64,000 nt of DNA, taken from the IMG/VR virus record IMGVR_UViG_3300023184_000026, positions 62,001 through 126,000 of that record. The stretch is one strand, 5' to 3'. The translations under genes were made by a program, and so were the position numbers. This document shows, piece after piece, positions 1-64,000 of this stretch (within the stretch, counting starts at the first letter, position 1; each line of letters starts with the position of its first letter). The notes under the pieces were generated by a model. The model ran no database searches, had not been told where the DNA came from, and worked only from the letters and a program-made list of their open reading frames with translations.

Positions 1-198
1 CCTACGCACACGCCTACCAGGACAATGACGGCAACCCCGACGACAACTTCGACTCAACTAAATCTATACACCGCCACTCCCACTCCAACCGCATTTCCTA
101 CCAGAACTCCGACTCAAACAATTACAAAAACGCCAACAATAACCCCAACCAAATCCATCACGCCAACAGTCACGCCGACAATCACGGGGTCTGTATAA
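1..198 (+). CDS. C-terminal end of Thr/Pro-rich (mucin-like) protein, 5' truncated
   Basis: Frame 1 reads [16 protein letters not shown]...[25 protein letters not shown] at 196-198. Confidence 0.75.
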
Positions 199-209
199 TT
201 TTTAAATAT

Positions 210-974
210 ATGATAAAATGGTTACAACAGATATCTGATGATATATCACATGAAGTTTCTATATTGATTCCAACATATAATAATGTGCAATTTTTGGAAG
301 AGTGCATACATTCAATAGTTTCATCATCAAACAAATGTTGCAAATATGAAATATTACTTGGTATAGACAACTGCTACAAAACTCTTCAGCTAATTGATGC
401 AAACACATTGTTTAAAAATAAGAATATAAAAATATATTATTTTCCAAAGAATGTTGGACCTTATATAATTCGTAATTCTCTTGCCAACAAAGCAAAACAT
501 GATAATCTTCTATTTTTCGATTCTGATGATATCATGATGGCCAATACAATACAAACATTGATGGAAAATTTTGAGGGCAAAGAATTGCTTAAATTCAAAT
601 TTTATAATTTTGAAAATAAGAATGGATATAAAACTCAAGATAAACTATCATTATCCGAGATATATGCCCACGCATCATTCTTGATAAAAAAGAATAAGTT
701 TTACAAAATGAATGGATTTTTTGGATGGAAATGTGGAGCAGATGCCGAGTTTGCAGAAAGATACGAAGGGCAAGGCAATAATATCCAACATATGGATGTT
801 CCACTCTTTTATAGAAGATATCATAATAATAATATTACAAGACTGCCAGAAACAGGACTAAATTCCAAGTTGAGAAGCAGATATGGAAAAATCATAATTG
901 AAAACCGAATAAACCAGAAATGGAAAAACCCAAACAAACCAGAATTATTTGCTTCAAATTTAATAATTGTATGA
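210..974 (+). CDS. GT2 glycosyltransferase
   Basis: VSILIPTYN, GPYIIRN, FFDSDD (DxD) motifs. Confidence 0.85.
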   Translation: MIKWLQQISDDISHEVSILIPTYNNVQFLEECIHSIVSSSNKCCKYEILLGIDNCYKTLQLIDANTLFKNKNIKIYYFPKNVGPYIIRNSLANKAKHDNLLFFDSDDIMMANTIQTLMENFEGKELLKFKFYNFENKNGYKTQDKLSLSEIYAHASFLIKKNKFYKMNGFFGWKCGADAEFAERYEGQGNNIQHMDVPLFYRRYHNNNITRLPETGLNSKLRSRYGKIIIENRINQKWKNPNKPELFASNLIIV

Positions 975-2071
975 ATGATTACGAATTGAATGAAGATATG
1001 CATCAATATCCTATTCGACCAAATTTGGAATTGGATTTGTGCAGTCAAATCTCTGAAGAGGATATCACTGTAATTTTACCAACAATGAACCCACCGACGG
1101 ATAATATTCACAGTTTTAGTAAAGAAAAAGATATGGCGATCATTACATGTTATTTTAATTGGTGTGGATTTATGAATCCAACGAGAAATTTTCACCGATT
1201 TTTGCGAGAAATGAAAAAGAATGATATACCAGTGTTTGGAGTGGAATTGTCAATAACAGACAATTTTGAAACAACCGGAATGTGCGGATGGTCACAACTC
1301 AAAGTTAAGAGAGAGAATGTGTGTTTTCAAAAAGAAGCATGTCTAAATTTGGTTGAAAAGAAAGTACCTGAACAATATACAAAAATTGCTTGGATTGATT
1401 GCGACTTGATATTCTTGAATGACAATTGGTATCACCAAGCATCCAAAAAATTGGATAAACACAAGCTAATACAATTATATACCCATGGATATAATACAGA
1501 CAAGTATGGTAGAACAGTGTTAGAATTTCCAAGTATCATGTATATGCGTGATAGAGTTCCGCACAGCGAGTGGGTAAAACATTCTGGTTATCCCGGTGGT
1601 GCATGGGCAGCAAGAAGAGAGTTGTGGAAACATGGTGGGTTATATCCATACGCTGTTATGGGAGGAGGAGACACTGTGTTTATATACTCAATGTATGATC
1701 ACAGTTTTGAAAAAAGTGCACATGAAAACATCGGAATAAAAAAGAACGCGGAGTCCAGTATCTATACGAGTTGGAAGAAGTCGGTTAATTCTTACGTTGG
1801 GAGAGATATTTCTTACATAGAAAACAAGTTTTTGCACGAATGGCACGGTGACAAGAAAAATCGTAATTATATAGATCGACACACAATTCTAAAGAATATT
1901 GATATAAAAAAGCAAGTTAAACTCAATGCTCGTGGTATAATAGAATTTTATAACATTACCGATTCCACTATTTACGATGAAATTTATAATTATTTTCTGG
2001 AACGAGACGAAGATGGTTTGTCAGATACTTTTAAAGATATGTTAACTATAAAATATAATAAAATTGCATGA
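971..2071 (+). CDS. Putative glycosyltransferase (GT-A-like)
   Basis: FQKEACLN, WIDCD (DxD), HEWHG motifs; ATG 971 overlaps upstream stop. Confidence 0.55.
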   Translation: MNDYELNEDMHQYPIRPNLELDLCSQISEEDITVILPTMNPPTDNIHSFSKEKDMAIITCYFNWCGFMNPTRNFHRFLREMKKNDIPVFGVELSITDNFETTGMCGWSQLKVKRENVCFQKEACLNLVEKKVPEQYTKIAWIDCDLIFLNDNWYHQASKKLDKHKLIQLYTHGYNTDKYGRTVLEFPSIMYMRDRVPHSEWVKHSGYPGGAWAARRELWKHGGLYPYAVMGGGDTVFIYSMYDHSFEKSAHENIGIKKNAESSIYTSWKKSVNSYVGRDISYIENKFLHEWHGDKKNRNYIDRHTILKNIDIKKQVKLNARGIIEFYNITDSTIYDEIYNYFLERDEDGLSDTFKDMLTIKYNKIA

Positions 2072-2769
2072 AACATAAAACTTTGATAATTGGTTATGGT
2101 GAAATTGGACTGGCACTAAAAACGGTGTTGACCAAGGTTTATGATATTCATATAAGAGATATAAAATTAATACCAAAAATCAATTCGGCACATGTTATGC
2201 ACATATGTTTTCCATACAACAATAAGTTTATTCGAGAGGTAAAGAAGTATCAAAAATGGTATAAGCCAAAATACACCATCATTCATAGTACTGTTCCTAT
2301 GGGGACTTCTAATAAATGCGGTGCCTATTATTCTCCGGTAAGAGGCATACATCCACACTTGGAAGAAAGTCTAAAGACCTTTGTAAAATACTTTGCGCCA
2401 AAAAATAGATATCTCAAAAAATATTTTACTGATGCTGGTATACCTATTGAAGAGGTTGATAAACGTGAAACACTTGAGGTTATGAAGCTATATTGCACAA
2501 CGTTGTATGGTTTAAATATCATTGCCGAAAAAGAGATATGGAAATATTGCAAGAAGCACAATTTGGATTTTGATGTGGTATATACCAAGTGTAATCAAAC
2601 TTACAATGAAGGATACAAGAAGTTGGGATTTCCCCAATTTAACAAATATATTCTTGAGCATCGAGACGGTAATATAGGTGGACATTGTATTATACCAAAT
2701 TGCCAATTATTGAACACCGATGTTGCCAAGTTTATTTTGGAGAAAAACAAAAATATTAATATCATATGA
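2068..2769 (+). CDS. UDP-glucose/GDP-mannose dehydrogenase-like protein (short form)
   Basis: Rossmann IIGYGEIG, HSTVP.GT, SPVRG, catalytic GGHCI; lacks the C-terminal domain. Confidence 0.7.
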   Translation: MKHKTLIIGYGEIGLALKTVLTKVYDIHIRDIKLIPKINSAHVMHICFPYNNKFIREVKKYQKWYKPKYTIIHSTVPMGTSNKCGAYYSPVRGIHPHLEESLKTFVKYFAPKNRYLKKYFTDAGIPIEEVDKRETLEVMKLYCTTLYGLNIIAEKEIWKYCKKHNLDFDVVYTKCNQTYNEGYKKLGFPQFNKYILEHRDGNIGGHCIIPNCQLLNTDVAKFILEKNKNINII

Positions 2770-3374
2770 GCTATTTTAAAATGAGTTGGGTTGATGAATA
2801 CATCAAATTTAAAAAAGACAAAATATTTTTTGACGTTGGAAGCTATAATGGAAACGATGGAATCGGGTTCAAAACGGCATACCCAGAATCCAGAGTTGTT
2901 TCCATCGAAGCTGATAAAATATTGTTCAACAAAATGAAAGACAATAAAAAACTTGAAGGTATAGAAGTTATTCACGCGGCGGCGTGTGATATGGACGGAC
3001 GCGTTCAGTTTTATTCTCCGGTTGGGTTTAGAAGAGGAATTGGATCAATAAACAAGCCAACAATTCACATGAATAAAATTCATGGAGCCGAATTTCGGGG
3101 CTCTGTGGAAGTTGATGGAATGAGAATTGATACAATATGCAGTAAATTGGGAATCTCCGACATTTCTGTATTGCACATGGACATTCAAACAGGAGAATAT
3201 CTTGCCCTGTCTGGACTGGGAAAAATGAGGCCGGAGATTATTTTCTTGGAAGACGGTGGACACAGATTGTATGAGAATTCCAAGAATACATCACCTCTTT
3301 TAATTGAAATGGGATATAAAAATATTCCAATAACGGAGATTACACTTGGGGACAAACTTTGGATAAAAATATGA
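2766..3374 (+). CDS. FkbM-family methyltransferase
   Basis: FFDVGSYNG, SIEAD, LHMDIQTGE. Confidence 0.8.
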   Translation: MSYFKMSWVDEYIKFKKDKIFFDVGSYNGNDGIGFKTAYPESRVVSIEADKILFNKMKDNKKLEGIEVIHAAACDMDGRVQFYSPVGFRRGIGSINKPTIHMNKIHGAEFRGSVEVDGMRIDTICSKLGISDISVLHMDIQTGEYLALSGLGKMRPEIIFLEDGGHRLYENSKNTSPLLIEMGYKNIPITEITLGDKLWIKI

Positions 3375-5227
3375 GCACTCCGTTGAAAATCCATGTATCG
3401 GAACGAGCGAATTTAAACATGTCCATGTTTAACCAAAAATATGGAGTGAAATTGGTGAAAAACCCAACAGAAGCAGACTTCATCATTTCTCAATCAACCA
3501 TAAAGTATCCAGACTTGATGCACAAAACGGTGTATATTGCAGCCGAACCTCCTCGCACAAAACACAGACAATGGTGTTATAATAATTTTGACAACATGAT
3601 GTTAGTCGTGGTCTATAATCCAGACCCAACAAAGCCAAATCAAATTTCATTTCAACCAAATGATGAAGCTCAATGGTATCCTACCAGAGCCGATCCATAT
3701 CCATATACGACGAGAACAAATACTAAGATGACTACTCGTGGAGTGTTTTTTGCCGGTACAATAAGTGAAACTAAATCATTGAGAGGAGCGAAGCTGCCGG
3801 ATAACGCAAAAAGCATCACTCATTTGCGCAAAACGATGGGAGAATATTTTCTAAAACATCATGAAGGAAGCGTTGCAATGGGAATTGGTTGGAATAGCCA
3901 GTCGGATAAAGTTTCCGATTGGAGAGCGGAAAAGTGGAAGTTGATAAAAAATCCAAACATAGATTTTGTACTGGCACTTGAAAACACAATACAATCAAAC
4001 TATTTGTCGGAGAAGTTGTGGGATGGAATTGCGTGTGACAAAGTTACATTGTATTTGGGCGATCCGAGAATAGAACATCACATTCCTACAAACTGTTTTA
4101 TAGATTTGCGAGACTACTATAATTCAGAAACTGACGAAATTGATATGGAATCTGTAAGTCACAGACTAAAAACAATATCACAAGCTGAGTACAATATTAT
4201 TATTGCCAATGCAAGAAAGATCAGAAAAATTGCAAGTGGAAAATATCAAGAATATTGTATTCTGATGACGGCGAAAATTTTTGACATTCTGAAAAGTAAA
4301 AAAGCCAAGAGCGAAAGCACTTCGCAAATCACGGATGAATACTTGCGGGGAGTAAGAGACTGTAAGAGAATATATTCTATCATGAGTCCGGTGTTGTTTG
4401 ACATATCTCCGGAAGTAAACAGATTGGTCGTGAAATGCTTAAAGGGTGACGGAGAATTTTATAGCTTGCTTGGACAGCAAGTTCAACATTTGATACGCAT
4501 TCAAAATGCAAGTCATCCGCTTGATCAACTTGATATAAAAATTGACGGTTCTTCCACGTGGTCCTTTTACAAGGATGATGTTTCTGCCGATTTGTACGAA
4601 TTACTGTTTTGTCCAGATTATTCTGTGAAAGTGGAGTTTCCATATACCGGACAAGGAGTGAATAGCAAAGGTTTGGTGTTCAAGCAAGTAAAATTGAACC
4701 CACTCAATTTGATGCTGAATCGGTATTTTTCCATGTCCGATGTTCAAAAGAGGCACTATGATTACATCATAAGCAAATATAGCATTGATGTGAACAATAC
4801 AATAGGCGTGTGCTACACGGGAACAGATAAGTTCAAAGAAGTTATTTTGGCGGAACCAACAAAATACATAGAAGTTGTTCAGAAAATACTCAACGCCAAT
4901 CCAAACATGAAAGTGCTTATCCAAACCGACTGGACTCAAGTAAAACAATTGTTTATTTCGATGTTCAAAGAACGATGCTTTTTCATTTCGGAAATTCCAA
5001 CCACAGAAACAGATGGTGAAATTCATAAAATATTACCAACTGAATGCAGATTAGAGTTTGTCAAGACACTCGATGTATCAGTGAGAATATTGTCGCGGTG
5101 TAAGTATATAGTAAATTGCAGCAGTGATGTTGCGTGGACCATAGCAGGATACAGAGGAAATTCGCATGGAATGTGGCAATTTGATTATGAAGGAACTTTG
5201 TTTGAACCAGACAATTGCAATATATGA
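3371..5227 (+). CDS. Fusion: GT10 fucosyltransferase-like + NodZ/GT23-like domain
   Basis: FVLALENT..NYLSEKLWD (GT10 motif); IGVCYTGTDK resembles NodZ GVHYRGTDK. Confidence 0.6.
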   Translation: MSTPLKIHVSERANLNMSMFNQKYGVKLVKNPTEADFIISQSTIKYPDLMHKTVYIAAEPPRTKHRQWCYNNFDNMMLVVVYNPDPTKPNQISFQPNDEAQWYPTRADPYPYTTRTNTKMTTRGVFFAGTISETKSLRGAKLPDNAKSITHLRKTMGEYFLKHHEGSVAMGIGWNSQSDKVSDWRAEKWKLIKNPNIDFVLALENTIQSNYLSEKLWDGIACDKVTLYLGDPRIEHHIPTNCFIDLRDYYNSETDEIDMESVSHRLKTISQAEYNIIIANARKIRKIASGKYQEYCILMTAKIFDILKSKKAKSESTSQITDEYLRGVRDCKRIYSIMSPVLFDISPEVNRLVVKCLKGDGEFYSLLGQQVQHLIRIQNASHPLDQLDIKIDGSSTWSFYKDDVSADLYELLFCPDYSVKVEFPYTGQGVNSKGLVFKQVKLNPLNLMLNRYFSMSDVQKRHYDYIISKYSIDVNNTIGVCYTGTDKFKEVILAEPTKYIEVVQKILNANPNMKVLIQTDWTQVKQLFISMFKERCFFISEIPTTETDGEIHKILPTECRLEFVKTLDVSVRILSRCKYIVNCSSDVAWTIAGYRGNSHGMWQFDYEGTLFEPDNCNI

Positions 5228-5937
5228 AAACTACCAATTACTTAGCAAAATTCAAGAAAAACAATACATCTCAATGTGGAGAAGATGGTGTTATTGAAGA
5301 GATACTGCGAATGTTGAACATAAACGGTGGAGCGGTTATTGATATTGGAGCATCTGATGGAAAGTGGTATAGTAATACGTTTTCATTATTGCAAAGAGGA
5401 TTTGATGTTTATGCAATAGAGGCGAGCAACAATGCAAAAAAGATGATCGTTTTACAAAAAGAATATCCCAATCTTCATCCGATACAAGCAAGAGTGTGTG
5501 TTGACAAAAATTCTCCAAACCATATCAACAACATACTAAACACGTTGCAGGTTCCAATGGAAGTTGAGTTTATGAGTTTAGATATCGATTCCATCGACCC
5601 GTGGGTGTTGCAAGACATAAACAGAAGTCCGAAGTTTTTTGTGACCGAAATTGAGCCTCGATACTATCCATTGGATGATATATGGCACAATATAGATGGA
5701 AATCGAATAACAAATCCTCCACAAAACTTGACCGGATTTGGACCAATGTACAAAGTGGCAAAAGCCAAAGGATATATTTTGGTCGGTCAAACTTCACAAA
5801 ACTTGTTCTTCTTACGAAATGACCTTATCGAAAAACTAAATTGTCCAGAAATAACTTCTGTACACGAGTTGGCTAATTTCGATCCAAGTTACTTGAAAAA
5901 AGAAGACAAGAAACACTGGGCAGAATATACACCATAA
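5224..5937 (+). CDS. FkbM-like methyltransferase
   Basis: SQCGEDGVI, DIGASDG..SNT, SLDIDS. Confidence 0.75.
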   Translation: MKTTNYLAKFKKNNTSQCGEDGVIEEILRMLNINGGAVIDIGASDGKWYSNTFSLLQRGFDVYAIEASNNAKKMIVLQKEYPNLHPIQARVCVDKNSPNHINNILNTLQVPMEVEFMSLDIDSIDPWVLQDINRSPKFFVTEIEPRYYPLDDIWHNIDGNRITNPPQNLTGFGPMYKVAKAKGYILVGQTSQNLFFLRNDLIEKLNCPEITSVHELANFDPSYLKKEDKKHWAEYTP

Positions 5938-5947
5938 AAACAACTAT

Positions 5948-6982
5948 ATGATCTGGAAACAAAACAAAAATCGAATAACAGTAACATCAGAAGAAGGAAT
6001 CTTCTATTTCAACATGCCAGTATACTTCAAGCTGAATGAAGTACACCCAGACTTGTTTAGATTGGCCGAATTGGTATTGTTCAATCCTTGGTATAAGGAC
6101 TTGAAGCAACATAAATTTACCAGAACAAAAGGAAAAAAGATTGGACTGGCTTTCAGTGGAGGTGCCGATTCAATGGCCGCTCAATGTTTGCTGCCAAAAG
6201 ATGACACAATATTGTTTTATCACAAACGAGTTGGTAATCTTGGAAAACTTGCAACTCAAGATAATCCGTTGTATGTGTTTGATATAAACAAACTAGATGT
6301 AAACATATTTGAATCTAATCACGAACAAATTCGTACACATCATGGAAAGAATATAGGATTTAGTACGGATTTGGCGTTGGCGGCAGCGGGCATATTGATG
6401 GCAGACTATTGGAATCTTGGTTATATTGCAACAGGAACAATGCTTGAGTCCACGTTCTTGTATAGAGGCTATAAATATAGAGATTTTTCTCAAGTAGAAT
6501 TTTGGAGATTCTGGTTCAATACTTTTCAGCAAGCTGGACTAGAATTGTTTTGGCCGGTCATGCCATGTTCAGAATTTTTGACTCAGAAAATTTTGACAGC
6601 AAATGGTAGAACTTCTATTTCGTGTCTAAGAGGTAGACAAGAACCCTGCGGTAAGTGTTATAAATGCTTTCGTAAATTATCAATTGCCGGAATACAACCC
6701 GAACTTCATCCAGAAAGCTATAAAGTTCTGAATGGAAGACCGTTGAAACAAGCCGCCAGCCTTATTTACGCGATGAACAAATACAACTTGAATATACCGC
6801 CGATTGCGGAATATAAGGATATGAACCTAAGTTGGCTAGAAAACTATTATAAACCTGCCATAGATATGATTCCGGTTGAATACAGAGACTATCTAACAGC
6901 CGAGTTGGACAAGTACACAACCCCAATAACGGGAAATGAAATTGAAAAATTCAATATAGAAGGCGTACCTACGGTAAAATAA
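5948..6982 (+). CDS. PP-loop ATP-pyrophosphatase-like protein (QueC-like fold)
   Basis: AFSGGADS PP-loop; SC...CGKCYKC zinc motif. Confidence 0.6.
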   Translation: MIWKQNKNRITVTSEEGIFYFNMPVYFKLNEVHPDLFRLAELVLFNPWYKDLKQHKFTRTKGKKIGLAFSGGADSMAAQCLLPKDDTILFYHKRVGNLGKLATQDNPLYVFDINKLDVNIFESNHEQIRTHHGKNIGFSTDLALAAAGILMADYWNLGYIATGTMLESTFLYRGYKYRDFSQVEFWRFWFNTFQQAGLELFWPVMPCSEFLTQKILTANGRTSISCLRGRQEPCGKCYKCFRKLSIAGIQPELHPESYKVLNGRPLKQAASLIYAMNKYNLNIPPIAEYKDMNLSWLENYYKPAIDMIPVEYRDYLTAELDKYTTPITGNEIEKFNIEGVPTVK

Positions 6983-7021
6983 CTATTGACACAATATAAT
7001 GGTTATAAGAATATTTTTTGT

Positions 7022-7468
7022 ATGAAACCCATCCTCGCAGTCATGGTTGGTATTAGCGGCTCGGGCAAGAGCACATATGCAACTGGCTTAAAAACATCAC
7101 TTAAAGCAGAGTTGGTGGAAACTGATGCAGTTCGTGTGGAACTAACTGGAAACGCCGAAGATCAAAGTCAAAATGGACGAGTATTTGAAGTTGCAAGAAA
7201 GCGTGTAAGTGATTATCTATCACAAGGTAAGAATACTATTATTGATGCCACAAGTCTTAATATCAAAGAACGCAAAGATTGGATTGATATTGGCAAAGCA
7301 AACAATGCTGAAGTGCGAGCATATTTTGTTGATACTCCTGTAAGTGATTGTAAAGCACAGAATAGCAAACGTGAACGCAAAGTACCAGAGTGGGTTATTG
7401 ACAAACAAGCCAGCAAGTTGTTTGGTCCAACAAAGTCAGAAGGTTTTGATAGTGTTGTTACGATTTGA
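7022..7468 (+). CDS. P-loop kinase (AAA_33, polynucleotide-kinase-like)
   Basis: GISGSGKST, IIDAT, R.RKVPE.VI. Confidence 0.8.
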   Translation: MKPILAVMVGISGSGKSTYATGLKTSLKAELVETDAVRVELTGNAEDQSQNGRVFEVARKRVSDYLSQGKNTIIDATSLNIKERKDWIDIGKANNAEVRAYFVDTPVSDCKAQNSKRERKVPEWVIDKQASKLFGPTKSEGFDSVVTI

Positions 7469-7507
7469 TTGTTGACAATATTTGATGGTTCGACCAATAT
7501 AATTGGT

Positions 7508-10018
7508 ATGTATCATGCAATTTATGCAGACCGTAAGACATCAACCATCCATCTATGGGATGACATTCATGGTTATACATCGTTCAAAGATGAACCATAT
7601 GCTTATAGAAAATCTAGGAATGGAAAATATAAATCAATTTTTGGTGATAGTCTTGAAAGAATTACAAAATTTAATTTTCGCGATCCTAGTTTATTTTCGT
7701 CTGATATACCAGTAGATACCAGAGTTCTTATTGATGCATATGCTGATAGTGATGAAGTTAGTATAAATCATCGCAGAGCATATATTGACATCGAAGTTGA
7801 TTCAGTTGGTGGCTATCCAAACATCGAAGACCCAATCAAAGAAGTAACTGCTATTGCTTTGCTTGATGAATCTAAAGACACATATTATTGTTTTATATTG
7901 GACAAAGATGGTGTGGTACAAAACGAAAATAAAGACAACACCATCATTTTGCCATATCTAAATGAAGAAGATTTGCTTGTTGCATTCTTAAAAAAGTGGG
8001 ATGAAGTTAAGCCAACTATTGTAAGTGGCTGGAACATTGATGGATTTGACTTTCCATATCTACATGCTCGTTTGGTTAGAGTATTGGGTGAAGAAGCAGC
8101 AAATGCTTTGAGTCCAATCAATATTTGTTATTTCAATAAATATAAAAACAAGATGACGATTGCTGGTGTTAATGCACTAGATTATCTTGTATTATATAAG
8201 AAATATAGCGGCAAGAATTTAACCAATTATCGACTAGATACAGTTGCTAAAGAAGAACTAAAAATTGGTAAGATTGAATATGAAGGTTCATTGAACGACC
8301 TCATGAAGAGTGATATAAAGAAGTTCATCGAATATAATCTTCATGATATTATTCTGGTCAAGAAAATGAATGACCAACTTCAATTTATTGAGTTGGCAAT
8401 GAGCATATGTCACGTTTGTCATGTGGGCTATGAAGAGTTTGGTATGTCTTCCAAGTTTCTTGAAGGTGCTTTGCTCACATATCTGCGTCGCAAGAAGTTG
8501 ATTGCTCCAAACAAAAAATTGAAATTAGACGTTGTGGATAGAGATGATGATTTGGCTGACGATGTTGGGTTTGAGGGTGCGTATGTAAAAGATCCTGTGC
8601 CTGGTCGTTATGATTGGGTATGTTCGGCTGACATCAACTCTCTGTATCCATCTGTGATCATGAGTCTCAACATTAGTCCAGAAACTAAAGTGGGCATAAT
8701 CAAAGATTGGGATAGTGAAAAGTTGGTCAAAAAATCCAGTGATAAAATCGCATTTGATAATGAAGTTTATACATATGAAGATTTTGGTAAAATCATTGTA
8801 GATAATAATCTATCAGTTAGTGCAAATGGAATTGTATATGACCAAAGTAAACTTGGTTGTATTCCAGACATTCTCAAGACATGGTTTGCCGAGCGTGTAG
8901 AATATAAAACCAAGATGAAAGATGCCAGCACGCGCAAAGACAAAGAACAATATGTTTTTTGGAAGCGTCGTCAACATGTACAAAAGATTTTGCTCAACTC
9001 TTTGTATGGTGTGCTGGGTTTGAGCATATTTCGTTTTTACGACTTGGACAATGCTGCTGCGGTGACATTGACTGGTCAAGAAATCATCAAGACCAGTGCC
9101 AAGTATGTGAATGGTAAGTTCAACAAGCGTTGCAGCACCAAAGATAAAGATTATGTTATTTACATAGACACTGACTCTTTATATTTGGACATAAAGTCCT
9201 TGGCTGATCATGAAAAGATTGAAGATATAAAACCATTTGCAATCAAGATGATTGGAACCGTGTCAGATGAACTTAACGATTTCTATAAAGTTATGATGGT
9301 GCGTATGTTCAACAGCACCGACAATCGCATAAAAATCGCAGCTGATGTTGTAGCACAATCTGCTTTTTGGGTTGTTAAAAAGCGTTATGCTATGCGTAAG
9401 GTATACAACATGGAAGAAAGCAAAGACGTGGATGAAATTGAAATCAAAGGTCTGGATGTTGTTCGTTCATCATATCCAAAGAAGTTTCGTGATTTCATGA
9501 AAGGTATTTTGACAGATATTCTACAAGGTACTCCAAACAAAATAGTCAATGCCAAGATTGTAACTTTCAAAGATACAATGAAAGACTTTGAACTGGAAGA
9601 CATTGCCAAGAACACATCGGTCAAGTTTATATCCAACACAGAAGCCAAAATAAACTTTGATCCAAAAGATCGCCAACCATTCAACTTTGAAGGCGGATCA
9701 ACTGCTCAATGTAAAGCAGCATTGGCATATAATGATATGCTACGCAAATATGAACTAAATGATACAGAACCTATTTTACATGGTGGTAAAATTAAGTGGG
9801 TATATCTCAAAGAAAATCCATTTGGTTTGAGTGGCATAGCATTCAAGGACGATGGCAAAGATCCCAAAGTTATTATGGATTTTATTCATAAATACATTCA
9901 TCGCACCAAGATTTGGGATGCTGAACTTGAAGGCAAACTAACAGATTTTTACACCGCCATGAGATGGGATATGTATAGTGAAAATAATGCAGTGATTGAA
10001 CAGTTTTTTAGTTTCTAA
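7508..10018 (+). CDS. Family B DNA polymerase (T4 gp43-like)
   Basis: DIEVD exo I, GWNIDGFDFPY, DINSLYPS, KILLNSLYG, YIDTDS. Confidence 0.97.
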   Translation: MYHAIYADRKTSTIHLWDDIHGYTSFKDEPYAYRKSRNGKYKSIFGDSLERITKFNFRDPSLFSSDIPVDTRVLIDAYADSDEVSINHRRAYIDIEVDSVGGYPNIEDPIKEVTAIALLDESKDTYYCFILDKDGVVQNENKDNTIILPYLNEEDLLVAFLKKWDEVKPTIVSGWNIDGFDFPYLHARLVRVLGEEAANALSPINICYFNKYKNKMTIAGVNALDYLVLYKKYSGKNLTNYRLDTVAKEELKIGKIEYEGSLNDLMKSDIKKFIEYNLHDIILVKKMNDQLQFIELAMSICHVCHVGYEEFGMSSKFLEGALLTYLRRKKLIAPNKKLKLDVVDRDDDLADDVGFEGAYVKDPVPGRYDWVCSADINSLYPSVIMSLNISPETKVGIIKDWDSEKLVKKSSDKIAFDNEVYTYEDFGKIIVDNNLSVSANGIVYDQSKLGCIPDILKTWFAERVEYKTKMKDASTRKDKEQYVFWKRRQHVQKILLNSLYGVLGLSIFRFYDLDNAAAVTLTGQEIIKTSAKYVNGKFNKRCSTKDKDYVIYIDTDSLYLDIKSLADHEKIEDIKPFAIKMIGTVSDELNDFYKVMMVRMFNSTDNRIKIAADVVAQSAFWVVKKRYAMRKVYNMEESKDVDEIEIKGLDVVRSSYPKKFRDFMKGILTDILQGTPNKIVNAKIVTFKDTMKDFELEDIAKNTSVKFISNTEAKINFDPKDRQPFNFEGGSTAQCKAALAYNDMLRKYELNDTEPILHGGKIKWVYLKENPFGLSGIAFKDDGKDPKVIMDFIHKYIHRTKIWDAELEGKLTDFYTAMRWDMYSENNAVIEQFFSF

Positions 10019-10065
10019 TATGCTATTGACAAATACCAAATAATCGGACAATATAATAACCTACA

Positions 10066-10794
10066 ATGAATAAATCAAATCTAATTAAATTTATCGAGCT
10101 TTATAATCTTAACGGTACAGTTGAGCGCGTAAAGCTTGAAGCAGATGGCAAGAACATCAAAACCAATATTGTTACAGAAGATAAAACATTGGCGGGTAAC
10201 ATATCATTCAATGGCATTGCTTTGGAAAAAGGTGAGTATGGTATTCATGATACTGCTCAATTCAAGAAGATGTTGAGTATCTTGGATGAAGAAGTAGAAA
10301 TGTCAGTGAATAAAGTAGATGATCGTGCGGTTAGTTTGACTGTTGCGGATAAAAATACAGAGTCATTGATTATTCTGGCTAATATGTCAGTTATTCCCAA
10401 GACGCCAACTGTGGCAAATCTTGGTGTATTTGATTTGGAGATTGAGTTGGATGATGCTTTTATTGATCGTTTCATCAAAGCCAAAAATGCTTTGCCAGAA
10501 GTTAATACATTTACATTGGGTCTAAACAAGAAAGGCGACAAAGTTGAGTTGATTGTAGGAGACAGCGACAACAACACCAATCGTATCAAACTAGAAGTAA
10601 AGCCAGTGGCGGGCAAAGACAAGCCAGCCAAAGAAATTAGTTTCAATGCCAACTATTTCAAGGAAATTTTGAGCAGAAACCGCGATGTAACTGGTGTAAT
10701 ATATAAGATAAATACAGCGGGCATTAGTCATATCAACTTCAAGACACCAGAATATGAAGCCAATTATTATCTTCTCAAGACCGCAAAATCCTAA
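10066..10794 (+). CDS. Sliding clamp (gp45-like)
   Basis: 242 aa, between polymerase and clamp loader; YGIHD..QF and C-terminal YYL patterns. Confidence 0.7.
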   Translation: MNKSNLIKFIELYNLNGTVERVKLEADGKNIKTNIVTEDKTLAGNISFNGIALEKGEYGIHDTAQFKKMLSILDEEVEMSVNKVDDRAVSLTVADKNTESLIILANMSVIPKTPTVANLGVFDLEIELDDAFIDRFIKAKNALPEVNTFTLGLNKKGDKVELIVGDSDNNTNRIKLEVKPVAGKDKPAKEISFNANYFKEILSRNRDVTGVIYKINTAGISHINFKTPEYEANYYLLKTAKS

Positions 10795-10806
10795 AAATAA
10801 ACAATT

Positions 10807-11760
10807 ATGAACTTTTTAGAAGAAGAAAAATCCGAACCAGCTGTCAATAATCATAGTATTTGGGCAGAACGATATAGACCCAATAAACTGGAAGATTATG
10901 TTGGTAATGAAACTCTAAAAGCCAAAGTAAAACAATATATTGAAACCAATGATATTCCTCATTTGCTGTTATATGGTAGCGCGGGCACTGGCAAGACGAC
11001 TCTTGCTAAACTTATTACAAACTCCATAAAGTGTGATATGCTTTATATCAATGCGTCGGATGAAAACGGCATTGATACAATTCGTGTCAAAATCAAGAAC
11101 TTTGCTTGTAATATTGGATTCAATCCGCTCAAGGTTATTGTGCTTGATGAAGCCGATTATTTTACACCAGCTGCTCAAGCAGGATTGAGAAATACAATGG
11201 AAACATTCAGTGAGCATACACGGTTCATTTTAACTTGTAATTATCATGAACGCATCATCGAACCCATTCAATCTCGTTGTCAATCATTTGCTATTCATCC
11301 TCCAACCAAGAAAGATGTTGCTGCCAATCTTGTAAATATTCTCAAGAAAGAAAATGTAAAGATGGACAAAGATGGTGTGATATTGCTTGTGAATACACAC
11401 TATCCAGACATTCGTGCTATTATCAATACTGCACAACGCAATGTAGTTGATGGAGTATTGACATTGGCACGTGAAGATGTATTGGAAGGTGATATAAAAG
11501 CCAAGATAGTTGAAATGCTCAAGAATGATGATAAGAAACAAGCATTTGCAGATATTCGTCAACTATTAGCAGACAACAGCATAAAGAGTTTTTCGGATTT
11601 TTATACTATATTGTTTGAGAAGGTAGAAGAATATGCACCCAATAATATAGCAGATGCTATAATTATTATAGCAGATGGTCAGTTTCAAGATGTTTCTGTG
11701 GTAGATAAAGAAATCTGCTTTATGAGTACAATCATCAAACTGCTACGATCAACTAAATAA
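10807..11760 (+). CDS. Clamp loader ATPase subunit (gp44/RFC-like)
   Basis: WAERYRP, GSAGTGKTT, NASDENG, LDEAD, SRC. Confidence 0.93.
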   Translation: MNFLEEEKSEPAVNNHSIWAERYRPNKLEDYVGNETLKAKVKQYIETNDIPHLLLYGSAGTGKTTLAKLITNSIKCDMLYINASDENGIDTIRVKIKNFACNIGFNPLKVIVLDEADYFTPAAQAGLRNTMETFSEHTRFILTCNYHERIIEPIQSRCQSFAIHPPTKKDVAANLVNILKKENVKMDKDGVILLVNTHYPDIRAIINTAQRNVVDGVLTLAREDVLEGDIKAKIVEMLKNDDKKQAFADIRQLLADNSIKSFSDFYTILFEKVEEYAPNNIADAIIIIADGQFQDVSVVDKEICFMSTIIKLLRSTK

Positions 11761-11766
11761 AAACAT

Positions 11767-12165
11767 ATGTATTCCGCAATATTACTGGACGAAAAATCTC
11801 AACTCAAGCTGGAAAAGCTCGCTGAAGATATCAAAGTGAATGGTGTGCGTTTGCCTATACTTGTGAGAGACAATGGATGGAAAATGTATAATCATCATAT
11901 GACAATATCTATGGGTTCATTGCCAGAACATTTGAAACAATATATTGATACTATTCATAAACTGGATGTGACACATATTGGTATCAGTGACAAGGCTGTT
12001 GCTGTTCGCGTTGTTGGATTTGATAGCAAGAATAAAATTCCGCATATCACATTGGCTGTAAATATTAAAGGTGGAGGCAAACCATTTGATAGCAATAAAA
12101 TTGAAAATTGGACAACGATTGATACAATAATAAAGTTGAGCGGAGAAGTAAAAGAATTACAATGA
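11767..12165 (+). CDS. 2H phosphoesterase (cyclic phosphodiesterase-like)
   Basis: Two HxT motifs: HHMTI and PHITL. Confidence 0.75.
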   Translation: MYSAILLDEKSQLKLEKLAEDIKVNGVRLPILVRDNGWKMYNHHMTISMGSLPEHLKQYIDTIHKLDVTHIGISDKAVAVRVVGFDSKNKIPHITLAVNIKGGGKPFDSNKIENWTTIDTIIKLSGEVKELQ

Positions 12166-12380
12166 AAATCACAGACGCTGTATTTTACACAGACAACACA
12201 ACTGTCCGACTTGAAGTTGGTGATGAAAGATATTATCTCACAAATGACAAGAAGTTTTATGATATGCATCCAATCAACATAATGGCAGAAGAAATCAAGG
12301 GTGAAAAATTAAAAGAAATCAAAGCTGCTGCCAAAGCCGGTGGATATAAAAACGATATTGAAGTAAAAAAGTGGTTGTGA
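12162..12380 (+). CDS. Hypothetical protein
   Basis: Coupled to upstream ORF (ATGA overlap). Confidence 0.6.
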   Translation: MKITDAVFYTDNTTVRLEVGDERYYLTNDKKFYDMHPINIMAEEIKGEKLKEIKAAAKAGGYKNDIEVKKWL

Positions 12381-12465
12381 ACTTGACAATAACATATATC
12401 AACTTATAGTTATAAATTGAAGTCCGCATTGTGCGGCTAGTAACTAAATAACAAAAGGTTGAAAT

Positions 12466-13281
12466 ATGAATATGCATAACGTAAGTATGCACGTCCAAGT
12501 AAATGGTCGTGCTTGTAAAGAATATAACCACAATGGTATGAGCTTCATTGAAGCTCGCAGCGGCACCAATTATACCGTGAAGATTAAAAACGATAATCCA
12601 TACAGAATAATGACTGTTGTATCTGTTGATGGATTGGACGTTATATCAGGCAAGGCAGCGGCAGAAAGTGATACTGGATATATCATTGATGCACATGGTA
12701 CTCTTGATGTAAAAGGTTATAGAATAAGCGATAAAGACTGTGCGTCTTTTATCTTCACTAGTAAAGGAACTAGTTATGTTCAACAAACCAAAGGAGACGC
12801 AACAAACTGCGGTGTCATTGGATTACGAGCATTCGGCGAAAAGACAAACCGAATAACATTGCCATATATTTATCCGACATATGCTGCAACTACATTACCA
12901 CTGACATCAACAAATGATTGGTATGTGCCAAATATAGGAAGCACAACAACAGCTACGGGCAATATATCATCATACAACTGTTTTGTAAATCATAATAATA
13001 TACAAAATTTGTCATTATCTTCACACACAACAGCCAAAACAGGTGGCGTGTTGAGATCAACAAATTTTGACACAGGAACTGGTTGGGGCAATAAAGTTGA
13101 ACAATCCGTGGAAAAAGTTAATTTTGAAAAGTCTGAGATGTTAACAGAAATGACATTGTATTATGCCAGCATTGATGCACTTGAAGATATGGGAGTGGAT
13201 ATAAATCCAAAACCAAAGGTTGGATCTATGCCACAAGCATTTGGAAATTATTGCACTCCACCAAAAGGTTGGAATGGATAA
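12466..13281 (+). CDS. Hypothetical protein
   Basis: 271-aa ORF after a TTGACA promoter, followed by a terminator. Confidence 0.75.
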   Translation: MNMHNVSMHVQVNGRACKEYNHNGMSFIEARSGTNYTVKIKNDNPYRIMTVVSVDGLDVISGKAAAESDTGYIIDAHGTLDVKGYRISDKDCASFIFTSKGTSYVQQTKGDATNCGVIGLRAFGEKTNRITLPYIYPTYAATTLPLTSTNDWYVPNIGSTTTATGNISSYNCFVNHNNIQNLSLSSHTTAKTGGVLRSTNFDTGTGWGNKVEQSVEKVNFEKSEMLTEMTLYYASIDALEDMGVDINPKPKVGSMPQAFGNYCTPPKGWNG

Positions 13282-13283
13282 CA

Positions 13284-13313
13284 AAAAACCCACCGAAAGG
13301 TGGGTTTCTTTTT
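13284..13313. terminator. Bidirectional intrinsic terminator
   Basis: AAAAAACCCACC-GAAA-GGTGGGTTT between convergent genes. Confidence 0.85.
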
Positions 13314-13315
13314 TA

Positions 13316-14938
13316 TTATGCAGCTGGAGCAGCTTGGGGAGTTGGATTATAACTCAAAATCCACTTCAATGATTGTGACAATGTAGATTTTCTATCAGTT
13401 CCTTGAACAGTGTGTATTGGTTTTTTCTTTGATACACTCAAGTCGTATATATCTGCGCTAGTATCATCTATCAATGCGACCTTCATTTTTTTGTAGTCTA
13501 CCTTACTTTTTGCTGGTTTCTTTATTTTTGGTGGAAGATAATAAACCTTTTCATATTTAGATGCATTTTCAATTGTGTCCACAACGGTTTGTGGATCTTT
13601 GAACTTGAATCGTGGACCAGAAGACAGAATATTGATGGTGTTCATCACGGAGTTTGTATCTGGATTTATACTCATGATATTTTTTGCCGCATCTTGAGCA
13701 TAATCCATAACGTCCTCAAACTTGGCAAACTTGGCGGCTGGTTCTTTATAACGAATGCGAATATTGACCCAAGCCAATGCTTGTAGTTGATATGATGTCA
13801 ATCCAACCTTTTGTGCTTCTTCGTGTAGAATTTTGACCAAGTTCTGACGTATCACATCGCTGCCAAACAGTTTCATCACGATTATATTTACAATACTGTC
13901 TTGCTTCTTCTTTAGTTGAGCGGCTTTTTTGGCAATAGCAGCTTCTGCGGGAGAAAGTTTTGGTTTCTTTGGTTTTCCAGTGGCTTCGTCGATTTCTTTA
14001 CTTGCATTATCTTCGGAACTCAGATATTCAATCCAATTGGATAAATCTTCTTCTACCAGCTTTTTCAACGGCTTGTCGAAAAACACACGTATCATCCAAC
14101 GATCAACGGTTGCTGGATCAATTTTACCTTCCCATTTTTTACCAGGAAATACAAGATTCAGAAAGAAAGAGTTTATTTTTGTTCCGCCAATTTTCAATAC
14201 TCCACCTTGTAAATCTTTGTATAGTTTATCTTTGTTGATACTTGTACCATTGGCCAGATAATATTTCACAAACAGATTAAAGTTTGGAATTTTTGCATTG
14301 GCAACGGTAATTTCACTAAAAATGTCATCTTGACCTTTGCGAGCACCTTGGGTTACTTTACCACCTTTATAATCTTTCTTTGGAGCCAACAGGTCAGCAT
14401 AGTTTGATCCTTTGTTTTGAAACTTCCTGAGATATTCTAAACTCTTAACATCCATATTATTTTTTACGTTGGATGACAGTTGCTTCAGCATATCAATACC
14501 TTCTGGCGTTTTGGAATCTGCGGACACCGCCGTGTATAACTTGGCAGCTTCTAATATATTTTGGTCCAATGCAGTGTTGGCTGAACAATACGCACACGCC
14601 GCAAGAAATAAACAAGCATCTGTTTCTCCCATGTTTTCAAAAATCAACTTATTAAAATTGTCATACCAATATGCATATGTGTCCAACTTTTGTTTTAGTT
14701 CTGGTGGAGCTTTAATATAGTCCGCCACTTCGTTTTGCAGATTGCTCATTTCCAATGTGACTGGAATTTCAACTTCTATGGATTTGTTGTCAACTTTAAA
14801 AGCAACTTTGACTGGAAATGTGTCTTTGGACTTGAATTTTGGAGATACAAGTTGATTATAAAATTCAGGCCCAGTCATGGTTTCAAGCAACTTGGCAATT
14901 TCAAAGTCACTAAGTTCAAGCATTTCGTTTAGATTCAT
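13316..14938 (-). CDS. Hypothetical protein, possibly HhH-glycosylase-like fold
   Basis: 540-aa ORF; YWYD, KINSFFLNL, TVDRWMIR, QLQALAW motifs; fold is an inference. Confidence 0.6.
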   Translation of the reverse strand: MNLNEMLELSDFEIAKLLETMTGPEFYNQLVSPKFKSKDTFPVKVAFKVDNKSIEVEIPVTLEMSNLQNEVADYIKAPPELKQKLDTYAYWYDNFNKLIFENMGETDACLFLAACAYCSANTALDQNILEAAKLYTAVSADSKTPEGIDMLKQLSSNVKNNMDVKSLEYLRKFQNKGSNYADLLAPKKDYKGGKVTQGARKGQDDIFSEITVANAKIPNFNLFVKYYLANGTSINKDKLYKDLQGGVLKIGGTKINSFFLNLVFPGKKWEGKIDPATVDRWMIRVFFDKPLKKLVEEDLSNWIEYLSSEDNASKEIDEATGKPKKPKLSPAEAAIAKKAAQLKKKQDSIVNIIVMKLFGSDVIRQNLVKILHEEAQKVGLTSYQLQALAWVNIRIRYKEPAAKFAKFEDVMDYAQDAAKNIMSINPDTNSVMNTINILSSGPRFKFKDPQTVVDTIENASKYEKVYYLPPKIKKPAKSKVDYKKMKVALIDDTSADIYDLSVSKKKPIHTVQGTDRKSTLSQSLKWILSYNPTPQAAPAA

Positions 14939-15019
14939 AAGTTTGTGTATAATAAATATATATCAAGAGCCATAAAAAGTCCTTGACTTGTTGCTATTTT
15001 TGTTCATAGTATAGCCATT

Positions 15020-16042
15020 ATGAGTGAACGAAAACTAGCTTCTATACAAACCATACTTTCTTTGAGCCCAATAGTTGGTGCTGATGCAATTTTACTTGCA
15101 AAAGTACTTGGATGGGAACTTGTAGTAAAAAAGACAGAATTTCAAGTCGGGGACCGTTGTGTATATTTTGAAATAGACAGTGTTCTTCCTATCGCACAAT
15201 GGAATGACCATCTAAGAAAAGAGCCAAATAAGCCATTGCGTATAAAAACAATACGTTTGAGAGGCGCATTGAGCCAAGGTTTGGCTATGCCGTTGTCTAT
15301 TATTCCAACTGGGGAATATGAAGTGGGGCAAGATGTAACAACACTTGTTGGTGTCACTAAATACGAACCATTTGTTCCAGCACATCTATCTGGCATGGTC
15401 AAGGGCAATTTTCCCACATTTTTACATAAAACCGATGAACCTCGTTTACAATCTGAACCATACGTTCTTGCTGAAGCCATTGACAAAGGGCTTGTGCTTG
15501 TCGGCACACTCAAAATGGATGGTACAAGCTTTACTGCATACCGACGCGATGATGAGTTTGGTGTTTGTTCTCGCAACCTTGACTTAAAGGAAACAGAAGG
15601 TAATGCTCACTGGAAGATGGCTCGCAAGCTTAAACTTGAAGAAATTCTTCGTAGTGAACCTCGCAATCTTTGCATTCAAGGCGAAATGGTTGGTCCGGGT
15701 ATTCAAGGCAATCGTATGGGATTAAAAGAAGTTGATTTATATCTATTCAACTTATTTGACATTGATACTGGCAAATATGCCGGATACAATGAACTTGTTG
15801 AGTTTGGAAAAAAGCACAATATAAAAGTTGTACCGCTTGTTGCACAGAAAGATTTTGGTTTTGGTGAAACAGCCACCGTAAGTAAAATGCTTGAAGTTGC
15901 TTTGGCTCTAAACTATGACAATGGTACACCCGCCGAAGGCATTGTTTGGCGTTCTGCGTGTGAAACTTACAGCGATGTTCTCAAAGGTAGAATGAGTTTC
16001 AAGACCATCAGCAATCGTTTTCTTGAAAAATATAAAGAATGA
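15020..16042 (+). CDS. RNA ligase, DRB0094/Rnl2-like family
   Basis: RKLASIQ N-terminus, KTDEPR, KMDGTS, QGEMVGPGIQGN, EGIV, SFKTIS. Confidence 0.9.
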   Translation: MSERKLASIQTILSLSPIVGADAILLAKVLGWELVVKKTEFQVGDRCVYFEIDSVLPIAQWNDHLRKEPNKPLRIKTIRLRGALSQGLAMPLSIIPTGEYEVGQDVTTLVGVTKYEPFVPAHLSGMVKGNFPTFLHKTDEPRLQSEPYVLAEAIDKGLVLVGTLKMDGTSFTAYRRDDEFGVCSRNLDLKETEGNAHWKMARKLKLEEILRSEPRNLCIQGEMVGPGIQGNRMGLKEVDLYLFNLFDIDTGKYAGYNELVEFGKKHNIKVVPLVAQKDFGFGETATVSKMLEVALALNYDNGTPAEGIVWRSACETYSDVLKGRMSFKTISNRFLEKYKE

Positions 16043-16124
16043 TCTTCAGATAGTATACAAGGCTGTATATACATATATAAAAAGTTTTTTACGATTTGAG
16101 TTGTATATATAATATGTATTTGCG

Positions 16125-16586
16125 ATGAAACTCGCAACATATATTATATTATTATTGGCACCATTCTGTCATGTTTATGGCAGTGATATGGTGCATAGTT
16201 TCAAGAGTTCTTCTTTCAACGGAGCTAACTTTTCTGCATCTGCGATGACAATTGAAAACTTGGCACGCACTCGTAAACAAACAATAAAAGATATTGCAGC
16301 ATCAAAGGCTGAACAAGCAACAGCACAGGCCCAAAACACACCGTTAAACACGTTTATAAACAATTTGCAGGCAAGAATATACTCACAGCTGGCTTCGCAA
16401 GTTACAGACCAGATATTCAATTCTGGTGGAGCAACATTTGGTATAATAAATCTTCAAGGTGGAGCAACTGTTACATGGCAACGCAATGGCGATTTTGCTA
16501 CACTTTTTATAAACGACCCAGCAAGCGGAAGCACAACTCAAATAACCGTTCCAGTCGGTTCATTGACACCGATACCATCAGGATGA
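16125..16586 (+). CDS. csgF: Curli assembly protein CsgF-like
   Basis: Signal peptide; F.SSSFNG; FINNLQARIYSQL; C-terminal TTQITVP; upstream of csgG. Confidence 0.8.
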   Translation: MKLATYIILLLAPFCHVYGSDMVHSFKSSSFNGANFSASAMTIENLARTRKQTIKDIAASKAEQATAQAQNTPLNTFINNLQARIYSQLASQVTDQIFNSGGATFGIINLQGGATVTWQRNGDFATLFINDPASGSTTQITVPVGSLTPIPSG

Positions 16587-17386
16587 AGAAATATGTTATT
16601 TTTGTTCTTTCATTGTTATTGTTGAGTGGCTGCGGTTCTATTCCTCGCAATCCAGCAATCCTCGACGTTCCAAGAACTCAAACTTCTCCCATGGAGAATG
16701 AATTGTTGTCCATTCCACCCGTTGACGGTCCAAGAATAACCATAGGTGTGTATGGATTTGCAGATAAAACAGGAGCAAGAAAAACCGCAGATAATTATGC
16801 ATCATTTTCTTCCGCCGTGACACAGGGTGCAGAAAGTTGGCTCATTGATGCTTTACGACAATCTGGTCGCGGAGCATGGTTTCAAGTATTAGAACGTGCG
16901 AGTTTGGATAATATAATCAAAGAACGACAACTCATTTCACAAACCAGAGAAACATTCCAAGGAAAAAATTCCGAAAAACTAACACCGATGTTATTTGCAG
17001 GTATTCTTGCCGAAGGTGGAATTATTGGATATGATAGCAACATTTTGACTGGTGGCGCAGGTGCCAGTATATTGGGCATATCAGCAAATACTCAATATCG
17101 CAAAGACGTAGTCACAGTATCATTGCGGTTGGTGAGTGTGCATACGGGAGAAATACTTTTGAGCACTGCCGTAACAAAAACAATTTCCAGTGTAGCAGTG
17201 TCGGGAAACTTATTCAAATTCTATGAACATGGAACATTGTCAATAGAATCTGAATTGGGACTGACCGCAAACGAACCCAATACAATTGCGGTCCGCAGTG
17301 CAATAGAAAAAGCCGTGATAGATATCATTTATCAAGGTGAAAAAATGAACCTCTGGAAGTTCAAGAAACAAAACACAACACCATGA
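16583..17386 (+). CDS. csgG: Curli secretion lipoprotein CsgG-like
   Basis: Lipobox LLSGC; VYGFADKTG, SSAVTQGA, WFQVLER, EGGIIGYD, LRLVSV.TGE. Confidence 0.92.
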   Translation: MKKYVIFVLSLLLLSGCGSIPRNPAILDVPRTQTSPMENELLSIPPVDGPRITIGVYGFADKTGARKTADNYASFSSAVTQGAESWLIDALRQSGRGAWFQVLERASLDNIIKERQLISQTRETFQGKNSEKLTPMLFAGILAEGGIIGYDSNILTGGAGASILGISANTQYRKDVVTVSLRLVSVHTGEILLSTAVTKTISSVAVSGNLFKFYEHGTLSIESELGLTANEPNTIAVRSAIEKAVIDIIYQGEKMNLWKFKKQNTTP

Positions 17387-18243
17387 AAATAATAAACATA
17401 ATAAAGTTTACAATAATCACAGCAGTCTTTGGACTTGCTTCGGCCATATATTCCCAAACGCCAGGTGCTCTTGGTGCAATCGCGGGAAACTCGTCTGGCA
17501 ATCAAATATATGTGAATCAAATCACAACCGGAGGAGACACCACGTTCATACAAAATGGAGCATCCAATAGAATTGGATCTTTTGCTCTTCCAAGCAATAT
17601 TACCGGAGATAACATCTTCATGGAATGGAGACAAATTGGAAACTCAAATAGTACTGATTTCTCTATTACAGGAGCCAACACTACGAAATTGTTGTCTGCC
17701 TTTGCGGGAAACAGCAATGAACAGAGAGTTTATTTCAACGGAGCCAATAACAACATGAATTTCAAATTTGATGGTAACACCAACAGACTTTGGATAAATA
17801 ATGATGTTACTGTGTATCGTGACGGTGGAGAAAATACCGCAACAGACAAAGCAACATTGGCAAGTTCTGATTTACAAATTAAATTTGCAGGCAATAATAA
17901 CTTGTTTGCTTATGCCACAACAAACGGTCTCAATAACTATTTGAAGTATGATGTTACTGGTAATACCAACACTATTAAATCTACACAAATTGGCAGTGCT
18001 GGTACCGGAACTCGTCAATCGGGTCACTATCAAGATGTTACCATTCTCGGCGGAGCAAATGATGTTATGATATATCAACAAGGCACCGTTCAACAATACT
18101 TCCAATACAGTCTTATTGGTAGCAATAACACTGTACGTGTTTCACAAACAGCAACTGCCGCTCCAACATTCACAATCAACAACACCAATCAGCTGGCTCC
18201 TCAAGGTCCGGGCAGCGCAACAACCGTCATAGGCAATCCATAA
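17383..18243 (+). CDS. Curlin-like secreted repeat protein
   Basis: Signal peptide; N/G/Q-rich ~22-24 aa repeats (Q.G..N, F.GN.N). Confidence 0.65.
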   Translation: MKIINIIKFTIITAVFGLASAIYSQTPGALGAIAGNSSGNQIYVNQITTGGDTTFIQNGASNRIGSFALPSNITGDNIFMEWRQIGNSNSTDFSITGANTTKLLSAFAGNSNEQRVYFNGANNNMNFKFDGNTNRLWINNDVTVYRDGGENTATDKATLASSDLQIKFAGNNNLFAYATTNGLNNYLKYDVTGNTNTIKSTQIGSAGTGTRQSGHYQDVTILGGANDVMIYQQGTVQQYFQYSLIGSNNTVRVSQTATAAPTFTINNTNQLAPQGPGSATTVIGNP

Positions 18244-18245
18244 TA

Positions 18246-19433
18246 ATGAACAAAATTGTTACATTATTTTTGATGTTCTTTCTATGGAACAATGTTTATG
18301 GCGTTGTGGGTAAATTGACCGAGGTGACTGGTCCTACACAAGTTAGTAGGGCCAGTACCAAATTGGATGGTAAGATTGATGTGGGTATAGAAATAGATGA
18401 TACCATCGAAACTTTAAAATCGCGTGCTGGTATAACATTTGAAGATGGTACCAGAGTACAATGCACCGAGTTTAGCAAACTGGTTATAGATACGTTTGTG
18501 TATGATCCAAGTAGTGGAAAAGGAAAGCTCGCAATGAAAGCAACAATGGGAACGGTAAGATATGCTTCTGGATTGATTGCTAAAAATAATAAAGAAGAAG
18601 TAAAAGTAAAAACTCCCACGGCATCTATATCAGTACGTGGCACGGATTTTTCAATGACAGTTGATGAATTGGGCAGAAGTTTGGTTATTCTTTTACCATC
18701 CCAGCCACAATTTGGACCTTCCGTTGTTGGTCAGATAACAGTCAGCAATGGACTTGGAACAGTTGTATTGACCAAAGCATATCAGGCTACATTTGTAGCA
18801 TCAAGTTCTGTTGTACCATCTTCTCCAGTACTTTTAAATTTTGACGACGAAAGCAAAGTGAATAATATGTTGTTGATTGATACACCGAAAAATGTCACAC
18901 AAGCTGCAAAAGAAGCAAAGAAAGCATCTGTTGGTTCAGAAAAAGAAGATGATGGTGGTGAAGATAAAAATAAAAAGATGGAAAAGAAAGAAACAAAGTC
19001 CGAGAGTAAATCTGCTGCTACATCAGTCTCACAAGTTGAAGAAATTTCAACCGAATCTGCAACCGAAGCAACAAACTTACCTATCGTCGTGGTTCAAGAA
19101 AACATTGTCACAAAGCTTGATATAACTGCTATAAGTCCAAGCACCAATATTGCTGTTATGGATGCAATTGCAGAAAAACAATCTGTGCAACCAACATCAA
19201 TATCAATTATACCAATAGCACCAATTATATCTATACCAACTTCCACAGTAAATAATGGCTTTACAACGAACGGAACTCATGCTATATTGTATATAACCAA
19301 TGGAAATAATGTGGTTTGGTATACTCTAAAGGCTGATGCCAATGCTATATTCAATATAACTCAAAACACTGAATCAAAGGAATATCCATTGAATTTTGGT
19401 TCCAAACTTAAAGTTAATATAATTCAAAAATGA
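18246..19433 (+). CDS. FecR-domain protein
   Basis: Signal peptide; ITFEDGT, GTVRYASG, KTPTASISVRGTDF. Confidence 0.85.
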   Translation: MNKIVTLFLMFFLWNNVYGVVGKLTEVTGPTQVSRASTKLDGKIDVGIEIDDTIETLKSRAGITFEDGTRVQCTEFSKLVIDTFVYDPSSGKGKLAMKATMGTVRYASGLIAKNNKEEVKVKTPTASISVRGTDFSMTVDELGRSLVILLPSQPQFGPSVVGQITVSNGLGTVVLTKAYQATFVASSSVVPSSPVLLNFDDESKVNNMLLIDTPKNVTQAAKEAKKASVGSEKEDDGGEDKNKKMEKKETKSESKSAATSVSQVEEISTESATEATNLPIVVVQENIVTKLDITAISPSTNIAVMDAIAEKQSVQPTSISIIPIAPIISIPTSTVNNGFTTNGTHAILYITNGNNVVWYTLKADANAIFNITQNTESKEYPLNFGSKLKVNIIQK

Positions 19434-21205
19434 AATCTCATATTATTAAACTATTTGGCGTCGGTTTGCTGATATTAACCGCACTTGTTGTGCTACGCAT
19501 ACAAGATTCATATCCAATAGAAGTAATGCGGCTCAAGGGATTGGACTATTATCAACGCACGCAAGACAAAGTAAAAAGTGAAAATATCATTATTGTTGAA
19601 ATCGACGAAAAAAGTTTAGAAGAAAAAGGACAATGGCCGTGGCCAAGAAATGAACTGGCAGATGGTATAAAGAAGGCGTTTGAAAATGAAGCAGCCACTG
19701 TAGTATTGCCAATTATATTTGCAGAAAAAGATAGAATGGGTGGAGACGCAGTATTTGTGGAAATACTGGGAAAATCGCCTGTAATAACCGCACAATCTGC
19801 GGCGGTAAAGGGCAAAGGCGTGCCAGTACCAAGAGGTATGGCGACGATTGGCGGCAGTGCAGATGGATGGTTATATGATTATCCAAATGCAATCGGACCG
19901 ATAAAAGAAATAGGTGAATCGTCTGCTGGTGTGGGAATGTTATTGACGGCACCTGAACTTGATGGCGTGGTACGTCGCTTGCCGTTGGTTGTACAAGTAA
20001 AAAAAGAAACATATCCAACTTTACCTTTGGAAGTGTTGAGAGTGTTTGGAAATGAACCGAGCTATCAAGCAAAAATCAATGAAGCGGGCGTGCAAGCCAT
20101 AAGAGTAAAAGGCTCGGCCCCAATAAATACAGATGCTAGTGGTAGAGTATGGATAAACTTTAAATACAAGTTTGATAATATTTCATATACAGATAAAGAT
20201 TGGAGCAAAGTAAAGGGCAAGATTGTGGTTATAGCATTAACTGCTGAAGGATTAACAAACACAGTGGCAACTCCCGTAGGAACAGCATATGGACACGAAG
20301 TTAGTATGCAGACACTACAAATGTTGGTTGATGGAAATAGACTGGAACGCAAAGCGGAGTTTGATTTGTATGAGTTGGCAGTTGGAACATTGCTTGGATT
20401 GATTCTTGTAACATCCGCCGCATATCTTGGCTATGTTTATAATGGAATATTGGTAAAAGTGTCTGTGTCTGGGTGTATGTTTTTTGGATTTTATTTGTTC
20501 AAAAAGCATGGCTATTTGATTGATTATACTTGGCCGATTGTGGCAGCATTTTTACCGTGGGTTGGTGCAATATTTATGAGATTTGTGATGGAGTTCAAAT
20601 TGAAGATGCAAATCAAGAAGCAGTTTGGAACATATCTTTCTCCAGCACTGGTTGAAAAACTACAAAAAAATCCGGGCTTGCTCAAACTTGGTGGCGAATC
20701 CAAAGAACTAACTATATTATTTTCCGATATAAGAGGATATACTGCGTTGTCTGAGCATTTTGGGAAAGATGTGCAGGGGCTAACATCTCTCATTAACCGT
20801 TATATGGATGTTATGTTGCCTATAGTAATGAAAAATGAAGGCACTGTTGGAAAACTTATAGGGGACGCTGTAATGGCGTGGTGGTCGGCACCTATTCATG
20901 TAAAAGACCAAGCAACACTTGCAATAAAAGCCGCGCAGGAAATGAATATCGCATTGGTAAAACTCAACGAAGAATCAAAAGCACAAGGAATCCCAACTCT
21001 ATCAATCGGAATCGGAATAAATACAGGAGAAGTTGTTGTGGGAAATATGGGGTCAACGGAGCGATTTAGTTATGATATACTTGGTGACGCAGTGAATCTA
21101 GCGTCTCGCATAGAGGGTCAAACTAAAGAATATGGCGTGTTGATTATTTTGGGAGAAAATACTGTAAAAAAATACAAAAAAGAACAAGAAAATATGAAAA
21201 AATGA
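19430..21205 (+). CDS. CHASE2 + class III adenylate/guanylate cyclase, N-terminal part
   Basis: GQWPWPR, DGVVRR (CHASE2); TM helices; LFSDIRGYT, KLIGDAVM, GINTG, GDAVNLASRIEG. Confidence 0.92.
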   Translation: MKSHIIKLFGVGLLILTALVVLRIQDSYPIEVMRLKGLDYYQRTQDKVKSENIIIVEIDEKSLEEKGQWPWPRNELADGIKKAFENEAATVVLPIIFAEKDRMGGDAVFVEILGKSPVITAQSAAVKGKGVPVPRGMATIGGSADGWLYDYPNAIGPIKEIGESSAGVGMLLTAPELDGVVRRLPLVVQVKKETYPTLPLEVLRVFGNEPSYQAKINEAGVQAIRVKGSAPINTDASGRVWINFKYKFDNISYTDKDWSKVKGKIVVIALTAEGLTNTVATPVGTAYGHEVSMQTLQMLVDGNRLERKAEFDLYELAVGTLLGLILVTSAAYLGYVYNGILVKVSVSGCMFFGFYLFKKHGYLIDYTWPIVAAFLPWVGAIFMRFVMEFKLKMQIKKQFGTYLSPALVEKLQKNPGLLKLGGESKELTILFSDIRGYTALSEHFGKDVQGLTSLINRYMDVMLPIVMKNEGTVGKLIGDAVMAWWSAPIHVKDQATLAIKAAQEMNIALVKLNEESKAQGIPTLSIGIGINTGEVVVGNMGSTERFSYDILGDAVNLASRIEGQTKEYGVLIILGENTVKKYKKEQENMKK

Positions 21206-22005
21206 TAAGCGATATGCTATATATTGGAGATACACAAATAATTTTAAACATGAGAAAAATAACAAACGGTGAAGCCGTGGAAAGAATATCAAAAAAACAT
21301 CCACATTTGGATTGCTCGCAGGTTAAATACAATGGAGCATTTGAAAAAATTGTGGTGAGATGTACTATTCACGATCACACATTTGAAACTCCATACAAAT
21401 ACATTGTTAGTAAGCGAAGCAAGACCGGTTGTATATATTGCCAACGAGACTCTTACAGATTAAATAACGAAACCGTCATTTTCCGTTTCATAAAGACACA
21501 TGGTAAAAAATATGATTACAATAAAGTGCAATATAAAAGTAATTTGAAAAAAGTTGAAATAGTATGTCCAAAACATGGAAGTTTCATGCAGGAACCAGCA
21601 AACCATTGGAACGGACACGGGTGCATGCGATGTGCTGTGGAGAATGGTCGTCACGGAGTTGGTGGATACACCGAAGAAACTCTGAAAGAAAGCAATGAAA
21701 CTGGCGTCGTGTATGTGCTGAAAATAAAAGACTGCAAAATTTACTACAAAATAGGAATATCAAAATTTGGCGGAGACAAAAGAATAAAAGACATATCTTA
21801 TTCCGATAAAGCCGAAGTTTTATATGAGTCAAAAAGAATATTGCTAAAAGACGCATTCAGAATTGAACAAGAAATGCTATCTCAGCATAACCGATATAGG
21901 CATTCCCATAAGAAAATATCCGGATGGACGGAGATAATAGACGAACGACCAAATATCAAATTGTTAGAAAAAAAGATAAACTCCATAAACTATGCAACTA
22001 TTTGA
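21202..22005 (+). mobile_element. Free-standing homing-endonuclease-like gene (Zn-finger repeats + GIY-YIG-like C-terminus) inserted in cyclase gene
   Basis: C.IH...GCIYC and CPKHGSF...H.NGHGC..C repeats; VYVL...YYKIGIS...IEQ; likely start at ATG 21250. Confidence 0.75.
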
Positions 22006-22297
22006 ACTTGATTGTATCGCCGTCAAAGGTAAAAAAGATGGCGCGAGAATTTATACCGTTCTTGAAAATAAATTGAGTGAAAACCAATATAACACAGTTG
22101 TATCTGGTCATTTTGCTTTTCTAAATGATTACAGAATGCAAAGATGGGATGGTGCAATATCTCATGCCAATGAACTCATGACGCAGAATAAAGAAATGAA
22201 GAAGTATTATGAAATGATGATTGAAAGAATATTGGAACTTCGTAACAGCAATCTTGACAAAGATTGGGACGGAGTTTTTAGAGCAACCTCCAAGTAA
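21992..22297 (+). CDS. C-terminal fragment of the CHASE2 cyclase
   Basis: ELDCIAVKGK...IYTV and WDGVFRATSK, the usual C-terminal continuation of CHASE2 cyclases. Confidence 0.85.
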   Translation: MQLFELDCIAVKGKKDGARIYTVLENKLSENQYNTVVSGHFAFLNDYRMQRWDGAISHANELMTQNKEMKKYYEMMIERILELRNSNLDKDWDGVFRATSK

Positions 22298-22319
22298 AAT
22301 TTTATTATAAAACATAATT

Positions 22320-22763
22320 ATGAAATATATGAAAACAAAACTACTATTAGCAATACTTCCGTTGGTGCTATTAACTTCATGTGCCAACTCTCAAGGCGAT
22401 GTGTTTGGACGCAAAGCAGATGCTGGTGCCATTATTGGTGGCATGGCTGGAACCGTGATTGGTGCTTACAACGGCAATGCTATCAAGGGTGCATTGATTG
22501 GTGCTGGCGTTGGGTTGGGTGCTGGTGCCATTGCAGATGCTAATGATGCTCGCCAAACTCAAAATGGACCAATGATATATCGCGAACAGCCTGTTCAACA
22601 AACAGAAGTTGTTGTGGTTCAACAACCAATTGTGATAGAAGAGCGTGTATGGGTCGGTCCAGACCTATGGGTATACTCATATCATGGCTATAGGCACAAT
22701 GGCAGAATATATTATCGTGGACCCCACGTACCATTTCATCGTCGCCCTGCTTTTAGACGCTAA
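22320..22763 (+). CDS. Glycine-zipper lipoprotein
   Basis: Lipobox LLTSC; GAIIGGMAG..IG...GALIGAGVG. Confidence 0.75.
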   Translation: MKYMKTKLLLAILPLVLLTSCANSQGDVFGRKADAGAIIGGMAGTVIGAYNGNAIKGALIGAGVGLGAGAIADANDARQTQNGPMIYREQPVQQTEVVVVQQPIVIEERVWVGPDLWVYSYHGYRHNGRIYYRGPHVPFHRRPAFRR

Positions 22764-22818
22764 AAAGTAGTTATAATAAGATATTTGCAAAAAATATCAC
22801 TTTTTTAGAAAAAAGTGT

Positions 22819-22847
22819 TTGACTTTTCATTTTTTCTTCATCATAGT
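22819..22847 (+). promoter_or_regulatory. Sigma70-like promoter of leader peptide
   Basis: TTGACT-17 bp-CATAGT. Confidence 0.65.
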
Positions 22848-22867
22848 TCTATTTATCAATAACAAAC

Positions 22868-22981
22868 ATGAACTCGTATTCACACAAATCCCAAAACCTC
22901 GCCACTTCGTGGAGTTTGTGCTTTATTACACAACCTACACGTGGAGCCAATAAAGGCGATACAAAGCAGGGTGTGGCATAA
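22868..22981 (+). CDS. Putative attenuator leader peptide (37 aa)
   Basis: MNSYSHKSQNLATSWSLCFITQPTRGANKGDTKQGVA*, between promoter and terminator. Confidence 0.6.
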   Translation: MNSYSHKSQNLATSWSLCFITQPTRGANKGDTKQGVA

Positions 22982-23019
22982 TAGGAGTTAAAGTTTAATA
23001 ACTTTACAAAACCTAAAAA

Positions 23020-23049
23020 GCCCACCCTCCAAAAGAGAGTGGGTTTTTT
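23020..23049 (+). terminator. Attenuator terminator
   Basis: GCCCACCCTC-CAAAA-GAGAGTGGGT followed by T-tract; 5' arm can alternatively pair with 22968-22977. Confidence 0.7.
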
Positions 23050-23086
23050 GTTTTTGGAGTTTTTAGAAAAAGGTTAGAAAAAAAGA

Positions 23087-23150
23087 TTGACAAAATAAAA
23101 AAAGTAAGTAGAGTAAGAAGTATCAAATTTAAGTTAGGTTCTTTTAACAA
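23087..23150 (+). promoter_or_regulatory. Second promoter plus boxA-like site
   Basis: TTGACA-16-TAGAGT; GTTCTTTTAACAA at 23138-23150. Confidence 0.5.
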
Positions 23151-23498
23151 TTCAAATTTTTAGGTTAGGTTAGATGGGTAAAAACGCACCTGTAAGCGCG
23201 ATAAAATAGCCACCGGACCATTTAGGTACCGTTTTGTGGGAATCAATATCATTATGTAGGTTAGAGATAGGTTAGATGAAAACATAATGTGAGGCCGAAG
23301 TATATAATGTTATTTATAAAGTTGAAGAAAGAAGCAACAAGACATGTATTTAGCGTGTTGAGTTTCTTTCTTCATATGTTCTGCGTAATATACAACCTCC
23401 TCGTGGTGCAGAACGGGACAAAATAAAAAAATATTTTGTGCGAATAGTATAGTTAAAAGAGTTTTTATAGATATTTATTACTAACATTCAAAAAAAAT

Positions 23499-23816
23499 AT
23501 GGAAGATAAAGATATACTCGTTGAGTTTTTAAGAGGCGGATGGATTGTTGCTCTAATTGGAGCACTGGGTATGTTGGCAAGAACTTTCATGGATGGTGTA
23601 AAACGGTCTTGCACAGAACAAATCAAACGAATCATAGCAGCAGCAATATGTTCAACAATAGCATGGTTTATTTTAGAACAAGTAGAAGTAAGTAGCTTAA
23701 CAAAAGCAATCAGTTATGGCATAACTGGTGTGATAAGTCCGGAAATTCTTCAAGGTATAACAGTATTATCAAAGAAGTTTGCTAAAAAACCAGAAGATTT
23801 CTTAAAGAAAAAATAA
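23499..23816 (+). CDS. Small membrane protein (holin-like)
   Basis: 105 aa, three hydrophobic segments, basic C-terminus. Confidence 0.55.
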   Translation: MEDKDILVEFLRGGWIVALIGALGMLARTFMDGVKRSCTEQIKRIIAAAICSTIAWFILEQVEVSSLTKAISYGITGVISPEILQGITVLSKKFAKKPEDFLKKK

Positions 23817-23821
23817 TTTTT

Positions 23822-23897
23822 GCGGTAGTATCTCAGTTGGTAGAGAACGAGTTTTCCAAACTTGATGTCGCAGGTTCGATCCCTGTCTGCCGCTCCA
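23822..23897 (+). tRNA. tRNA-Gly(TCC)
   Basis: Cloverleaf, loop TTTCCAA, encoded CCA. Confidence 0.93.
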
Positions 23898-23954
23898 TTT
23901 GCAAACGCCACGTCATTGGCGAAATTGAGGTTGACTCAAATGACAATTTTAAAT

Positions 23955-24041
23955 GGGCAAGCGCCAAAGTTGGAGAGTTGGAGCAGACTGTAAATCTGTT
24001 GCCGTAAGGCTGAGTTGGTTCGAATCCGACCTTGCCCACCA
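23955..24041 (+). tRNA. tRNA-Tyr(GTA)
   Basis: Loop CTGTAAA, long variable arm, CCA. Confidence 0.93.
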
Positions 24042-24052
24042 TTTTAGAATAC

Positions 24053-24140
24053 GGAAAATTGGCAGAGTGGTCTAACGCAGGACTTTGCTAAAGTCCCGAT
24101 CCGAAAGGGTCCATAGGTTCGAATCCTATATTTTCCGCCA
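24053..24140 (+). tRNA. tRNA-Ser(GCT)
   Basis: Loop TTGCTAA, long variable arm, G73, CCA. Confidence 0.93.
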
Positions 24141-24151
24141 AATTTATATAC

Positions 24152-24226
24152 GCCGAATAAACATAAATGGTAATGTGCTAGTCTTGTAAATTAGATAAGC
24201 GGGTTCGATTCCCGCATTTGGCTCCA
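24152..24226 (+). tRNA. tRNA-Thr(TGT)
   Basis: Loop CTTGTAA, CCA. Confidence 0.88.
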
Positions 24227-24234
24227 CTTTATAT

Positions 24235-24310
24235 GCAGTAGTAGTTCAATGGTAGAATGCTTCGTTGCCAACGAAGAGGTCTGCGGGTTCAAGTCCCGCC
24301 TACTGCACCA
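24235..24310 (+). tRNA. tRNA-Gly(GCC)
   Basis: Loop TTGCCAA, CCA. Confidence 0.9.
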
Positions 24311-24320
24311 ATTTTTAAAT

Positions 24321-24396
24321 GCCGCGTGACATAGCTGGTTGTGATGACCCCTCTGCAAAAGGGAGGAGATTGGTTCGATTCCAATACGCGGTTCCA
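24321..24396 (+). tRNA. tRNA-Cys(GCA)
   Basis: Loop CTGCAAA, U73, CCA. Confidence 0.88.
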
Positions 24397-24399
24397 TTT

Positions 24400-24503
24400 T
24401 GTTGTGTAGCTCAGAGGTAGACCACTGACGGGATATGATGGTAAAAGACACCGAAAAAGTTCCCTATAAGCAGATGCCGATGGTTCGAATCCATCCATAA
24501 CAA
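24400..24503 (+). ncRNA. tRNA-like RNA with expanded anticodon arm
   Basis: Acceptor TGTTGTG/CATAACA, D arm, T arm GATGG-TTCGAAT-CCATC; extended insert replaces anticodon loop; no CCA. Confidence 0.6.
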
Positions 24504-24513
24504 ATAATTTTAT

Positions 24514-24591
24514 GGGCGTGTGACGTAACTGGATAACCGTGTTTCATTCAAAATGAAAATTCTGTGGGTTCGAGTCCCATCATGCCCACCA
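24514..24591 (+). tRNA. tRNA-Leu(CAA), short variable loop
   Basis: Stem TTTCA/TGAAA, loop TTCAAAA, 5-nt variable loop, A73, CCA. Confidence 0.75.
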
Positions 24592-24723
24592 ATTTTGATA
24601 GTGTATGTGTTTTCGTCTCTAAAATCTTACGGCACATGGAAGACGTGTAACGGGTTCAAAGTCCGACCACTTTGCATTGAGTAGAGTGAGTAAGCCAACC
24701 ATATACATTATCAAAATATTTTT

Positions 24724-24797
24724 GGACGATTGGTGAAAAAGTATCACTGCTGACTGAAGATCAATAATTCCGGTTGCAAGATCCGGGTCGTCCACCA
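24724..24797 (+). tRNA. tRNA-Phe(GAA), atypical T arm
   Basis: Loop CTGAAGA, acceptor GGACGAT/GTCGTCC, CCA. Confidence 0.75.
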
Positions 24798-24798
24798 T

Positions 24799-25128
24799 TT
24801 ATTTAAAATCAAATTCTTTTTTATATTCTAACACTGATGTTATATATGGGACGCTACCATCATCCTCGAATTGTCTGTATGTAAAATCTATTATAAAGTT
24901 TCCAACTTGAACAACTGTGTGTGGTAGTTTGTAAACTATATGTTTAACATCTACGGTCTTTGCTTGTGGAAATCCATTATTATTTAAGAAATCTGCCAGT
25001 GAATCTGATATTTCACAACACATTCCTTTTGACCACGTTGGTGCATGAATAATATTATAATAATCCTCCCCATCGGACTGTAACCAAGAAGTGCAAAGTT
25101 CATTTAAAAGTATTTCTGTTAGTTTCAT
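24799..25128 (-). CDS. Hypothetical protein
   Basis: 109-aa ORF, N-terminus MKLTEILLNE; GMC...H...D motif order suggests a papain/transglutaminase-like fold (inference). Confidence 0.6.
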   Translation of the reverse strand: MKLTEILLNELCTSWLQSDGEDYYNIIHAPTWSKGMCCEISDSLADFLNNNGFPQAKTVDVKHIVYKLPHTVVQVGNFIIDFTYRQFEDDGSVPYITSVLEYKKEFDFK

Positions 25129-25223
25129 AACATATACATATCCTAAATGTTATTTAATATCAAAAAGAAATATTTGAAAGTATCGGCGGCAATACATTTA
25201 AACTACCCGAAACACCATTTTAT

Positions 25224-25297
25224 TGAGATATATTGTAGTGGCAGCAAAAGAGTCTCTGAAACTCATAGCATTGGTTCGATTCCAATTATCTCATCCA
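25224..25297 (+). tRNA. tRNA-Gln(CTG)
   Basis: U1-A72, loop CTCTGAA, CCA. Confidence 0.85.
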
Positions 25298-25462
25298 TTT
25301 TATTATACAACAACTGCGGAGATAGTAATTCCAAAAAAGTTGTTACTGTATGAGTAGAAGATATCGTGAGTTAATTACTATGTCACGTGAAGCGAAAAAT
25401 ATAGGATAATATAAAGGTGAAGCCTCATCTTGAATGGGTTAAATTCCCAAAGGCATTTTTAC

Positions 25463-25538
25463 TGTCCCATAGCTCAGTTGGCAGAGCAAGAAACTGTTAA
25501 TTTCAAGGTCGCACGTTCGAGCCGTGCTGGGACAGCCA
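25463..25538 (+). tRNA. tRNA-Asn(GTT)
   Basis: Loop CTGTTAA, G73, CCA. Confidence 0.92.
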
Positions 25539-25544
25539 ATTTAT

Positions 25545-25617
25545 TGTGATGTAGTGTCAAAGTAGCACGGGCTCTGTTAAAGCTCTTGTCGTGGTGCGAG
25601 TCCACGCTTCACAGCCA
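25545..25617 (+). tRNA. tRNA-Asn(GTT), divergent second copy
   Basis: Loop CTGTTAA, T loop TGCGAGT, G73, CCA. Confidence 0.8.
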
Positions 25618-25623
25618 TTTTAC

Positions 25624-25698
25624 GGATCGCAAGCATATAAAGTGATGCTCTAGGCTCTTAACCTTGAGAACACGGGGCAGTACCGTGGCGGTCCACCA
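25624..25698 (+). tRNA. tRNA-Lys(CTT)
   Basis: Loop CTCTTAA, atypical T loop GGCAGTA, CCA. Confidence 0.8.
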
Positions 25699-25791
25699 AT
25701 TTCAAGCAAGAAGAGGCTGTTAAAGTCAGCATGGACATTACAAGATGCTAAATGGTGATAAGTGAATTCACATCTTACTTGAAAAATTTAT

Positions 25792-25870
25792 GGAACTAAA
25801 GCCACAGTGGACGGGCAGCGGTCTTTTAAACCGTTAATTCGTGTGGGTTCAACTCCCACTGGTTCCACCA
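25792..25870 (+). tRNA. tRNA-Lys(TTT)
   Basis: Loop CTTTTAA, CCA. Confidence 0.88.
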
Positions 25871-25876
25871 TTTTAT

Positions 25877-25959
25877 AGCAGAGACAAGCCAAGGGACGCT
25901 AACTGCGCTCATAACGCAGCCGAAAGGTATGATGTGTTCGATTCACATCTCTGCTTCCA
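25877..25959 (+). tRNA. tRNA with CAT anticodon and long variable arm
   Basis: CTGCG-CTCATAA-CGCAG; variable arm CCGAAAGG; acceptor AGCAGAG/CTCTGCT; CCA. Confidence 0.7.
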
Positions 25960-25966
25960 TTTTTAT

Positions 25967-26042
25967 CAGTGTGTGGTGCCAAAGGTTGGCGATTCCGCTT
26001 GGAACGGAAATTATGTAGGTTCGAGTCCTATCACACTGACCA
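25967..26042 (+). tRNA. tRNA-Pro(TGG)
   Basis: C1-G72, loop CTTGGAA, CCA. Confidence 0.87.
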
Positions 26043-26047
26043 TTTAT

Positions 26048-26124
26048 GCTTGTGTAGCTCAACTGGATAGAGCAACAGATTACGAATCTGTAGGTTGAAG
26101 GCTCGAATCCTTCCACATGCACCA
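26048..26124 (+). tRNA. tRNA-Arg(ACG)
   Basis: Loop TTACGAA, CCA. Confidence 0.9.
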
Positions 26125-26127
26125 TTT

Positions 26128-26224
26128 TGAACAGAAGCCTAGTTGTTCGTAAAACAGGAGTCGGTGTAATCATATTGATGTTTTTCAACAGGTAACCGTG
26201 CGCGGAATAATCGGGTGCTGTTCA
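26128..26224 (+). ncRNA. 97-nt structured element, copy 1
   Basis: Closed by TGAACAG/CTGTTCA; 3 differences from copy at 27079. Confidence 0.65.
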
Positions 26225-26230
26225 TTTTTT

Positions 26231-26305
26231 GGCCCTATAGAATAGAAGTTAGTTCGCCTGACTTTCAATCAGGAGATGTGGGAGCGTTACCCACTGGGGC
26301 TACCA
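26231..26305 (+). tRNA. tRNA-Glu(TTC)
   Basis: Loop CTTTCAA, atypical T loop AGCGTTA, CCA. Confidence 0.85.
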
Positions 26306-26308
26306 TTT

Positions 26309-26464
26309 TTGAGCGGCAGCGTGGAAGGACATGCAGCCTTGAGAAGTTCTATTACGCGCAGTATAGTGTACATAAAGCTGTGCCTCTGAAACGAAGCGAT
26401 GACTACCTAATAGATCGGGTCAGATTCAATGTCATCAATAGGTATCAATTCCTATCCGACTCAA
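26309..26464 (+). ncRNA. tRNA-like RNA with large central insert
   Basis: TTGAGCGG/CCGACTCAA ends, D-like GCGTGGAAGGACATGC, T-like ATAGG-TATCAATT-CCTAT. Confidence 0.5.
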
Positions 26465-26731
26465 ATTAATTTTGAATAGCAGCTCGGAGTGTAGGAAAGT
26501 TTTTTCCTTTCCGGTACGAGCATGGGGTCTAACCATCAGCGGAAAAATAAGCAACGAAAAGCCTCTGGGTTCATAACAATATGTTAAATGGAAAAATAAT
26601 AACATGTTGGAATTTATGCGTAAATAAGAAACTCGCTATAGTGTAGCTATATAAAGCAAAACTACACCTATTCAATTAATTTTATGAGTTATAATAAAGT
26701 TTTGATATAATATATATAGTATATATTATAT

Positions 26732-26974
26732 ATGAACATATCACCAATACAATCATCGGCTGAAACAAATAGTTCACCAGTAAACATTCAAGCTGCGGCT
26801 AAAATATATAGTAAAAATAGTCCAGTATCACTTAGTACAAATGCATCTGGATTTTTTGCAAATGCTGAAGCTGATGTTGTGCATGATCTTAAAAAAGCTT
26901 TGATGGCTGCAATAAATTGTGGAGATTTTGACAAAGCTATACATATTTTAAAATGTTTAAAAGAACTGGGATAA
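26732..26974 (+). CDS. Hypothetical protein
   Basis: 80-aa ATG ORF in tRNA array. Confidence 0.55.
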   Translation: MNISPIQSSAETNSSPVNIQAAAKIYSKNSPVSLSTNASGFFANAEADVVHDLKKALMAAINCGDFDKAIHILKCLKELG

Positions 26975-27078
26975 TAATATATAAACAATTTACAGAGAGT
27001 TAAGGGCACTGCTACCAGAATATCGTGGTAGGTTCACGTAGCGTAATAACCACACATGGCTAAACACTCTCTAATATT

Positions 27079-27175
27079 TGAACAGAAGTCTAGTTGTTTG
27101 TAAAACAGGAGTCGGTGTAATCATATTGATGTTTTTCAACAGGCAACCGTGCGCGGAATAATCGGGTGCTGTTCA
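27079..27175 (+). ncRNA. 97-nt structured element, copy 2
   Basis: Near-identical direct repeat of 26128-26224. Confidence 0.65.
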
Positions 27176-27179
27176 TTTT

Positions 27180-27253
27180 TGGGATATGGTGTAATGGTAA
27201 CACAGACGACTTTGACTCGTCTATTCATGGTTCGAGTCCATGTATCCCAGCCA
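27180..27253 (+). tRNA. tRNA-Gln(TTG)
   Basis: U1-A72, loop CTTTGAC, G73, CCA. Confidence 0.92.
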
Positions 27254-27314
27254 TTATATAGTTGATGGGTTATATATACTCTTCATTTTTGTGTATTAGT
27301 ATATTTATAAAAGT

Positions 27315-27515
27315 ATGAGCGACATGACATCAAATAATTTGATTATACGCAGAATGATTGATAAGAAAACATCTTATACAGCAATCTTTTTGAAAGGAGA
27401 ACGACCAAGAATTTTTCCTACAGATGATTATGAACATGCTCGTATTTTACAAATATACAAGCAAGATAGAAAATATGAAGGTATAATAAACGATTTTAAT
27501 GATTTTGATTTGTAA
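27315..27515 (+). CDS. Hypothetical protein
   Basis: 66-aa ORF preceded by TATTTATA motif. Confidence 0.55.
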   Translation: MSDMTSNNLIIRRMIDKKTSYTAIFLKGERPRIFPTDDYEHARILQIYKQDRKYEGIINDFNDFDL

Positions 27516-27518
27516 TAT

Positions 27519-27596
27519 GGTAGAGAAGCACAAGTAGTTATATGCTCTCGTTTGATAGACGAAGGATAGTGAGTGCAAGTCTCACCTCTACCACCA
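27519..27596 (+). tRNA. tRNA-Ile(GAT)
   Basis: Loop TTGATAG, T loop TGCAAGT, CCA. Confidence 0.8.
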
Positions 27597-27811
27597 TATA
27601 GCCCGAATCATCCCTCTCTTATGTAAAAATAATGATGGACTCAATCTGAAACTACAGATGATGACACATGACGATGTGTCTAGGGCAATCTTTTATATAT
27701 GCGAATTTTAATTACGGCGAATCTGCCATAATTAAACAAAGGAAAAAAAGAATCAATAACACTTGACATTTTGTTAGAAAATATTAGAGTTTTGATAGAT
27801 AGATATTTTAT

Positions 27812-27887
27812 GGGCTAGTATCTCAGTTGGTAGAGAAGCTGCTTTGCAAGCAGAAGGTCGCAGGTTCGATCCCTGTCTGGTCCACCA
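27812..27887 (+). tRNA. tRNA-Ala(TGC)
   Basis: G3:U70, loop TTTGCAA, CCA. Confidence 0.93.
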
Positions 27888-27893
27888 TTTTAT

Positions 27894-27969
27894 ACCGAGT
27901 TAGCACAGTGGCTAATGCACTTCGTTTACATCGAAGCTATCAGGGGTTCGAGTCCCTTACTCGGTACCA
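27894..27969 (+). tRNA. tRNA-Val(TAC)
   Basis: Loop TTTACAT, CCA. Confidence 0.9.
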
Positions 27970-27997
27970 TTTCAATTGTTCTATATACTTATAGTAT

Positions 27998-28390
27998 ATG
28001 ATTAAATTAAAAGATTTATTGCCAGAATCACCATTTGCAGTGTTTGTTTTAGCCAAAGCAAATGATGGATATGCAGCCACAACTCGTGCAGCAGACCGAA
28101 ATGAACAAGGAAAAATTGGATTGCCCGGCGGAAAAGTTGATATTGGTGAATCACCAGTTCAAGCAGCAACAAGAGAATCTAATGAAGAAGGATGGCAAGT
28201 TGATATAACAAATACAACACCTATTCATAAACAATTAGTTGATGGAAAAATGGTATATTGGTATGCAGGAGAAAATGCAGTAAAGTTAAATAATTTTAAA
28301 GAAAAAGGTAGAATAACTCCCATAGTTGCAACTATTGAACAAATTTTATCTTCTGGTTACGGAAATGAAAATCTAAAACACTTAGTATAA
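27998..28390 (+). CDS. NUDIX hydrolase
   Basis: Nudix box LPGGKVDIGESPVQAATRESNEEG. Confidence 0.9.
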   Translation: MIKLKDLLPESPFAVFVLAKANDGYAATTRAADRNEQGKIGLPGGKVDIGESPVQAATRESNEEGWQVDITNTTPIHKQLVDGKMVYWYAGENAVKLNNFKEKGRITPIVATIEQILSSGYGNENLKHLV

Positions 28391-28634
28391 CAAGTGCTTG
28401 AAACGTGTTCGTTCATATGCTTTCGTGAAAGTATATCAACAGAAGCAGTGTATTGGTTCAATCGTTAGTTCTTTTGCGTAAAAAGACATTTTTAGCATAC
28501 GGAGGGTAGCCCCTTGGTGGTGACGATATACCTTATCACGTCAATTATTTATATGCTTGACACATAACAAATATTGTTCATTATGACGTGAGAAATGAGA
28601 TGCAATAATGCAAATCATTTCATACACACACAAA

Positions 28635-28859
28635 ATGAAAGATACAAATACACAAAAGACGGGTAAAAATGGTTATGAAATTAGATTGGAAATTCTTGGA
28701 CTAGCAATGGGACAAGCAGACTCAGCTTATTTCAACCAACTTGAGCGACTTCGCCATGTTGCGGGTGATAAAGGAACATGGGAATTGCCAAAAGATAATC
28801 GTGTAGATGAAGCAATGCAAATTGCTGAAAAACTCTACAAGTTTGTTGAGAATAAGTAA
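28635..28859 (+). CDS. Hypothetical protein
   Basis: NGYEIRLEIL...AEKLYKFV small ORF. Confidence 0.6.
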   Translation: MKDTNTQKTGKNGYEIRLEILGLAMGQADSAYFNQLERLRHVAGDKGTWELPKDNRVDEAMQIAEKLYKFVENK

Positions 28860-28913
28860 CAGTTATATCTTGGTGTAACAGATATAAACTAGTGTATTTG
28901 ATTACACCATTAT

Positions 28914-28991
28914 ACAGGTGTAGCGTAACTTGGTTATCGCGTCTGGTTTGGGACCAGAAGACTGTGGGCTCAAATCCCACCACCTGTACCA
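28914..28991 (+). tRNA. tRNA-Pro(TGG), second copy
   Basis: TCTGG-TTTGGGA-CCAGA, CCA. Confidence 0.88.
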
Positions 28992-28999
28992 ATTTTTAT

Positions 29000-29075
29000 G
29001 GCGTTTATAGTGTAGTGGTTCGCACACAAGTTTGTGAAACTTGAAGGACGATTTAGAATATCGTTAGACGCCCCA
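29000..29075 (+). tRNA. tRNA-His(GTG)
   Basis: G-1:C73, loop TTGTGAA, CCA. Confidence 0.85.
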
Positions 29076-29086
29076 ATTTTATTTAT

Positions 29087-29163
29087 AGGTGGGTCGCATA
29101 ATTGGTATTGCAGCAGTCTCCAAAACTGCCACCATGTGGGTTCGAGTCCCACCCCACCTGCCA
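29087..29163 (+). tRNA. tRNA-Trp(CCA)
   Basis: Loop CTCCAAA, G73, CCA. Confidence 0.92.
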
Positions 29164-29464
29164 TTTATTTCAATATAGTATAAAGAATATACAATAATTT
29201 ATTAACATAATAATCGCAATGATGTGTATATATTTAAAGATATGTCAAAGAAAAAAACATCTAAGAAAATTAAACGAGTATCAATGAAAGAAATTGTTGA
29301 TGCATTTTATTCAGGAATTTCGCCAACTAAAATAGGTAAAATGGCAAAACAACTTGTAAAACAACAAGATGCCAGAAATTATTGATGTTAGTTTTTATAA
29401 CAACAAAAACAAAGTTTTAGAAGATAGTTATGTTGTGTATATACAACAACCAAAATAAAATCAT

Positions 29465-30535
29465 ATGAGCAAAATCACTATTCAAAATCTAGCCGAAAGA
29501 TTGTCGGCAGTTGAAACAAAATTAGCCACGCTTTCTGGCCTACAAGCCAGCGGCGTTGATGCATCAAGCATCCAAGAACTGGATATTCGTTTGTCCATCG
29601 TTGAACGTACCGTAGATGAACTGATATCAAAACCTGCCGCCGACGCAGTTGCTGCATTGGTGGCTGCATCGGCAGACGAAGCACCAACAGCTGTAGCAAG
29701 TGTTGTGGCATTGAGCCCATCAGCCACAGTTCCAGACGCCGCTGCAATTGTATCTGAAGTTATAGCAGCACAAGCTGCTGTTGACGCGCCAGAATCGCAA
29801 GAAGTTAATGATGTTGTTGTCGCTGCAATTACTGCAATTCTCACCGCTCCCGCTGATGTTGTAACAGACACAGAAGCTCTGATTGAAGCCATCACCGAAG
29901 CTGTTGCCGAAGTTGCAACAATTGATGATGCAACAGTAGCACAAGCTGCTGCTGACGCAGTTGCTCAAATCATTGAAACCGCAACAGGTGAAGCACCAAC
30001 AGCAGATGTGATTGAACAAATCACAGATGCTGTAGCATCTTGCCCAGTTGAAGCCGCTGTATCCGAAGTTATTACATCCGAAGCAGCACCAGATGCCGTG
30101 GTGGATACGCTCATTGAAAATATTGTTGCTGACAGCCCAAGTGCTGATGTATCAGCCGCCGCCGAAATCGTGGGTTTGGTCGTTGAATCCGTTGTCACCG
30201 CCGATGCTGAAACACAACCAGACGTTGTTGCCGCAGTTGCCGCAGCCGTCGCCGCAGTTGTTAATGCTGAACCAGAAGTGGTACAAGATGCAGAAGCCAT
30301 CACAGAAGCAATCACAGCAGCCGTTGCTGAATTATCAGCACCAGAATCAGAGGATGTGCAAGCTGACGTAGCAGATGCAGTTGCTCAAATTATTGCTACT
30401 GCAACCAACGTAGAAGAAGTCACAGATGCAGTTCAAATTCAAATTGAAGAAGCTGTTGCTGCTGACCCAGAACTAGAAGTCATCAATAGCCGTTTGACGG
30501 AAGTTGAAGCGAAAGTTGGTCTGCTGGGAAAATAG
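29465..30535 (+). CDS. Acidic Ala/Val-rich repeat protein (predicted -1 frameshift extension to 30609)
   Basis: 356 aa, coiled-coil-like ends, ~130-aa internal duplication, no F/W/Y/H. Confidence 0.85.
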   Translation: MSKITIQNLAERLSAVETKLATLSGLQASGVDASSIQELDIRLSIVERTVDELISKPAADAVAALVAASADEAPTAVASVVALSPSATVPDAAAIVSEVIAAQAAVDAPESQEVNDVVVAAITAILTAPADVVTDTEALIEAITEAVAEVATIDDATVAQAAADAVAQIIETATGEAPTADVIEQITDAVASCPVEAAVSEVITSEAAPDAVVDTLIENIVADSPSADVSAAAEIVGLVVESVVTADAETQPDVVAAVAAAVAAVVNAEPEVVQDAEAITEAITAAVAELSAPESEDVQADVADAVAQIIATATNVEEVTDAVQIQIEEAVAADPELEVINSRLTEVEAKVGLLGK

Positions 30536-30588
30536 GTTCCAGCGTAGGACACGTGACAGAGAATATAATGTCCACTGTCAAACGCTGG
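30526..30588 (+). promoter_or_regulatory. Predicted -1 programmed ribosomal frameshift signal
   Basis: In-frame G GGA AAA, 6-nt spacer, stems CCAGCGT/ACGCTGG, GGACA/TGTCC, TGACAG/CTGTCA. Confidence 0.7.
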
Positions 30589-30619
30589 TTTAAAAACTGG
30601 TCAGTGTAATCAAAACTCA

Positions 30620-30645
30620 AAGGCTCCAGAAATGGAGCCTTTTTT
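30620..30645 (+). terminator. Intrinsic terminator
   Basis: AAAGGCTCCA-GAAA-TGGAGCCTTTTTT. Confidence 0.85.
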
Positions 30646-30674
30646 ATTTATTATATGTATATTTATTAATTTAC

Positions 30675-30766
30675 GGAAAAATGGCTGAGTCCGGTCTAAG
30701 GCGTCCGACTTGAAATCGGAAGTAGGCGCAAGTCTACCGTGGGTTCGAATCCTACTTTTTCCGCCA
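30675..30766 (+). tRNA. tRNA-Ser(TGA)
   Basis: Loop CTTGAAA, long variable arm, CCA. Confidence 0.93.
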
Positions 30767-30772
30767 ATTTTT

Positions 30773-30847
30773 GCAGCATAAACATAAATGGTGATGTGCA
30801 AGTTTCGTAAACTTGAAAACCGAGTTCGATTCTCGGACGCTGCTCCA
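30773..30847 (+). tRNA. tRNA-Thr(CGT)
   Basis: Loop TTCGTAA, CCA. Confidence 0.88.
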
Positions 30848-30893
30848 TAATCTTCATATTATAAGTTCATATATAATATACTTATTGGTAGCT

Positions 30894-31568
30894 ATGGCTA
30901 CTAATAATATAACACTAAACGGTCAGACATTTAATAAGTCTGACTCATTCAATCCAAACACAGAAAATCTACAAACAGATGGTCTTTCTGTGCTTTGTTT
31001 CAGTCAAAATGATGATTCTAAAGTAAATGACTGTATCATAGATGGTCAAGATGCACGTTGGGGAGGCAAAGCCTCATTAACATTTGGTCTTGAATATAAT
31101 AGATGCACATTCAAGAATGGCACTGCACGAGCATTTGATATGGTGCGTGGTGGTAATGTTACATTTACTGAATGTATATTTGAAAATACTGTACGCAAGC
31201 CTGTAGTATCTCAGTTTACAGTTGCTGAACAATGCGACATTGGTATAAAAGGTGGTGTACATGATGTAACATTTCATAGTTGCATATTCAATGATATTTT
31301 AATAGGTGATTATAGCATATATGATCAACAAGATCGTCCAAAAGCTCGCCGCTTTACTTTCATCAATTGTAAAAACAAAGATGGTGGACCAATCATTATT
31401 CGTGGCAAATATGTTGATAAAGATTCTATCAATCTTGTTGGTACACATGCAAAAATGTGGGTTTGGCCGTCATTTTTAACCAAATTATATTGGATGTTTA
31501 ATCGCAAGTTTGGCGACACTCGCAAACCAGATGGTTGGAATGTATATGATCATAGAGAATTGGATTAA
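30894..31568 (+). CDS. Right-handed beta-helix-like protein
   Basis: Repeated xxFxxCxF motifs (YNRCTF, VTFTECIF, VTFHSCIF). Confidence 0.55.
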   Translation: MATNNITLNGQTFNKSDSFNPNTENLQTDGLSVLCFSQNDDSKVNDCIIDGQDARWGGKASLTFGLEYNRCTFKNGTARAFDMVRGGNVTFTECIFENTVRKPVVSQFTVAEQCDIGIKGGVHDVTFHSCIFNDILIGDYSIYDQQDRPKARRFTFINCKNKDGGPIIIRGKYVDKDSINLVGTHAKMWVWPSFLTKLYWMFNRKFGDTRKPDGWNVYDHRELD

Positions 31569-31678
31569 AAATACAAAAACATCGTAGTTTTTATATAAAA
31601 ATTTATCTTGCCAAATTGGTAAACGTGTATCATATTTATCGGTTCAAACGTCTAAAGACGAAAACTAAATAATAATAT

Positions 31679-33652
31679 ATGAAATATAATAACACACAAA
31701 ATAACTCGCTGCTTGTGAAGCTCTTTGCTTCTATGATGCTGTTTGTGGTCGCTGTGACCAGTGTATTTGCCATTCCCGGCATTACATCCACAAACCTACA
31801 AACAACTGCGGGTGTAACAGTTACAGATGCAGGTACTACTCTTAGTATCGTCGCCCCAAACAAGTCTGTGCTTACATGGCAGAACTTTGGAAGTGGCACG
31901 GATACTATTGCTATTGGAGACGCACTAAACTATACACTTCCTTCCAATAATGCATCTGTATTAAACATTGTTGCTGGTGGAGCATCCTCAACCATCAACG
32001 GTACACTTTCATCTAACGGCAATGTATATGTCCTCAATCCAAACGGCATCTTGGTCGGTGGCAGTGCTCGAATTGATGTCAATCGTTTGGGCTTGAGCAC
32101 ATCCGACAATCCATCATTTGCTAGTTTTTATTTCCAGCAAAATGGATTTCTTCCGTCTCAAGACGGGTTGGCTCCTGTCGCTGGTAATACAACCATCAAT
32201 AATGGTTCAATCATTGCAGTAAGCGAAAACATTACTCTTGTTTCCAAGAATATCACAATCAACGGTGTATTGTCTCAAGGAAATCTTGTGCTCAATGCTG
32301 ATGGTAATGTTACTGTGGGTTCTGCTGGTATGGCTTATATCGCTGGCAATTTGACTATCAACAATCCAACAGGAACAACTACAATTGGTTCTGCTGGCAA
32401 CAACACAATTATCACCAATAACCTAGTGGTCAATGGAAATTCTACAAGCGCGTTTTCTTCGGTTGCCACTGGTACAATACAAGCCAAGACGTTAAATGTA
32501 ACAGCTGGAACAATTCTGGCCGATCGTATCAGCACAAACAGCACAACTGTCAATGGCACAAATGTCACTGTTAATGTTGGTTCTGGTGCTGGCACGCCTT
32601 CTGTTACCGCAGTTGGCAATGGCACAGTACAAATATCCGCACCTGCGTCTCTTACTGTTAATGTCAGCAACTCTGGTGCTGGTGCAACCACCGTATCTGC
32701 TGGTGGTAATTTGACACTGGGTAAGGTACAAGTAGAAGGTTTGGCTGGTGCTTCATTTACTGGTGCATCTGTGACTGACACTTCGTCCAGAATATTTGTT
32801 TATGGCGGTGCTGCGTTCACTGCAACTGCTGGGAATGTTACTATCGACAAAGGACAACACAGTTTTGGTCCAGTTAGCGTATCTGCTACTGGCGAAGCCT
32901 TGATTGTTGAAGACGCAGCCACACAGTTGAACGTTGTCAACACACCAAAGTTGACATTGCGTTCTGTTGATTATATTTTTCAAACTCCAACAACTGGTGT
33001 AGTTAATAGTGCATTGGTTTCTGTTGTGGGTTCTGGAAATATAACACTTGGTGCAGTCACAAACTCCGCTGGAAATTACACAATCACCGGAAACGATGTT
33101 GTGTTTGCCAACAACGGTGCATTGTCTATATCCACGACCGCAACTGGCAACGCTTCTGTTATATCAACGGGCGCAGTGACTCTCGGCTCAATAGCCACGG
33201 GTGGCACACTAACAGTTACTTCTGCTGGAGCAATCACTCAAGCAGTTGATACCAAAGTCAGTTCGTTTGGATCTGTTCGTTTTGTTGGAACTGGATTGAC
33301 ACTATCAAATGCTGGCAACGGCTTTGGTGGCATCACAGTTGATGTTGGTACTGCCGGTACTGCCACACTCACAGAAGAAACAACTCTAAACCTCGTTTCT
33401 CTTCGCGCTGCGAATGCAACATTGAAAAGTACATTCGATGTTATTACAACTGGTGCATTGCCGGTAGTCGCTGATACATTCAATGTTGTTGTTGGTGGGG
33501 ATTTTGTTCCTGCTGCAAACTTCCGCGCCGTCAATGGTATTACAGTATTGTCTGGTGGAAATGTTGACTTGAGCAATTTGAGTTTGATCACAAACTTGAA
33601 TAACAAGAGCCCAAGCATCATTGCCAAAGGATACAAGGCTCCACAGCCATAA
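31679..33652 (+). CDS. Filamentous-haemagglutinin-like (TPS domain) secreted protein
   Basis: Signal peptide; VLTWQNF, STINGTLSSNGNVYVLNPNGIL; T/G/N/V-rich beta-helical repeats. Confidence 0.85.
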   Translation: MKYNNTQNNSLLVKLFASMMLFVVAVTSVFAIPGITSTNLQTTAGVTVTDAGTTLSIVAPNKSVLTWQNFGSGTDTIAIGDALNYTLPSNNASVLNIVAGGASSTINGTLSSNGNVYVLNPNGILVGGSARIDVNRLGLSTSDNPSFASFYFQQNGFLPSQDGLAPVAGNTTINNGSIIAVSENITLVSKNITINGVLSQGNLVLNADGNVTVGSAGMAYIAGNLTINNPTGTTTIGSAGNNTIITNNLVVNGNSTSAFSSVATGTIQAKTLNVTAGTILADRISTNSTTVNGTNVTVNVGSGAGTPSVTAVGNGTVQISAPASLTVNVSNSGAGATTVSAGGNLTLGKVQVEGLAGASFTGASVTDTSSRIFVYGGAAFTATAGNVTIDKGQHSFGPVSVSATGEALIVEDAATQLNVVNTPKLTLRSVDYIFQTPTTGVVNSALVSVVGSGNITLGAVTNSAGNYTITGNDVVFANNGALSISTTATGNASVISTGAVTLGSIATGGTLTVTSAGAITQAVDTKVSSFGSVRFVGTGLTLSNAGNGFGGITVDVGTAGTATLTEETTLNLVSLRAANATLKSTFDVITTGALPVVADTFNVVVGGDFVPAANFRAVNGITVLSGGNVDLSNLSLITNLNNKSPSIIAKGYKAPQP

Positions 33653-33676
33653 TAGATATTATAAAGTGTATACTTC

Positions 33677-33708
33677 AAAAAACCCAACCATTTACGGTTG
33701 GGTTTTTT
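33677..33708 (+). terminator. Intrinsic terminator
   Basis: AAAAAACCCAACC-ATTTAC-GGTTGGGTTTTTT. Confidence 0.85.
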
Positions 33709-33737
33709 GTTATGTTCATATATATTTATAATAACTT

Positions 33738-33989
33738 ATGAAGAAATCTGAACTCAAAAATCTTATCAAAGAAGTAATGGATGAAATAGTTGAACTTAAT
33801 CCAGAAAAGCAAGAACAAATGACAACCACACAGTTGAATGGGTTGAATCAAAAATCTGAAAAAATGCTAGAAATAATGAAATCAAGTGATGTTAAGTTGG
33901 AACCTTGGATGATTGATCTTATCAGCCAAGCATATCATAATATTGATGCTGTTGCCAACAAACTGATGTTTGGTGATAAAAAAGATTAA
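33738..33989 (+). CDS. Hypothetical protein
   Basis: MKKSELKNLIKE N-terminus; TATTTATA upstream. Confidence 0.65.
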   Translation: MKKSELKNLIKEVMDEIVELNPEKQEQMTTTQLNGLNQKSEKMLEIMKSSDVKLEPWMIDLISQAYHNIDAVANKLMFGDKKD

Positions 33990-34131
33990 GAAAGTTGTTG
34001 ACTTTAGATAAAATTCTGCCACTGTCTTAATCAAGAAAAGGGTGTGATGAATTGATCACACGGAGGTAACGGGTAGGCTTTCCTCCGAAGGACACGAACC
34101 GCAATATGTGCCTTCCTCGTTCTTTATATTT

Positions 34132-34208
34132 CCTCTTATAGCTCAATTGGTTAGAGCGGGTGCTTTATAGGCGCAGGGTTGTGGGTTCAAATCCTACTAG
34201 GAGGACCA
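34132..34208 (+). tRNA. tRNA-Ile(TAT)
   Basis: Loop TTTATAG, A73, CCA. Confidence 0.85.
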
Positions 34209-34296
34209 ATTTTAGCAAAGAGTAACTAGTATAATATTCAACTTGATTCCAACCCAAGCCAAAATATTGTGTGAACTAGTTTACTCGGCTATTTAT

Positions 34297-34372
34297 GGTA
34301 GTGAGGTCGATTGGTTAAGGCAGCGGTTTCATAAGCCGTTCTATGTGGGTTCAATTCCCACCACTACTTCCA
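34297..34372 (+). tRNA. tRNA-Met(CAT)
   Basis: GCGGT-TTCATAA-GCCGT, CCA. Confidence 0.85.
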
Positions 34373-34380
34373 TTTTTAAT

Positions 34381-34456
34381 GCCGCCGAAGTTTATATGGG
34401 TGAACAATTCATTATTAATGAATAAGAAGTTGGTCCGATTCCAACCGGTGGCTCCA
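34381..34456 (+). tRNA. tRNA with ATT anticodon (nominal Asn), Thr-like acceptor
   Basis: ATTCA-TTATTAA-TGAAT; acceptor GCCGCCG/CGGTGGC, U73, CCA. Confidence 0.7.
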
Positions 34457-34511
34457 TTTATTGTATATTGACAAATATGTATTATTGAGTAATATAATAA
34501 CAATATTAAAA

Positions 34512-34676
34512 ATGAGTGAACTAGGTCTATTAAGAATTCTTCCAAAAGAACAATTTACAGAATATAAAGGAAAATGTATACAGGTTCGTGACTTAATAAA
34601 GATACTTGAAAAACAAAATAAAAAAAATACTAATAATGGGCCTGCCCGGCGCAGGAAAAACAACACTGGCAACTGA
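34512..34676 (+). CDS. Hypothetical protein
   Basis: Short ATG ORF after TTGACA promoter. Confidence 0.4.
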   Translation: MSELGLLRILPKEQFTEYKGKCIQVRDLIKILEKQNKKNTNNGPARRRKNNTGN

Positions 34677-35043
34677 ATTAGCCAAGATGTTGAATGCAGT
34701 TCATTTTAACGCTGACGAAATTCGTAAAGAAATCAATAAAGATTTGACGTTTAGTATACAAGATAGAATAGAACAAGCACGTCGTATGAAAGTGTTATGT
34801 GATATAGTTGTTAGGTCTGGAAATTATGCTATAGCAGATTTTGTATGTCCAACAAAACAGGCACAAGATGTATTTATAACAGAAGATACATATGTTGTTT
34901 GGGTTGACAGAACAAAGGTTGGTAGATATGAAGACACCAACAAACTGTTTTATCCTCCAGAGAATTTTGATATGATAGTCAATGAATATGGATCTCCAAA
35001 ATTTTGGTCGCTATTGATTGTTGACGAACTGCAAGCACACTAA
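34606..35043 (+). CDS. Adenylylsulfate-kinase-like P-loop protein
   Basis: GLPGAGKTT, NADEIRK, DLTFS..DR..QA.R, ADFVCP; start codon uncertain. Confidence 0.75.
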   Translation: MKNKIKKILIMGLPGAGKTTLATELAKMLNAVHFNADEIRKEINKDLTFSIQDRIEQARRMKVLCDIVVRSGNYAIADFVCPTKQAQDVFITEDTYVVWVDRTKVGRYEDTNKLFYPPENFDMIVNEYGSPKFWSLLIVDELQAH

Positions 35044-35096
35044 TTGATATATTATATCTTTTGGTCATATATATTATATATATTTCTATATAATAT

Positions 35097-35753
35097 ATGG
35101 CAAAAAAGAGCAAAGTTAAACCAACTGATATAATAAATAGTCCTTTGTTTGCTGGAGTGCCGCCAAAATTTGTAAAAAAAGCGGCTACTTTTTGTGAAGT
35201 AAAAGAGTATAGTGCTGGTTCATTTATAATAAATGAAGGTGAAAAAGGAGACTTTATGTTTATTATACTTGATGGTCAAGTGGATGTATTAAAAGGACCA
35301 AAGAAGATGAAATTAGCCACACTTGGCAAAGGTGTATTTTTGGGAGAAGGTGCATTGGTTAGTAGATCACCAAGAAATGCAAGTATTGTCGCAAAGAGTA
35401 GTGTTAAACTTGCTGTATTTGATCAAAATGGATTTGATAAATTATCTGTTATGCATCCATGTATTCCTGTAACAATGATGAATATACACAACGAAAGATG
35501 CAAAGATACAGTGCGTAAACTCAATATATTAAAATCAAAAGAATTTATATTGATGGCAGCAGTTGGATTGGTGTTGCTTGTAAAAAATTCACATAGTATA
35601 CTTCCAATGAATTTACATGATATTGCAGATCAAATTGCAAGCTATATTCCAGATCAAGTTATGGCATTGGGTGGCCCAGCAGCAGCAGCAATTGGATTGA
35701 AATTAAAACAAATGGAAATGGGTGATATAGTTTCTAAATTAGACAAGATTTGA
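35097..35753 (+). CDS. Cyclic-nucleotide-binding protein with C-terminal hydrophobic segments
   Basis: EGEKGD.MFIILDGQV, FLGEGALV..PRNASIVA phosphate-binding cassette. Confidence 0.85.
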   Translation: MAKKSKVKPTDIINSPLFAGVPPKFVKKAATFCEVKEYSAGSFIINEGEKGDFMFIILDGQVDVLKGPKKMKLATLGKGVFLGEGALVSRSPRNASIVAKSSVKLAVFDQNGFDKLSVMHPCIPVTMMNIHNERCKDTVRKLNILKSKEFILMAAVGLVLLVKNSHSILPMNLHDIADQIASYIPDQVMALGGPAAAAIGLKLKQMEMGDIVSKLDKI

Positions 35754-35810
35754 TAGTTTGTAGTTGACCAGAACAATATAATGTGTATAGTTATGTTTGT
35801 TCTTTGATAC

Positions 35811-35901
35811 GGCTGTGTGGCGGAATTGGCTATACGCACTTCGCTTAGAACGAAGCACCTATAAAAAAGGTATATGGGTTCGACTCCCTTCGCAGCCACC
35901 A
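35811..35901 (+). tRNA. tRNA-Leu(TAG)
   Basis: Loop CTTAGAA, long variable arm, CCA. Confidence 0.9.
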
Positions 35902-36226
35902 ATTTAAATACTTTTTTCTGGTAGTAAATTCTTTGAGGTTCGTCGCCTCATTTACTGGCTGATATACAATGACAAAATCGTGGTTATTATTGATTGAAAT
36001 GAAACGACTTCCGACACGCGGGTCTGATATAATAGTTAGATTAGAGTCCTTGAGGTAATAACTTGATTGTATATCGAAGGAGAGCATAACTGCGGTGCCA
36101 TAACTTGGGATGACCAACCCAACGCGCAGTCAGAAAAAAAATAAGTGCTGACATTGGGGATGACTCACCTGCTGATGAACCAATGGCGCGGAGACGCAGG
36201 TCACTACCGCCAGCACTTCACTTTAT

Positions 36227-36312
36227 GGCAGCGTAGAAGAATTGGCATATTCAGGGGTCTCAAACACCCCCGCCGCAAGGCACTGTGGGTTCAAGTCCCT
36301 CCGCTGCTACCA
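36227..36312 (+). tRNA. tRNA-Leu(CAA)
   Basis: GGGGT-CTCAAAC-ACCCC, long variable arm, CCA. Confidence 0.9.
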
Positions 36313-36316
36313 ATTT

Positions 36317-36502
36317 ATGGATATTATGGATACTCAAACTATTACAACAAACTATGATGCTGGAAAAATTGCAAAGCGAGAAGCAATGCGTAAAGAATTA
36401 AAGCGCATGAAGATGCAACATATGCTTGAACTAAATCAAACTATCAGTGAAAACGCTGATGTTGTTGCAAAAAGATGGATTGCTGAGTTGAAACAAAAAT
36501 AA
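36317..36502 (+). CDS. Hypothetical protein
   Basis: ATG ORF between tRNAs. Confidence 0.5.
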   Translation: MDIMDTQTITTNYDAGKIAKREAMRKELKRMKMQHMLELNQTISENADVVAKRWIAELKQK

Positions 36503-36508
36503 TTTTAT

Positions 36509-36596
36509 GGCCGTATGATGGAACTGGATATACATTTTGGACTTAAAATCCAACGCCCGTAAGGGATTGAGGGTTCAAATCCCTCTGCGGCTACCA
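36509..36596 (+). tRNA. tRNA-Leu(TAA)
   Basis: Loop CTTAAAA, long variable arm, CCA. Confidence 0.92.
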
Positions 36597-36605
36597 ATTT
36601 ATAAT

Positions 36606-36770
36606 ATGAAAACATTATGGAGAATATGGGCAAAAGCCCTTGGAGAAAAAGCAAGTGAAAATGACTGCGAAGCAGATCGTGTTGCATTTATTCGCACACT
36701 TATTGTGCTTTGTTATGTTGTAACAAACATATTCATTGTTGCGGGAGTAATAAAGCATTGGCATGACTAA
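36606..36770 (+). CDS. Small membrane protein
   Basis: WRIWAKALGEK...EADRVAFIRT plus TM segment. Confidence 0.65.
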   Translation: MKTLWRIWAKALGEKASENDCEADRVAFIRTLIVLCYVVTNIFIVAGVIKHWHD

Positions 36771-37215
36771 AGAGCTTTATATTGAAAGCGGCAATCATTG
36801 GATAAATGCTCCATATCCATTGAAACCAAATGATACTGAAGTAAAAATGTATCAACAACATCTATTGACTGGAACTACATTGCTACTTGGTTCTACAGTT
36901 CCTTTATTACCTTTGTGTGATGAAGCAATTGACTTGACTCCAAGAATACAAGATCCAAAAATAATCAAGGGAGATTGGAATAACATAGAAAAATTTTATG
37001 ATAATATTATTGGAGACGGAGTTCTAAATTTAGAAGGAGAAAAGATAATTGAAAATCTTCGTCCCAAGTGCCATAGATTCATAAGCAGAGTATTTTCCAG
37101 AAAATTCTCGTATATGAAATACGCTACATTTTTTTATAAAGATTTTCATAACGCAATCAAAGTGGCAGAAATAAATGAATCATGTCCGATTTTCATCTGG
37201 AAGTTTACAAGTTAG
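36763..37215 (+). CDS. Hypothetical protein (degenerate methyltransferase-like)
   Basis: TLLLGST, GDW, DNIIGDG patterns. Confidence 0.5.
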   Translation: MTKELYIESGNHWINAPYPLKPNDTEVKMYQQHLLTGTTLLLGSTVPLLPLCDEAIDLTPRIQDPKIIKGDWNNIEKFYDNIIGDGVLNLEGEKIIENLRPKCHRFISRVFSRKFSYMKYATFFYKDFHNAIKVAEINESCPIFIWKFTS

Positions 37216-38201
37216 TAACTGCATTGGAAGAAAACCAATACAAAGAGCGTGATGTATCGTTATTGATACCAAAACTTAATATATTGACAAGAGAAGAGTT
37301 GCAGAAAATACCTATAGACCAATCCAAACCATTTTCATCCACCAGTGGAGCAACCGGTCAACCAGTATTTGTTCAAAAGTATATGGCACAGCATATATGG
37401 TATTGGGCAACCAATATGCGTGAACTAATTTGGAGAAAATGGGATACATCATTAAATTTGGCTGTAATCAATGCGACTGTAACAGAAGAAAAGATTACAC
37501 CTTGGCCGACAAATCCATATCTATTTACAAAAGGAGTTGGAAAGTGTTATATGCATCCAACGCGCGGAGACTTGCAAGGTTGGCTATATAGAATACAGCC
37601 AGATTATTTGCATACATATCCATCTATTATAGCCACACTTGATACATCTAAACTAAAAGATGTAAAATCAACAAGTGAAAGAGGCGGAACCAATTATAGT
37701 TCAGAAGAAGTTGGTACAATTGGATTAGAATGCCCAGACAATCCGGATGTATATCATATCATGGAGAACATTGTTATAGAAATCGTAGATGACAATGATA
37801 TCCTCGTCACAGACCTCACACATCCATATATAAAGAGATACAAAATTGGAGATAAAGGAGAGTTTGCTACTTGCAGTTGTGGAAGAAAATTACAAACCAT
37901 AAATCGTAATGTTATTGGTAGAATTCGTAATATGATAAAGTATCAAGATGGCACAACTGCGTGGCCATTGTTTGGCAGCAATACCATAAGAAATGCATGT
38001 GATACAATAAAAAGATTTCAATGTGTGCAAGAGTCATACACAGACATCACACTGAAGATTCAAGGAAATGTACCAGAAGATAAAATTGAAGATATAAAGA
38101 AATTGGTATTGAAAAGACTCAATCATCCATTCAATTTAAAAATAGAATTTGTAGAATCTTTTCCAGAAGGAAAATTTGAAGAGTTTGTTTGTAAGATATA
38201 A
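37182..38201 (+). CDS. Phenylacetate-CoA ligase/CapK-like adenylate-forming enzyme
   Basis: STSGATGQP, YSSEEVG, RYKIGD, CSCGR, IGR. Confidence 0.8.
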   Translation: MSDFHLEVYKLVTALEENQYKERDVSLLIPKLNILTREELQKIPIDQSKPFSSTSGATGQPVFVQKYMAQHIWYWATNMRELIWRKWDTSLNLAVINATVTEEKITPWPTNPYLFTKGVGKCYMHPTRGDLQGWLYRIQPDYLHTYPSIIATLDTSKLKDVKSTSERGGTNYSSEEVGTIGLECPDNPDVYHIMENIVIEIVDDNDILVTDLTHPYIKRYKIGDKGEFATCSCGRKLQTINRNVIGRIRNMIKYQDGTTAWPLFGSNTIRNACDTIKRFQCVQESYTDITLKIQGNVPEDKIEDIKKLVLKRLNHPFNLKIEFVESFPEGKFEEFVCKI

Positions 38202-38203
38202 AT

Positions 38204-38280
38204 GCATCTGTCGGCAATTGGATAGTCAACGTGGTTTCTACCCACATTTAGTGTCAGTTCAAATCTGACCAGATGCACCA
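38204..38280 (+). tRNA. tRNA-Arg(TCT)
   Basis: Loop TTTCTAC, CCA. Confidence 0.82.
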
Positions 38281-38428
38281 TTCTTCAACTTTATAAAACA
38301 TTATATAATAAGTATTTACTAACAACCACTTGACTTTTTATAAAAACTGGTTCATAGTTATGGTTGTTGGGGTTAGAATAGTCATATAACCTACGGGTCT
38401 GTGACTTTTATATGAAAGGATACATACT

Positions 38429-38503
38429 ATGCTCATTGCTATAGCATGTTACGCTGTTCTTGGCTTGATTGTCATTGCGGACGGCGATTATAACAGAAAA
38501 TAA
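38429..38503 (+). CDS. 24-aa hydrophobic peptide
   Basis: MLIAIACYAVLGLIVIADGDYNRK*; AAAGGA upstream; own promoter and terminator. Confidence 0.4.
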   Translation: MLIAIACYAVLGLIVIADGDYNRK

Positions 38504-38516
38504 ACAGAAAATCATA

Positions 38517-38548
38517 AGAGGGTGGACGAAAAATCCACCCTCTTTTTT
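38517..38548 (+). terminator. Intrinsic terminator
   Basis: AGAGGGTGGA...TCCACCCTCTTTTTT. Confidence 0.85.
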
Positions 38549-38570
38549 GTGCTTGTATATATTTATAAGC

Positions 38571-39425
38571 ATGATAAAATTGAAAGACATATTGGCAGAA
38601 GCCAAACTATACTCTTATTCTATAAAAGAAGTATTAGAGAAGTTTCTACAGTTTGATGGAAAAACAATGATACTGTTTGATACAGAAACAGTTGGTTTGG
38701 AGCCAAACACTTCATATATTCAACTCACACATATTGCTGCAATTGCATATGAAGGTTCTTCACTAAAAGAAATTGGAGAGTTTTCCAAAAAGGTAAATAT
38801 TGGTTCTGCTTTGAACAATGCATTGAATGATCCAAATAGTACAGAAGCAAAGCAGTTGAATAAAGAAATGAATAGAAGATTGAAAAAATATGGCAAGCCA
38901 GACTTGCATCCAAGAGATGCATTAAAAATGACTGGTTATGAAAATCCAAACGCAGAAAAGTTGGATGAAAAAGAAGCATTGATTCAATTTGAAAAATTCT
39001 TGAGTCAATTTGATAATGTTGTGATACTTGCTCACAATGCTACATTTGATATGAAATTCATTGAGGCTCGTAGAAAATTAAATGGATTGCCGCCAACAAA
39101 AAGATATCCAGTATTAGACACAGTAAACATATCACGATTTTTCTTTATACCAGCAATGCAAGCACTTGAAACAATACCAGAAGTTAAAACTATATTGGAT
39201 GGTTTGCTTGCCAAGACAAAATATAAAAGTTATAGTTCAAGTCTTGGAAAACTTGGTGCGGTGTTGGGAGTTAAAGTTGATGGTTGGCATGATGCTAAAG
39301 AAGATGTAAAAATGCTTATGCAAGTGCTTCAAAAAATGATTGAATTTCTGAAAGCAAACTCAACAACAGATATAAAAAAATATATAGCACCAGCAGCAAA
39401 AAGATTTCGGCAATCAAAATTCTAA
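38571..39425 (+). CDS. DEDDh 3'-5' exonuclease (DnaQ-like)
   Basis: FDTETVG, AHNATFD, LDT, HDAKED. Confidence 0.88.
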   Translation: MIKLKDILAEAKLYSYSIKEVLEKFLQFDGKTMILFDTETVGLEPNTSYIQLTHIAAIAYEGSSLKEIGEFSKKVNIGSALNNALNDPNSTEAKQLNKEMNRRLKKYGKPDLHPRDALKMTGYENPNAEKLDEKEALIQFEKFLSQFDNVVILAHNATFDMKFIEARRKLNGLPPTKRYPVLDTVNISRFFFIPAMQALETIPEVKTILDGLLAKTKYKSYSSSLGKLGAVLGVKVDGWHDAKEDVKMLMQVLQKMIEFLKANSTTDIKKYIAPAAKRFRQSKF

Positions 39426-39442
39426 ATATAAATATAAATATT

Positions 39443-39782
39443 ATGGCTAATAACAATACATACACATGGCAGTTTCCAGCATTGGAAGTAACAAAACAAC
39501 AAGGCGATTATACAGACGTAGTTTATACTATTCACTGGCGTCTAAACGGGGGCAGATCAAACATCATCACATTCTATAGAATTATATGGCGCGCAATCTG
39601 TTGCACCATATAGTCCAGATAGTGGTTCTTTCATACCATATGACCAACTAACCAAAGAAACCGTGACAGAATGGACGATTAGTTCTATGGGAGAAAGATA
39701 TGGACAACTAACATCCAGTATTGATACATCAATATATGCAATGATAAATCCAACGACACAACAACTAGCTCCACCTTGGTAA
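39443..39782 (+). pseudogene. Conserved-looking phage protein with +1 frameshift in a G5 run
   Basis: MANNNTYTWQF...DVVYTIHWRLNG continues as ADQ...FIPYDQLTKETVTEW...NPTTQQLAPPW* only if one G at 39548-39552 is removed. Confidence 0.7.
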
Positions 39783-39804
39783 TAACAACCAATTGATTTC
39801 AATA

Positions 39805-39836
39805 AAAAACCCACCGAAAGGTGGGTTTTGTTTTTT
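39805..39836. terminator. Bidirectional terminator
   Basis: AAAAACCCACC-GAAA-GGTGGGTTT, same core as 13284. Confidence 0.85.
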
Positions 39837-40548
39837 ACATTAGATACGGCAGATATGCTCTGCGAAGAACATCATTTGCATATTTATGATCAAATTCATA
39901 TTTGAATTTACGATCTTCATATGCTTTCTTCAATTCTATTTCATAATTGTCGGCAAGAAAGTTTAGCTGTTCCGCTGTGTATGTTTCTGGTTGAGTTTTT
40001 ACCATCATAAGAAAAGCATGAACATTTGTGTCATATTGCTTTATATTGACAGGAAAATAACCTTTTTCAAACAATGCTTTGCCGCAGCTGGCTAGTCTAA
40101 AAAGCTGTGTGAAGTTCTTTGGACTAAAACCATACTTATCAAGGTGAGCCTTGCGTTTGCTGCCAAGTTGACCTGTGCGTTCACCGTTGGCAAGACGCCG
40201 TTCACCCTGCATATAACCAAGCAGGCATCTAAACATCTTGTCTGTGTCAACAAACTTTAACTTGTTTGTTTGTATTTCTTCAAATATATCACTTGTTTCA
40301 AGCAAGTTGTCGGAGAAAAGTATTTCAAGTGCACCTGTATTACCATTACGAAGAAGCTCAAAAAACTTACGAACTTCATAATAAACTATGTCATCTGTTT
40401 CTTGCTTTTGTATATGATCCATACGCTCCAAACCAAGTATTTTGGATGGATCTGTATTTATGAACACACCTCTATAATCAAGATCAGACTCAGGAGTGTT
40501 GAGTCCATATGCTGTGCTGCCTCCCAAAGCTTTTACTAGCATTTTCAT
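39835..40548 (-). CDS. Pol-beta-superfamily nucleotidyltransferase (RNA-repair associated type)
   Basis: GSTAYGLNTPESDLDYRGVF motif. Confidence 0.85.
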   Translation of the reverse strand: MKMLVKALGGSTAYGLNTPESDLDYRGVFINTDPSKILGLERMDHIQKQETDDIVYYEVRKFFELLRNGNTGALEILFSDNLLETSDIFEEIQTNKLKFVDTDKMFRCLLGYMQGERRLANGERTGQLGSKRKAHLDKYGFSPKNFTQLFRLASCGKALFEKGYFPVNIKQYDTNVHAFLMMVKTQPETYTAEQLNFLADNYEIELKKAYEDRKFKYEFDHKYANDVLRRAYLPYLM

Positions 40549-40624
40549 AATTATATATTTAACAAAAAGTAGTGTTTTGTCAATATTATTCTATATTTAT
40601 AAATGAACTTATTATATAAAAATT

Positions 40625-41308
40625 ATGGCAACAACAACATTCTATAAATCTGGAACATTTTCTGTTACAGGATCAACATCAATCGGTGTTTCTTGCTGGG
40701 GAGCCGGTGGAAATGGAAATTCAAACGGCAAAGGGGGGTCTGGTGGAGCATATGCAGCAAAGACCCTTACAATTCAATCTGGATCATATATAGTAAATGT
40801 TGGGCAAGTAAATACCGATATATTTGGCAACGGTGGAGCATCGAGCTTCACATCCGCAAGCGTAATCGTGGTCAGGGCTGGAGGCGGAAGATCCGACGGA
40901 ACAATAACGGGGCAATCATCATTAAATACCGGTAGCACGAAATATACCGGTGGTATTGGTGGAACATTTGCTGAAAATTATGGAAACTACGGCGGTGCCG
41001 GTGGTGGTTCTGCCGCAGGTGGAATTGGTAATGGAGCTGCCGGTGCAAATGGATCTGATACAGGAGCTTCTTTTCCGCAATTCGGCCATTCATTAACGGG
41101 ATCTCTCGGTGCGTCCGGCGCAGCATCGGGTGGAGGAAATGGTGGAAATGCCGCATATTATTACGCAGGCACCGATTCTAGACTTATTAACGCAACCGAT
41201 GGAGATGTTCCAGGCGGCGGCGGTGGTGGTGGGTATTCTGGAGAAACCAGCGTGTCTGTTAAAACCGAAGGTTTTGGTGGATCAGGCATGGTCACAGTTT
41301 CTTGGTGA
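40625..41308 (+). CDS. Glycine-rich protein (virion/tail-associated type)
   Basis: WGAGG, GGSGGAY, PGGGGGG, GGSGMV.VSW. Confidence 0.7.
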   Translation: MATTTFYKSGTFSVTGSTSIGVSCWGAGGNGNSNGKGGSGGAYAAKTLTIQSGSYIVNVGQVNTDIFGNGGASSFTSASVIVVRAGGGRSDGTITGQSSLNTGSTKYTGGIGGTFAENYGNYGGAGGGSAAGGIGNGAAGANGSDTGASFPQFGHSLTGSLGASGAASGGGNGGNAAYYYAGTDSRLINATDGDVPGGGGGGGYSGETSVSVKTEGFGGSGMVTVSW

Positions 41309-41335
41309 TAATAAAATTATATAACTGTATAAACA

Positions 41336-41362
41336 AAAAACCCCGCAAATCGCGGGGTTTTT
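41336..41362 (+). terminator. Intrinsic terminator
   Basis: AAAAACCCCGC-AAATC-GCGGGGTTTTT. Confidence 0.8.
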
Positions 41363-41406
41363 TATTATAAATATAGTTATAAATTGAACCAAAGATTATA
41401 TACATT

Positions 41407-42897
41407 ATGAAACAATCAAGAAGAAGCTTTCTAGGCTTAGGAGCAATGGGATTACTTGGATTGAATATGCAAGGGGCTGAAAAAAAGCCTCTTGAATTTT
41501 GCAATCCAAATGACGTGCCACAATTTGTGTTTGGCAATGAACCAATGAGAACTCGCAAGAGTTTTTATGATCTAACCGATGAAGAACTACAGACATTATG
41601 CAAGGCTGTAGATTATATGCGTAACAAGCTTCCACGTGAAGCGCCAACAAGTTGGGAGACATATACTCGCATACACTACAAACACTGCACTGCGTTTGAT
41701 GCTGACCATCCACAAGTTCATTGGGGTGATCATTTTCTTCCTTGGCACCGTGGTTATTTATTTTTCCTCGAACGCTTGTTGGGAAATTCTTTGAATCAAC
41801 TGGGTCTTGATGGTAACAAGTTTGCTTTTCCATATTGGGATTGGATCAACCACAAAGAAATGCCAAATACAAAATTCCGTGAGTTGAAGGGGCTAGGGAG
41901 TCCATTGTTTGGTTATGACCTAATACAACAAAATATGGTGGCTGGCGACAATCTTGGTTTTGATAATCTTGCGTTATACGATGGAAACCGTGGTCCTACA
42001 CTTGAAAAGAGTAAAATAGACCCCGCCAACGAAACGCAGCAAGATTCTAAAGATCACGTCGCCGAATGCCTTGGTTATATGAGCAAAGAGTATGTTGACT
42101 TGATGCTGACTACTCCTTGGGAGCAATTTGGAGGAAAGCCCGGTATTGATCGTAAGACTGGTCAAGGATTGGTTGAAGCCGGTGCCCACAATGACGGTCA
42201 CGACTGGGTTGGAACAAGATATGGATGCAACAGAACAATGGGTACGCTGCGCTATGCCGCAGACGATCCTATTTTCTTTATGCACCACTGCAACTTGGAT
42301 AGAATATTCTCGTTGTATAAGAATCCAATCCCAGATATCAATGGACCATGGGGCCAACAAAGATATGTGTTCCCTGATTTGAATGGTTCGCCCGTAAGCG
42401 TATCGGTCAAAGATATTATGCTATGGACTCAAACGGTATCATATCAAGCACCGCAAACAAGCAAAGCGAAGCTAGGTGCATCTAAAGCATTAAAGAATGC
42501 TGCGTCTGTTACGATTCCTGTAAACAAATCGACGGTATCTAAAGCAGGGTTGAGTGTTTCAATTGAGCCTTCTGTAAGCCTGAAAAACTTGATCAATAAA
42601 GGTCTTGAGTCTGGTACATCAATTCTTGAAATTGAAACCGGACCAATATCTCATGCTGGCCGCGCCACGATCAAAGTTTATATTGGTAAAAAATATATAG
42701 GAAGAATCAAGATAATGGACGGAGATCCAAGCACAACAAATCCAGACGCTTCGCATACATTTGTGATGACACTTGGACAATTGGGTAAGATTTCCGAGGC
42801 AATTCCAGTTGCGTATAAATTCGATGTGAATTTTTATGCGTATGGCATAAGCCAAGATGTGCTAATAAGAAACTTAAAGTTCAGTGTAATGAAATAA
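41407..42897 (+). CDS. Tat-exported tyrosinase/polyphenol oxidase
   Basis: SRRSFLG twin-arginine; CuA H..HC...QVHW..HFLPWHRGYL; CuB HNDGH...DPIFFMHHCNLDR. Confidence 0.9.
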   Translation: MKQSRRSFLGLGAMGLLGLNMQGAEKKPLEFCNPNDVPQFVFGNEPMRTRKSFYDLTDEELQTLCKAVDYMRNKLPREAPTSWETYTRIHYKHCTAFDADHPQVHWGDHFLPWHRGYLFFLERLLGNSLNQLGLDGNKFAFPYWDWINHKEMPNTKFRELKGLGSPLFGYDLIQQNMVAGDNLGFDNLALYDGNRGPTLEKSKIDPANETQQDSKDHVAECLGYMSKEYVDLMLTTPWEQFGGKPGIDRKTGQGLVEAGAHNDGHDWVGTRYGCNRTMGTLRYAADDPIFFMHHCNLDRIFSLYKNPIPDINGPWGQQRYVFPDLNGSPVSVSVKDIMLWTQTVSYQAPQTSKAKLGASKALKNAASVTIPVNKSTVSKAGLSVSIEPSVSLKNLINKGLESGTSILEIETGPISHAGRATIKVYIGKKYIGRIKIMDGDPSTTNPDASHTFVMTLGQLGKISEAIPVAYKFDVNFYAYGISQDVLIRNLKFSVMK

Positions 42898-42900
42898 AAC

Positions 42901-42931
42901 AAAAAACCCCGCGAATAGCGGGGTTTCTTTT
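42901..42931. terminator. Bidirectional terminator
   Basis: AAAAAACCCCGC-GAATA-GCGGGGTTT. Confidence 0.8.
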
Positions 42932-43431
42932 TAGTTGGCATCGAGGCGATATACTATTACATCGTTTGGATAGTCATCAAACGCCACTTCAATAAGCCGA
43001 GAAACAATGTCCCAATTTCCACCTCCGCGAAAACTACCCATTTTATAAGGAAATCCAACAGATGGAACGGGCAGGTCCATATCATTTTCTGTCAAATCAT
43101 CCGCCATACCCTCAAGTGCAGAATACAAAGCATCATAATTGGTTTGTCTTGTACCTTTACCATAAAGATTTTGACCATACAAGTTATAGATACGAGAAAT
43201 AGAACTTATATCGTTATTGACCGGAATATAACCTACGGAAAATCTACCCAAAGTGTTTACATTCGCCCTCGCGGCACTGCAATCTGCTTCGTATGCAACT
43301 GGATACATTTCACGAATAGCGCGAGCAATGCCACTGCCAAAAGTATTTTGACAATTGGCTTGATGGGCACAACACCCTATTTCACGCGATGTTAGTAAAT
43401 TACCCTCTCTATAAATTAGATTTTTCATCAC
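42931..43431 (-). CDS. Macro-domain protein (ADP-ribose processing)
   Basis: HQANC...FGSGIA, NLYGQ, FPYKMGS..GGGNW. Confidence 0.85.
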   Translation of the reverse strand: MMKNLIYREGNLLTSREIGCCAHQANCQNTFGSGIARAIREMYPVAYEADCSAARANVNTLGRFSVGYIPVNNDISSISRIYNLYGQNLYGKGTRQTNYDALYSALEGMADDLTENDMDLPVPSVGFPYKMGSFRGGGNWDIVSRLIEVAFDDYPNDVIVYRLDAN

Positions 43432-43504
43432 AATATTCTTGCTAAAAAAATAAAAAAGTCAAGACTTATTTTATATCACTTTTGTTAGATTTTATAATAT
43501 TTAT

Positions 43505-43957
43505 ATGTATATGACAATGATACCCGGCCCAAACAATGAAATGATAACAGCATCAATTGCACCTGCTTATGGCAGCACTGCAAACTATTATCAAGGTACA
43601 CAAGGTAAAAAAACAATAGCTACCGGAGGCACATTTCCAAAGACTGTTGTAAGTGGTAGCATTACCACATACGGCAATCCTGTATTGATTATGTGCTCTG
43701 GTGATGCAAATCCATCCGCCGGTGGCACTTATGGTGTTATTCAATTATATAGAGGATCAACAGCATTATGCCAAACGATTCAATATGAAAGCTCTGATGC
43801 AAATGAGAATGTTCCATATAACATCAGTTGCATAGATCCTGTTTCAGCGGGTACATATACATATTATATGAAAGTAAATGAAATGGCTGGCGGAAACACC
43901 GATTTCGGAGAATCTTCTAGCCCAAACTTTATCTTGACTGAACTAAGTCGAGTATAA
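43505..43957 (+). CDS. Hypothetical beta-rich protein
   Basis: DPVSAGTYTY motif typical of fibre-tip-like domains (inference). Confidence 0.6.
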   Translation: MYMTMIPGPNNEMITASIAPAYGSTANYYQGTQGKKTIATGGTFPKTVVSGSITTYGNPVLIMCSGDANPSAGGTYGVIQLYRGSTALCQTIQYESSDANENVPYNISCIDPVSAGTYTYYMKVNEMAGGNTDFGESSSPNFILTELSRV

Positions 43958-43958
43958 C

Positions 43959-43989
43959 AAAAAACCCCACTTTTCGGTGGGGTTTTTCT
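43959..43989. terminator. Bidirectional terminator
   Basis: AAAAAACCCCAC-TTTTCG-GTGGGGTTTTT. Confidence 0.8.
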
Positions 43990-43990
43990 T

Positions 43991-44638
43991 TTACATATCT
44001 GGACTATGATGGTCTGGCGATTTTGTTTTGCGAGGATTTAGTTCGCGCACAATCTCATTCCATTCCACTGGACGTTTCATCCATTCCCAACCTACATCTA
44101 TTCTATAAAGACTAGTATCTTCTTTTAGATTACGGTGACAATGACCGTGGATATGATAGGCGTCTTTAGATAAATGATTCCAAGATGCGATGGGATAATG
44201 ATCCAAGATAACAGCCCTGCCATCAATAAAGATTTCAGCTCTGTGACCAAGGAATGTAAATGGACTGTTTGGATAATTCAATGGATATATTTCTATATCA
44301 TCAGCAAGCAAACCAACTTCGCCGCGACATTCATCATACATTTGTTGAATACCTGCGTTATGATTACCCCAAATAAAATATTGATGCTTGCAAGGTAGAT
44401 ATACAATTCGTTTAGCATATTCCAATGAGTTTGGTCCGGCACCAATAACAACATCGCCAAGATTGAACACAATATCATTTGGTCCAATCATCTTGAGCAT
44501 TTCATGAGTATGAGAGTATGCTTCATTGACATTTTGATAATTTCGTGGACCAAGAATAAATGGTTTGTCGTGACCCAGATGCAAGTCACTCACAAACCAA
44601 ATCTTTTGGTCAATTGATTTTAGACTAATTTTCTTCAT
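43991..44638 (-). CDS. Calcineurin-like metallophosphoesterase
   Basis: SDLHLGH, LGD, GNH, HYP, HGHCH, DVG. Confidence 0.9.
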   Translation of the reverse strand: MKKISLKSIDQKIWFVSDLHLGHDKPFILGPRNYQNVNEAYSHTHEMLKMIGPNDIVFNLGDVVIGAGPNSLEYAKRIVYLPCKHQYFIWGNHNAGIQQMYDECRGEVGLLADDIEIYPLNYPNSPFTFLGHRAEIFIDGRAVILDHYPIASWNHLSKDAYHIHGHCHRNLKEDTSLYRIDVGWEWMKRPVEWNEIVRELNPRKTKSPDHHSPDM

Positions 44639-44997
44639 TTTCTGCTTTTCTTGTATGATTCAATATAACTACGAATGTTCTCTCTGCCAATAGGATTCAT
44701 ACTGTGAACTTGATAATCAGGAAATTCCAGATTATTGTTCATACAATATTCAACAATCCATTTGCAGCAATCATAGCCAGTTTTTTCTTTGTATTTATCA
44801 TAATTTGGAACACCAACAATATAATGTTCAAGTCCCAAATCGTGATCAAATGAAACAAACGATGGCAAACCATTTTGCATGATATATTTTACAAAATCAT
44901 CATAATTTCTCGCTATAATCCAAGGACCAAGCGGCATTTTTACCCAACTAACATTTTTTGGCAGACGTTCATCGTCAAGAAATAATTTATACATCAT
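44635..44997 (-). CDS. Cyclic-phosphate-processing receiver-domain protein
   Basis: LFLDDER, SFDHDLG, TGYD, HSMNP.G. Confidence 0.8.
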   Translation of the reverse strand: MMYKLFLDDERLPKNVSWVKMPLGPWIIARNYDDFVKYIMQNGLPSFVSFDHDLGLEHYIVGVPNYDKYKEKTGYDCCKWIVEYCMNNNLEFPDYQVHSMNPIGRENIRSYIESYKKSRK

Positions 44998-45199
44998 TTC
45001 ATGATATCTAAATTATATACAATGTCAAGAGTTTATATGATTGCATTGTTGTAACTATCCAAGTATTTGTCTATCATCAGATTTGCTACTCTTGTACCAG
45101 CTTTATTATTGGTCTTCTCAAAGTGCTCTTTCTTTTTACTCCAATATTCCAAATCTTTTTTGATTTGTTCTTTGGTATAAGATATAGTGTTATCTGTTT

Positions 45200-45478
45200 T
45201 CATTGCAATCTTCCTCCACCAACCAATACATTTCTAAGTGTGCTAGACTGTCCTTTACGACTAGTCTTGGCTTTAAAATCGGCAAATGTGTCTGGCAACA
45301 TAACTTGCAGAAATCCAGCCGTTTTGTGCTCATATACTTGAGCACCCATATATTTTGATTGTGATACACCACGCTTTGCACAACATAGGCAAACACGCAA
45401 ACCAAGTTCGGCTCGTGCGTCTTCAATATACTCAGAGCAGCAACTGCAAGGATTTTTATATAGAGTAAAACCATTCAT
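45200..45478 (-). CDS. C4 zinc-finger protein (DksA/TraR-like finger)
   Basis: CSCC..I...R...G..VCLCC. Confidence 0.6.
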   Translation of the reverse strand: MNGFTLYKNPCSCCSEYIEDARAELGLRVCLCCAKRGVSQSKYMGAQVYEHKTAGFLQVMLPDTFADFKAKTSRKGQSSTLRNVLVGGGRLQ

Positions 45479-45613
45479 ATACCGAAAATATTAGAGTAAG
45501 TATATAAAAAGTCAAGTGAAAAAGACATTTTTTAAAAATTGTTTAAAATAAAAAACATTGACAGCGGCATATAATGTGATACTTATAGTAGCAGTTCTTT
45601 GATATCAATTTTG

Positions 45614-45785
45614 AAACATGTAGGGTAGTTTAAAGGACCGCTGTTTAGGAAACTCGCGGTCATTCTTCCAAGACAACATAGTAGGCATCAAGTTTCTTGT
45701 TTAAAAGCCGAAGTCGTGAAGATAGGACGAATTCCCCAAATGGAACTCCGGTATCAGATGCCCGAACTCTGGTCCCTACATGTTT
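45614..45785 (+). ncRNA. Unknown structured RNA upstream of tmRNA
   Basis: 12-bp closing stem AAACATGTAGGG/CCCTACATGTTT; internal GACCGC/GCGGTC. Confidence 0.5.
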
Positions 45786-45794
45786 TCTTTTCAT

Positions 45795-46185
45795 GGGCGT
45801 GTTATGGATTCTACTTTATAATGTAGGTTTAAGCCGCAAGCACAGAGTCTAATGTCTCTGTATAATACCCGTTGGAAAACATAAATGCTAAGAGAAATCT
45901 TGCAAAGGTGTCTTTTCTTTCTGTTCGCAAGAACAGCGGAGCCGAGACACTTGTCGCAGCCTAATAAAATAGGCTGTCCGTTGTCCTTGTGACACAGATA
46001 ACAAGTCAACAACGTTCATCATCTGGCCGTTTGTGCAAGATAGAAGATGGTAGCACAAATCAAATACTAAACTTCAACTTCAATGTGGTGCTCTACCAAA
46101 CATTGATGTATTATAAGAGATAAGCTTGTATATGTTTAGATGTATGTTATATAGCACGCGGATTCGACTTCCGCCACGTCCACCA
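45795..46185 (+). ncRNA. ssrA: tmRNA
   Basis: 5' GGGCGTG..GGATTCTAC; G3:U70 acceptor, T arm and ACCA end; tag ORF 45887-45964 (A)AKRNLAKVSFLSVRKNSGAETLVAA*. Confidence 0.92.
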
Positions 46186-46294
46186 TTTTATTATATATAT
46201 ATGTAGAAAATTTTCTTGACTGAAAGGTTTTCTGGTATATAGTTATTCATACTTTACAAACTGTGAAGTATTAAAACAATAATATATAATATAT

Positions 46295-47008
46295 ATGACA
46301 AAGAAAATACTATTAATGATTACGGCAGCATGTGCCGCACTCACACTAACTGCATCGCCTGTGACCGTCACAGCAGACGCAACATACTACACCAAGTTTT
46401 TGGACCGTGGTGTTGTTGCATATAATGACGTTGCAGTCGTTGGTGCAAATGTTGAGGTTGCAGGTTTTGTATTGGGTGCAAGCACCTTCAATACTATTCA
46501 AGCAAATGCTGTGGGAAAGAACGTAGTAAGTTCTGGACTACTAAAGCGAATTGATACAACCGTTGGTTATAAGTTTACTGCTCCGCTGGCAAACTTGACC
46601 TTGGGTTCTGTCTATTCCTCTTATAGCAAGAGCATTTCCAACATTGCCAGCACAAACGAACCATTCGTTAAGCTGGATGGCAAGTTATGGAAGAATAGTG
46701 TGTGGGATATCACAGGTCGTTCTGATCTGAAGCTACACACCAATAATGTAGAAACAAATGTTAAACTTCCTTTTGGTTTTCAACACCTAAAGATCGTTCC
46801 TTCCGTTGGATACGGATTCAATGATCCCGGTGCCGCCACAATTGCCGCATTGAAGAATGCAAAGCAATATGCATTGGTTGGAGTTGGTATTGGATATTAC
46901 ACAAAATATGCCACATTGAATGTTGGTATATATCAATCCCGTGACACGCTATTTACTGCTGGAAATACCAGCAGCGGCGTTTCTGGTGGATTGGCCGTAA
47001 AGTTCTAA
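46295..47008 (+). CDS. Outer-membrane beta-barrel-like protein
   Basis: Signal peptide, alternating beta-strand pattern, C-terminal Phe. Confidence 0.65.
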   Translation: MTKKILLMITAACAALTLTASPVTVTADATYYTKFLDRGVVAYNDVAVVGANVEVAGFVLGASTFNTIQANAVGKNVVSSGLLKRIDTTVGYKFTAPLANLTLGSVYSSYSKSISNIASTNEPFVKLDGKLWKNSVWDITGRSDLKLHTNNVETNVKLPFGFQHLKIVPSVGYGFNDPGAATIAALKNAKQYALVGVGIGYYTKYATLNVGIYQSRDTLFTAGNTSSGVSGGLAVKF

Positions 47009-47103
47009 TAATAAGTTAGTTTCAACAAAAAAGGACACCGTAAATGGTGTCCTTTTTTTATTGTATTGTTGACAAACATCAACATATGTGTAATATCACT
47101 ATT

Positions 47104-48057
47104 ATGATTCTATCACATAATATAGTTCCTTCACTTTGTTGCATTCACAATGGTCTAAAAGACCAAGGTGTTAAATTCAACACCATGACTTATGCTCAAT
47201 ACAAGAAGTTGGGCAAGGACACAGCAATGAAGGTTCTAGCAGACCGCTCGTTCAATAATATCAAGACCATTCACTCTATTATAAAAGAGTGTGCCAAAAA
47301 CAAATGGAATTATAGAATTGGCAGCAATGTGTTTCCATTGATGACACATCCCGATTTGAAATTTGGCATAGATGATTTTTATAATTTCTCAGATATTATA
47401 TCAGAGTTTAGCGCATGTGCTACTACTATTAAACAAAACAAAGTGCGTTGCAGTATGCACCCAGACCAGTTTGTGGTTCCTGCAAGTCCAAAAAATGGTG
47501 TTGCTGAAAACTCTATTCGCGACCTTGAACAACATGCTATGATTATGGATTTACTTCAACTACCACAATCATATGAAGCACCAATCAATATTCATATGAA
47601 TTGTTATAATGACGGCAATTTTAGTGAAGTTATTGATAGATTGGAAAAAGTTATCAAACGCATGTCAAAATCTGTAACAAGTAGGCTTGTTTTCGAGAAC
47701 GAAGATAAACTAAAAAGTTGGACTGTATATAATCTACACGAACATCTTTATAAACGCACAGGTATTCCAATCACATACGACAATCTTCATAACAAATGTA
47801 ATCCATCCACACTTCTCGATGAACAACAAACATTTGATTTATCTGTATCCACTTGGCCGAATGGTATTATTCCATTGTTTCATTTCAGCGAATCACTTGC
47901 TGGTAAAAATCCACGTGCTCATGCCGACTTTCCTACATTTGTACCTATGGTATATTCTACATATAAAAAAGATTTGCATCTTGATTTTGAGTTCAAGCAT
48001 AAAGAATCTGCTATAAATAAGATTTCTCGCCAAAACTTATTGACATTTGATAAATAA
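47104..48057 (+). CDS. uvsE: UV-damage endonuclease
   Basis: YRIGS..FP, SMHPDQF, INIH, ENED, D.LH, HFSE, AHAD, E.K.KE. Confidence 0.9.
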   Translation: MILSHNIVPSLCCIHNGLKDQGVKFNTMTYAQYKKLGKDTAMKVLADRSFNNIKTIHSIIKECAKNKWNYRIGSNVFPLMTHPDLKFGIDDFYNFSDIISEFSACATTIKQNKVRCSMHPDQFVVPASPKNGVAENSIRDLEQHAMIMDLLQLPQSYEAPINIHMNCYNDGNFSEVIDRLEKVIKRMSKSVTSRLVFENEDKLKSWTVYNLHEHLYKRTGIPITYDNLHNKCNPSTLLDEQQTFDLSVSTWPNGIIPLFHFSESLAGKNPRAHADFPTFVPMVYSTYKKDLHLDFEFKHKESAINKISRQNLLTFDK

Positions 48058-48118
48058 TTGGCATACTAACTTTGTAATCAACATTACATCAAAAAAATAA
48101 TAACTAAATCATACTAAT

Positions 48119-48334
48119 ATGACTAAAACAAATAAAACAAACAATGGCCGCAAGGTCTCCACACTCGTCAAGGGTTCTACTTATGAACTTTCTTTTTCTC
48201 GCCCTGTCAAGGGTGTCAAGAGCGAAAGCACTCATCTAAATGTTACGGGATTCAATCCTACCACTGGTGAAGTCAACAAGGTTCGCCTTGATGGACGCGC
48301 TGTTGCTGCATTGCGCCGAGTTATTGCCAAGTAA
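48119..48334 (+). CDS. Hypothetical basic protein
   Basis: ATG ORF with own promoter and terminator. Confidence 0.65.
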   Translation: MTKTNKTNNGRKVSTLVKGSTYELSFSRPVKGVKSESTHLNVTGFNPTTGEVNKVRLDGRAVAALRRVIAK

Positions 48335-48395
48335 TATTGGCAATCAAAGGTTATAAATCAAAATCCCACGGCAAACACCGTGGGATTTTTTCTAT

Positions 48396-48599
48396 ATGAA
48401 AAATAAACCTCTTACAAAAAAACAACGCAAAGATTTGATTTCTGCTTGGGCCGGAATGAATTGTTTATGTGCATATCTAAAAGATTATAAGACTATGCCT
48501 AAAAATTTTAAAGACAAATTTGATGCACACTCTTACGCCAGAGACATACACAAACTACTGGATTCGGTTATAAACAATGTTGACGACTCTGATTTGTGA
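48396..48599 (+). CDS. Hypothetical protein
   Basis: ATG ORF. Confidence 0.5.
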   Translation: MKNKPLTKKQRKDLISAWAGMNCLCAYLKDYKTMPKNFKDKFDAHSYARDIHKLLDSVINNVDDSDL

Positions 48600-48640
48600 A
48601 TAATCCTTGACACTATATAAAAAAGTGTCATAGTAAAGTA

Positions 48641-49756
48641 GTGAAAATTGACTTACAATCCATAAACCCCGAATCATTCATGGTTCATCAGCACTTTGTT
48701 GGTGGGCATGAATGTTTTTTGGTTCAGCCCAAAAATATTGGTGCAACTTGGAATAAAGAGAACTTGATTTATCGCTCTTCATTGTGGGATAAAGAAGGAA
48801 ATCCCGTTTCACTTTCGTTCAAAAAGTTCTTCAATTATGATGAAAAGCCCGACATCTTTCCTGCACCTTCTGATCTAAAAAATGCAAAGTTGATGGAAAA
48901 GTTGGACGGTTCTACTTTAATCTTTTCTCGCTACAAGGGTCACACTGTTATTCGCACACGCGGAACTGTTGATGCTCATAAGCAAGCAAATGGACATGAG
49001 ATAGACTATTTGTGTGAAAAGTACAAGAAGTTCATTGCATATCTTGAAATGCTAGAAACTAGCAATGAGTCTTTTGTACTGGAATGGTTGAGTCCAACCA
49101 ATCGCATTGTATTGAACTATGGCGACGAACCTGACATGGTTTTGACTGCTGTAATCAATCACAATGATTATTCCTTGATGTGCCAATCTCAATTGGACTA
49201 TTTTGCATCTGATATTGGGCTGCGCCGTCCCCGCACTTTCTCCTACAACTCCGTTGAAGAAATGAAGTCGGCAGTTGAAGTGTTGAAAGACCAAGAAGGC
49301 TTGTGTGTGTATTATAACAACGAACAACAAATTCGTAAAGTAAAAGCTGCATCATATCTTTTTTTACATCGTGCAAAAAGTGAAATTTCTAGCATAGAAA
49401 AAGTCATTGATGTATATATTGATTGGTTTATGGATCGGCACAATCTTTCTCATGAACCAACTGGTTATGTAGAATTCTTTGAATATCTAACCGAGAAGTT
49501 TGACTTTGAAATTGCTACAATGGCAACTGGACACGCTTCGCGTATCTGTGATGCTATGAAAGAAGTTCACAAGATTATGAATGCATTGTTTGAGTTTGCA
49601 TCTGCTCGTATGAACATTGCTCGTAATATTGCCGCCAAAGAAATCTTACAAGCATACGGCAGCACGGGCAGAAGTGCAATTATATTCAAGATGCTAGATC
49701 GCAAGACCATCGGCACTGATGATTATAAAAAATTGCTATATCAAGTATTGAAGTAA
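48641..49756 (+). CDS. RNA ligase, T4 Rnl1-like
   Basis: FKKFFNYDE, EKLDGS, RTRG, EWLSP.NRIV, EG, KVK. Confidence 0.85.
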   Translation: MKIDLQSINPESFMVHQHFVGGHECFLVQPKNIGATWNKENLIYRSSLWDKEGNPVSLSFKKFFNYDEKPDIFPAPSDLKNAKLMEKLDGSTLIFSRYKGHTVIRTRGTVDAHKQANGHEIDYLCEKYKKFIAYLEMLETSNESFVLEWLSPTNRIVLNYGDEPDMVLTAVINHNDYSLMCQSQLDYFASDIGLRRPRTFSYNSVEEMKSAVEVLKDQEGLCVYYNNEQQIRKVKAASYLFLHRAKSEISSIEKVIDVYIDWFMDRHNLSHEPTGYVEFFEYLTEKFDFEIATMATGHASRICDAMKEVHKIMNALFEFASARMNIARNIAAKEILQAYGSTGRSAIIFKMLDRKTIGTDDYKKLLYQVLK

Positions 49757-49826
49757 AAACATAGGGCTTGACTTTATATAGTTCAAGCCCTATACTATTG
49801 CATATTAGAAATATACTTATTAATAT

Positions 49827-50336
49827 ATGATTAAACTACTAAGAGAGAAATATGAATTGCTAAGAGAAAGTAAATTGTTTTCTGAATTGAAGGCAGTGGC
49901 TTCACATAAGACAGATCTTCTTACATCCAAAATGTGGATTTTACCAGATGGTAAGCCTGTGTCTTTGGATCAATGGCATTACAGATGGTTGCAAAATAAT
50001 CCAAAAATTGCATTGAAGTATGGATTGGATGTTAAAACTTTGCCAGATGAAGAACAGCCTGTTCGTGTTGCTGCATTGAAGAAGGGATTTTTTCGCGTCA
50101 ATTATGAATACAATAGTGGGACTATTACAATTGAAGGATTGTCCTCAAAGTTTCATAAAAAAATCAAAGATGCTATATTTGTGATTGCGATTGACAATAT
50201 TAGATCAATTGATCGCATGAAATTGACACTAATGAATGAAACACTAACAAAAATTACCAGAGCGGAAGAAGCCATATTGTTCACATACAGAAGTGAAGAA
50301 GAAAAACTCGCCGCAGTTGAAGATATTATCAAATAA
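49827..50336 (+). CDS. Hypothetical protein
   Basis: MIKLLRE N-terminus, TACTTAT upstream. Confidence 0.65.
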   Translation: MIKLLREKYELLRESKLFSELKAVASHKTDLLTSKMWILPDGKPVSLDQWHYRWLQNNPKIALKYGLDVKTLPDEEQPVRVAALKKGFFRVNYEYNSGTITIEGLSSKFHKKIKDAIFVIAIDNIRSIDRMKLTLMNETLTKITRAEEAILFTYRSEEEKLAAVEDIIK

Positions 50337-50343
50337 ACAATAT

Positions 50344-50535
50344 ATGACAAAAACAAAAAATTACATTGAAAAAGCGGCAAAGCGTTTGGTGGTTGGTGAC
50401 AAAGTGTTGAGTGCGTCGGGAAAAACACTAACAGTGTCATTGATTATAAATAAAGAAAATAAAACTATTATTCTATTTGACGGCGACATGGAAGTTGATG
50501 TTGATCCACATCTTCAACTCAAAGTTTTACAATGA
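50344..50535 (+). CDS. Hypothetical protein
   Basis: ATG ORF in operon. Confidence 0.55.
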   Translation: MTKTKNYIEKAAKRLVVGDKVLSASGKTLTVSLIINKENKTIILFDGDMEVDVDPHLQLKVLQ

Positions 50536-50726
50536 CACTGCAAAATGTTATAGATAATCTAAACAATACTATATTGGGCAAACAAGAATTGCTTGATATA
50601 TTGACTAATCATCCAAATAACGCATCTGGTTCTGTTATTACAGAAGTTCTTAGAATCAATGTTGGTGAGTTGAGATGTATCCGAGAAGATTTACTAAAAG
50701 TAAAAATACCACAACAAACATCTTGA
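50532..50726 (+). CDS. Hypothetical protein
   Basis: Coupled ORF. Confidence 0.5.
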   Translation: MTLQNVIDNLNNTILGKQELLDILTNHPNNASGSVITEVLRINVGELRCIREDLLKVKIPQQTS

Positions 50727-50765
50727 CTTTTTATAAAAATCCTGTCATAGTTATGCGTATATAAA

Positions 50766-51422
50766 ATGAATGTTATAAATCAACCGGTTTTGTGTTTAAA
50801 TGGCGTTTGGCAAGCTTTGGGCACCAAAACAGTCAAAGAAGCTCTCATTGCCATGCTAGGAGGCGAAAAGGGAAATTCTCCTGCTGCTATGGCTATTGAC
50901 ATGGTATTTCCAATTGATGCCGACGGCAATGTTGATTGGAACAACCCCGAATATACCCAACCTGTTGGCTGGGACGAATGGCGAAATCTGCCAGTTCGTG
51001 AATATGACTTGGCTATTCACACCTCCAACATGGAGATTCGTGCTCCACGAGTCATTATTCAACCCAACTATAGCAAAATGCCAACTGTACAGCCTCGTCC
51101 AACTAAGGAAGCAATCAGAAAGCGTGATGGTGGTATTTGTCAATATACTGGCGAAGTTCTAACTTGGAAAGACGGCAACATTGATCATGTTACTCCACGT
51201 TCTCAAGGCGGCAGAAACACGTTTGAAAACATGGTATGGTGTCATAAAGATATCAACAGCAAAAAAGCCGACAAGACGCCAAAGCAAGCAGGTTTGACAC
51301 TTATTCGCAAGCCATTTGCTCCCAAATCATTGCCCATCAGTTCCACAATCAATGTGGCACATCATCCAAGTTGGGTTCATTTCTTAGACCATGTTACGCA
51401 TGTGAAAGAAGTTGTAGCATAA
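50766..51422 (+). CDS. HNH endonuclease
   Basis: RDGGICQYTG, IDHVTPRSQGG, N.V.C...N..K.DKTP. Confidence 0.9.
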   Translation: MNVINQPVLCLNGVWQALGTKTVKEALIAMLGGEKGNSPAAMAIDMVFPIDADGNVDWNNPEYTQPVGWDEWRNLPVREYDLAIHTSNMEIRAPRVIIQPNYSKMPTVQPRPTKEAIRKRDGGICQYTGEVLTWKDGNIDHVTPRSQGGRNTFENMVWCHKDINSKKADKTPKQAGLTLIRKPFAPKSLPISSTINVAHHPSWVHFLDHVTHVKEVVA

Positions 51423-51477
51423 AAAAATATTGACAAACATACGGATGTATCATAATCTGATACATCCTTTTTTATTC

Positions 51478-51810
51478 ATGGAATATTTCACACTAACATT
51501 ATGCGTTTTACTGCTTGCATATTCTACTCGTTCTTATTATCAAATAAAGAAACTGAATAAGCAACTGCTTGAACAAAATGAAAGTCATAAAAGAGCACTT
51601 GCAACAGCAGGAAATGCAATCGCAGATACACTAAAAGTTGCATTTGAGCAACTAAAGAAAAATAACTCAGACCACAGTAAAATAAACGGTAAATTGACGG
51701 AATATAACTCAAGAATACATCGTTTAGAGCAAAATATGAACCGATCTGTGAAAGACGGTTTAAAACAAAAGATAAATTTACAATCTACGGAAGAAAATGA
51801 AAACAAATAA
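51478..51810 (+). CDS. Membrane-anchored coiled-coil protein
   Basis: N-terminal TM then heptad pattern. Confidence 0.55.
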   Translation: MEYFTLTLCVLLLAYSTRSYYQIKKLNKQLLEQNESHKRALATAGNAIADTLKVAFEQLKKNNSDHSKINGKLTEYNSRIHRLEQNMNRSVKDGLKQKINLQSTEENENK

Positions 51811-52012
51811 TGAAGGACCGCGCATGGTAGAATTTGGCAAGTTGGAACTTGGAAACAAGTTTTTTCTTGGAAACCCAGATATACTAACTGAAAACGCTGC
51901 ATACACAAAAATAGTCAGCCAAAAGAACAATGAAGGTAAATGGTCAAATGCAAAGAACGCATTTGGTCTTGTTACATTTGTACAATACGACAAAAGGGTA
52001 TGGAAGAAATAA
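51797..52012 (+). CDS. Hypothetical protein
   Basis: ATG ORF in operon. Confidence 0.55.
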   Translation: MKTNNEGPRMVEFGKLELGNKFFLGNPDILTENAAYTKIVSQKNNEGKWSNAKNAFGLVTFVQYDKRVWKK

Positions 52013-52013
52013 A

Positions 52014-52313
52014 ATGAAAAAGTTTGTGTTGAAGCGTGAATATATTTCTGATGTGACAGACACCAAATACATGACATTGAATATGTATGATGGTTCTACC
52101 ATATCTGGAATGTCACATGGTACAATTGATCACCCAGAGTTCACAAAGTTGCGTGATATGTTGGAACAACAAGACTATATTAGCACAGAAAGAAGTTGGG
52201 TCAATGGCGACAGAGTGCTCAAACCATTTAGCTTAAATGCATTTAAGTTCAAAATTGGGGAACAATTTCCTTGTGCTTCTGCATTGAATGTTCGCTTATC
52301 TATAAAAAAATGA
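52014..52313 (+). CDS. Hypothetical protein
   Basis: ATG ORF in operon. Confidence 0.6.
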   Translation: MKKFVLKREYISDVTDTKYMTLNMYDGSTISGMSHGTIDHPEFTKLRDMLEQQDYISTERSWVNGDRVLKPFSLNAFKFKIGEQFPCASALNVRLSIKK

Positions 52314-52585
52314 AAATTATAATCAATACTTGTTATGGTGGCTTTGGGCTTTCTAAAGAAGCTCTTGCTCTGTTTAATGAACGATCTGGTACAATTATTA
52401 TCTATGAGCATGACATCGAGCGCAACAATCCTATTCTAGTAGAAATTGTAGAGCAATTGGGAGAAGCTGCCGATGGTGGTCATGCTGAACTTAAAGTTGT
52501 AGAGATTCCTGATGATGTTAAATGGCAGATTGAAGAGTATGATGGTAATGAATGGGTGGCCGAAAAACATCGCACTTGGAACTAA
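52310..52585 (+). CDS. Conserved phage hypothetical protein
   Basis: IIINTCYGGFGLS...LKVVEIPD...IEEYDG.E. Confidence 0.7.
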   Translation: MKIIINTCYGGFGLSKEALALFNERSGTIIIYEHDIERNNPILVEIVEQLGEAADGGHAELKVVEIPDDVKWQIEEYDGNEWVAEKHRTWN

Positions 52586-52586
52586 T

Positions 52587-52817
52587 ATGAGCACTACTCA
52601 CAGAAAGACCTATACTATTCAGTATCTAATGAAACAACCCATTAATCGAGAAAACTGGGTTACAATGACTGGCTTTGCATATATGCAAAAGAGCTTTGCC
52701 GAGGGTGCATTCTGTATGCTCAGATCCTTCTATGGTGGCGAAAAACGATACCGTTTAATTGATAGTGAAGGTAAGGTTATTGCCGAATGGAATACTGGTG
52801 CAATTCAGGTGAATTAA
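52587..52817 (+). CDS. Hypothetical protein
   Basis: ATG ORF in operon. Confidence 0.55.
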   Translation: MSTTHRKTYTIQYLMKQPINRENWVTMTGFAYMQKSFAEGAFCMLRSFYGGEKRYRLIDSEGKVIAEWNTGAIQVN

Positions 52818-52837
52818 AATCTTAACTAATATAATTT

Positions 52838-53044
52838 ATGAACCAAATAGGTGTAACGCAACTTGATTTAGACAAAGCAACATTTGAGGAAGCACAACAA
52901 GCATATGATCATCATATGATTATGGAATATGCTTCAACTGCTACTGTGGAAGATTACTTGAAAATTAAAGAAGAAGCTTTAGAAAAAGCCGCCAACATTA
53001 TTTTAAAAAATCGTATAAACGACGGGTTTACTAAAATTGTGTGA
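52838..53044 (+). CDS. Hypothetical protein
   Basis: ATG ORF. Confidence 0.55.
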   Translation: MNQIGVTQLDLDKATFEEAQQAYDHHMIMEYASTATVEDYLKIKEEALEKAANIILKNRINDGFTKIV

Positions 53045-53088
53045 TGTTGTTGACATATATCTGCACTATTGTATAGTTGGTAAATAAT

Positions 53089-53562
53089 ATGGCAAAAATA
53101 AAAAACGAAGTTGATAAAAAGCCAAAGAATAAAAGTTTATTTGATCACATCAATGAAGTGCGTGTGGGAAAAAATCCTAAATACTTTGATACATTGTCTG
53201 ATGCGGATAAAAAGACTTGGAGTAATTATATGGTATGCAGATTCTTGAGCATGCAGATGGACTTTGTTGACAGCATCAATGATTTACAATATTATCAAGA
53301 CAAACTAACTCCAGAGCAGTTCTATAGAGTTTGTATTGACATTGTACCAAAAGCAAAAGTATTTGTGCCATATATAAAAAATAGCGGAGAGAAATATAAT
53401 AAAACTTTATTGACTTTGTTGTGTATGCATTTTAAAGACAGTGAACGCAATGTTGTTGAATATATGAGTATCATGACCAACGATGACATTCGCAGTATTG
53501 TGCAAAATTATGGATATGACACAGAGCAAATTGAAGAGTTATTGGAAAAGAGTAAACGATAA
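53089..53562 (+). CDS. Clamp loader small subunit (gp62-like)
   Basis: SLFDHIN...K, YMV.RFLSM, F.PYIK patterns. Confidence 0.6.
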   Translation: MAKIKNEVDKKPKNKSLFDHINEVRVGKNPKYFDTLSDADKKTWSNYMVCRFLSMQMDFVDSINDLQYYQDKLTPEQFYRVCIDIVPKAKVFVPYIKNSGEKYNKTLLTLLCMHFKDSERNVVEYMSIMTNDDIRSIVQNYGYDTEQIEELLEKSKR

Positions 53563-53565
53563 AAT

Positions 53566-54195
53566 ATGCAAACATCAAATAAAAAAGTATTCGGTATTGG
53601 CGGTTGCGCTCGTAGTGGTAAAGATACATTCGCTTCCATTCTTGCATATAAACTTCAACAGGCGGGTAAATCTGTAAAAAGAATTGCACTGGCCGACCCA
53701 CTAAAGTCGGATGTGAATGATTTCTTGATGAAGAATCTTGGCATTTCTGCATTCACAACTATTCCAGAAGAAAAATCACTCATTCGTCCCATGCTTGTGT
53801 GGTATGGTGATGCTCAACGCAAGCGCACAGATGGTAGATATTGGATTGATTTGGCCAAGAAGACCATTGATGAAACCAATTATGATTATTATATCATAAC
53901 AGATGTTCGTTATGATGCATATGAAAAAGACGAGCTATACTTTCTAAAAAATGAAGTAAATGGAGTATTGTGTCATATCAGCAAATATACTTGGGATATT
54001 CAATGGGGACACAAAGTATTTGTTAAACCCGCTAATGATCATGAACAAGAAAATGATCCAAAGATTGAAGCTGCTGCACATCATTCCATTAAATGGGAAC
54101 ATGTAGAATACAAACTACCAGAAGATTTATTGCTTGACACTCAACTAAATGCTCACGTAGACAAGTTTATGAATATTTGGGTTCAGAAGATCTGA
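53566..54195 (+). CDS. Deoxynucleoside monophosphate kinase
   Basis: GIGG.ARSGKDT, ALADPLK, R..L...G, ITDVRY. Confidence 0.85.
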   Translation: MQTSNKKVFGIGGCARSGKDTFASILAYKLQQAGKSVKRIALADPLKSDVNDFLMKNLGISAFTTIPEEKSLIRPMLVWYGDAQRKRTDGRYWIDLAKKTIDETNYDYYIITDVRYDAYEKDELYFLKNEVNGVLCHISKYTWDIQWGHKVFVKPANDHEQENDPKIEAAAHHSIKWEHVEYKLPEDLLLDTQLNAHVDKFMNIWVQKI

Positions 54196-54644
54196 CTTTC
54201 TTCGTCATCATCTTCGTCATCATCTTCGTCATCATCATCCTGAATCTGACTTTCAAGCTCTTCTTTTAGTTTAACAAAATCTTCTTGTGTCAAACCAAGA
54301 TCGTTTATGATTGCTGATACCAAGAATGCAAGTTCTCGCTTGCTAAATTTTTGAGTTTTTATTCCTTTGCAAAATTTTTTAGTAATGGCAACCAATAATT
54401 TTTTTATGTCATTTTCTGGCGTGGGATAAATGATGCCAGGTATTGGGTTGCGTTTATTGTGCATGTCGGAGATTTTAGACATTTCTTCCTTTAACATTTT
54501 TTTATATTCATTTTCATCCGAAGCCACACTTTTTACCAATGCTTTTAGTTCGTCAATGTCTCGCTTTTTGACTATTTTTGCAACTGTGAATGTTTTTAGC
54601 ACACCCGTTTTTTGTAATATGTGCGTGAAAGATTTATTTTCCAT
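54183..54644 (-). CDS. Hypothetical protein with acidic tail
   Basis: ORF with TATTTAT motif upstream; D/E-rich end. Confidence 0.6.
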   Translation of the reverse strand: MENKSFTHILQKTGVLKTFTVAKIVKKRDIDELKALVKSVASDENEYKKMLKEEMSKISDMHNKRNPIPGIIYPTPENDIKKLLVAITKKFCKGIKTQKFSKRELAFLVSAIINDLGLTQEDFVKLKEELESQIQDDDDEDDDEDDDEESQIF

Positions 54645-54709
54645 CGTTCTTAATAAATATACAGTCATTAGCATTGACAGATGATTTTATTGAGATATAG
54701 TATCAGTAT

Positions 54710-55717
54710 ATGTCTAATCAATTTCTTGTAGAAACTCCCGATCCTGTGCCGGTTGTAACCGAACCCACCCAGCCAGTAAAAAAACTCAAGAATGTGAGTT
54801 TCAGTCAATATAGCAAATGGCTAAAATGTCCAATGGATTGGAAACTTTCATATATTGACAAGTTGGCTCCATATGAAGCAAGCATTCATACCACATTTGG
54901 TACAGCTATTCATGCTGCATTACAAGAATATCTTCGTTTGTTATATACAGTAGGAACTGCTGAAGCAGATGCTTTGGATGCATTTGGCTTGTTCAAGAGA
55001 GAATATGAAGAAGGCTTAAAAGACCTCAAGATTGCAACCGAAGAACAATCCAAGTTGACCGAAGATGAAAGAGATATATTGGGCTTGATTACTCAAGATA
55101 CAGTCAAAGAGTTTGAGAACGATGGTAAAGTTATTCTGGATCATACATTAGCATATGCTCAACGCAGCAAGCATTTTCCAAGTAAAAAATATGAACTTGT
55201 TGGTATTGAACTGCCATTGGAAATTCCATTAAAAGGTGGCACAATATTATACAAAGGCTTTCTTGACATTGTGTTAAAAGACAAAATAACCAAGAAGGTG
55301 CTTATTTTAGATTTCAAGACATCAACCAATGGTTGGAATAAATATCAGAAGGCAGACAGAACCAAGACTGATCAACTGTTGTTGTATAAGCGGTTTTACA
55401 ATCAAATGTTCAAGGTTCCGATGACTGACATCGAAATTGAATTCTTTGTTGTAAAACGCAAACTATACGAGGATGTAGCTTTTCCACAACAACGCATTCA
55501 ACGTATTTCTCCACCCGATGGTAAAATTAGCATGAAACAGGTTGAAACTTCATTCTTGGAGTTTATCAATGCTGGATTTGATGCCGCAGGTGAATATAAT
55601 AAAGACGGTGTGTTTCCCAAGCAACCCGGCAAAGCCAAGAAGAATTGCAAATATTGTATCTTTAAAGAGCTGAAGAACGCCGATGGAAAGTTGTATTGTG
55701 ACGGAAAAGAAAATTGA
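54710..55717 (+). CDS. PD-(D/E)XK nuclease (RecB/Cas4-like)
   Basis: SFSQ...CP, FGTAIH, GFLD, LDFKT, QL.LY, C.YC. Confidence 0.88.
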   Translation: MSNQFLVETPDPVPVVTEPTQPVKKLKNVSFSQYSKWLKCPMDWKLSYIDKLAPYEASIHTTFGTAIHAALQEYLRLLYTVGTAEADALDAFGLFKREYEEGLKDLKIATEEQSKLTEDERDILGLITQDTVKEFENDGKVILDHTLAYAQRSKHFPSKKYELVGIELPLEIPLKGGTILYKGFLDIVLKDKITKKVLILDFKTSTNGWNKYQKADRTKTDQLLLYKRFYNQMFKVPMTDIEIEFFVVKRKLYEDVAFPQQRIQRISPPDGKISMKQVETSFLEFINAGFDAAGEYNKDGVFPKQPGKAKKNCKYCIFKELKNADGKLYCDGKEN

Positions 55718-55802
55718 TAAGTAGTTTTTATATATTAATTTGATTTCTTATATATACGGAATGTTATTTTCATATATATGTATATAGGAAAAACAACAAC
55801 AT

Positions 55803-56012
55803 ATGAAACTAAAATCAAATCACGAAACATCTTTTACCAGTATTCACATTTTTAAAGACAAATATACTTCATTCAAAGAAGCTGGTGTAAGTAGCGGCAT
55901 GACACTGCAAAAGTTAGTCAATCGTTGTGTATATCTATACACCAATGATCCAGACTTCAAAAAGAAAATTGACGACACAAATGCTTTACAAATTAGCGGC
56001 AGTGCATTTTAA
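55803..56012 (+). CDS. Hypothetical protein (small DNA-binding-like)
   Basis: TS...F...TLQKLVNR pattern. Confidence 0.6.
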   Translation: MKLKSNHETSFTSIHIFKDKYTSFKEAGVSSGMTLQKLVNRCVYLYTNDPDFKKKIDDTNALQISGSAF

Positions 56013-56055
56013 TAATTTGACAATAATCAAATTTAAAACATACTGAATTTTATAT

Positions 56056-57531
56056 ATGAATAATGGTTATATTCCTCAAAAGGACAGAAAGAAAATTATA
56101 CTACTTTGCGATGACTTGAGAATGCATTCTGGTATTGCCACTATGGCAAGAGAGTTTGTAACTGGACTTGCTGGCAAGTATAATTGGGTTCAAATCGCTG
56201 GCTCTGTTCAACATCCTGAAAAGGGAAAGATAATGAATTTGGACAGTGCAGTAAATATCGGCGCGGGTATCAGCGATGCATATGTTCGTTTATATCCAGT
56301 TGATGGCTATGGCAATCCGGAAATTCTAAATGAAATCATCAAGCTTGAAAAGCCGGACGCTTTGATGCATTTCACCGATCCTCGTTTTTGGGGTTGGTTA
56401 TATCAGATGGAACGTGAACTTCGTCAAAAGATGCCAATTGGTTATTATAGTATTTGGGATGATTTACCGTATCCAATGTATAATCGTGCGTTTTATGAAA
56501 GCTGCGATTGGATTGGTTGCATCAGCAAACAAACCAAGAATATTGTTGACGGGGTCTTGGGTTCTGTATTAAACAAGCCAACCACGGTGTCTTATGTGCC
56601 ACATGGCATCAACACCAAGACATTTAGACCATTGACAAGTGAGTCTGAACTAAAAGAACTGAATGTGGTAAAAAAGCAATTATTCAAGAAAGATTATAAC
56701 TATGTTATTTTTTATAACAATCGTAACATTCGTCGCAAGCAAACCAGCACAATCATGCTTGCTTATAGAAACTTCTGTGATAATTTAACCAAAGAAGAAG
56801 CATCCAAATGTGTATTGTTTATGCATACTCCTCCACTGGATGATGCGGGTACCGACTTGTTGGCATGTAAGACCGCTTTCTGTCCCGATTATGATGTCGT
56901 TTTCAGTACTGACAAGATCATGCCAGATCGTCTAAATCAGTACTATAATATTTCCGATGTTACAATCAATCTTTCTGATAATGAGGGATTTGGACTTGGA
57001 ACGGCGGAAAGTATCGCCGCTGGCACACCCATTATCGTAACAGTAACCGGTGGTTTGCAAGATCAATGTGGATTTACAGATGAAAATGGTAATCCTGTGG
57101 GGTTTGATACAAACTGGGGAACCAATGCGGATGGTAGATACAAGAATCACGGTACTTGGGTTACACCAATATTTCCCGGTGCAAGAATGGTACAGGGAAG
57201 TATTCCTACACCATATATTCTCGCAGATTATGCTCGCTGGGAAGATGCTGCTGTAGCAATGATGCACTGGTATGAAGTTGGTCGCGACAATCGCAAAGAT
57301 CGCGGATCAAAGGGACGTGAATGGCTCATGAGTTCAGAAGGATTGAGTTCCGAGAGAATGTGTGAAACTATGGCAGTTGGAATTGACAACATGTTATCAA
57401 ATTGGAAGGGCAGAGAACGCTTCAACATTCATCGTCATGATGAATATGTTGGGCACAACATGCCAAACAAAAGCCTTGGTTTCATTATACCAAAGATTGA
57501 CAGAGCAGAAGCAAAAAACAAATTCAACTAA
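56056..57531 (+). CDS. GT4 (GT-B) glycosyltransferase
   Basis: VPHGI, NRNIRRK, EGFGLGTAE, GG..DQ. Confidence 0.88.
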   Translation: MNNGYIPQKDRKKIILLCDDLRMHSGIATMAREFVTGLAGKYNWVQIAGSVQHPEKGKIMNLDSAVNIGAGISDAYVRLYPVDGYGNPEILNEIIKLEKPDALMHFTDPRFWGWLYQMERELRQKMPIGYYSIWDDLPYPMYNRAFYESCDWIGCISKQTKNIVDGVLGSVLNKPTTVSYVPHGINTKTFRPLTSESELKELNVVKKQLFKKDYNYVIFYNNRNIRRKQTSTIMLAYRNFCDNLTKEEASKCVLFMHTPPLDDAGTDLLACKTAFCPDYDVVFSTDKIMPDRLNQYYNISDVTINLSDNEGFGLGTAESIAAGTPIIVTVTGGLQDQCGFTDENGNPVGFDTNWGTNADGRYKNHGTWVTPIFPGARMVQGSIPTPYILADYARWEDAAVAMMHWYEVGRDNRKDRGSKGREWLMSSEGLSSERMCETMAVGIDNMLSNWKGRERFNIHRHDEYVGHNMPNKSLGFIIPKIDRAEAKNKFN

Positions 57532-57544
57532 ACTAAAAAATATT

Positions 57545-57736
57545 ATGGCAAAAGCACTAACAAAAGACGAAGCAAAGACAAAAGTTTACGAGCTAACAAA
57601 ACAGCTCGCTGAAATCCGCAAGGAGAAAAAATCGGCAAATGTTGATTTTAAGGATCGCATCAATGACGTGGAAAATGAAATTGAAGCAATCATTGATGAA
57701 CAAGAAGCCCAGAATACGGCTGGAACAACTCCGTAA
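57545..57736 (+). CDS. Small coiled-coil protein
   Basis: ATG ORF in operon. Confidence 0.55.
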   Translation: MAKALTKDEAKTKVYELTKQLAEIRKEKKSANVDFKDRINDVENEIEAIIDEQEAQNTAGTTP

Positions 57737-57762
57737 TAATAAAATAAAGGTTATATAAAACT

Positions 57763-59070
57763 ATGAGTAATGAAATAAAACCTGTGTGTGTAATCCAAGG
57801 ACCGGTGGCATCTCGTAGTGGTTACGGAGATCACTGTTTTGCAATTGTGTCCGACATCATCAAGTGGGACAAGTTTGATGTCAAAATTGTACCTATGCGT
57901 TGGGGGGTTTGTCCAAACACAATGCTTGATGACGAAACTCGACCGATGGTTAAAGAAATTAAAAGTAAAATACTCACTACCAACCTTACATCGCAACCGG
58001 AATTATTTATTCAGGTATCAATACCCAACGAATTTCAGCCTCGGGGAAAATATAACATCGGAATTACAGCCGGAATAGAATCGACCGCACCAAGAGCGGA
58101 ATGGATTGAGGGATTAAATAGAATGAATCTTAACATCGTTCCTTCTGTTTTTTCTAAAGAGGTTTTCATTAAAACAATATATGATCGACGAGATGATAAA
58201 ACAGGTATGAACGACAAGCTTCAGTTGAACAAACCAATTGAAGTTGTATTTGAAGGAGTGGATACCAATATTTACAAAAAAACATCAGAGCCATCTAAAG
58301 ATATTGATTTGGCACTTGAGTCAATACCTGAGACATTTTGTTATTTGTTCGTCGGACATTGGTTGCAAGGTGATATTGGCGCGGATAGAAAAGATATTGG
58401 GATGCTTATAAAGATATTTAGCGAGGTGTTTAAAAATAAAAATAATCCACCCGCATTGATACTCAAAACAAGTGGAGCAACATTCTCAAAGGTAGATAAG
58501 ACCGAAATATTAAAGAAAATAAATGATATTAGATCTACATTGTCTGGAAATCTACCAAACATATATTTGATCCATGGTGATCTTACACCGGTCGAATTGA
58601 ATAGACTATATAATCATCCAAAAATAAAAGCGCACGCCAGTCTTACCCATGGTGAAGGATTTGGGCGTCCGTTGTTGGAAGCAACTTTGAGTGGCAAGCC
58701 GCTTCTCACTACAAATTGGAGTGGACACATAGATTTCTTGCCCGAAAATTTGGCAAATCTTCTACCTGGTACACTAGTCAATATTCCTCCAAGTGCATGC
58801 AATGATTGGTTAATCAAAGAATCCCAATGGTTCAACGCCAATTACAGCATTGCTGCTCAAAAGCTGGAAGATATATACGAAAATTATATAAACTATATTC
58901 CAAAGTCAGAAAAGCTGCGTATTCAAAATAATGAGAGATTTAATCTCGAAGAAGCCGGTAAGAAATTGATTGAAGTATTGGAAAAGAATTTGCCAGTGTT
59001 TGAAAAGAAAGTCGCAATCACTCTACCAAAGTTCAAGAAAATAACAGCACCAACACCAGTCGCTGGATGA
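57763..59070 (+). CDS. GT4 (GT-B) glycosyltransferase
   Basis: SGYG, RKD, GEGFGRPLLEA, WSGHIDF. Confidence 0.88.
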   Translation: MSNEIKPVCVIQGPVASRSGYGDHCFAIVSDIIKWDKFDVKIVPMRWGVCPNTMLDDETRPMVKEIKSKILTTNLTSQPELFIQVSIPNEFQPRGKYNIGITAGIESTAPRAEWIEGLNRMNLNIVPSVFSKEVFIKTIYDRRDDKTGMNDKLQLNKPIEVVFEGVDTNIYKKTSEPSKDIDLALESIPETFCYLFVGHWLQGDIGADRKDIGMLIKIFSEVFKNKNNPPALILKTSGATFSKVDKTEILKKINDIRSTLSGNLPNIYLIHGDLTPVELNRLYNHPKIKAHASLTHGEGFGRPLLEATLSGKPLLTTNWSGHIDFLPENLANLLPGTLVNIPPSACNDWLIKESQWFNANYSIAAQKLEDIYENYINYIPKSEKLRIQNNERFNLEEAGKKLIEVLEKNLPVFEKKVAITLPKFKKITAPTPVAG

Positions 59071-59747
59071 AAATAAGTTATTTAGTAACTTGCAAGAATG
59101 AGACACTTGAGCTTCTGCAACTGATTGAGAAGCTCAAGACTCATATAGACTTTGTTGCCCCAAACGATGAAGTTGTTATACTGGATGATTTTTCGGATAA
59201 CGAAGATACAAAGAAAATTCTTGCCAAAGCAAAAAGTTATGGGTTCACTGTTGTTCAACATGCACTAAACAAAAATTTTGCTGAACATAAAAATTATGGT
59301 AGTAAGCGTTGTGTGGGCGACTTCGTGTGTCAAATCGACGCCGATGAATATTTGTTTCCAAATCTGTTGAATAATATGCACGAAATCATTGATTCAAATC
59401 CAACGGTTGAATTGTATAGAGTTCCGCGCGTCAATATTGTACGAGGTGCCACAGACAGTGATGCCAGAAACTGGGGATGGCGTGTATCAAAATTATTGGA
59501 GTTTGGTGACTTGCCTATTATAAATTGGGGCAATGGAGATTATCAATCTCGTATTTATAAAAATAGTTTAAGAATACAATGGCACAAGCCATTGCACGAA
59601 ACAATTACGGGAGCATCTATTGTGGCAGATCTTCCAAAAGAAATTGATTATGCTATTATTCATTACAAGACAATAGATAGACAAAGATCACAAAACGAAT
59701 TTTACAATAAGAACTGGTCAGTAAAAGCCAACATGGGACAAGGATAA
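59067..59747 (+). CDS. GT2 glycosyltransferase
   Basis: NFAEHKN, QIDADE, DYQSRI, LHE. Confidence 0.85.
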   Translation: MKISYLVTCKNETLELLQLIEKLKTHIDFVAPNDEVVILDDFSDNEDTKKILAKAKSYGFTVVQHALNKNFAEHKNYGSKRCVGDFVCQIDADEYLFPNLLNNMHEIIDSNPTVELYRVPRVNIVRGATDSDARNWGWRVSKLLEFGDLPIINWGNGDYQSRIYKNSLRIQWHKPLHETITGASIVADLPKEIDYAIIHYKTIDRQRSQNEFYNKNWSVKANMGQG

Positions 59748-60688
59748 TGAAAATTGGACTGCACGCACCAGCAATAGATGACCGTGGAAATGGTACTGTA
59801 ATGTATGATTATGCTCATGCACTGAGAAATGTGTTGGGGTACGAACCGGTGATAATAAGTTCGGCGGCAAAATCCACACACGTAGAATCTAGATTTTCCG
59901 AATTTAAATGTTGTCTATATGAAAATATGTCGGAGGAAATACCGAACATAGTAGACAAAGAAAATATTGATGTACTTTACATGACTCGTGCCGGTGGAAA
60001 TGAATTTTTTCCCACTAACTGTAAAACCGCAATACATTGTGTGTTTAGTATGCAGGAACCGCATGGAACAGTGTATGCAGGAGTGAGCGAATGGTTGGCT
60101 AAATATTTCAAAAAGGAACTGTGGGTTCCTCATATCATAAATCTACCAAAAACAAATGAAACTCTACATGATGATTTAGGTGTACCTAAAAGTGCCTTTG
60201 TGATTGGTAGAGTGGGTGGTTATAATCAATTCGACATAAAAGATGCACAGGTGGCGGTTCAGCAAGCACTCGTCTCCAGAAATGATTTGTGGGCAATTTT
60301 CTTAAATACCAAGCCATTTGTGGAACATCCACGCGCATTATTCATACCATTCAATCCAAGTAATTTATACAAAAGCAAGTTTATCAACACGTGCGATGCT
60401 ATGATACACGCACGTTCGGACGGAGAAACTTTTGGATTGGCGATTGGAGAATTTTCATCATTCAACAAGCCTGTATTCACATATGACGCACCATATTGGT
60501 GGTATATGCGAGCACACATTGATATGCTTGGTGACAAGGCTTTGAAATATAAAAATAAAGAAGAACTACTTTCTTATTTATTACAAATTGACAAACCGTA
60601 TGTAAAGGATGTAGAATGGGATTGTTATTCAATCAAATTCTCACCAAAAAACGTAATAGAACGATTCAACAAAATATTCATCACATGA
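59747..60688 (+). CDS. GT-B glycosyltransferase-like
   Basis: RG...YDYA, DAMIHARSDGETFGLAIGE. Confidence 0.75.
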   Translation: MKIGLHAPAIDDRGNGTVMYDYAHALRNVLGYEPVIISSAAKSTHVESRFSEFKCCLYENMSEEIPNIVDKENIDVLYMTRAGGNEFFPTNCKTAIHCVFSMQEPHGTVYAGVSEWLAKYFKKELWVPHIINLPKTNETLHDDLGVPKSAFVIGRVGGYNQFDIKDAQVAVQQALVSRNDLWAIFLNTKPFVEHPRALFIPFNPSNLYKSKFINTCDAMIHARSDGETFGLAIGEFSSFNKPVFTYDAPYWWYMRAHIDMLGDKALKYKNKEELLSYLLQIDKPYVKDVEWDCYSIKFSPKNVIERFNKIFIT

Positions 60689-61260
60689 CAAATCACTTTT
60701 TAGACATAGGGGCAAATTCAGGAAACACCTTCGACTTGTTTCTGAATCAACACGAAGAATATTACGGATGGAATGTGTGGTGCTTCGAGCCGTCGCCAAA
60801 ACACATGAACTCATTGTTAGATAAGGCCAGACAAGTTTCTGGCAGATTTAACGTTGTGGTGTGTCCATTCGGTTTATCGGGAACAACGACGGTCGTTCCG
60901 TTCTATGAAATGGTAAATAACACGGTGTCGGATTCGTTTATTAAAACCGGATTATATGCTACATTAGACCCCGCGCCAAAGTATAATGTTATAGGTTCGT
61001 GCGTGTCGATAGTAGAATTTATGGACATTTACACGTTCGACGGAGATTCAGTAGTTCTAAAAGTCGATTGCGAAGGTTCGGAATATGATTTGTATGAAAA
61101 TTTACTAACGCGACCGGACCTTTTATCAAGAATAAAATTGATATACAATGAGTGGCATCCGGCGTGGAATGATATGGATGTGGGGAGAAGAATTAGAGCT
61201 GAGAAAATTATCAATCGTTTCAATGCATATCCGATAAAATTTACAGATTGGGCTTTTTAA
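60685..61260 (+). CDS. FkbM-family methyltransferase
   Basis: FLDIGANSG, FEP, LKVDCEGSEY, EWH. Confidence 0.85.
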   Translation: MTNHFLDIGANSGNTFDLFLNQHEEYYGWNVWCFEPSPKHMNSLLDKARQVSGRFNVVVCPFGLSGTTTVVPFYEMVNNTVSDSFIKTGLYATLDPAPKYNVIGSCVSIVEFMDIYTFDGDSVVLKVDCEGSEYDLYENLLTRPDLLSRIKLIYNEWHPAWNDMDVGRRIRAEKIINRFNAYPIKFTDWAF

Positions 61261-61262
61261 TT

Positions 61263-61907
61263 ATGAACAAACAAAATTTATTATTGATAACATCGCACAG
61301 ACAAATGGAAGAATTGGATCTTTTAGGAAAATTCTTGAATAGAACATCTGTGATTAAAAATTTCGATTTGATACTCCACGTAAATAAATCTGATGTGGAT
61401 TTGGGGTATATACAAAGATGTTTTATTAAATATCCAAATGTACATAAACATCTTATTTTTACCACCAAAAATGCCGGATACGCTTTGGGCACTCATGAGA
61501 CCATTGCTAATTTATATCATCATTTTTCTAAATATGAAAATGTGTTGCATGTCCACCCCGACGTTTTCATATTGGATGAAAATAAGTTATTGAATATTAT
61601 CAATAATGATACGGAATATGCATTGATATTGTCTCAGTGTAATTTACCAAAACTTCAAATGCTTAGCACGGATATGTTTATTATACGTCCAAAGTTATTA
61701 CCGTTTAATATATTCTCAAATTTTGTCTTGGAAGAGTATAAAAACGTAATCTGCGAAACGTTTCTGGAAATGGAAATCAATAAGCACAATATTTCTCATA
61801 AGTTTGTCAAAAGATATGACAACGATTATTGGCAACTAAGGCGTCCGTGCCTGTGGGGTGGTTGGCATGAACATAATTTACAACCTATAAGAGAATTTTT
61901 AAGATGA
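61263..61907 (+). CDS. Putative glycosyltransferase-like protein
   Basis: NAGY, HVHPDV; in glycosylation cluster. Confidence 0.5.
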   Translation: MNKQNLLLITSHRQMEELDLLGKFLNRTSVIKNFDLILHVNKSDVDLGYIQRCFIKYPNVHKHLIFTTKNAGYALGTHETIANLYHHFSKYENVLHVHPDVFILDENKLLNIINNDTEYALILSQCNLPKLQMLSTDMFIIRPKLLPFNIFSNFVLEEYKNVICETFLEMEINKHNISHKFVKRYDNDYWQLRRPCLWGGWHEHNLQPIREFLR

Positions 61908-61954
61908 ATATTGGAATGCACATCCGAGATTATTCAATTTAAATTCGAGAGAAA

Positions 61955-62713
61955 ATGAAAATTACTACTATCATAAACTATTGCACAAATGACTATATGT
62001 TTCTTAAGCCATGCATTGATGCTGCGTTGAAAGTTTCACACAAATTAATTGTACCATTTTGCACACATTTTCACGATGGAACTGAACAAGATCAAGAGTT
62101 ATTAATGAAGTCCGCTAGTGAAAATCCAAAAGCCGAGTTTGTTGAATTTGAATATAATAAAAATGAATCATCCAGATGGCATTGCAATATTTCAAGAAAG
62201 ATTGGCACAATGCTTGCACCAGAAGAGACCGATTATTTTATGTTCTTGGATACTGATGAAATCATCGTTCCGGAAATTTTTAATGAATGGTGGAAAGAAC
62301 AACAAATCAATCCATTGGTGAGCTATAAGCTGTCAAATTACTTTTATTTCAGGGATTTCAAATATCAATGCAATGAATGGCAGGATTCAATTGCGCTAGT
62401 ACAAAAAGGAACATTCACTGAAGACCAATTCATAATGCATCCACACGAACGTTCTGGTGTGTTTGATTATGTGCCATCCCATCTTCGTGCCAGAAATGTT
62501 ACATATAACGGTAAGCCATTCATACATCATTATTCTTGGGTTCGTTCCAAAGAAGCTATGTTGAAGAAAGTAAGCTGCTGGAGTCACAACAAGGATCAGG
62601 ATTGGTCTTCACTGGTTGAAAAAGAGTTTAGTGAACCATTTCGTGGCAAGGATATGATATTTAAATTTGAATACAAAACCGTATATCCATATTTGAATAT
62701 TAAAATAGAATGA
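61955..62713 (+). CDS. GT-A-like glycosyltransferase
   Basis: FLDTDE, HHYSWVR motifs. Confidence 0.65.
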   Translation: MKITTIINYCTNDYMFLKPCIDAALKVSHKLIVPFCTHFHDGTEQDQELLMKSASENPKAEFVEFEYNKNESSRWHCNISRKIGTMLAPEETDYFMFLDTDEIIVPEIFNEWWKEQQINPLVSYKLSNYFYFRDFKYQCNEWQDSIALVQKGTFTEDQFIMHPHERSGVFDYVPSHLRARNVTYNGKPFIHHYSWVRSKEAMLKKVSCWSHNKDQDWSSLVEKEFSEPFRGKDMIFKFEYKTVYPYLNIKIE

Positions 62714-63438
62714 AAATTAAGATATTCGCAAGACACTGTAAGTTTTCCAGCAATTCGGCCAATAAACCGAGACCATCATTTTTTACCAGAGAAGGATGTT
62801 TCAACAGTTTCCTCAATACAATGGATGAAGACTGTGAACTCACGGTGTGTTTTGATGGCATTGTATCCGGTAGCGGACATTTCTTAGAAAACCAAAAGTA
62901 TAATGGTAAGTTCAAGCTCGCAGAAAAAGATGGTGGCAACGATGGCAAGAGTTTTCTTAATTTACTAAAAACCGCAACAGAATCAAACTTTGCTGATGAT
63001 GACATAATATATTTTGTTGAAGATGACTATCTTCATAACATCGGATGGGCAAAAATCTTAAAAGAGGGATTTAAATTTATTGACGTAGACTATATAACGC
63101 TATATGATCACAATGATAAATATTTTTTTCCCATGTACGAGGAACTATTAGCCAAAGTTGGGGTTACGCCAAGCGTTCACTGGAAGACAATTCCTAACAC
63201 AACGAACACATATGCTTGTCTTGGCAAGACGCTGCGACGAGATTATTCGACTCACGTTAAATACTGCGATGTTGTGGGTGGACTCACAAGAGACTTCGAT
63301 AAATTCGCTAAATTTGCGACTGAAGGTAGAACACTGATAAATCCTTTGCCTGGTTATTCTACACACTGCGAGCCTCAATATATGAGTCCGGTGATAAATT
63401 GGGAAGAAATATTCAATAAAACCTGCAATTACAATTAA
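62710..63438 (+). CDS. GT-A-like glycosyltransferase
   Basis: YFVEDDYLH, LYDH.DKY, STH motifs. Confidence 0.65.
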   Translation: MKIKIFARHCKFSSNSANKPRPSFFTREGCFNSFLNTMDEDCELTVCFDGIVSGSGHFLENQKYNGKFKLAEKDGGNDGKSFLNLLKTATESNFADDDIIYFVEDDYLHNIGWAKILKEGFKFIDVDYITLYDHNDKYFFPMYEELLAKVGVTPSVHWKTIPNTTNTYACLGKTLRRDYSTHVKYCDVVGGLTRDFDKFAKFATEGRTLINPLPGYSTHCEPQYMSPVINWEEIFNKTCNYN

Positions 63439-63440
63439 TT

Positions 63441-64000
63441 ATGGACAATGATCAACGCATAGAAATATCTAAATTCGTGGAGGAAATGGCAAAAAAGCAT
63501 GGCCATATTCCAAAGTTCGCACACAACCTTGCAGCCAAGGATAAGAAAAAAGTGTATTATTCCGGACCTTACTTTGATAATACCGAAATAGTCGCGGCAA
63601 TTCACACCTTGCTATTTGGTAAATGGTCTTCTTCAGGAGAAGTATGCGCCCGTTTTGAAAGAGAATTTGGAAAACATATCAATAATAAGTTTTCCTTCTT
63701 TTGTAACAGCGGATCAAGTGCCAATCTTTTGCTGATAGCAGCTTGTAGAGAATATTTTGGATGGCAGGATGGGGACGAAATTATTGTATCATCGGTCGGA
63801 TTTCCAACCACAGTATCCGCAATCGTACATAATGACTTAAAACCTTCATTCGTTGATATTGAGTGGTCAACATTGAACTTTGATCTATCAAAAATTGAAG
63901 AAAAAATAACAGATAAAACTAAAGCTATATTCCTCAGTCCCGTTCTTGGCAATCCTCCAAATATGGATGAATTGATTACAATCACAAAGAAACATAATAT
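63441..64000 (+). CDS. DegT/DnrJ/EryC1/StrS PLP enzyme (RfbH-like), 3' truncated
   Basis: YYSGPYFD, FEREF, NSGSSANLL, GFPTTV, PVLGNPPNMD. Confidence 0.88.
   Translation, partial: MDNDQRIEISKFVEEMAKKHGHIPKFAHNLAAKDKKKVYYSGPYFDNTEIVAAIHTLLFGKWSSSGEVCARFEREFGKHINNKFSFFCNSGSSANLLLIAACREYFGWQDGDEIIVSSVGFPTTVSAIVHNDLKPSFVDIEWSTLNFDLSKIEEKITDKTKAIFLSPVLGNPPNMDELITITKKHN

What the first reader, a model, noticed from the sequence alone, without database searches (positions are those of the whole stretch)
16125..22297. Phage-borne curli export + FecR + CHASE2 cyclase operon
Seen: tightly coupled csgF-csgG-curlin-like-FecR-CHASE2 cyclase genes with export signals. Established: CsgG/F export amyloid curlin; FecR and CHASE2 domains sense periplasmic signals; csgF/G occur in some marine phages. 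Inference: a trans-envelope unit linking a surface amyloid-like protein to cyclic-nucleotide synthesis in the infected cell, e.g. aggregation, superinfection exclusion or sensing of surface contact. No csgE was recognised.
Basis: partly seen in the sequence, partly recalled or inferred. Interest (0 to 1): 0.7.

Follow-up and report, generated by a model that had tools for sequence, protein, structure and literature searches.

The report
Phage curli module with split cyclase
A giant freshwater phage carries the already-published phage gene cluster for curli-type secretion plus a FecR-domain protein and an adenylate cyclase; the new feature is that a selfish endonuclease gene has cut its cyclase gene in two, yet selection still keeps both halves.

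Summary
The same order is kept in 44 of 44 related viral loci with enough flank.

The module is not new. Pelagibacter phage HTVC008M and the Melnitz phages carry it. PMC9599517 (2022) described phage T8SS genes with FecR and adenylate cyclase, their alphaproteobacterial origin, their expression, and the same functional ideas. This window adds a member from a 297-kb freshwater T4-like phage.

- Relatives show three states at this site: intact, split with the endonuclease gene, and split without it.
- All split forms, plus intact forms 5-6 residues longer, make one clade.
- Both pieces and the endonuclease gene are under purifying selection.

The closest bacterial cyclases lack curli neighbours. 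They often sit beside giant adhesins with an N-terminal FecR domain. The phage FecR domain is predicted to resemble anti-sigma signalling domains and the RTX-adhesin periplasmic plug.

Trans-envelope signalling remains an inference: the one complex prediction gave no answer.

The parts
16125..16586 (+). csgF homologue (153 aa) with a hydrophobic N-terminus
   Evidence: Pfam CsgF, E 2.8e-13, covering profile positions 6-132 of 132. PHROG 35372. Its stop overlaps the csgG start as ATGA.
16583..17386 (+). csgG homologue (267 aa), an outer-membrane pore lipoprotein
   Evidence: Pfam CsgG, E 3.3e-50. Matches E. coli CsgG (3x2r, 4uv3) at E 2e-44 over residues 6-262. Lipobox LLSGC. The Phe of the constriction loop is kept.
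17383..18243 (+). Curlin-repeat protein (286 aa), the only one in this phage genome
   Evidence: Signal-like N-terminus. G-x-x-N is invariant about every 22-27 residues. The family profile matches PDB 8c50 'Curlin associated repeat-containing protein' at E 1.7e-9. 6 of 24 family members pass Pfam Curlin_rpt; this one does not. The AF2 model is made of paired short strands, pTM 0.69. It is the single hit in the whole genome.
18246..19433 (+). Secreted FecR-domain protein (395 aa): folded N-domain, disordered linker of about 100 aa, small C-terminal beta module
   Evidence: Pfam FecR, E 9.9e-10. Model: residues 22-200 at pLDDT about 90, 230-336 below 50, 339-394 about 80. VIA-align: Z 15.3 to the PupR CCSSD (residues 49-209) and Z 10.7 to 5ix9 (residues 18-112). 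Conservation pattern.
19430..21205 (+). CHASE2 receptor adenylate cyclase, N-terminal piece (591 aa): TM, CHASE2, three hydrophobic segments, most of the catalytic domain
   Evidence: CHASE2 E 8.6e-42. Guanylate_cyc E 1.1e-18, but only profile positions 6-146 of 183. Hydropathy. Invariant D433, K475, D479 and R560. Best solved matches are bacterial adenylate cyclases 2w01, 3r5g and 1wc0.
21194..21989 (+). Insertion of about 790 nt relative to intact alleles. It replaces about 7 nt (GCTAAAA) and supplies the stop codon of the N piece
   Evidence: DNA alignment with L047, L005 and L050. Junction sequences. RNA-library contigs at 99% identity cover 21706-22037.
21202..22005 (+). Free-standing homing-endonuclease-like gene (267 aa)
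   Evidence: DUF723 at 30 bits (cut-off 20.9) and T5orf172 at 20.0 bits (cut-off 20). PHROG 681 'endonuclease', E 3.4e-37. dN/dS 0.06-0.10 against copies in L084 and L166.
21992..22297 (+). Cyclase C-terminal piece (101 aa): last catalytic strands with the invariant VKGK motif, plus a helical tail
   Evidence: Aligns with the last 100 or so residues of intact Melnitz and L047 cyclases. VKGK is invariant in the family. dN/dS 0.12-0.23 among split lineages.
22320..22763 (+). Glycine-zipper lipoprotein gene directly downstream. Membership of the module is not shown
   Evidence: Gly-zipper families match below their cut-offs. Lipobox LLTSC. Present downstream only in the closer relatives.
35097..35753 (+). 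The only cyclic-nucleotide-binding-domain protein of the phage (218 aa), a candidate reader of the cyclase output; specific to this clade
   Evidence: PF00027, E 1.2e-16; it is the single hit in the genome. One hydrophobic segment at 144-169 and no HTH domain found. On the same contigs as the module in 5 relatives. Absent from Melnitz, HTVC008M and 3 large IMG/VR records.

Best explanation
This is the phage type VIII (curli-type) secretion cluster with FecR and adenylate cyclase that is already known from marine pelagiphages. Here it sits in a freshwater T4-like giant phage.

Shown:
- The cluster encodes a CsgG pore lipoprotein, a CsgF partner, one secreted curlin-repeat subunit, a secreted FecR-domain protein and a CHASE2 membrane adenylate cyclase.
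- The genes are translationally coupled and always occur in this order.
- The cyclase gene was cut inside its catalytic domain by a free-standing endonuclease gene.
- The two cyclase pieces and the endonuclease gene have all stayed under purifying selection.
- Related phages show the intact state, the split state with the endonuclease gene, and the split state without it.

Inferred:
- In an infected diderm host, CsgG and CsgF form an outer-membrane channel.
- The curlin-like subunit is exported through it and polymerises on the surface.
- The FecR-domain protein is the periplasmic partner of the CHASE2 domain. The pair comes from Alphaproteobacteria, where the FecR domain heads giant secreted adhesins.
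- This pair couples envelope or secretion status to cAMP synthesis.
- The N piece and the C piece associate after coupled translation to rebuild the catalytic fold, as in other phage genes split by endonuclease genes.
- The benefit to the phage is not established. Surface masking against superinfection and aggregation are the published guesses.
For: Identity.

Coupling and topology.

Synteny: 44 of 44 viral loci with at least 4.8 kb upstream keep the order; 8 of them have a second curlin gene. The same order occurs in HTVC008M and Melnitz.

Prior description and expression in marine phages: PMC9599517.

Split gene:
- Alignment to intact cyclases.
- Insertion boundaries.
- Independent assemblies with the same split: L084/L085 and L166/L167. 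Split without the endonuclease gene: L081-83 and L168/169.
- Among split lineages dN/dS is 0.06-0.09 for the N piece, 0.12-0.23 for the C piece and 0.06-0.10 for the endonuclease gene. Between the window and L084, the endonuclease dS of 1.15 is close to the flank dS of 1.09.
- All 18 split forms and all 4 forms of 691/692 aa make one clade with SH-aLRT 100.

FecR/CHASE2 pairing:
- 27 of 80 closest bacterial cyclase loci have a FecR-domain ORF within 10 kb. In nine loci it ends within about 100 nt of the cyclase start on the same strand. Pfam scans of six of these ORFs showed cadherin-like, Ig-like, RTX or serralysin-C domains in three of the four large ones.
- Published FecR/CHASE2 operons: PMC5192318 and PMC5498481.

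FecR N-domain fold.
Against: - No experiment exists for any step in this phage.
- The complex prediction gave no support for FecR-CHASE2 contact. The score stayed high (0.72) when CHASE2 was replaced.
- The window's own curlin-like protein fails Pfam Curlin_rpt, and Foldseek found no significant structural match.
- There is no CsgE gate, so the pore could serve another purpose.
- PMC9599517 reports that FecR and the cyclase are not always present in phage curli regions, so the cyclase is not indispensable to the secretion part.
- The RNA evidence is unstranded contigs, partly from relatives about 91% identical, and DNA carry-over is not excluded.
- Activity of a two-piece class III cyclase has not been demonstrated here.
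- The host is unknown.
Confidence: 0.6

Rival explanations
1. Pore-only reading. CsgG and CsgF act as an ungated outer-membrane channel, used for lysis timing (pinholin or secretin-like, Buchholz 2022) or for import of cofactors (PMC9599517). Fibre formation is irrelevant or absent.
For: No CsgE anywhere in the genome. Buchholz et al. saw no clumping of Melnitz-infected cells and proposed a lysis role. PMC9599517 lists import as an option.
Against: A secreted curlin-repeat protein is present in 44 of 44 loci, directly after csgG with an overlapping start. Its family matches a solved curli subunit. CsgF is also always kept, although Zaragoza-Solas et al. note it is not needed for CsgG assembly. 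The module lies among replication genes, not next to a recognised lysis cassette.
Confidence: 0.15
2. Two functions inherited as one block. The FecR-CHASE2 cyclase pair is a separate envelope-sensing or cAMP-reprogramming unit. It travels with the T8SS genes but does not sense them.
For: None of the 80 closest bacterial cyclase loci has CsgF, CsgG or curlin neighbours, whereas FecR partners are common. PMC9599517 states that FecR and the cyclase are not part of bacterial curli operons and are not always present in phage curli regions. The complex job gave no support for FecR-CHASE2 contact, and no measured link to the T8SS parts exists.
Against: The order is invariant, and the FecR gene lies between the curlin gene(s) and the cyclase in all 44 loci across phages that share only 38-45% cyclase identity. 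Stop/start overlaps join the two halves of the cluster.
Confidence: 0.15
3. Decay. The endonuclease insertion inactivated the cyclase, and this phage carries a dead remnant.
For: The break lies inside the catalytic domain. The N piece lacks about 20% of the Pfam profile, including the invariant VKGK motif.
Against: Both pieces keep open frames in at least five diverged lineages. Their dN/dS is as low as in intact genes: C piece 0.12-0.23 against 0.16-0.24. Split forms without the endonuclease gene keep an ATGA-coupled junction in two sequence variants. About a dozen 90%-identity clusters of the 591/593-aa piece exist in metagenomes.
Confidence: 0.1

Closest known systems
Pelagiphage T8SS/curli cluster with FecR and adenylate cyclase (HTVC008M, Melnitz, uncultivated pelagimyophages and podophages; PMC7029224, PMC9004378, PMC9599517)
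   Same: Same genes in the same order, csgF-csgG-curlin-FecR-(curlin)-cyclase. CsgG is 48-50% and the cyclase about 41-43% identical. There is no CsgE. The closest cellular relatives are alphaproteobacterial.
   Different: This one is in a freshwater 297-kb phage whose closest cultured DNA polymerase is only 42.5% identical. Zaragoza-Solas et al. reported that the freshwater pelagimyophages they studied lack the operon. It has a single curlin gene and no histidine kinase upstream. Its cyclase is split by an endonuclease gene. Its clade also has a CNB-domain protein.
E. coli / Salmonella curli system (csgBAC-csgDEFG)
   Same: CsgG lipoprotein pore and CsgF with full-length homology, plus a secreted Q/N/G-rich repeat subunit.
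   Different: No CsgE, CsgC or CsgD, and only one subunit gene in place of the CsgA/CsgB pair. Constriction residues are only partly kept. FecR and the cyclase are additions.
Bacterial FecR-domain protein plus CHASE2 sensor pairs (Burkholderia LysM-FecR with CHASE2 histidine kinase, PMC5192318; S. meliloti CHASE2 cyclases CyaD1/CyaD2 and the FecR-domain protein SMc02177, PMC5498481)
   Same: A secreted FecR-domain protein is encoded next to, or functionally near, a sensor with the TM-CHASE2-3TM layout.
   Different: Outputs and partner tails differ. In the closest alphaproteobacterial loci the FecR domain heads giant adhesin-like proteins with cadherin, RTX or similar domains. In the phage it heads a 395-aa protein inside a T8SS cluster. 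What CHASE2 senses is unknown in every case.
N-terminal retention ('plug') module of T1SS RTX adhesins (MpIBP RIN, PDB 5IX9; LapA)
   Same: Residues 18-112 of the predicted FecR protein superpose on 73 of the 76 residues of 5IX9 (Z 10.7, 2.2 A). A long flexible segment follows, as in LapA.
   Different: This is predicted structure only, at 20% identity. The phage protein has a Sec-type signal and no RTX/T1SS signal. The nearby pore is CsgG, not TolC-like. No LapG/LapD was found.
Genes in pieces made by free-standing homing endonucleases in T4-like phages (for example nrdA split by mobE in Aeromonas phage Aeh1; recalled from memory, not checked here)
   Same: An endonuclease ORF sits inside a conserved gene. 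The flanking pieces are kept as separate coupled ORFs. No intron or intein is involved.
   Different: The target is an auxiliary signalling enzyme (a class III cyclase), not a replication or nucleotide-metabolism gene. Alleles that lost the endonuclease gene again, both split and re-fused, are seen side by side.

Membership tests
CsgG (T8SS outer-membrane pore) | Sequence match above the curated cut-off over the full domain | tested here: met
   PF03783 at 170.8 bits against a cut-off of 20.8. E 2e-44 to E. coli CsgG over residues 6-262.
CsgG (T8SS outer-membrane pore) | Lipoprotein signal with lipobox Cys | tested here: met
   MKKYVIFVLSLLLLSGC aligns with the E. coli LLSGC.
CsgG (T8SS outer-membrane pore) | Constriction loop residues (Tyr/Asn/Phe in E. 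coli) | tested here: inconclusive
   The Phe is kept. The Asn position is Ser, and the Tyr is shifted within a loop one residue longer.
CsgF | Sequence match above the curated cut-off over the whole profile | tested here: met
   PF10614 at 50.6 bits against a cut-off of 25.8, profile positions 6-132 of 132.
Curlin subunit (CsgA/CsgB) | Curlin_rpt repeats above the Pfam cut-off in this protein | tested here: not met
   No PF07012 match even at E 10. 6 of 24 family members pass.
Curlin subunit (CsgA/CsgB) | Homology of the family to a solved curli subunit, in repeat register | tested here: met
   Profile A6 against 8c50_A: E 1.7e-9, three stretches.
Curlin subunit (CsgA/CsgB) | Beta-solenoid fold | tested here: inconclusive
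   The AF2 model is a run of paired 7-residue strands, pTM 0.69. Foldseek gives mainly beta-helix proteins but at E above 0.02 and TM below 0.4.
Curlin subunit (CsgA/CsgB) | CsgG-dependent export and amyloid formation | not testable with these tools
   Needs expression with Congo red or ThT staining and fractionation.
Canonical curli system | CsgE periplasmic gate present | tested here: not met
   PF10627 is absent from the 297-kb genome, while the E. coli control is found.
FecR-type anti-sigma factor | Periplasmic FecR / cell-surface-signalling domain | tested here: met
   PF04773 at 39.2 bits against a cut-off of 24. Z 15.3 to the PupR CCSSD.
FecR-type anti-sigma factor | N-terminal cytoplasmic anti-sigma domain and a membrane-spanning segment before the periplasmic domain | tested here: not met
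   The domain starts about 20 residues after a signal-like N-terminus, leaving no room for a cytoplasmic domain. It therefore shares a domain with FecR but is not a FecR regulator, and an iron role cannot be inferred.
CHASE2 sensor | CHASE2 domain between one N-terminal TM and three following hydrophobic segments | tested here: met
   PF05226 at 143.9 bits. Hydrophobic windows at 4-22 and across 313-387.
Class III adenylate cyclase | Complete catalytic domain in one polypeptide | tested here: not met
   The N piece covers profile positions 6-146 of 183. The rest lies on ORF 21992-22297.
Class III adenylate cyclase | Catalytic residues: two metal-binding Asp, a substrate Lys, Arg, and the VKGK motif | tested here: met
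   D433, K475, D479 and R560 are invariant on the N piece, and VKGK is invariant on the C piece. The best solved matches are adenylate cyclases. The roles are assigned from general knowledge of the family.
Class III adenylate cyclase | cAMP synthesis | not testable with these tools
   Needs an enzyme assay or complementation of a cya-deficient strain.
Free-standing homing endonuclease | Nuclease-family ORF present in some alleles and absent from the same site in close relatives | tested here: met
   PHROG 681, E 3.4e-37. Present in the window, L084/85 and L166/167. Absent at the same site in L047 (95% identical), L081 and L168.
Free-standing homing endonuclease | Cleavage of the endonuclease-free allele and homing | not testable with these tools
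   Needs a cleavage assay. The only hint is a recombination breakpoint near the junction: the C piece is closer to L050 (dS 0.076) than to L047 (dS 0.27).
Group I intron or intein | Ribozyme structure around the ORF, or an in-frame protein insertion | tested here: not met
   No intron family was found in 15000-24000 at E up to 1. The ORFs overlap by 4 and 14 nt, leaving no room for a ribozyme. Separate stop and start codons are present.

The most novel reading that the evidence does not exclude
The FecR-domain protein may be a pore-threaded tether.
- Its N-terminal domain, which resembles both an anti-sigma signalling domain and the RTX-adhesin plug, would stay in the periplasm.
- The disordered linker of about 100 residues would pass through the CsgG channel.
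- The small C-terminal module would sit at the surface with the fibre.
- The CHASE2 cyclase would read the state of the plug.
Channel occupancy or pull on the surface structure would then be turned into cAMP. The same outside-in logic would apply to the alphaproteobacterial giant adhesins with FecR heads that are encoded beside the closest cyclases.

This reading rests on predicted architecture, bacterial neighbourhoods and an unscored lead from the complex job. The test for curlin homology of the C-module was negative. The direction of threading through CsgG is unknown.
Probability: 0.15. Interest if true: 0.75.

Novelty: new member of a known kind. Interest (0 to 1): 0.4.

Why it matters
The module itself extends a published marine phage feature to freshwater giant phages. 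This shows that the curli-FecR-cyclase cluster is spread more widely than pelagiphages.

Two points add value.
- The split cyclase is a natural experiment. Intact, split-with-endonuclease, split-without and apparently re-fused alleles coexist. A class III cyclase that works from two polypeptides, and the gain-and-loss cycle of a homing endonuclease, can therefore be tested with existing sequences.
- Nobody knows what CHASE2 domains sense. The FecR domain recurs as the partner of CHASE2 sensors, sits at the head of secreted adhesins, and is predicted to resemble a pore-plug domain. Together these give a concrete, testable candidate signal: the periplasmic end of a surface-tethered protein.

Tried and rejected
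- Group I intron or intein as the cause of the interruption. Rfam found none and the ORFs overlap.
- Assembly artefact. Rejected because four other assemblies have the same split, and near-identical RNA-library contigs cover the right junction.
- Sigma-70 promoter and terminator scan. Counts were at chance level and gave no information.
- T4 late-promoter motif TATAAATA. None lies upstream of csgF.
- Foldseek on the curlin-like model. Nothing was significant.
- Curlin homology of the FecR C-terminal module. hhalign probability was 1.7%, no better than a reversed control, so the idea was dropped.
- Three-chain complex prediction (CHASE2, curlin-like, FecR). The verdict was 'no answer'.
- A bacterial origin of the whole five-gene cluster. 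0 of 80 closest cyclase loci have CsgF, CsgG or curlin neighbours.
- The CNB-domain protein as a general module part. It is absent from five other module-bearing phage records.
- The searches with the cyclase and the FecR protein against 5.8 billion proteins. The listed hits were only phage-clade relatives, which was useful for finding the split forms but not for finding cellular homologues.
- Host identification was not attempted beyond the polymerase comparison.


Full report
SETTING. The window is bases 62001-126000 of a 297,258-bp virus record that CheckV rates complete. Its GC content is 34-42%. It has a T4-type DNA polymerase (PHROG 262, E 6e-176) and clamp loader just upstream of the finding. 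The closest cultured polymerase is that of Microcystis phage Mel-JY01, at only 42.5% identity. Related contigs come from freshwater and lake metagenomes.

OBSERVATION. Between 16125 and 22297 there are seven + strand ORFs.
- CsgG starts at 16583 with a lipobox and matches E. coli CsgG over its full length at E 2e-44.
- Stop/start overlaps (ATGA) link csgF/csgG, csgG/curlin and FecR/cyclase. Hydropathy fits export signals and the usual CHASE2 membrane layout.

THE CURLIN-LIKE PROTEIN. The window's own protein does not match Pfam Curlin_rpt. It aligns with the annotated curlin-repeat proteins of Melnitz at 25-26% identity. In a 22-24-member family alignment, G-x-x-N recurs invariantly about every 22-27 residues. 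Six of 24 members pass Curlin_rpt on their own. The family profile matches the solved curli subunit 8c50 at E 1.7e-9. The AF2 model (pLDDT 72.7, pTM 0.69) is a run of paired short strands. Foldseek returned mainly beta-helix proteins, none significant. I therefore file it as a divergent curlin-family protein. Export and amyloid formation are untested. It is the only such gene in the phage, and there is no CsgE.

CONSERVATION AND PRIOR KNOWLEDGE. The same gene order is annotated in Pelagibacter phage HTVC008M and the four Melnitz phages. A scan of IMG/VR with the cyclase gave 77 loci. In all 44 with at least 4.8 kb upstream, profile searches find CsgF-CsgG-curlin-FecR-cyclase in that order, and 8 of them have a second curlin gene before the cyclase.

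The literature already covers this.
- Zaragoza-Solas et al. 2020 reported the curli cluster in pelagimyophages.
- Buchholz et al. 2022 discussed CsgGF in Melnitz as a possible lysis-timing pore.
- PMC9599517 (2022) explicitly described FecR and adenylate cyclase inside phage T8SS clusters. It covered the alphaproteobacterial affinity of CsgG, CsgF, FecR and the cyclase, transfer between phage families, expression in marine metatranscriptomes, and the hypotheses of superinfection defence, sibling capture and import.
That paper never mentions CHASE2 and reads FecR as an iron regulator. Zaragoza-Solas et al. noted that their freshwater pelagimyophages lack the operon, so a freshwater giant-phage clade with it is an extension of range, not a new kind.

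THE SPLIT CYCLASE.
- The 591-aa ORF stops after position 146 of the 183-position catalytic profile.
- The next ORF (21202-22005) carries DUF723 and T5orf172 and matches PHROG 681 'endonuclease' at E 3.4e-37.
- The 101-aa ORF that follows aligns with the last 100 or so residues of intact cyclases, including the invariant VKGK motif.
- Against relatives that are 95% identical (L047, L005), about 790 nt (about 21194-21989) replace 7 nt. The insert brings the stop codon for the N piece. The C piece starts at a Met already present in the intact protein.
- There is no intron: Rfam finds none, and the ORFs overlap by 4 and 14 nt.

The 77 IMG/VR loci all have a continuous cyclase. The large protein collection, however, holds about a dozen clusters of 591/593-aa pieces. 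Their contexts show the same split with an endonuclease gene that is 79-88% identical (L084/85, L166/167). They also show the split without any endonuclease gene, where the junction is one base shorter than the intact allele and the stop and start overlap, in two sequence variants (L081-83, L168/169).

Selection is purifying everywhere among the split lineages. dN/dS is 0.06-0.09 for the N piece, 0.12-0.23 for the C piece (against 0.16-0.24 between intact genes) and 0.06-0.10 for the endonuclease gene. The synonymous divergence of the endonuclease gene matches that of its flanks, for example 1.15 against 1.09 between the window and L084.

On a tree of 126 cyclases, all 18 split forms and all 4 intact forms of 691/692 aa make one clade (SH-aLRT 100), nested among 686-aa intact forms. 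The longer intact forms lie at two places among the split ones. The simplest reading is one old insertion followed by repeated loss of the endonuclease gene. Some losses left a coupled two-ORF gene, and some re-fused the frame with a 5-6-residue scar. The alternative is a longer junction that arose first and was then invaded three times. It needs as many steps and is not excluded, but it fits the co-divergence of the endonuclease gene with its flanks less well.

The window's C piece is closer to L050 (dS 0.076) than to L047 (0.27), whereas the N piece shows the reverse (0.42 against 0.18). This indicates recombination near the junction.

THE FecR-CHASE2 PAIR. The 80 closest cellular cyclases (30-37% identical over the full length) are almost all alphaproteobacterial. 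With profiles built from the viral proteins, none of these loci has CsgF, CsgG or curlin neighbours. In 27 there is a FecR-domain ORF within 10 kb. In nine loci, including seven labelled Bradyrhizobium, it ends within about 100 nt of the cyclase start on the same strand. Of six such ORFs scanned with Pfam, four were large (656-2106 aa), and three of those carried cadherin-like, Ig-like, RTX or serralysin-C-type domains behind the N-terminal FecR domain.

FecR-domain proteins next to CHASE2 sensors are documented for Burkholderia kinases. In S. meliloti, CHASE2 cyclases act upstream of the cAMP regulator Clr, one of whose targets is a FecR-domain protein.

The phage FecR protein has no cytoplasmic anti-sigma part, so it is not a FecR regulator and an iron role cannot be inferred from the name. 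Its model has three parts: a confident N-domain, a disordered linker of about 100 residues, and a five-strand C-module that ends in an invariant I-x-Q. The N-domain superposes on the PupR cell-surface-signalling domain (Z 15.3). Residues 18-112 superpose on 5IX9 (Z 10.7, 73 of 76 residues). 5IX9 is the periplasmic plug that retains the RTX adhesin MpIBP in its outer-membrane pore, and it was the template used to model LapA's retention module.

This suggests the tether model given as the novel case, but support for it is thin. The C-module shows no detectable homology to the curlin family. The three-chain complex prediction returned 'no answer': the FecR score was 0.65, fell to 0.00-0.02 with unrelated partners, but was 0.72 when CHASE2 was replaced. 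It gives no support for FecR-CHASE2 contact and is not used as evidence.

OUTPUT SIDE. The catalytic residues fit an adenylate cyclase, and the best solved matches are bacterial adenylate cyclases. The phage genome has exactly one cyclase and one cyclic-nucleotide-binding-domain protein. The latter lies at window 35097-35753, inside the tRNA island. It has an intact-looking phosphate-binding cassette, one hydrophobic segment and no detected DNA-binding domain. It travels with the module in the close clade. It is absent from five more distant module-bearing phage records, so it is at most a clade-specific reader of the signal.

EXPRESSION. Four lake metatranscriptome libraries hold contigs 90-99% identical to parts of 16135-19933. 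Two contigs of 1.1-1.2 kb, about 91% identical, run from csgG through the curlin gene into the FecR gene. Near-identical contigs cover the endonuclease/C-piece junction. These contigs are unstranded and DNA carry-over is not excluded, so this is consistent with expression but does not prove it.

VERDICT. The module is a new member of a known kind. The split cyclase with its gain-and-loss states, and the structural link between the FecR head and adhesin plug domains, are the parts worth follow-up.

Noticed in passing
window 35097-35753: This is the only cyclic-nucleotide-binding-domain protein of the phage (218 aa, PF00027 E 1.2e-16). It has a hydrophobic segment at 144-169 and no HTH domain. 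It lies 13 kb downstream of the only cyclase. It is found on the same contigs as the module in close relatives but not in distant module-bearing phages.
   Followed up: partly
window 23822-38280 and 45795-46185: A tRNA island of 30 genes lies directly downstream of the module, followed by a tmRNA gene (tag peptide AKRNLAKVSFLSVRKNSGAETLVAA). Melnitz also carries a tmRNA a few kb from its curli genes.
   Followed up: no
window 23378-23452: A weak match to the HDV-like ribozyme family RF02682 covers the full model (33.4 bits against a gathering score of 44, E 0.003). It lies about 370 nt upstream of the first tRNA.
   Followed up: no
window 22320-22763: A glycine-zipper lipoprotein gene (lipobox LLTSC) lies right after the cyclase C piece. 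It is conserved in that position only in the closer relatives (for example 96% in L006 and L050).
   Followed up: partly
window 21992-22297 compared with L050 and L047: There is a recombination mosaic at the insertion site. The C piece is nearly identical at synonymous sites to L050 (dS 0.076), while the N piece is closest to L047 (dS 0.18 against 0.42 to L050). This is what co-conversion during homing would leave.
   Followed up: partly
L105:4757-9877, L126:3479-9796, L100:18040-20985 (bacterial loci): Giant adhesin-like proteins with an N-terminal FecR domain and cadherin-like, Ig-like or RTX domains are encoded beside the closest bacterial CHASE2 cyclases. L105 and L126 (Bradyrhizobium) lie directly upstream of the cyclase on the same strand. 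L100 (an uncultured alphaproteobacterium) lies about 6 kb away on the opposite strand. This association may say what CHASE2 senses.
   Followed up: partly
window 15020-16042 and 48641-49756: There are two RNA-ligase-type genes. One (PHA02142 OB-fold plus RNA_ligase) lies directly upstream of csgF and is conserved there in close relatives. The other matches PHROG 562, 'RNA ligase and tail fiber protein attachment catalyst'.
   Followed up: no
window 34606-35043: A small P-loop kinase-like ORF (APS_kinase, E 4.8e-14) lies immediately upstream of the CNB-domain gene.
   Followed up: no
L065, L068, L069: In some distant loci csgF lies about 2 kb away from csgG with other genes between them, so the csgF-csgG adjacency is not absolute although the order is kept.
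   Followed up: no

What the first reader, a model, noticed from the sequence alone, without database searches (positions are those of the whole stretch)
21150..22297. Cyclase gene split in two by an intron-less homing endonuclease
Seen: cyclase homology stops after ...GVLIILGENT with a short K/E-rich tail; the next expected motifs (ELD.IAVKGK...WDGVF.ATSK) restart at a new ATG (21992) overlapping the end of the nuclease gene. Under 50 nt of non-coding space leaves no room for a group I/II intron core. Established: phage Aeh1 nrdA is split by mobE yet works as two polypeptides. Inference: the class III catalytic domain, including its KGK motif, reassembles in trans.
Basis: partly seen in the sequence, partly recalled or inferred. 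Interest (0 to 1): 0.7.

Follow-up and report, generated by a model that had tools for sequence, protein, structure and literature searches.

The report
Phage cyclase gene split by nuclease
In a 297-kb freshwater phage, a selfish nuclease gene sits in the middle of a sensor adenylate cyclase gene and cuts it into two separately translated pieces with no sign of splicing, and relatives show that this nuclease-plus-cyclase-core block moves between phages.

Summary
The window lies in a 297,258-bp virus record. Its CHASE2 class III cyclase gene is in two ORFs, 19430-21205 (591 aa) and 21992-22297 (101 aa). A 267-aa endonuclease ORF (DUF723 zinc fingers plus T5orf172) lies between them at 21202-22005 and overlaps both.

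Uninterrupted alleles at 95-98% identity show that 798 nt (21194-21991) replace 9 nt, and that 591 + 101 = 692 aa. The K/E-rich "tail" and the second piece's ATG are therefore native sequence, not new.

Splicing is unsupported. There is no intron match and no non-coding space, the nuclease is in another frame, and two RNA-library contigs cross the nuclease/C-piece junction.

The break falls in a loop before the strand-KGK-strand element. A complex model docks the pieces: score 0.85, best control 0.01.

All 77 IMG/VR relatives are uninterrupted. Other assemblies carry the same split with the nuclease, with a nuclease remnant, or with none.

The nuclease travels with about 0.5 kb of divergent cyclase core. 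That block is near-identical (dS 0.01-0.02) across backbones that differ at dS about 1, which is the pattern homing with co-conversion would leave.

Activity of the two-piece enzyme is inferred, not shown. This is a new member of the known "genes in pieces" kind (Aeh1 nrdA/mobE).

The parts
16125..17386 (+). Context: CsgF-like (16125-16586) and CsgG-like (16475-17386) genes that open the envelope/signalling module
   Evidence: Pfam CsgF 2.8e-13 and CsgG 3.3e-50. The same gene order is seen in related contigs and in the cultured phages HTVC008M and Melnitz.
18246..19433 (+). Context: FecR-domain protein whose stop overlaps the cyclase start
   Evidence: Pfam FecR 9.9e-10. ORF coordinates.
19430..21205 (+). 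Cyclase N fragment, 591 aa. It holds the CHASE2 sensor, membrane segments and most of the class III catalytic domain: the metal Asp residues in FSD and IGDA, the specificity pair Lys...Asp, and the Asn and Arg of VNLASR.
   Evidence: Pfam CHASE2 and Guanylate_cyc profile positions 6-146 of 183. Aligned with intact alleles. Residue roles are assigned by alignment to solved cyclases and established class III motifs.
20698..21193 (+). Mosaic patch, the 'type A' catalytic core. It is 54-72% identical to the near-isogenic uninterrupted phage L093, which is 96-100% identical on both sides. It is found in every split allele.
   Evidence: Sliding identity and breakpoint alignments. The same boundaries appear in a second backbone and comparable ones in a third lineage. 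Its tree is incongruent with the CHASE2 tree.
21194..21991 (+). Inserted DNA: 798 nt in place of 9 nt (GCTAAAACT) of the uninterrupted allele, a net gain of 789 nt or 263 codons. It supplies the N fragment's last three codons and its stop.
   Evidence: Junction comparison with L002, L003 and L045.
21202..22005 (+). Free-standing homing-type endonuclease gene, 267 aa. It has N-terminal DUF723 / treble-clef zinc-finger repeats and a C-terminal T5orf172 domain of the GIY-YIG superfamily. Its stop codon lies in native cyclase sequence (TTTGAA). A conserved internal Met (MRKITN, ATG at 21250) is the start in the most distant orthologues.
   Evidence: It is the only copy in the genome. Orthologues at 59-88% identity sit at the same site, with dN/dS 0.065-0.115. 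The family is described in PMC10448857.
21992..22297 (+). Cyclase C fragment, 101 aa. It holds the last strands of the catalytic domain (LFELD, IAVKGK, RIYTVLE), then a three-helix bundle and the conserved WDGVFRATSK end.
   Evidence: Aligned with intact alleles. AF2 model of the intact allele. Complex model. A TAA lies two codons upstream in this frame, so 21992 is the first possible start.
22320..22763 (+). Context: glycine-zipper lipoprotein that closes the module
   Evidence: Pfam Gly-zipper families, 3e-05 to 6e-05, below their gathering scores. The same neighbour is seen in relatives.

Best explanation
A free-standing homing endonuclease gene of the DUF723 zinc-finger plus T5orf172/GIY-YIG type has inserted into a surface loop of the class III catalytic domain of a phage CHASE2 adenylate cyclase.

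The gene is now expressed as two polypeptides from one tightly coupled ORF string. The N fragment's stop overlaps the endonuclease start, and the endonuclease's end overlaps the C fragment's native Met. Nothing is spliced.

The 101-aa C fragment supplies the last beta strands and the KGK phosphate-binding motif. It completes the fold of the N fragment by ordinary fragment complementation, without insertion-derived tails, and so restores a membrane-bound cyclase (inferred).

The endonuclease spreads by cutting endonuclease-free alleles in co-infections. Repair copies it together with about 0.5 kb of the donor's catalytic core. Its homing role is inferred from these comparisons; cleavage was not tested.

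After invasion the endonuclease can be deleted while the gene stays in two pieces.
For: SHOWN
- ORF layout and overlaps.
- Exact insertion of 798 nt for 9 nt, and 591 + 101 = 692 aa, the length of the 98%-identical uninterrupted P0001.
- No Rfam intron among the matches listed at E up to 10.
- The endonuclease is in a different frame from both cyclase pieces.
- RNA-library contigs from two samples run uninterrupted across 21992, and no N-to-C joint was seen.
- The same site is split in L079, L089, L090 and L092 with orthologous endonucleases. In L081 only the endonuclease tail remains. In L080 a 19-nt footprint remains. In L087 and L094 no endonuclease remains and the two ORFs overlap at ATGA.
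- Every C fragment is a full ORF with all motifs.
- Endonuclease dN/dS is 0.065-0.115 at dS above 1.
- Type-A core dN/dS is 0.00-0.04 between split alleles over dS 0.3-3.6.
- Mosaic block with shared breakpoints in three backbones. Core dS is 0.01-0.02 against CHASE2 dS 0.8-1.2.
- The core type changes at least 9 times on the CHASE2 tree.

MODELLED
- The split falls at residues 197|198 of the model, in the loop between helix 182-192 and strand 200-207. Mean pLDDT is 87.
- Complex score is 0.85 against 0.01 for the best of 3 controls. That mark was reached by 51 of 78 solved complexes and 2 of 108 mismatched pairs. The three runs agree in 100% of contacts, and the partner's pLDDT is at least 86. 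Strand 568-576 pairs with C-fragment residues 18-23 and 3-7.

CONTEXT
- The genome does not use Shine-Dalgarno sites: 3 of 42 long ORFs have one, which is the background rate. The C fragment's A-rich leader is therefore normal here.
Against: - No enzymatic or protein evidence exists.
- In the window phage the event is recent. Its C fragment differs at 3 codons from the uninterrupted L093, so its intactness says nothing about selection.
- The cassette recombines among backbones. Much of the low dN/dS of C fragments could therefore have accrued in unsplit ancestors.
- The complex model may simply recall the known cyclase fold.
- All 77 IMG/VR relatives are uninterrupted, so the split form is a minority there.
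- The RNA evidence is thin: depth 2-5, and DNA carry-over cannot be excluded.
- The T5orf172 match sits at the Pfam cut-off, and the endonuclease model was too poor for a fold match.
Confidence: 0.72

Rival explanations
1. The insertion killed the cyclase. The two pieces are a young pseudogene kept only because the endonuclease spreads faster than selection removes it, and the phage does without the enzyme.
For: The window's event is recent: 3 codon differences from the intact L093. The cassette shows sweep-like spread, with core dS 0.01-0.02 across diverged backbones, so drive could outrun selection. One relative, L096, carries a plain nonsense codon, so loss is at least sometimes tolerated.
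Against: None of 11 split loci and none of 13 stand-alone C-fragment protein clusters is truncated or frameshifted. Alleles that lost the endonuclease, and so have no drive, are about as common as those that keep it, judged by tail type. The type-A catalytic core, found in 34 split against 4 intact clusters, has dN/dS 0.00-0.04 over dS up to above 2. C-fragment starts stay coupled to the upstream ORF in every allele.
Confidence: 0.17
2. The interruption is removed by RNA splicing (a group I or II intron whose core overlaps the ORF) or by protein splicing (an intein), giving a one-piece cyclase.
For: The N and C fragments are in the same frame and the net insert is a multiple of three. Endonuclease genes are often housed in introns and inteins (PMC2988022).
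Against: Rfam at a permissive threshold finds no intron family in 20500-22800. The insert is filled end to end by the ORF. The endonuclease is read in another frame with a stop before it, and no Hint/intein domain was found. Relatives keep the split with only a 19-nt spacer or with an overlap, which cannot be an intron. RNA-library contigs cross the 3' junction unspliced.
Confidence: 0.03
3. The pieces do not reassemble. The N fragment acts alone, for example as a CHASE2 sensor or as a dominant-negative partner of a host cyclase, and the C fragment's helical bundle has a separate role.
For: The C fragment is mostly a three-helix bundle outside the cyclase fold. Conservation alone cannot tell joint use from separate use.
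Against: The catalytic residues of the N fragment stay under very strong constraint. The C fragment's first 25 residues are integral strands of the same sheet, are the most conserved part (ELD.IAVKGK), and dock there in the model.
Confidence: 0.06
4. A full-length protein is made by programmed frameshifting or ribosomal bypass across the break, as in T4 gene 60.
For: In the endonuclease-free alleles L087, L094 and L080 the two ORFs are only -4 to +19 nt apart and lie in A-rich sequence.
Against: The window's gap is 786 nt. No X XXY YYZ slippery site lies at the L087 or L094 junctions, and no matched take-off and landing codons with a hairpin were evident by reading the sequence. No dedicated search was run.
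Confidence: 0.02

Closest known systems
Aeromonas phage Aeh1 nrdA-a / mobE / nrdA-b ('genes in pieces'; PMC3045599, PMC2988022)
   Same: A free-standing endonuclease gene sits inside a coding sequence. The host gene becomes two ORFs, nothing is spliced, and the active site must be rebuilt from two polypeptides.
   Different: mobE is an HNH enzyme, whereas this one is DUF723 plus T5orf172 (GIY-YIG superfamily). In Aeh1 the insertion created terminal tails that are essential for assembly. Here only three residues differ from the intact allele, and the C piece starts at a native Met, so no new tails exist. The break here lies inside one compact domain of about 190 aa. Activity is shown for Aeh1 and is not shown here.
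Split gene 43 of Aeromonas phages 25 (with a seg-type endonuclease) and 44RR (split by an untranslated spacer, no endonuclease), and T4 genes 39/60 with mobA (PMC2988022)
   Same: Related phages carry the same split with or without an endonuclease gene. This parallels the window, L079 and L089 (with) against L080, L087 and L094 (without).
   Different: Here, footprints in L080 (19 nt of the endonuclease's 3' end) and L081 (its last ~20 codons) show directly that these two endonuclease-free split alleles descend from endonuclease-bearing ones.
T5orf172 homing endonucleases with CapR/DUF723/DUF4397 zinc-finger modules in ICP1-like vibriophages (PMC10448857)
   Same: Same domain make-up, and the same position at the edge of a recombination block between related phages.
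   Different: Those described are free-standing between genes. This one lies inside a gene and splits it. Sequence identity to cultured-phage members is at most about 34%.
CHASE2 adenylate/guanylate cyclase of the curli-like module of cultured Kyanoviridae phages: Pelagibacter phage HTVC008M and Methylophilales phage Melnitz
   Same: Same gene (41-43% identity over 93-97% of the N fragment) and the same neighbours, CsgG and, in Melnitz, an annotated FecR-domain protein.
   Different: Those genes are uninterrupted, and their genomes are about 141-147 kb against 297 kb here.

Membership tests
Class III nucleotidyl cyclase (Pfam PF00211) | Sequence match to the catalytic domain over its full length | tested here: met
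   The feature is met only by the two pieces together. The N fragment covers profile positions 6-146 of 183. A profile of intact relatives matches solved cyclases (6fht 1.9e-47, CyaB 3r5g 1.1e-43) through the KGK...IYTVLE part that the C fragment carries.
Class III nucleotidyl cyclase (Pfam PF00211) | Catalytic residues: two metal-binding Asp, a Lys plus Asp/Thr specificity pair, Asn and Arg for the transition state, and a phosphate-binding Lys in KGK | tested here: met
   FSD, GKLIGDA, YDILGDAVNLASR in the N fragment and AVKGKK in the C fragment. Roles are assigned by alignment and established motif knowledge. The Lys...Asp pair predicts ATP as substrate.
Class III nucleotidyl cyclase (Pfam PF00211) | Cyclase fold | tested here: met
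   AF2 model of the intact allele's residues 395-692 has pLDDT 87. Foldseek top hits are 6fht, 3r5g and 1wc1, E 4e-16 to 5e-15, with target TM up to 0.88.
Class III nucleotidyl cyclase (Pfam PF00211) | cAMP synthesis | not testable with these tools
   This needs an enzyme assay or complementation of a cya mutant.
Homing endonuclease, T5orf172 branch of the GIY-YIG superfamily | Nuclease domain with the motifs | tested here: inconclusive
   T5orf172 scores 20.0 bits at a cut-off of 20 and 22.4 bits. The orthologue P0194 carries PF10544 and PF13455 in precomputed Pfam. PHROG 681 'endonuclease' matches at 3.4e-37. The VYVL...YYKIG...R...E(Q)E pattern is invariant in five orthologues. The AF2 model was poor (pLDDT 65) and Foldseek found nothing.
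Homing endonuclease, T5orf172 branch of the GIY-YIG superfamily | DNA-binding module typical of the family (CapR/DUF723/DUF4397 zinc fingers) | tested here: met
   DUF723 matches at 4.9e-07, above its cut-off. A second treble-clef repeat (DUF4379) matches below its cut-off. The Cys/His columns are invariant. The family description is in PMC10448857.
Homing endonuclease, T5orf172 branch of the GIY-YIG superfamily | Presence/absence polymorphism at one site among close relatives, with co-conversion of flanks | tested here: met
   The endonuclease is absent from L093, L002, L003 and L045 at 95-100% flank identity. The mosaic block is bounded at the insertion site in three backbones.
Homing endonuclease, T5orf172 branch of the GIY-YIG superfamily | Site-specific cleavage of the endonuclease-free allele | not testable with these tools
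   This needs purified protein and target DNA. The cleavage site is unknown.
Group I or group II intron | Conserved ribozyme core flanking or overlapping the ORF | tested here: not met
   No intron family was found in 20500-22800 at E up to 10. Non-coding space is zero. Endonuclease-free split alleles have spacers of -14 to +19 nt.
Intein | In-frame insertion with Hint splicing blocks | tested here: not met
   A stop codon ends the N fragment, the endonuclease is read in another frame, and no Hint domain appears in Pfam.
Genes in pieces (endonuclease-fragmented gene that retains function) | Two separate ORFs that together equal the uninterrupted protein | tested here: met
   591 + 101 = 692 aa, the length of P0001, with collinear alignment.
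Genes in pieces (endonuclease-fragmented gene that retains function) | The fragments assemble into an active enzyme | tested here: inconclusive
   Only a model is available: score 0.85 against a best control of 0.01, a mark reached by 51 of 78 solved complexes and 2 of 108 mismatched pairs, with 100% run agreement and partner pLDDT at least 86. There is also no decay in split alleles. No assay was possible.

The most novel reading that the evidence does not exclude
The endonuclease and the adjacent 0.5-kb catalytic core act as one mobile cassette. The cassette sweeps through a whole clade of lake phages and overwrites the resident cyclase core (Lys...Thr type) with its own (Lys...Asp type plus a longer linker). 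It leaves behind a cyclase that is permanently in two subunits even after the endonuclease itself is lost. That would be a natural, repeatedly sampled route from a one-chain enzyme to a two-chain enzyme, driven by a selfish gene.
Probability: 0.4. Interest if true: 0.75.

Novelty: new member of a known kind. Interest (0 to 1): 0.6.

Why it matters
Endonuclease-fragmented genes that still work are known from only a handful of phage genes (nrdA, gene 43, topoisomerase). This finding would add a signalling enzyme, broken inside a single small catalytic domain and without insertion-derived assembly tails.

It also comes with a natural series of every stage, sampled in many lakes: uninterrupted, invaded, endonuclease decaying, and endonuclease gone but still split. 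That series makes two questions directly testable. How much fragmentation can a compact fold tolerate? How does homing reshape flanking coding sequence?

It further shows a T5orf172-type endonuclease apparently driving recent exchange between phages whose flanking sequence differs at dS about 1.

Tried and rejected
- An Rfam scan for introns found nothing.
- Promoter and terminator scans gave counts at background level.
- The endonuclease's AF2 model had pLDDT 65, and its Foldseek search returned only noise. A phmmer search of the endonuclease against PDB gave only chance ribosomal-protein hits. NCBIfam added nothing.
- Scans of IMG/VR and JGI contigs with endonuclease peptide patterns found only the window's own contig and distant zinc-finger relatives.
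- I first took dN/dS 0.05-0.09 between C fragments of L090, L092 and L080 as proof of selection in the split state. I withdrew that. Their cores are nearly identical (dS 0.01-0.02) while their flanks differ at dS 0.4-1.6, so the split block arrived recently and those C fragments diverged mostly before it.
- Comparing each split allele with its nearest intact allele gives pN/pS 0.07-0.37. All are below neutrality, but this cannot separate time spent split from time spent intact.
- P0025 looked like a second split site. It is a single in-frame TAG.
- Frameshifting or bypass at the endonuclease-free junctions was considered and rejected by eye, for lack of a slippery site.
Full report
**What is there.** The window is bases 62001-126000 of a 297,258-bp virus record that CheckV rates complete. 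The source contig is Ga0214919_10000013 from lake water.

On the + strand an ORF string runs without gaps:
- CsgF-like and CsgG-like genes, 16125-17386
- an unknown 286-aa ORF
- a FecR-domain protein, 18246-19433
- the cyclase N fragment, 19430-21205 (591 aa)
- an endonuclease ORF, 21202-22005 (267 aa)
- the cyclase C fragment, 21992-22297 (101 aa)
- a glycine-zipper lipoprotein, 22320-22763

The N fragment matches CHASE2 (8.6e-42) and positions 6-146 of the 183-position Guanylate_cyc profile. The middle ORF matches DUF723 (4.9e-07), T5orf172 at its cut-off, and PHROG 681 'endonuclease' at 3.4e-37. It is the only such gene in the genome.

**The exact lesion.** Three IMG/VR contigs at 95-96% identity (L002, L003, L045) and protein P0001 at 98% carry the gene uninterrupted. 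They read ...GENT(V/I)KKYKKEQENAKTMQLFELDCIAVKGKK.

Against them, window bases 21194-21991 (798 nt) replace 9 nt, a net gain of 263 codons. The N fragment's last three codons and its stop come from the insert. The endonuclease's stop (22003-22005) lies in native cyclase sequence. The C fragment begins at the native Met codon, with a TAA two codons upstream in that frame.

Since 591 + 101 = 692 aa, the length of P0001, nothing is lost. The K/E-rich 'tail' is therefore a native helix, not a by-product of insertion. Unlike Aeh1 NrdA (PMC3045599), no new terminal tails were created.

**No splicing.**
- A permissive Rfam scan of 20500-22800 finds no intron family.
- There is no non-coding space.
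- The endonuclease is read in a different frame behind a stop codon, and no intein domain is present.
- Relatives keep the same split with a 19-nt spacer or with overlapping ORFs, which cannot house an intron.
- Two metatranscriptome libraries each contain a contig that runs straight across the endonuclease/C-fragment junction (21706-22032 and 21836-22037). No contig joins N to C.

The RNA evidence is thin. Depth is 2-5 and DNA carry-over cannot be excluded, although coverage of the region is patchy in a way that even DNA coverage in the same study is not.

**Where the break falls in the fold.** An AF2 model of the intact allele's residues 395-692 (pLDDT 87) is a class III cyclase domain. Its best structural matches are 6fht, P. 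aeruginosa CyaB (3r5g) and Spirulina CyaC (1wc1). A three-helix bundle follows the domain.

The break lies between model residues 197 and 198, in the loop between helix 182-192 and strand 200-207. The N fragment keeps both metal Asp residues, the Lys...Asp specificity pair, and the Asn and Arg. The C fragment brings two integral strands and the KGK motif.

A complex model of N residues 395-591 with the C fragment scored 0.85 against 0.01 for the best of three controls. That mark was reached by 51 of 78 solved complexes and 2 of 108 mismatched pairs. The three runs agreed in 100% of contacts, and the partner's pLDDT was at least 86. Strand 568-576 pairs with C-fragment residues 18-23 and 3-7. 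This shows the pieces are compatible with the known fold. It does not show that they bind.

**Relatives: every stage of an endonuclease life cycle at one site.** All 77 related IMG/VR loci are uninterrupted. So is the homologue in the cultured Kyanoviridae phages HTVC008M and Melnitz, which share the CsgG-cyclase neighbourhood (Melnitz with an annotated FecR gene).

Other assemblies hold split alleles at the same codon position:
- L079, L089, L090 and L092 carry orthologous endonucleases at 88%, 80% and about 60% identity.
- L081 has the endonuclease body deleted, with its last ~20 codons fused to the N fragment.
- L080 has the endonuclease deleted, leaving 19 nt of its 3' end.
- L087, L088, L094 and L095 have no endonuclease, and N and C overlap at ATGA in different frames.

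Among the 117 nearest N-type protein clusters, 34 are split, 4 are intact with the same core type, and 76 have the other core type. Judged by their tails, about half of the split clusters lack the endonuclease. That count is an inference from tail identity to the loci I examined.

In every split allele the C-fragment start lies within -26 to +19 nt of the end of the upstream ORF, which fits translational coupling. The genome does not use Shine-Dalgarno sites: 3 of 42 long ORFs have one, equal to background.

**A mobile cassette.** Phage L093 is 96-100% identical to the window from 17100 to 20697 and from 22000 to 23500. It is only 54-72% identical across 20698-21193, and it lacks the endonuclease.

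The same two breakpoints recur when L089, L094 and L087 are compared with L021 and L023. The left one follows the conserved ...KLGG segment that opens the catalytic domain. The right one lies at TTTGAACTTGAT, just past the insertion.

In a third lineage, the core plus endonuclease of L092 is 98-100% identical to L090, and its core is 93-100% identical to L080. Their CHASE2 parts are about 55-97% and 42-93% identical in 60-nt windows, mostly 60-90%. Core dS is 0.01-0.02 against 0.8-1.2 for CHASE2 and 0.35-1.6 for the C fragment.

On a CHASE2 tree the core type changes 15 times, at least 9 of them forced by well-supported branches. Core subtypes do not follow backbones.

This is the pattern expected from homing with co-conversion of the donor's flank (PMC2988022), and it matches the finding that T5orf172 nuclease genes sit at boundaries of exchange (PMC10448857).

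The converted tract lies only upstream. Two explanations are possible, and the data cannot choose between them. The cut site may lie upstream in the core. Alternatively, the roughly 57% identity between the two core types may force resolution at the next homologous islands.

The two core types differ at the second specificity residue (Asp against Thr) and in linker length.

**Is the two-piece enzyme used?**

Evidence for:
- No split locus or stand-alone C-fragment cluster is truncated.
- The endonuclease itself is under strong constraint, with dN/dS 0.065-0.115.
- The type-A catalytic core occurs mostly in split alleles and has dN/dS 0.00-0.04 over dS 0.3-3.6 between split alleles.
- Endonuclease-free split alleles, which have no drive, are common.

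Evidence against over-reading this:
- The window's own event is recent, with 3 codon differences from L093.
- Because the cassette sweeps across backbones, low dN/dS between C fragments (0.05-0.23; baseline for intact alleles 0.19) largely reflects history before the split.
- Four intact type-A alleles exist and could act as a reservoir.

I therefore put about 0.7 on functional reassembly and about 0.17 on a drive-maintained pseudogene.

**Comparison and novelty.** The closest described case is Aeh1 nrdA/mobE. The split gene 43 of phages 25 and 44RR parallels the with-and-without-endonuclease pairs.

The differences here are:
- the endonuclease family
- the host gene, a signalling cyclase
- a break inside one compact domain
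- no insertion-derived tails
- direct footprints showing that endonuclease-free split alleles descend from invaded ones

My literature searches turned up no report of a split cyclase or of this cassette. I file it as a new member of a known kind, of solid interest to people who work on mobile elements and phage evolution.

This cyclase is a class III signalling enzyme of a phage of lake bacteria, not a toxin. I used only natural uninterrupted alleles for comparison and never joined the pieces.

Noticed in passing
window 23822-38280 and 45795-46185: Thirty tRNA genes sit in a loose array just downstream of the module. They include tRNA-Ile(tat) and tRNA-Asn(att). A tmRNA gene with tag peptide AKRNLAKVSFLSVRKNSGAETLVAA lies further on.
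   Followed up: no
window 16125-22763; L097 (HTVC008M) and L098 (Melnitz): The module CsgF-CsgG-unknown-FecR-CHASE2 cyclase-glycine-zipper lipoprotein is conserved across more than 80 related contigs. In part it is also conserved in cultured T4-like phages of Pelagibacter and Methylophilales. What a phage does with a curli-type secretion channel plus a sensor cyclase is unexplained.
   Followed up: partly
window 22300-22700 against L002: A second mosaic patch. The glycine-zipper gene is only 52-59% identical to L002, inside a background that is 93-100% identical, and no endonuclease gene lies at this patch in the window.
   Followed up: no
L096:4740-5070: One relative with the other (type B) core carries a single in-frame TAG in the last catalytic strand (RI*TVLE). 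It is a plain nonsense allele, seen on one contig.
   Followed up: yes
window 17605-18331: In two metatranscriptome libraries the unknown 286-aa ORF upstream of FecR has the deepest contigs of the region (depth 18.6 and 7.9, against 2-5 elsewhere and none over most of the N fragment).
   Followed up: no
whole window: Only 3 of 42 ORFs of 200 aa or more have a Shine-Dalgarno-like 4-mer upstream, which equals the background rate. Starts sit in A/T-rich leaders, and GC content is 37%.
   Followed up: partly
window 15020-16042: An RNA ligase gene with a PHA02142 OB-fold domain lies just upstream of the module.
   Followed up: no
L079 against the window and L092: The endonuclease and the core are not always co-inherited. 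L079 has a core of the L092 subtype (92% identity) but an endonuclease of the window subtype (88%, against about 60% to L092's). Recombination therefore also occurs between core and endonuclease.
   Followed up: partly

Follow-up and report, generated by a model that had tools for sequence, protein, structure and literature searches.

The stretch of DNA analysed in this work (here referred to as the window) comprises 64,000 nucleotides, corresponding to positions 62,001 to 126,000 of the IMG/VR virus record IMGVR_UViG_3300023184_000026, which represents a 297 kb contig of an uncultured giant phage. At the head of the tRNA gene cluster of this phage, a promoter (P1) is located on the + strand at positions 22819-22847, consisting of TTGACT (22819-24), a 17-nt spacer and CATAGT (22842-47). 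Although P1 matches only 9 of 12 sigma-70 consensus positions, it belongs to a motif family, TTGAC-N17/18-YANAGT, which was found 15 times in the window against 0.61 expected, 14 of these occurrences being on the + strand, and both hexamers are conserved in the related contigs that were aligned. P1 is followed by an ORF of 37 codons plus stop (22868-22981, +), which would leave a 5' UTR of about 13 nt without a Shine-Dalgarno sequence. Since only 4 of 39 long ORFs of the phage have anything like a Shine-Dalgarno sequence, its absence here does not argue against translation. The end of this ORF contains AGGGTGTGGC at 22968-77 (covering codons 34-37, hereafter region 2), which is nearly complementary to GCCCACCCT at 23020-28 (region 3), the latter also being the 5' arm of an intrinsic terminator (23021-23049, +) composed of a stem at 23021-23043 and a T-run at 23044-49. 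Between both regions, nested inner stems are present (22982-23015), being TAGG/CCTA and TAAAGTT/AACTTTA, which include the hairpin at 22989-23006.

Directly after the terminator a second promoter, P2, was identified (TTGACA, 16 nt, TAGAGT; 23087-23114, +), followed by a structured RNA and a ribozyme candidate (both described below), and by a 105-residue membrane-protein ORF with weak similarity to holins (23499-23816, +), which is the first gene after the leader and which is syntenic with it in the related loci retrieved with this protein. ARAGORN finds 30 tRNA genes from 23822 to 38280 and a tmRNA at 45795, where the first-pass annotation had counted 33 tRNAs. The first tRNA gene lies about 770 nt after the terminator, and the first 21 tRNA genes (23822-29163, +) would be reachable by read-through before the next + strand terminator-like site at 30619. 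All other features listed in the first-pass annotation, including P2, were confirmed at their positions.

In order to determine whether this arrangement is conserved, related sequences from viral and metagenome contigs were collected by means of three searches, performed with the neighbouring small protein, with the upstream lipoprotein and with a profile of the leader peptide in metagenomes, which together gave 29 distinct ORF sequences and 28 distinct peptides (individual relatives are designated here by L numbers). The leader frame is the only one of six that is open in all 29 sequences, whereas the next best frame, on the antisense strand (the antisense ORF 22849-23025), is broken in 11 of 29. 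The ORF lengths are 36, 37, 38, 41 and 43 codons among these 29, and 40 codons in L056, and thus differ by whole codons, while the third codon switches between TCG and AGC, both coding for Ser. The same layout of ORF, antiterminator and terminator occurs at the 5' edge of the tRNA array in every relative with enough downstream sequence. The upstream genes differ among relatives (a cyclase, an RNA ligase or an NMN-transporter neighbourhood), yet the order leader, P2, small protein and tRNAs stays the same, and the leader therefore belongs to the tRNA module. It is single-copy in the window, in which no paralogous leader was found. P2 is conserved in nearly all relatives (L032 lacks the TTGAC hexamer at the aligned position), is sometimes flush with the T-run, and is duplicated in L007 and L031. 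The profile search, covering 1.84 billion proteins, retrieved only the family itself, apart from a translated CRISPR repeat array that was rejected as spurious, and no Pfam or NCBIfam family matched the peptide. Among cultured phages, no DNA match was found beyond tRNA genes, nor any tblastn match of the leader peptide or of the neighbouring small protein. The DNA polymerase of the phage is of the T4-like type, its best cultured match being that of a Microcystis phage at 42.5% identity, which is only a weak hint of a cyanobacterial host, and a search with the cyclase gene returned only hits of 25-27% identity.

Both of the mutually exclusive conformers proposed in the first-pass annotation fold as predicted. 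The segment 22962-23031 folds to exactly the proposed antiterminator hairpin at -22.6 kcal/mol (z = -4.09), with 0 of 200 shuffles being as stable, while the terminator is worth -13.1 kcal/mol for its core and -18.2 kcal/mol with the A/U extension. The + strand terminator stem of the window contains one C.A mismatch, so that a simple terminator scan listed it on the - strand only, but in relatives the + strand stem is perfect and it covaries (for example, pair 182:192 is UA in 11 and CG in 9). When the transcript of each relative was folded up to just before the 3' arm of the terminator, the lowest-energy structure was in every case one in which the end of the ORF pairs with the 5' arm of the terminator and encloses a small hairpin, the sequence of this inner hairpin being different in relatives. 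The core of the helix (GGUG:CACC and GGC:GCC) never varies and is thus uninformative, but flanking pairs change compatibly, position -1 being GC in 15, AU in 6 and GU in 4, and position +8 being AU in 6, UA in 6, GC in 3 and CG in 1. In L040, the C-terminus of the peptide is different and region 2 is no longer located at the very end of the ORF, yet an 11-bp helix with the changed terminator arm is kept. In L057 and L059 the terminator is replaced by a different hairpin (CCCGCC/GGCGGG), but a complement to region 2, CCACACCC, remains just upstream and overlaps the new 5' arm, although by only 3 nt. Cognate duplexes of regions 2 and 3 average -19.7 kcal/mol against -16.8 kcal/mol for non-cognate pairings, and none of 20,000 permutations reached the observed value. 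The sequences are related, so that these P values are upper bounds on significance.

The most striking property of the leader is the amino acid content of its peptide. The peptide encoded in the window holds 19 of the 20 amino acid kinds (Glu being absent) and uses 30 distinct codons, for which, among 37-codon windows of the phage's own genes, P(at least 19 kinds) = 0.034 and P(at least 30 codons) = 0.004 (0.004-0.02 over the estimates made). Every relative has 19 or 20 kinds in 36-43 residues, with the probability of obtaining 20 of 20 by chance being 0.0025-0.0037 in 37 residues and 0.00025-0.0006 in 31 residues, and three lineages reach 20 kinds within 31 codons. Most of the kinds are present once. 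The set is kept complete while residues move: Cys and Arg swap positions 18 and 25 in one clade, His and Tyr swap positions 4 and 6 in L057, Tyr moves from position 4 to 14 or to 9, Ile moves from position 20 to 17 or to 6, and Arg moves among four positions. In order to quantify this, residues were shuffled within alignment columns using 12 representatives below 80% identity, giving 18.78 ± 0.19 kinds per peptide against 19.58 observed (P = 5e-5). P is about 1e-4 at identity cut-offs of 70% and 65%, but rises to 0.09 when only the four lineages below 60% identity are used. Furthermore, of 13 cases in which a residue occurring once in the consensus is lost from its column, 12 have the same residue elsewhere in the same peptide, where shuffles give 4.0 ± 1.4. 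Some of these cases share ancestry, and we count about ten independent events against one uncompensated loss. Diversity thus exceeds chance and is actively maintained across lineages, and the selected property is best described as one of all amino acids rather than of all codons, the latter having been suggested in the first-pass annotation. Rare codons are not significantly enriched (CAI 0.635 against 0.711, P = 0.13).

The substitution pattern of the leader was then compared with that of the neighbouring small-protein gene. Variability is almost equal at the three codon positions (entropy 0.46, 0.44 and 0.51), and in most of the genome pairs in which the neighbouring gene is saturated at synonymous sites (dS above 1.5), the leader has a dS of 0.23-0.8, its dN/dS being about 0.3-0.8 against about 0.1 for the neighbour. 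This is the pattern of an element constrained at the nucleotide or codon level with loose constraint on residue identity, and not that of an ordinary protein. Region 2 explains part of it, whereas a codon-aware alifold analysis gave only three small helices with little covariation inside the ORF, so that the synonymous constraint remains partly unexplained.

The effect of ribosome position was modelled by masking 12 nt upstream and 15 nt downstream of the first base of the P-site codon. In this model, the antiterminator forms in the pre-terminator transcript for A-site codons 2-31 and is blocked for codons 32-37, while with the region up to 22991 masked, as by a ribosome at the stop codon, the terminator is the best fold. 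The sensing zone would therefore span codons 2-31, so that the last six codons cannot signal. In all relatives 18-20 amino acid kinds lie inside this zone, with Val, Asp, Glu or Leu as the usual absentees, and in some lineages Val, Asp or Glu lie only in the last six codons. No conserved protector helix pairing an upstream segment with region 2 was found: only a 5-bp CACAC:GUGUG pairing is predicted, which shows no change on both sides in the 22 aligned relatives and the CACAC segment of which is, by our reading, replaced in L040 and L057. The untranslated default is thus read-through, unlike in trp. A GGAG following the stop codon was considered as a Shine-Dalgarno sequence for a downstream ORF, but no start codon was seen after it, and it pairs within the antiterminator.

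Each of the computational tests suggested in the first-pass annotation, namely folding of both conformers, the search for the same layout and for covariation in related phages, and the comparison of diversity with chance, came out in favour of its interpretation. The explanation that we favour, with moderate confidence only considering that it rests on sequence alone, that translation of the ORF, masking by the ribosome, read-through, its trigger and the feedback are inferred, and that the host, and hence transcription-translation coupling, is unknown, is that of a ribosome-mediated (leader-peptide) transcription attenuator at the 5' boundary of the tRNA module, the leader of which appears built to depend on nearly every aminoacyl-tRNA. 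In the proposed sequence of events, P1 starts a transcript in which the last four codons, the stop codon and a nested hairpin can pair with the 5' arm of the terminator. A ribosome reaching the stop codon on time would cover 22968-22991, upon which the terminator would form and a transcript of about 195 nt would be released. A ribosome that lags or stalls with its A site at any of codons 2-31 would allow the antiterminator to form first, and RNA polymerase would then read through P2, the structured RNA, the ribozyme candidate and the small membrane-protein gene into the tRNA genes. Because the codons of this zone carry 18-20 amino acid kinds, shortage or cleavage of almost any tRNA would be expected to raise read-through, and the resulting phage tRNAs would then restore leader translation, giving negative feedback. 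The main weakness of this explanation is that P2, a strong promoter, lies directly after the terminator and that more promoters lie inside the array, and read-through from P1 can therefore only add to downstream transcription.

A more far-reaching reading is possible, though it remains tentative, in which the leader serves as a one-piece gauge of the whole aminoacyl-tRNA pool, a shortfall in almost any tRNA, whether from starvation, host shut-off or an anticodon-nuclease defence, opening the antiterminator and raising transcription of the phage's own near-complete tRNA set. Selection would then act on the completeness of the amino acid set rather than on the fold of the peptide, which would be a previously undescribed kind of constraint on a coding sequence, with a signature that could be searched for elsewhere.

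Of the alternatives, the one that survives best, although we consider it unlikely, is an autonomous micropeptide gene whose 37-residue product acts in trans on an unknown target, with the helix around the stop codon only stabilising the mRNA or tuning its translation. The position of P2 directly after the terminator makes the unit look self-contained, thirteen peptide positions are invariant in 18 relatives, several positions (W15, F19, Q22-P23, G26, G30, G35) are nearly fixed, which could reflect a peptide function, and gene callers predicted the ORF in several metagenomes. However, a folded or binding peptide gives no reason to keep all 20 amino acid kinds by moving once-only residues around, the dN/dS and depressed dS of the leader are unlike those of the neighbouring protein gene, and region 2 stays complementary to the 5' arm of the terminator through changes in both partners, including in a lineage where the peptide C-terminus was replaced. 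A nascent-peptide arrest leader of the TnaC, SecM or ErmCL type, in which conserved residues stall the ribosome in response to one particular ligand or factor and amino acid completeness is incidental, appears more doubtful still. It would involve the same attenuator anatomy, and the conserved W15, F19-I20, Q22-P23, G26 and G30 lie within exit-tunnel distance of codons in the sensing zone, but residues that are invariant in close relatives are lost or moved in more distant members (I6 and N20 in L040, Y6 in L057, N7 in L062, T20 in L038) while the RNA switch and the full amino acid set persist, the compensation statistics are not explained, and no known arrest motif was recognised. The least likely alternative is that the short terminated transcript is itself a trans-acting small RNA, possibly dual-function like the attenuator-derived rnTrpL (PMC6614838), which would fit the near-equal conservation of the codon positions, the depressed dS and the possession of its own promoter and terminator, but not the open frame kept in 29 of 29 sequences nor the amino acid set, which suggest that translation matters, nor a helix that competes with the terminator in every lineage. 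Chance is excluded by conservation across 29 sequences.

Leader-peptide attenuation is a textbook mechanism, the described cases of which sense one or a few amino acids through runs of their codons and control biosynthetic genes, whereas the present element would be a general sensor of decoding capacity carried by a virus in front of its own tRNA genes. With the amino acid operon attenuators of enterobacteria (trp, his, leu, pheA, and the multi-amino-acid thr and ilvGMEDA leaders) it shares a promoter-proximal short ORF, the stop codon of which lies inside or next to the 5' strand of an antiterminator competing with an intrinsic terminator, such that a ribosome at the stop would favour termination and one stalled upstream would favour read-through. 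It differs from these in having no run of codons for one amino acid, no conserved 1:2 protector or pause helix, tRNAs in a phage rather than biosynthetic enzymes as downstream genes, and a second promoter after the terminator. An Rfam scan at gathering thresholds gave only tRNAs and the tmRNA, and in a permissive scan Trp_leader (RF00513) and Thr_leader (RF00506) scored 16.1 and 18.3 bits against cut-offs of 41 and 55 (E = 3.7 and 1.4), these matches falling mainly on the terminator and the sequence just upstream of it, so that the element is not a member of either family. With leader ORFs that sense translation inhibition (ermC, mef/mel, vmlR and bmrCD type attenuators; PMC4335068) it would share the principle that any event holding the ribosome on a short upstream ORF frees an antiterminator, but those respond to antibiotic-bound ribosomes at defined peptide motifs and control resistance genes, while here no drug is implied, the composition points to the tRNA or amino acid supply, and the output is a tRNA array. 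As this element would do, T-box riboswitches couple the tRNA or aminoacylation state to read-through of a terminator by way of an antiterminator, but a T-box binds one specific uncharged tRNA directly and has no ORF, whereas this element, which has no T-box match in Rfam, would use the translating ribosome as its sensor and report on all tRNAs at once. Phage tRNA arrays, whose purpose has been debated for decades, have been linked to escape from tRNA-cleaving defences (PMC10264068, PMC11555353), which provides a plausible setting in which the element would supply demand-dependent control. Our full-text literature searches found no paper describing a leader peptide with all 20 amino acids or a leader in front of a phage tRNA array.

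Finally, two further RNA elements lie in the read-through path between P2 and the small membrane-protein gene. The first (23165-23377, +) is a conserved structured non-coding RNA of unknown family, without a match in Rfam, in which 26 of 43 predicted pairs show compensatory changes in 13 relatives. The second (23378-23452, +) is a candidate HDV-like self-cleaving ribozyme, which matches RF02682 with 33.4 bits (E = 4e-4) in the window and 34.6 bits in L034, in both cases below the gathering score of 44. It is conserved in relatives, and our reading of the aligned sequences shows covarying P1, P2, P3 and P4 helices.

With respect to the region located between the promoter P2 and the ribozyme candidate, a conserved, highly structured non-coding RNA is present at window positions 23165-23377 (+), for which 26 of 43 predicted base pairs show compensatory changes across 13 relatives and for which there is no Rfam match, although visual inspection indicated that two of the related loci, designated L038 and L039, carry a different sequence at this position. 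This RNA is followed at 23378-23452 (+) by a candidate HDV-like self-cleaving ribozyme (RF02682), which was also detected in the related locus L034 (6640-6710), with scores of 33-35 bits that are below the cut-off of 44, while a second copy is located near position 11480 of L005. Our reading of the aligned relatives shows covarying P1, P2, P3 and P4 helices, and such a ribozyme would cut the upstream RNA away from the transcript of the small protein and the tRNAs (compare the theta ribozymes next to phage tRNAs; PMC10879173). In addition, some relatives carry a tRNA-Lys(CUU) between the structured RNA and the small membrane-protein gene (L010, 5845-5928; L040, 3653-3731; L057, 716-799), where the window has only the ribozyme candidate; in L057 this tRNA directly follows the ribozyme.

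The profile search performed with the leader peptide returned a single long protein hit (P0008), which corresponds to a translated CRISPR repeat array with a repeated 12-residue unit in two frames, and its resemblance to the middle of the leader peptide was judged to be spurious.

A CHASE2-adenylate/guanylate cyclase gene at 19430-22297 (+) appears to be split by an inserted ORF with DUF723 and T5orf172 domains (homing-endonuclease-like, 21202-22005), with the remaining C-terminal piece being located at 21992-22297, whereas the relative L039 has an uninterrupted version of 686 residues. A promoter-like motif, TTGAC-N17/18-YANAGT, occurs at 15 sites in the window (for example at 12383, 14983, 27763, 35764, 38330, 46216, 48607, 50723, 53050 and 54674) against 0.61 expected, 14 of these being on the + strand, and it probably represents the main early or middle promoter type of the phage. 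A phage-encoded tmRNA (Rfam, 94 bits), for which ARAGORN reports an unusually long tag peptide, lies downstream of the tRNA array at 45795-46185 (+). Finally, an ORF with a two-partner-secretion (TPS) domain and DUF5649 repeats is located inside the tRNA-rich region at 31679-33652 (+), which is an unexpected cargo for a phage.

What the first reader, a model, noticed from the sequence alone, without database searches (positions are those of the whole stretch)
26128..27175. Duplicated 97-nt structured RNA among tRNAs
Seen: two copies (26128-26224, 27079-27175) differing at 3 positions, each closed by a 7-bp acceptor-like stem (TGAACAG/CTGTTCA) with internal TGTT/AACA, CGGT/ACCG and TTGA/TCAA helices, each directly followed by a T-run and a tRNA. 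No anticodon, T-loop or CCA. Inference: a processed ncRNA of unknown class (decoy or tRNA mimic) or a small mobile RNA unit.
Basis: partly seen in the sequence, partly recalled or inferred. Interest (0 to 1): 0.65.

Follow-up and report, generated by a model that had tools for sequence, protein, structure and literature searches.

The report
Conserved small RNA in phage tRNA arrays
A 97-base structured RNA gene with no known family sits like a tRNA, in two copies, inside the tRNA array of a large uncultured lake phage; it recurs in other T4-like phages, and its function is as unknown as that of phage T4's old "species 1 and 2" RNAs.

Summary
Two 97-nt copies (26128-26224, 27079-27175) differ at 3 positions. 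Each lies on the tRNA strand, 3-6 nt from its neighbours. The window is part of a 297-kb T4-like virus record with 30 tRNAs and a tmRNA.

The element is not a tRNA, and no Rfam family matches it even at E<=10. It is a real family. About 23 other viral contigs and further lake and marine metagenome contigs carry it, always inside tRNA arrays and often beside tRNA-Arg(ACG). Some carriers have a DNA polymerase only 32% identical to the window's.

Fifteen sequence variants support a 7-bp terminal stem and a long bulged arm by paired changes. They also fit an invariant 3' hairpin and two invariant cores, which cannot be tested. The RNAalifold fold and a rod-like fold do not fit the key changes.

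No homologue turned up in 50,697 GenBank phage records, one genome each of 185,579 prokaryote species, or T4 rnaC/rnaD.

Best reading: a new family of co-transcribed stable small RNA, cut out like a tRNA, that acts in trans through its invariant cores. Its partner is unknown. The mobile-unit and artefact readings are not supported.

The parts
26128..26224 (+). Copy A of the 97-nt element (variant with C11, C21, U66)
   Evidence: CM R2 118.8 bits
27079..27175 (+). Copy B of the 97-nt element (the majority sequence among relatives)
   Evidence: CM R2 118.8 bits
26128..26134 (+). P1 5' strand of copy A (element positions 1-7), pairs with 26218-26224. In copy B: 27079-27085 with 27169-27175.
   Evidence: Two adjacent pairs change on both sides (A-U to G-C, C-G to U-A) in 5 of 15 variants; one A-U to G-U change
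26137..26145 (+). 5' strand of the long arm in copy A: P2a (positions 10-13), bulged invariant A14, P2b (positions 15-18). Pairs with 26186-26193 (positions 59-66).
   Evidence: Pair 16:61 is U-A, C-G or U-G; 10:66 is G-U, G-C or A-U; 11:65 is C-G, U-G or U-A
26150..26167 (+). Invariant core A (positions 23-40, UAAAACAGGAGUCGGUGU) of copy A. In copy B: 27101-27118.
   Evidence: Invariant in all 15 variants
26168..26176 (+). Variable apical hairpin of the long arm (positions 41-49) in copy A
   Evidence: Three pairs with changes on both sides, and some mismatches
26194..26216 (+). Invariant core B with the 3' hairpin (positions 67-89) of copy A. In copy B: 27145-27167.
   Evidence: Only positions 75 (G/U) and 81 (U/C) vary. 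The pairing is untestable because nothing covaries.
26048..26124 (+). tRNA-Arg(ACG), 3 nt upstream of copy A; a frequent neighbour of the element in relatives
26231..26305 (+). tRNA-Glu(UUC), 6 nt downstream of copy A
26994..27072 (+). Second, unrelated structured RNA (the 'U-element', 79 nt, 7-bp closing stem AGAGAGU/ACUCUCU), 6 nt upstream of copy B and of many homologues
   Evidence: hairpin with covarying pairs in 12 variants
27180..27253 (+). tRNA-Gln(UUG), 4 nt downstream of copy B

Best explanation
The element is a gene for a small structured RNA of a previously undescribed family, carried in the tRNA arrays of T4-like phages of lakes, with at least one marine read.

Proposed mechanism. 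It is transcribed as part of the polycistronic tRNA precursor. Its 7-bp terminal stem, with the 3' hairpin stacked on it, offers the tRNA-processing enzymes the same handle as an acceptor/T-arm stack: RNase P at the 5' side, and 3' endo- or exonucleases in the U-rich spacer. A discrete RNA of about 97 nt is therefore released like a tRNA. The released RNA then acts in trans through its two invariant, largely unpaired cores. Core A is UAAAACAGGAGUCGGUGU, in the middle of the long arm. Core B is AACCGUGC-N-CGGAAYAAUCGG, in the 3' hairpin. The cores most likely bind a protein or a ribonucleoprotein of the host or the phage.

Status of each step. Shown: the gene family, its strand, its fixed place in tRNA slots, its partial secondary structure and its selective constraint. 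Inferred: co-transcription, excision and action in trans. Unknown: the partner.

The confidence of 0.6 is for the whole chain. That it is a selected structured RNA gene I put at about 0.85, excision like a tRNA at about 0.6, and a protein-binding role in trans at about 0.3.
For: 1. The copies and their spacing are tRNA-like: gaps of 3-6 nt against 5-11 nt between tRNAs.
2. There is no excess of promoter- or terminator-like sites, and no room for a promoter before copy A.
3. Homologues occur on about 23 other IMG/VR contigs and in 17 metagenome matches, some of them on those same contigs. All checked ones lie inside tRNA arrays on the tRNA strand, with U-rich spacers. The neighbours differ: Arg-X-Glu, Arg-X-Leu, Tyr-X-Arg, X-Thr, X-Gln.
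4. Carriers include phages whose family-B polymerase is only 32% identical to the window's, while the element stays about 80% identical.
5. On 15 distinct variants the refined structure has 97.1% of cells paired and 6 pairs changed on both sides. Its covariation score is 0.212, against at most 0.072 for slid controls and 0 of 500 shuffles.
6. Many G-U pairs exist only on the + strand.
7. A second, unrelated RNA next to it (26994-27072) also closes with exactly 7 bp.
8. There is no conserved reading frame. The T/C difference at position 66 turns a stop codon into a sense codon (direct reading).
Against: The metatranscriptome runs hold only 7-15% of the sampled words of the 2.6-kb stretch, which could be the tRNAs. 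So expression, ends and stability are unproven.

The variants come from few lineages. The double changes amount to perhaps 8-9 independent events, and unbiased column-pair scans show many spurious correlations.

Two other folds also score over 92% paired. The 3' hairpin and both cores are invariant, so their pairing is untested.

The 3' hairpin has no T-loop and there is no CCA, so recognition by RNase P is an analogy.

No partner was found. There is no antisense target of 13 nt or more in the phage genome, no special duplex with any array tRNA, and no rRNA likeness above chance.
Confidence: 0.6

Rival explanations
1. It is a cis-acting element of the array rather than a trans-acting RNA. It could be a punctuation or processing module that guides cleavage of neighbouring tRNAs, or a structure that modulates transcription through the array, and is then degraded.
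For: It is always within a few nt of tRNAs. The terminal stem is followed by a U-run. It is often beside tRNA-Arg(ACG).
Against: The neighbouring tRNAs change (Glu, Gln, Leu, Thr, Arg, Tyr) while the internal cores stay invariant. A mere spacer or handle would not need 40 invariant internal bases. No terminator-like site was scored. Every tRNA in the array is followed by the same U-run.
Confidence: 0.12
2. It is a decayed tRNA gene (pseudogene or relic) that is carried along with the array and has no function of its own.
For: It has a 7-bp terminal stem, a 2-nt AA linker and a 4-bp helix starting at position 10, followed by A14 G15 U16 U17 G18, which recalls a D-arm (direct reading). It occupies a tRNA slot.
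Against: The tRNA model and ARAGORN find nothing even at lax settings. The sequence is held at about 80% identity between phages whose polymerases share 32%, with compensatory changes and invariant cores unlike any tRNA part. A relic would decay.
Confidence: 0.07
3. It is a small mobile unit (at the DNA or RNA level) that inserts itself into tRNA arrays.
For: There are two copies in one genome. Neighbours vary. Distribution is patchy: closer polymerase relatives (57-79% identity) have tRNA-Glu but no element at that slot, while distant phages carry it.
Against: There are no terminal repeats, target-site duplications or associated transposase, endonuclease or RT gene. The borders coincide with ordinary array spacers. 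Only one copy was found in each other carrier contig or record that was scanned. The relatives lacking it are fragments 13-64% complete. Recombination between arrays explains the pattern.
Confidence: 0.07
4. It is a ribozyme or a ligand-binding aptamer: invariant core, variable peripheral helices.
For: The conservation pattern is an invariant junction and loops with covarying outer helices.
Against: No Rfam ribozyme or riboswitch model matches at E<=10. The 5' and 3' ends pair with each other, unlike the HDV-like topology. The junctions lack the hammerhead core (direct reading). No gene lies downstream that it could regulate.
Confidence: 0.06
5. The duplication is an assembly artefact.
For: The contig is from a metagenome, and repeats can be mis-joined.
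Against: The copies differ at 3 sites and have different flanks. Both contexts are seen on independent contigs. Runs from other samples hold 96-98% of the stretch's sampled words.
Confidence: 0.01

Closest known systems
Phage T4 small stable RNAs rnaC (species 1) and rnaD (species 2)
   Same: They are non-tRNA RNAs of 119-139 nt inside the tRNA cluster of a T4-type phage, on the tRNA strand, 1-6 nt from their neighbours, directly after tRNA-Arg, and annotated only as small stable RNAs. That their function is still unknown is from my own knowledge.
   Different: No sequence or structure likeness. Model R2 run without filters does not match them. rnaC carries a canonical GGTTCGAATCC T-arm, which the element lacks.
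tRNA (Rfam RF00005)
   Same: A 7-bp terminal stem, a 2-nt linker, a helix starting at position 10, and the same spacing and U-rich spacers as the array's tRNAs.
   Different: No anticodon arm, no T-loop, no CCA, 97 nt long. No hit from the tRNA model or ARAGORN.
GOLLD and ROOL RNAs
   Same: Structured RNAs of unknown function encoded by phages and prophages, often near tRNA islands (bioRxiv 10.1101/2024.12.08.627333).
   Different: They are 500-800+ nt ornate multimeric RNAs. Their Rfam models do not match here. The element is 97 nt and sits in a tRNA slot.
Known non-coding RNAs of T4-like cyanophages (CfrI, PhotoRC-II, wcaG, glutamine riboswitch)
   Same: Non-coding RNAs carried by aquatic T4-like phages (PMC9964418).
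   Different: According to that paper these are found by searching Rfam. No Rfam family matched the element at E<=10. None of them is described there as sitting in a tRNA slot.
tRNA-like processing modules (bacterial Y-RNA-like YrlA; eukaryotic mascRNA and plant mitochondrial t-elements)
   Same: RNAs that use a tRNA-like terminal helix to be cut by tRNA-processing enzymes. This is the way the element is proposed to work.
   Different: YrlA (RF02553) did not match the element. The others are recalled from memory and belong to other kingdoms. Membership is not claimed.

Membership tests
tRNA (RF00005) | Cloverleaf scoring at least 29 bits with the Rfam model, or detection by ARAGORN | tested here: not met
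   No hit over 26128-26224 or 27079-27175 at gathering score or at E<=10. ARAGORN finds nothing, including intron mode and thresholds lowered to 70-80%.
tRNA (RF00005) | Anticodon loop, T-loop, and a 3' discriminator plus CCA (encoded in most other tRNAs of this array) | tested here: not met
   Direct reading. The apical loop varies (AAUC, CAUC, UAUC, UGUC, UAAC). The 3' end runs straight into a U-run.
T4 rnaC / rnaD | Homology in sequence and structure to the T4 species 1 or 2 RNA | tested here: not met
   cmsearch with R2, filters off, on the T4 tRNA region: best overlap 4.8 bits, E 8.4.
T4 rnaC / rnaD | Location inside the tRNA cluster, same strand, a few nt from tRNAs | tested here: met
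GOLLD / ROOL / other Rfam phage RNAs, ribozymes, riboswitches, tmRNA | Match to the family's covariance model | tested here: not met
   4227 Rfam models gave nothing on the element at E<=10.
Intrinsic terminator | G+C-rich hairpin immediately followed by a T-run | tested here: not met
   0 terminator-like sites in 23500-26690 and 26750-29300.
tRNA-like processing substrate (a way of working, not a family) | Conserved terminal helix of tRNA acceptor length with covariation | tested here: met
   7 bp, two pairs changed on both sides, 99% of cells paired.
tRNA-like processing substrate (a way of working, not a family) | Discrete 5' and 3' ends of the RNA at the helix | not testable with these tools

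The most novel reading that the evidence does not exclude
The element is the first recognised member of a class of phage RNAs that ride the tRNA-processing pathway and act as a decoy or sponge. Its invariant loops would titrate a host factor during infection. Candidates are a translation or RNA-processing protein, a GGA-binding regulator, or a tRNA-directed defence nuclease. This would also hint at what T4's species 1 and 2 RNAs are for.
Probability: 0.12. Interest if true: 0.8.

Novelty: new member of a known kind. Interest (0 to 1): 0.5.

Why it matters
Large phages carry tRNA arrays, and non-tRNA RNAs have been known inside them since the T4 species 1 and 2 RNAs. To my knowledge none has an established function.

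This element is a compact, well-delimited example for three reasons:
- It has a testable structure.
- Its invariant cores point to a specific partner.
- It occurs in T4-like lineages whose polymerases share only 32% identity.

It also has a second unrelated companion RNA with the same 7-bp closing stem. This suggests that riding the tRNA-processing pathway may be a more general way for phages to make small RNAs. Annotators should note that such slots are genes, not spacers.

Tried and rejected
1. Fold used for model R1. The RNAalifold fold (15-23 with 61-69) and a rod-like fold (10-21 with 78-89) both score over 92% paired. However, they are broken by the C16/A19 variants, while the 15-18 with 59-62 register gains a U-A to C-G change.
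2. Mimic of the 16S rRNA 3' end (h44/h45), suggested by AACAGGUAACCGU. Local alignment to the E. coli rrn operon scores no better than 130 of 300 shuffles. Rejected.
3. Intron-containing or degenerate tRNA. ARAGORN finds nothing.
4. Homology to T4 rnaC/rnaD. None.
5. Antisense targets in the phage genome. Only AT-rich 11-12-mers were found, none in the cores.
6. Pairing with tRNA-Arg or any other array RNA. Nothing stands out.
7. Host origin. The pattern scan of one genome per 185,579 prokaryote species gave 96 stretches. None of the 80 that were listed and scanned passed the model.
8. Cultured phages. No hit in 50,697 GenBank records, even at E<=10.
9. Chance pattern hits, set aside because they lie in coding DNA or are not in tRNA arrays: L048, L127, L132, L136, L238, L240, L248.
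11. K-turn, small-ORF, CsrA-site and RNase P-RNA likenesses. Considered by eye only; none is kept across the variants or testable here.
12. Tools and options not used. The large protein searches, structure prediction and complex prediction were not used, because the finding is an RNA. No alternative genetic code was used.

Full report
WHAT IS THERE

The window is bases 62001-126000 of a 297,258-bp IMG/VR virus record rated complete. It encodes a family-B DNA polymerase of the T4 type. The best named relative is Microcystis phage Mel-JY01 at 42.5% amino-acid identity. It carries 30 tRNA genes and a tmRNA, all on the + strand.

- They lie at 26128-26224 and 27079-27175 and are 97 nt each.
- They differ at element positions 11, 21 and 66.
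- The whole record holds only these two.

Copy A starts 3 nt after the CCA of tRNA-Arg(ACG) and ends 6 nt before tRNA-Glu. Copy B ends 4 nt before tRNA-Gln. It is preceded, after 6 nt, by another structured RNA at 26994-27072. Gaps between adjacent tRNAs in this array are 5-11 nt, so the element fills a tRNA slot.

It is not a tRNA. ARAGORN finds nothing even with introns allowed and thresholds lowered. Rfam's 4227 models give no hit at gathering score or at E<=10. Single-sequence folding is unremarkable (z about -1.6). No excess of promoter- or terminator-like sites surrounds it.

RELATIVES

Pattern scans of IMG/VR, followed by covariance-model searches, found the element on about 23 further viral contigs. 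One scan of metagenome contigs added 17 matches from lake water and one marine read. Some of these are the same contigs as the IMG/VR ones.

Fifteen distinct full-length variants were aligned (A6). They fall into four groups:
- the window's group, 96-100% identical;
- two groups at about 80% identity (L047, L046, L086);
- a group from T4-like phages of roughly 140-170 kb (L128-L135).

The polymerase of that last group is only 32% identical to the window's.

Wherever the flanks were checked, the element lies inside a tRNA array on the tRNA strand, with U-rich spacers of a few bases. The neighbours vary: Arg-X-Glu, Arg-X-Leu, Tyr-X-Arg(ACG), X-Thr, X-Gln.

Closer polymerase relatives (57-79% identity) have the tRNA-Glu but something else upstream of it, and no match to either model. 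These contigs are fragments, so absence is not proven.

Nothing was found in:
- 50,697 GenBank phage records;
- one genome for each of 185,579 prokaryote species, where the 80 pattern hits that were scanned all failed the model;
- the T4 tRNA region.

DNA runs from several lake studies hold the stretch. One independent sample holds 96% of its sampled words. Together with the independent contigs for each context, this rules out an assembly artefact.

STRUCTURE

The first automatic fold did not survive the wider alignment.

The terminal stem (1-7 with 91-97) is firm. UGAACAG/CUGUUCA becomes UGAGUAG/CUACUCA in five variants, which is two adjacent pairs changed on both sides. One variant has A-U changed to G-U.

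The long arm is best described in four parts:
- Positions 10-13 pair with 63-66. Pair 10:66 is G-U, G-C or A-U. Pair 11:65 is C-G, U-G or U-A.
- A14 is an invariant bulge.
- Positions 15-18 pair with 59-62. Pair 16:61 is U-A, C-G, or U-G in a partial sequence.
- A variable extension follows, then an invariant AACA/UGUU pairing (26-29 with 52-55) and a variable apical hairpin (41-43 with 47-49) whose three pairs all show double changes alongside some mismatches.

The 3' part (72-90) can form a hairpin that stacks on the terminal stem. It is almost invariant, so it can be neither supported nor refuted.

On A6 this model gives:
- 97.1% of cells paired;
- 6 pairs with changes on both sides (24 of 500 shuffles reach this);
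- 19 such cells (0 of 500 shuffles);
- a covariation score of 0.212, against at most 0.072 when partners are slid.

The RNAalifold fold and a rod-like fold also pair well, but they are broken by exactly those variants that show the compensatory change in the favoured register.

Caveat: the variants stem from few lineages. The double changes are perhaps eight or nine events, and an unbiased scan of column pairs shows many spurious correlations. The many G-U pairs fix the + strand as the RNA strand.

Two stretches never vary. One is UAAAACAGGAGUCGGUGU (23-40). The other is AACCGUGC-N-CGGAAYAAUCGG (67-88), apart from positions 75 and 81.

HOW IT MOST LIKELY WORKS

No promoter can fit in the 3 nt before copy A, and the spacing matches that of tRNAs. 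The element is therefore inferred to be part of the array's precursor transcript.

A conserved helix of exactly acceptor-stem length, U at the position before it in all flanks read, and a hairpin abutting its 3' strand give the tRNA-processing enzymes a tRNA-like handle. The unrelated neighbouring RNA at 26994-27072 also closes with exactly 7 bp and has a covarying hairpin. This suggests a general way of making small RNAs in these arrays.

The invariant, mostly unpaired cores then suggest a sequence-specific partner. None was identified:
- no antisense target of 13 nt or more in the phage genome;
- no outstanding duplex with any array tRNA, the tmRNA or the neighbouring RNA;
- a resemblance to the 3' end of 16S rRNA is no better than chance.

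Binding of a protein or ribonucleoprotein is thus the leading guess, and only a guess.

Expression and ends could not be examined. 

COMPARISON WITH WHAT IS KNOWN

The nearest known kind is the pair of small stable RNAs in the T4 tRNA cluster, rnaD and rnaC. They follow tRNA-Arg within 1-6 nt and are annotated only as small stable RNAs. The element works like them in placement, but it is not homologous.

GOLLD and ROOL are phage RNAs often near tRNA islands with unknown function, but they are far larger and do not match.

The non-coding RNAs known from T4-like cyanophages (CfrI, PhotoRC-II, wcaG, glutamine riboswitch; PMC9964418) are found through Rfam searches, and no Rfam family matched the element.

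I therefore file it as a new member of a known kind: non-tRNA RNAs embedded in phage tRNA clusters.

VERDICT

Interest is moderate (0.5).

NEIGHBOURHOOD

Pfam matches near the array are a NUDIX protein (27998-28390), a cNMP-binding protein (35097-35753) and an RNase T-like exonuclease (38469-39425). The small ORFs beside copy B have no family.

Noticed in passing
window 26994-27072 (+): A second conserved structured RNA of 79 nt with a 7-bp closing stem (AGAGAGU/ACUCUCU) and a hairpin whose pairs covary among 12 variants. It lies 6 nt upstream of copy B and of many homologues. It has no Rfam match.
   Followed up: partly
window 25624-25699 (+): A tRNA-like gene missed by ARAGORN and Rfam: a 7-bp acceptor stem, an anticodon-loop-like CUCUUAA (CUU, Lys), an odd T-loop, and an ending in CCACCA. 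The fold is better than shuffles (z -2.35).
   Followed up: partly
window 27518-27596 (+): Another undetected tRNA-like RNA with an acceptor-like stem and a T-arm-like hairpin, ending in CCACCA (fold z -3.1, 1 of 200 shuffles as good).
   Followed up: no
window 26306-26470 (+): A non-coding stretch of about 160 nt after tRNA-Glu whose ends can pair (UGAGCGG ... CCGACUCA). The fold is no better than shuffles. It may be a further array RNA or just spacer.
   Followed up: no
window 45795-46185 (+): A phage-encoded tmRNA (Rfam 94 bits). The distant carriers of the element also encode one (L134).
   Followed up: no
window 18246-21205 (+) and 35097-35753 (+): Signalling genes unusual for a phage: a FecR-domain protein, a CHASE2 sensor fused to an adenylate/guanylate cyclase domain, and, inside the tRNA region, a cyclic-nucleotide-binding protein.
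   Followed up: no
window 31679-33652 (+) and 41407-42897 (+): A 657-aa protein with a two-partner-secretion (TPS) domain and DUF5649 repeats lies within the tRNA region. A tyrosinase-domain protein lies further on.
   Followed up: no
window 38469-39425 (+): An RNase T/DnaQ-like 3'-5' exonuclease gene lies just after the last tRNA of the array. It could be a 3'-end trimming enzyme or a dexA-like DNA exonuclease.
   Followed up: no
L005 (contig of 23,187 nt) versus window: A phage whose polymerase match is 77% identical to the window's carries a tRNA-Arg/element/tRNA-Glu block nearly identical to the window's. The tRNA region seems to move between lineages as a module.
   Followed up: partly
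L010 8515-8591: A related phage array of 32 tRNAs in 13 kb includes a gene ARAGORN calls tRNA-SeC(UCA), a possible opal suppressor.
   Followed up: no
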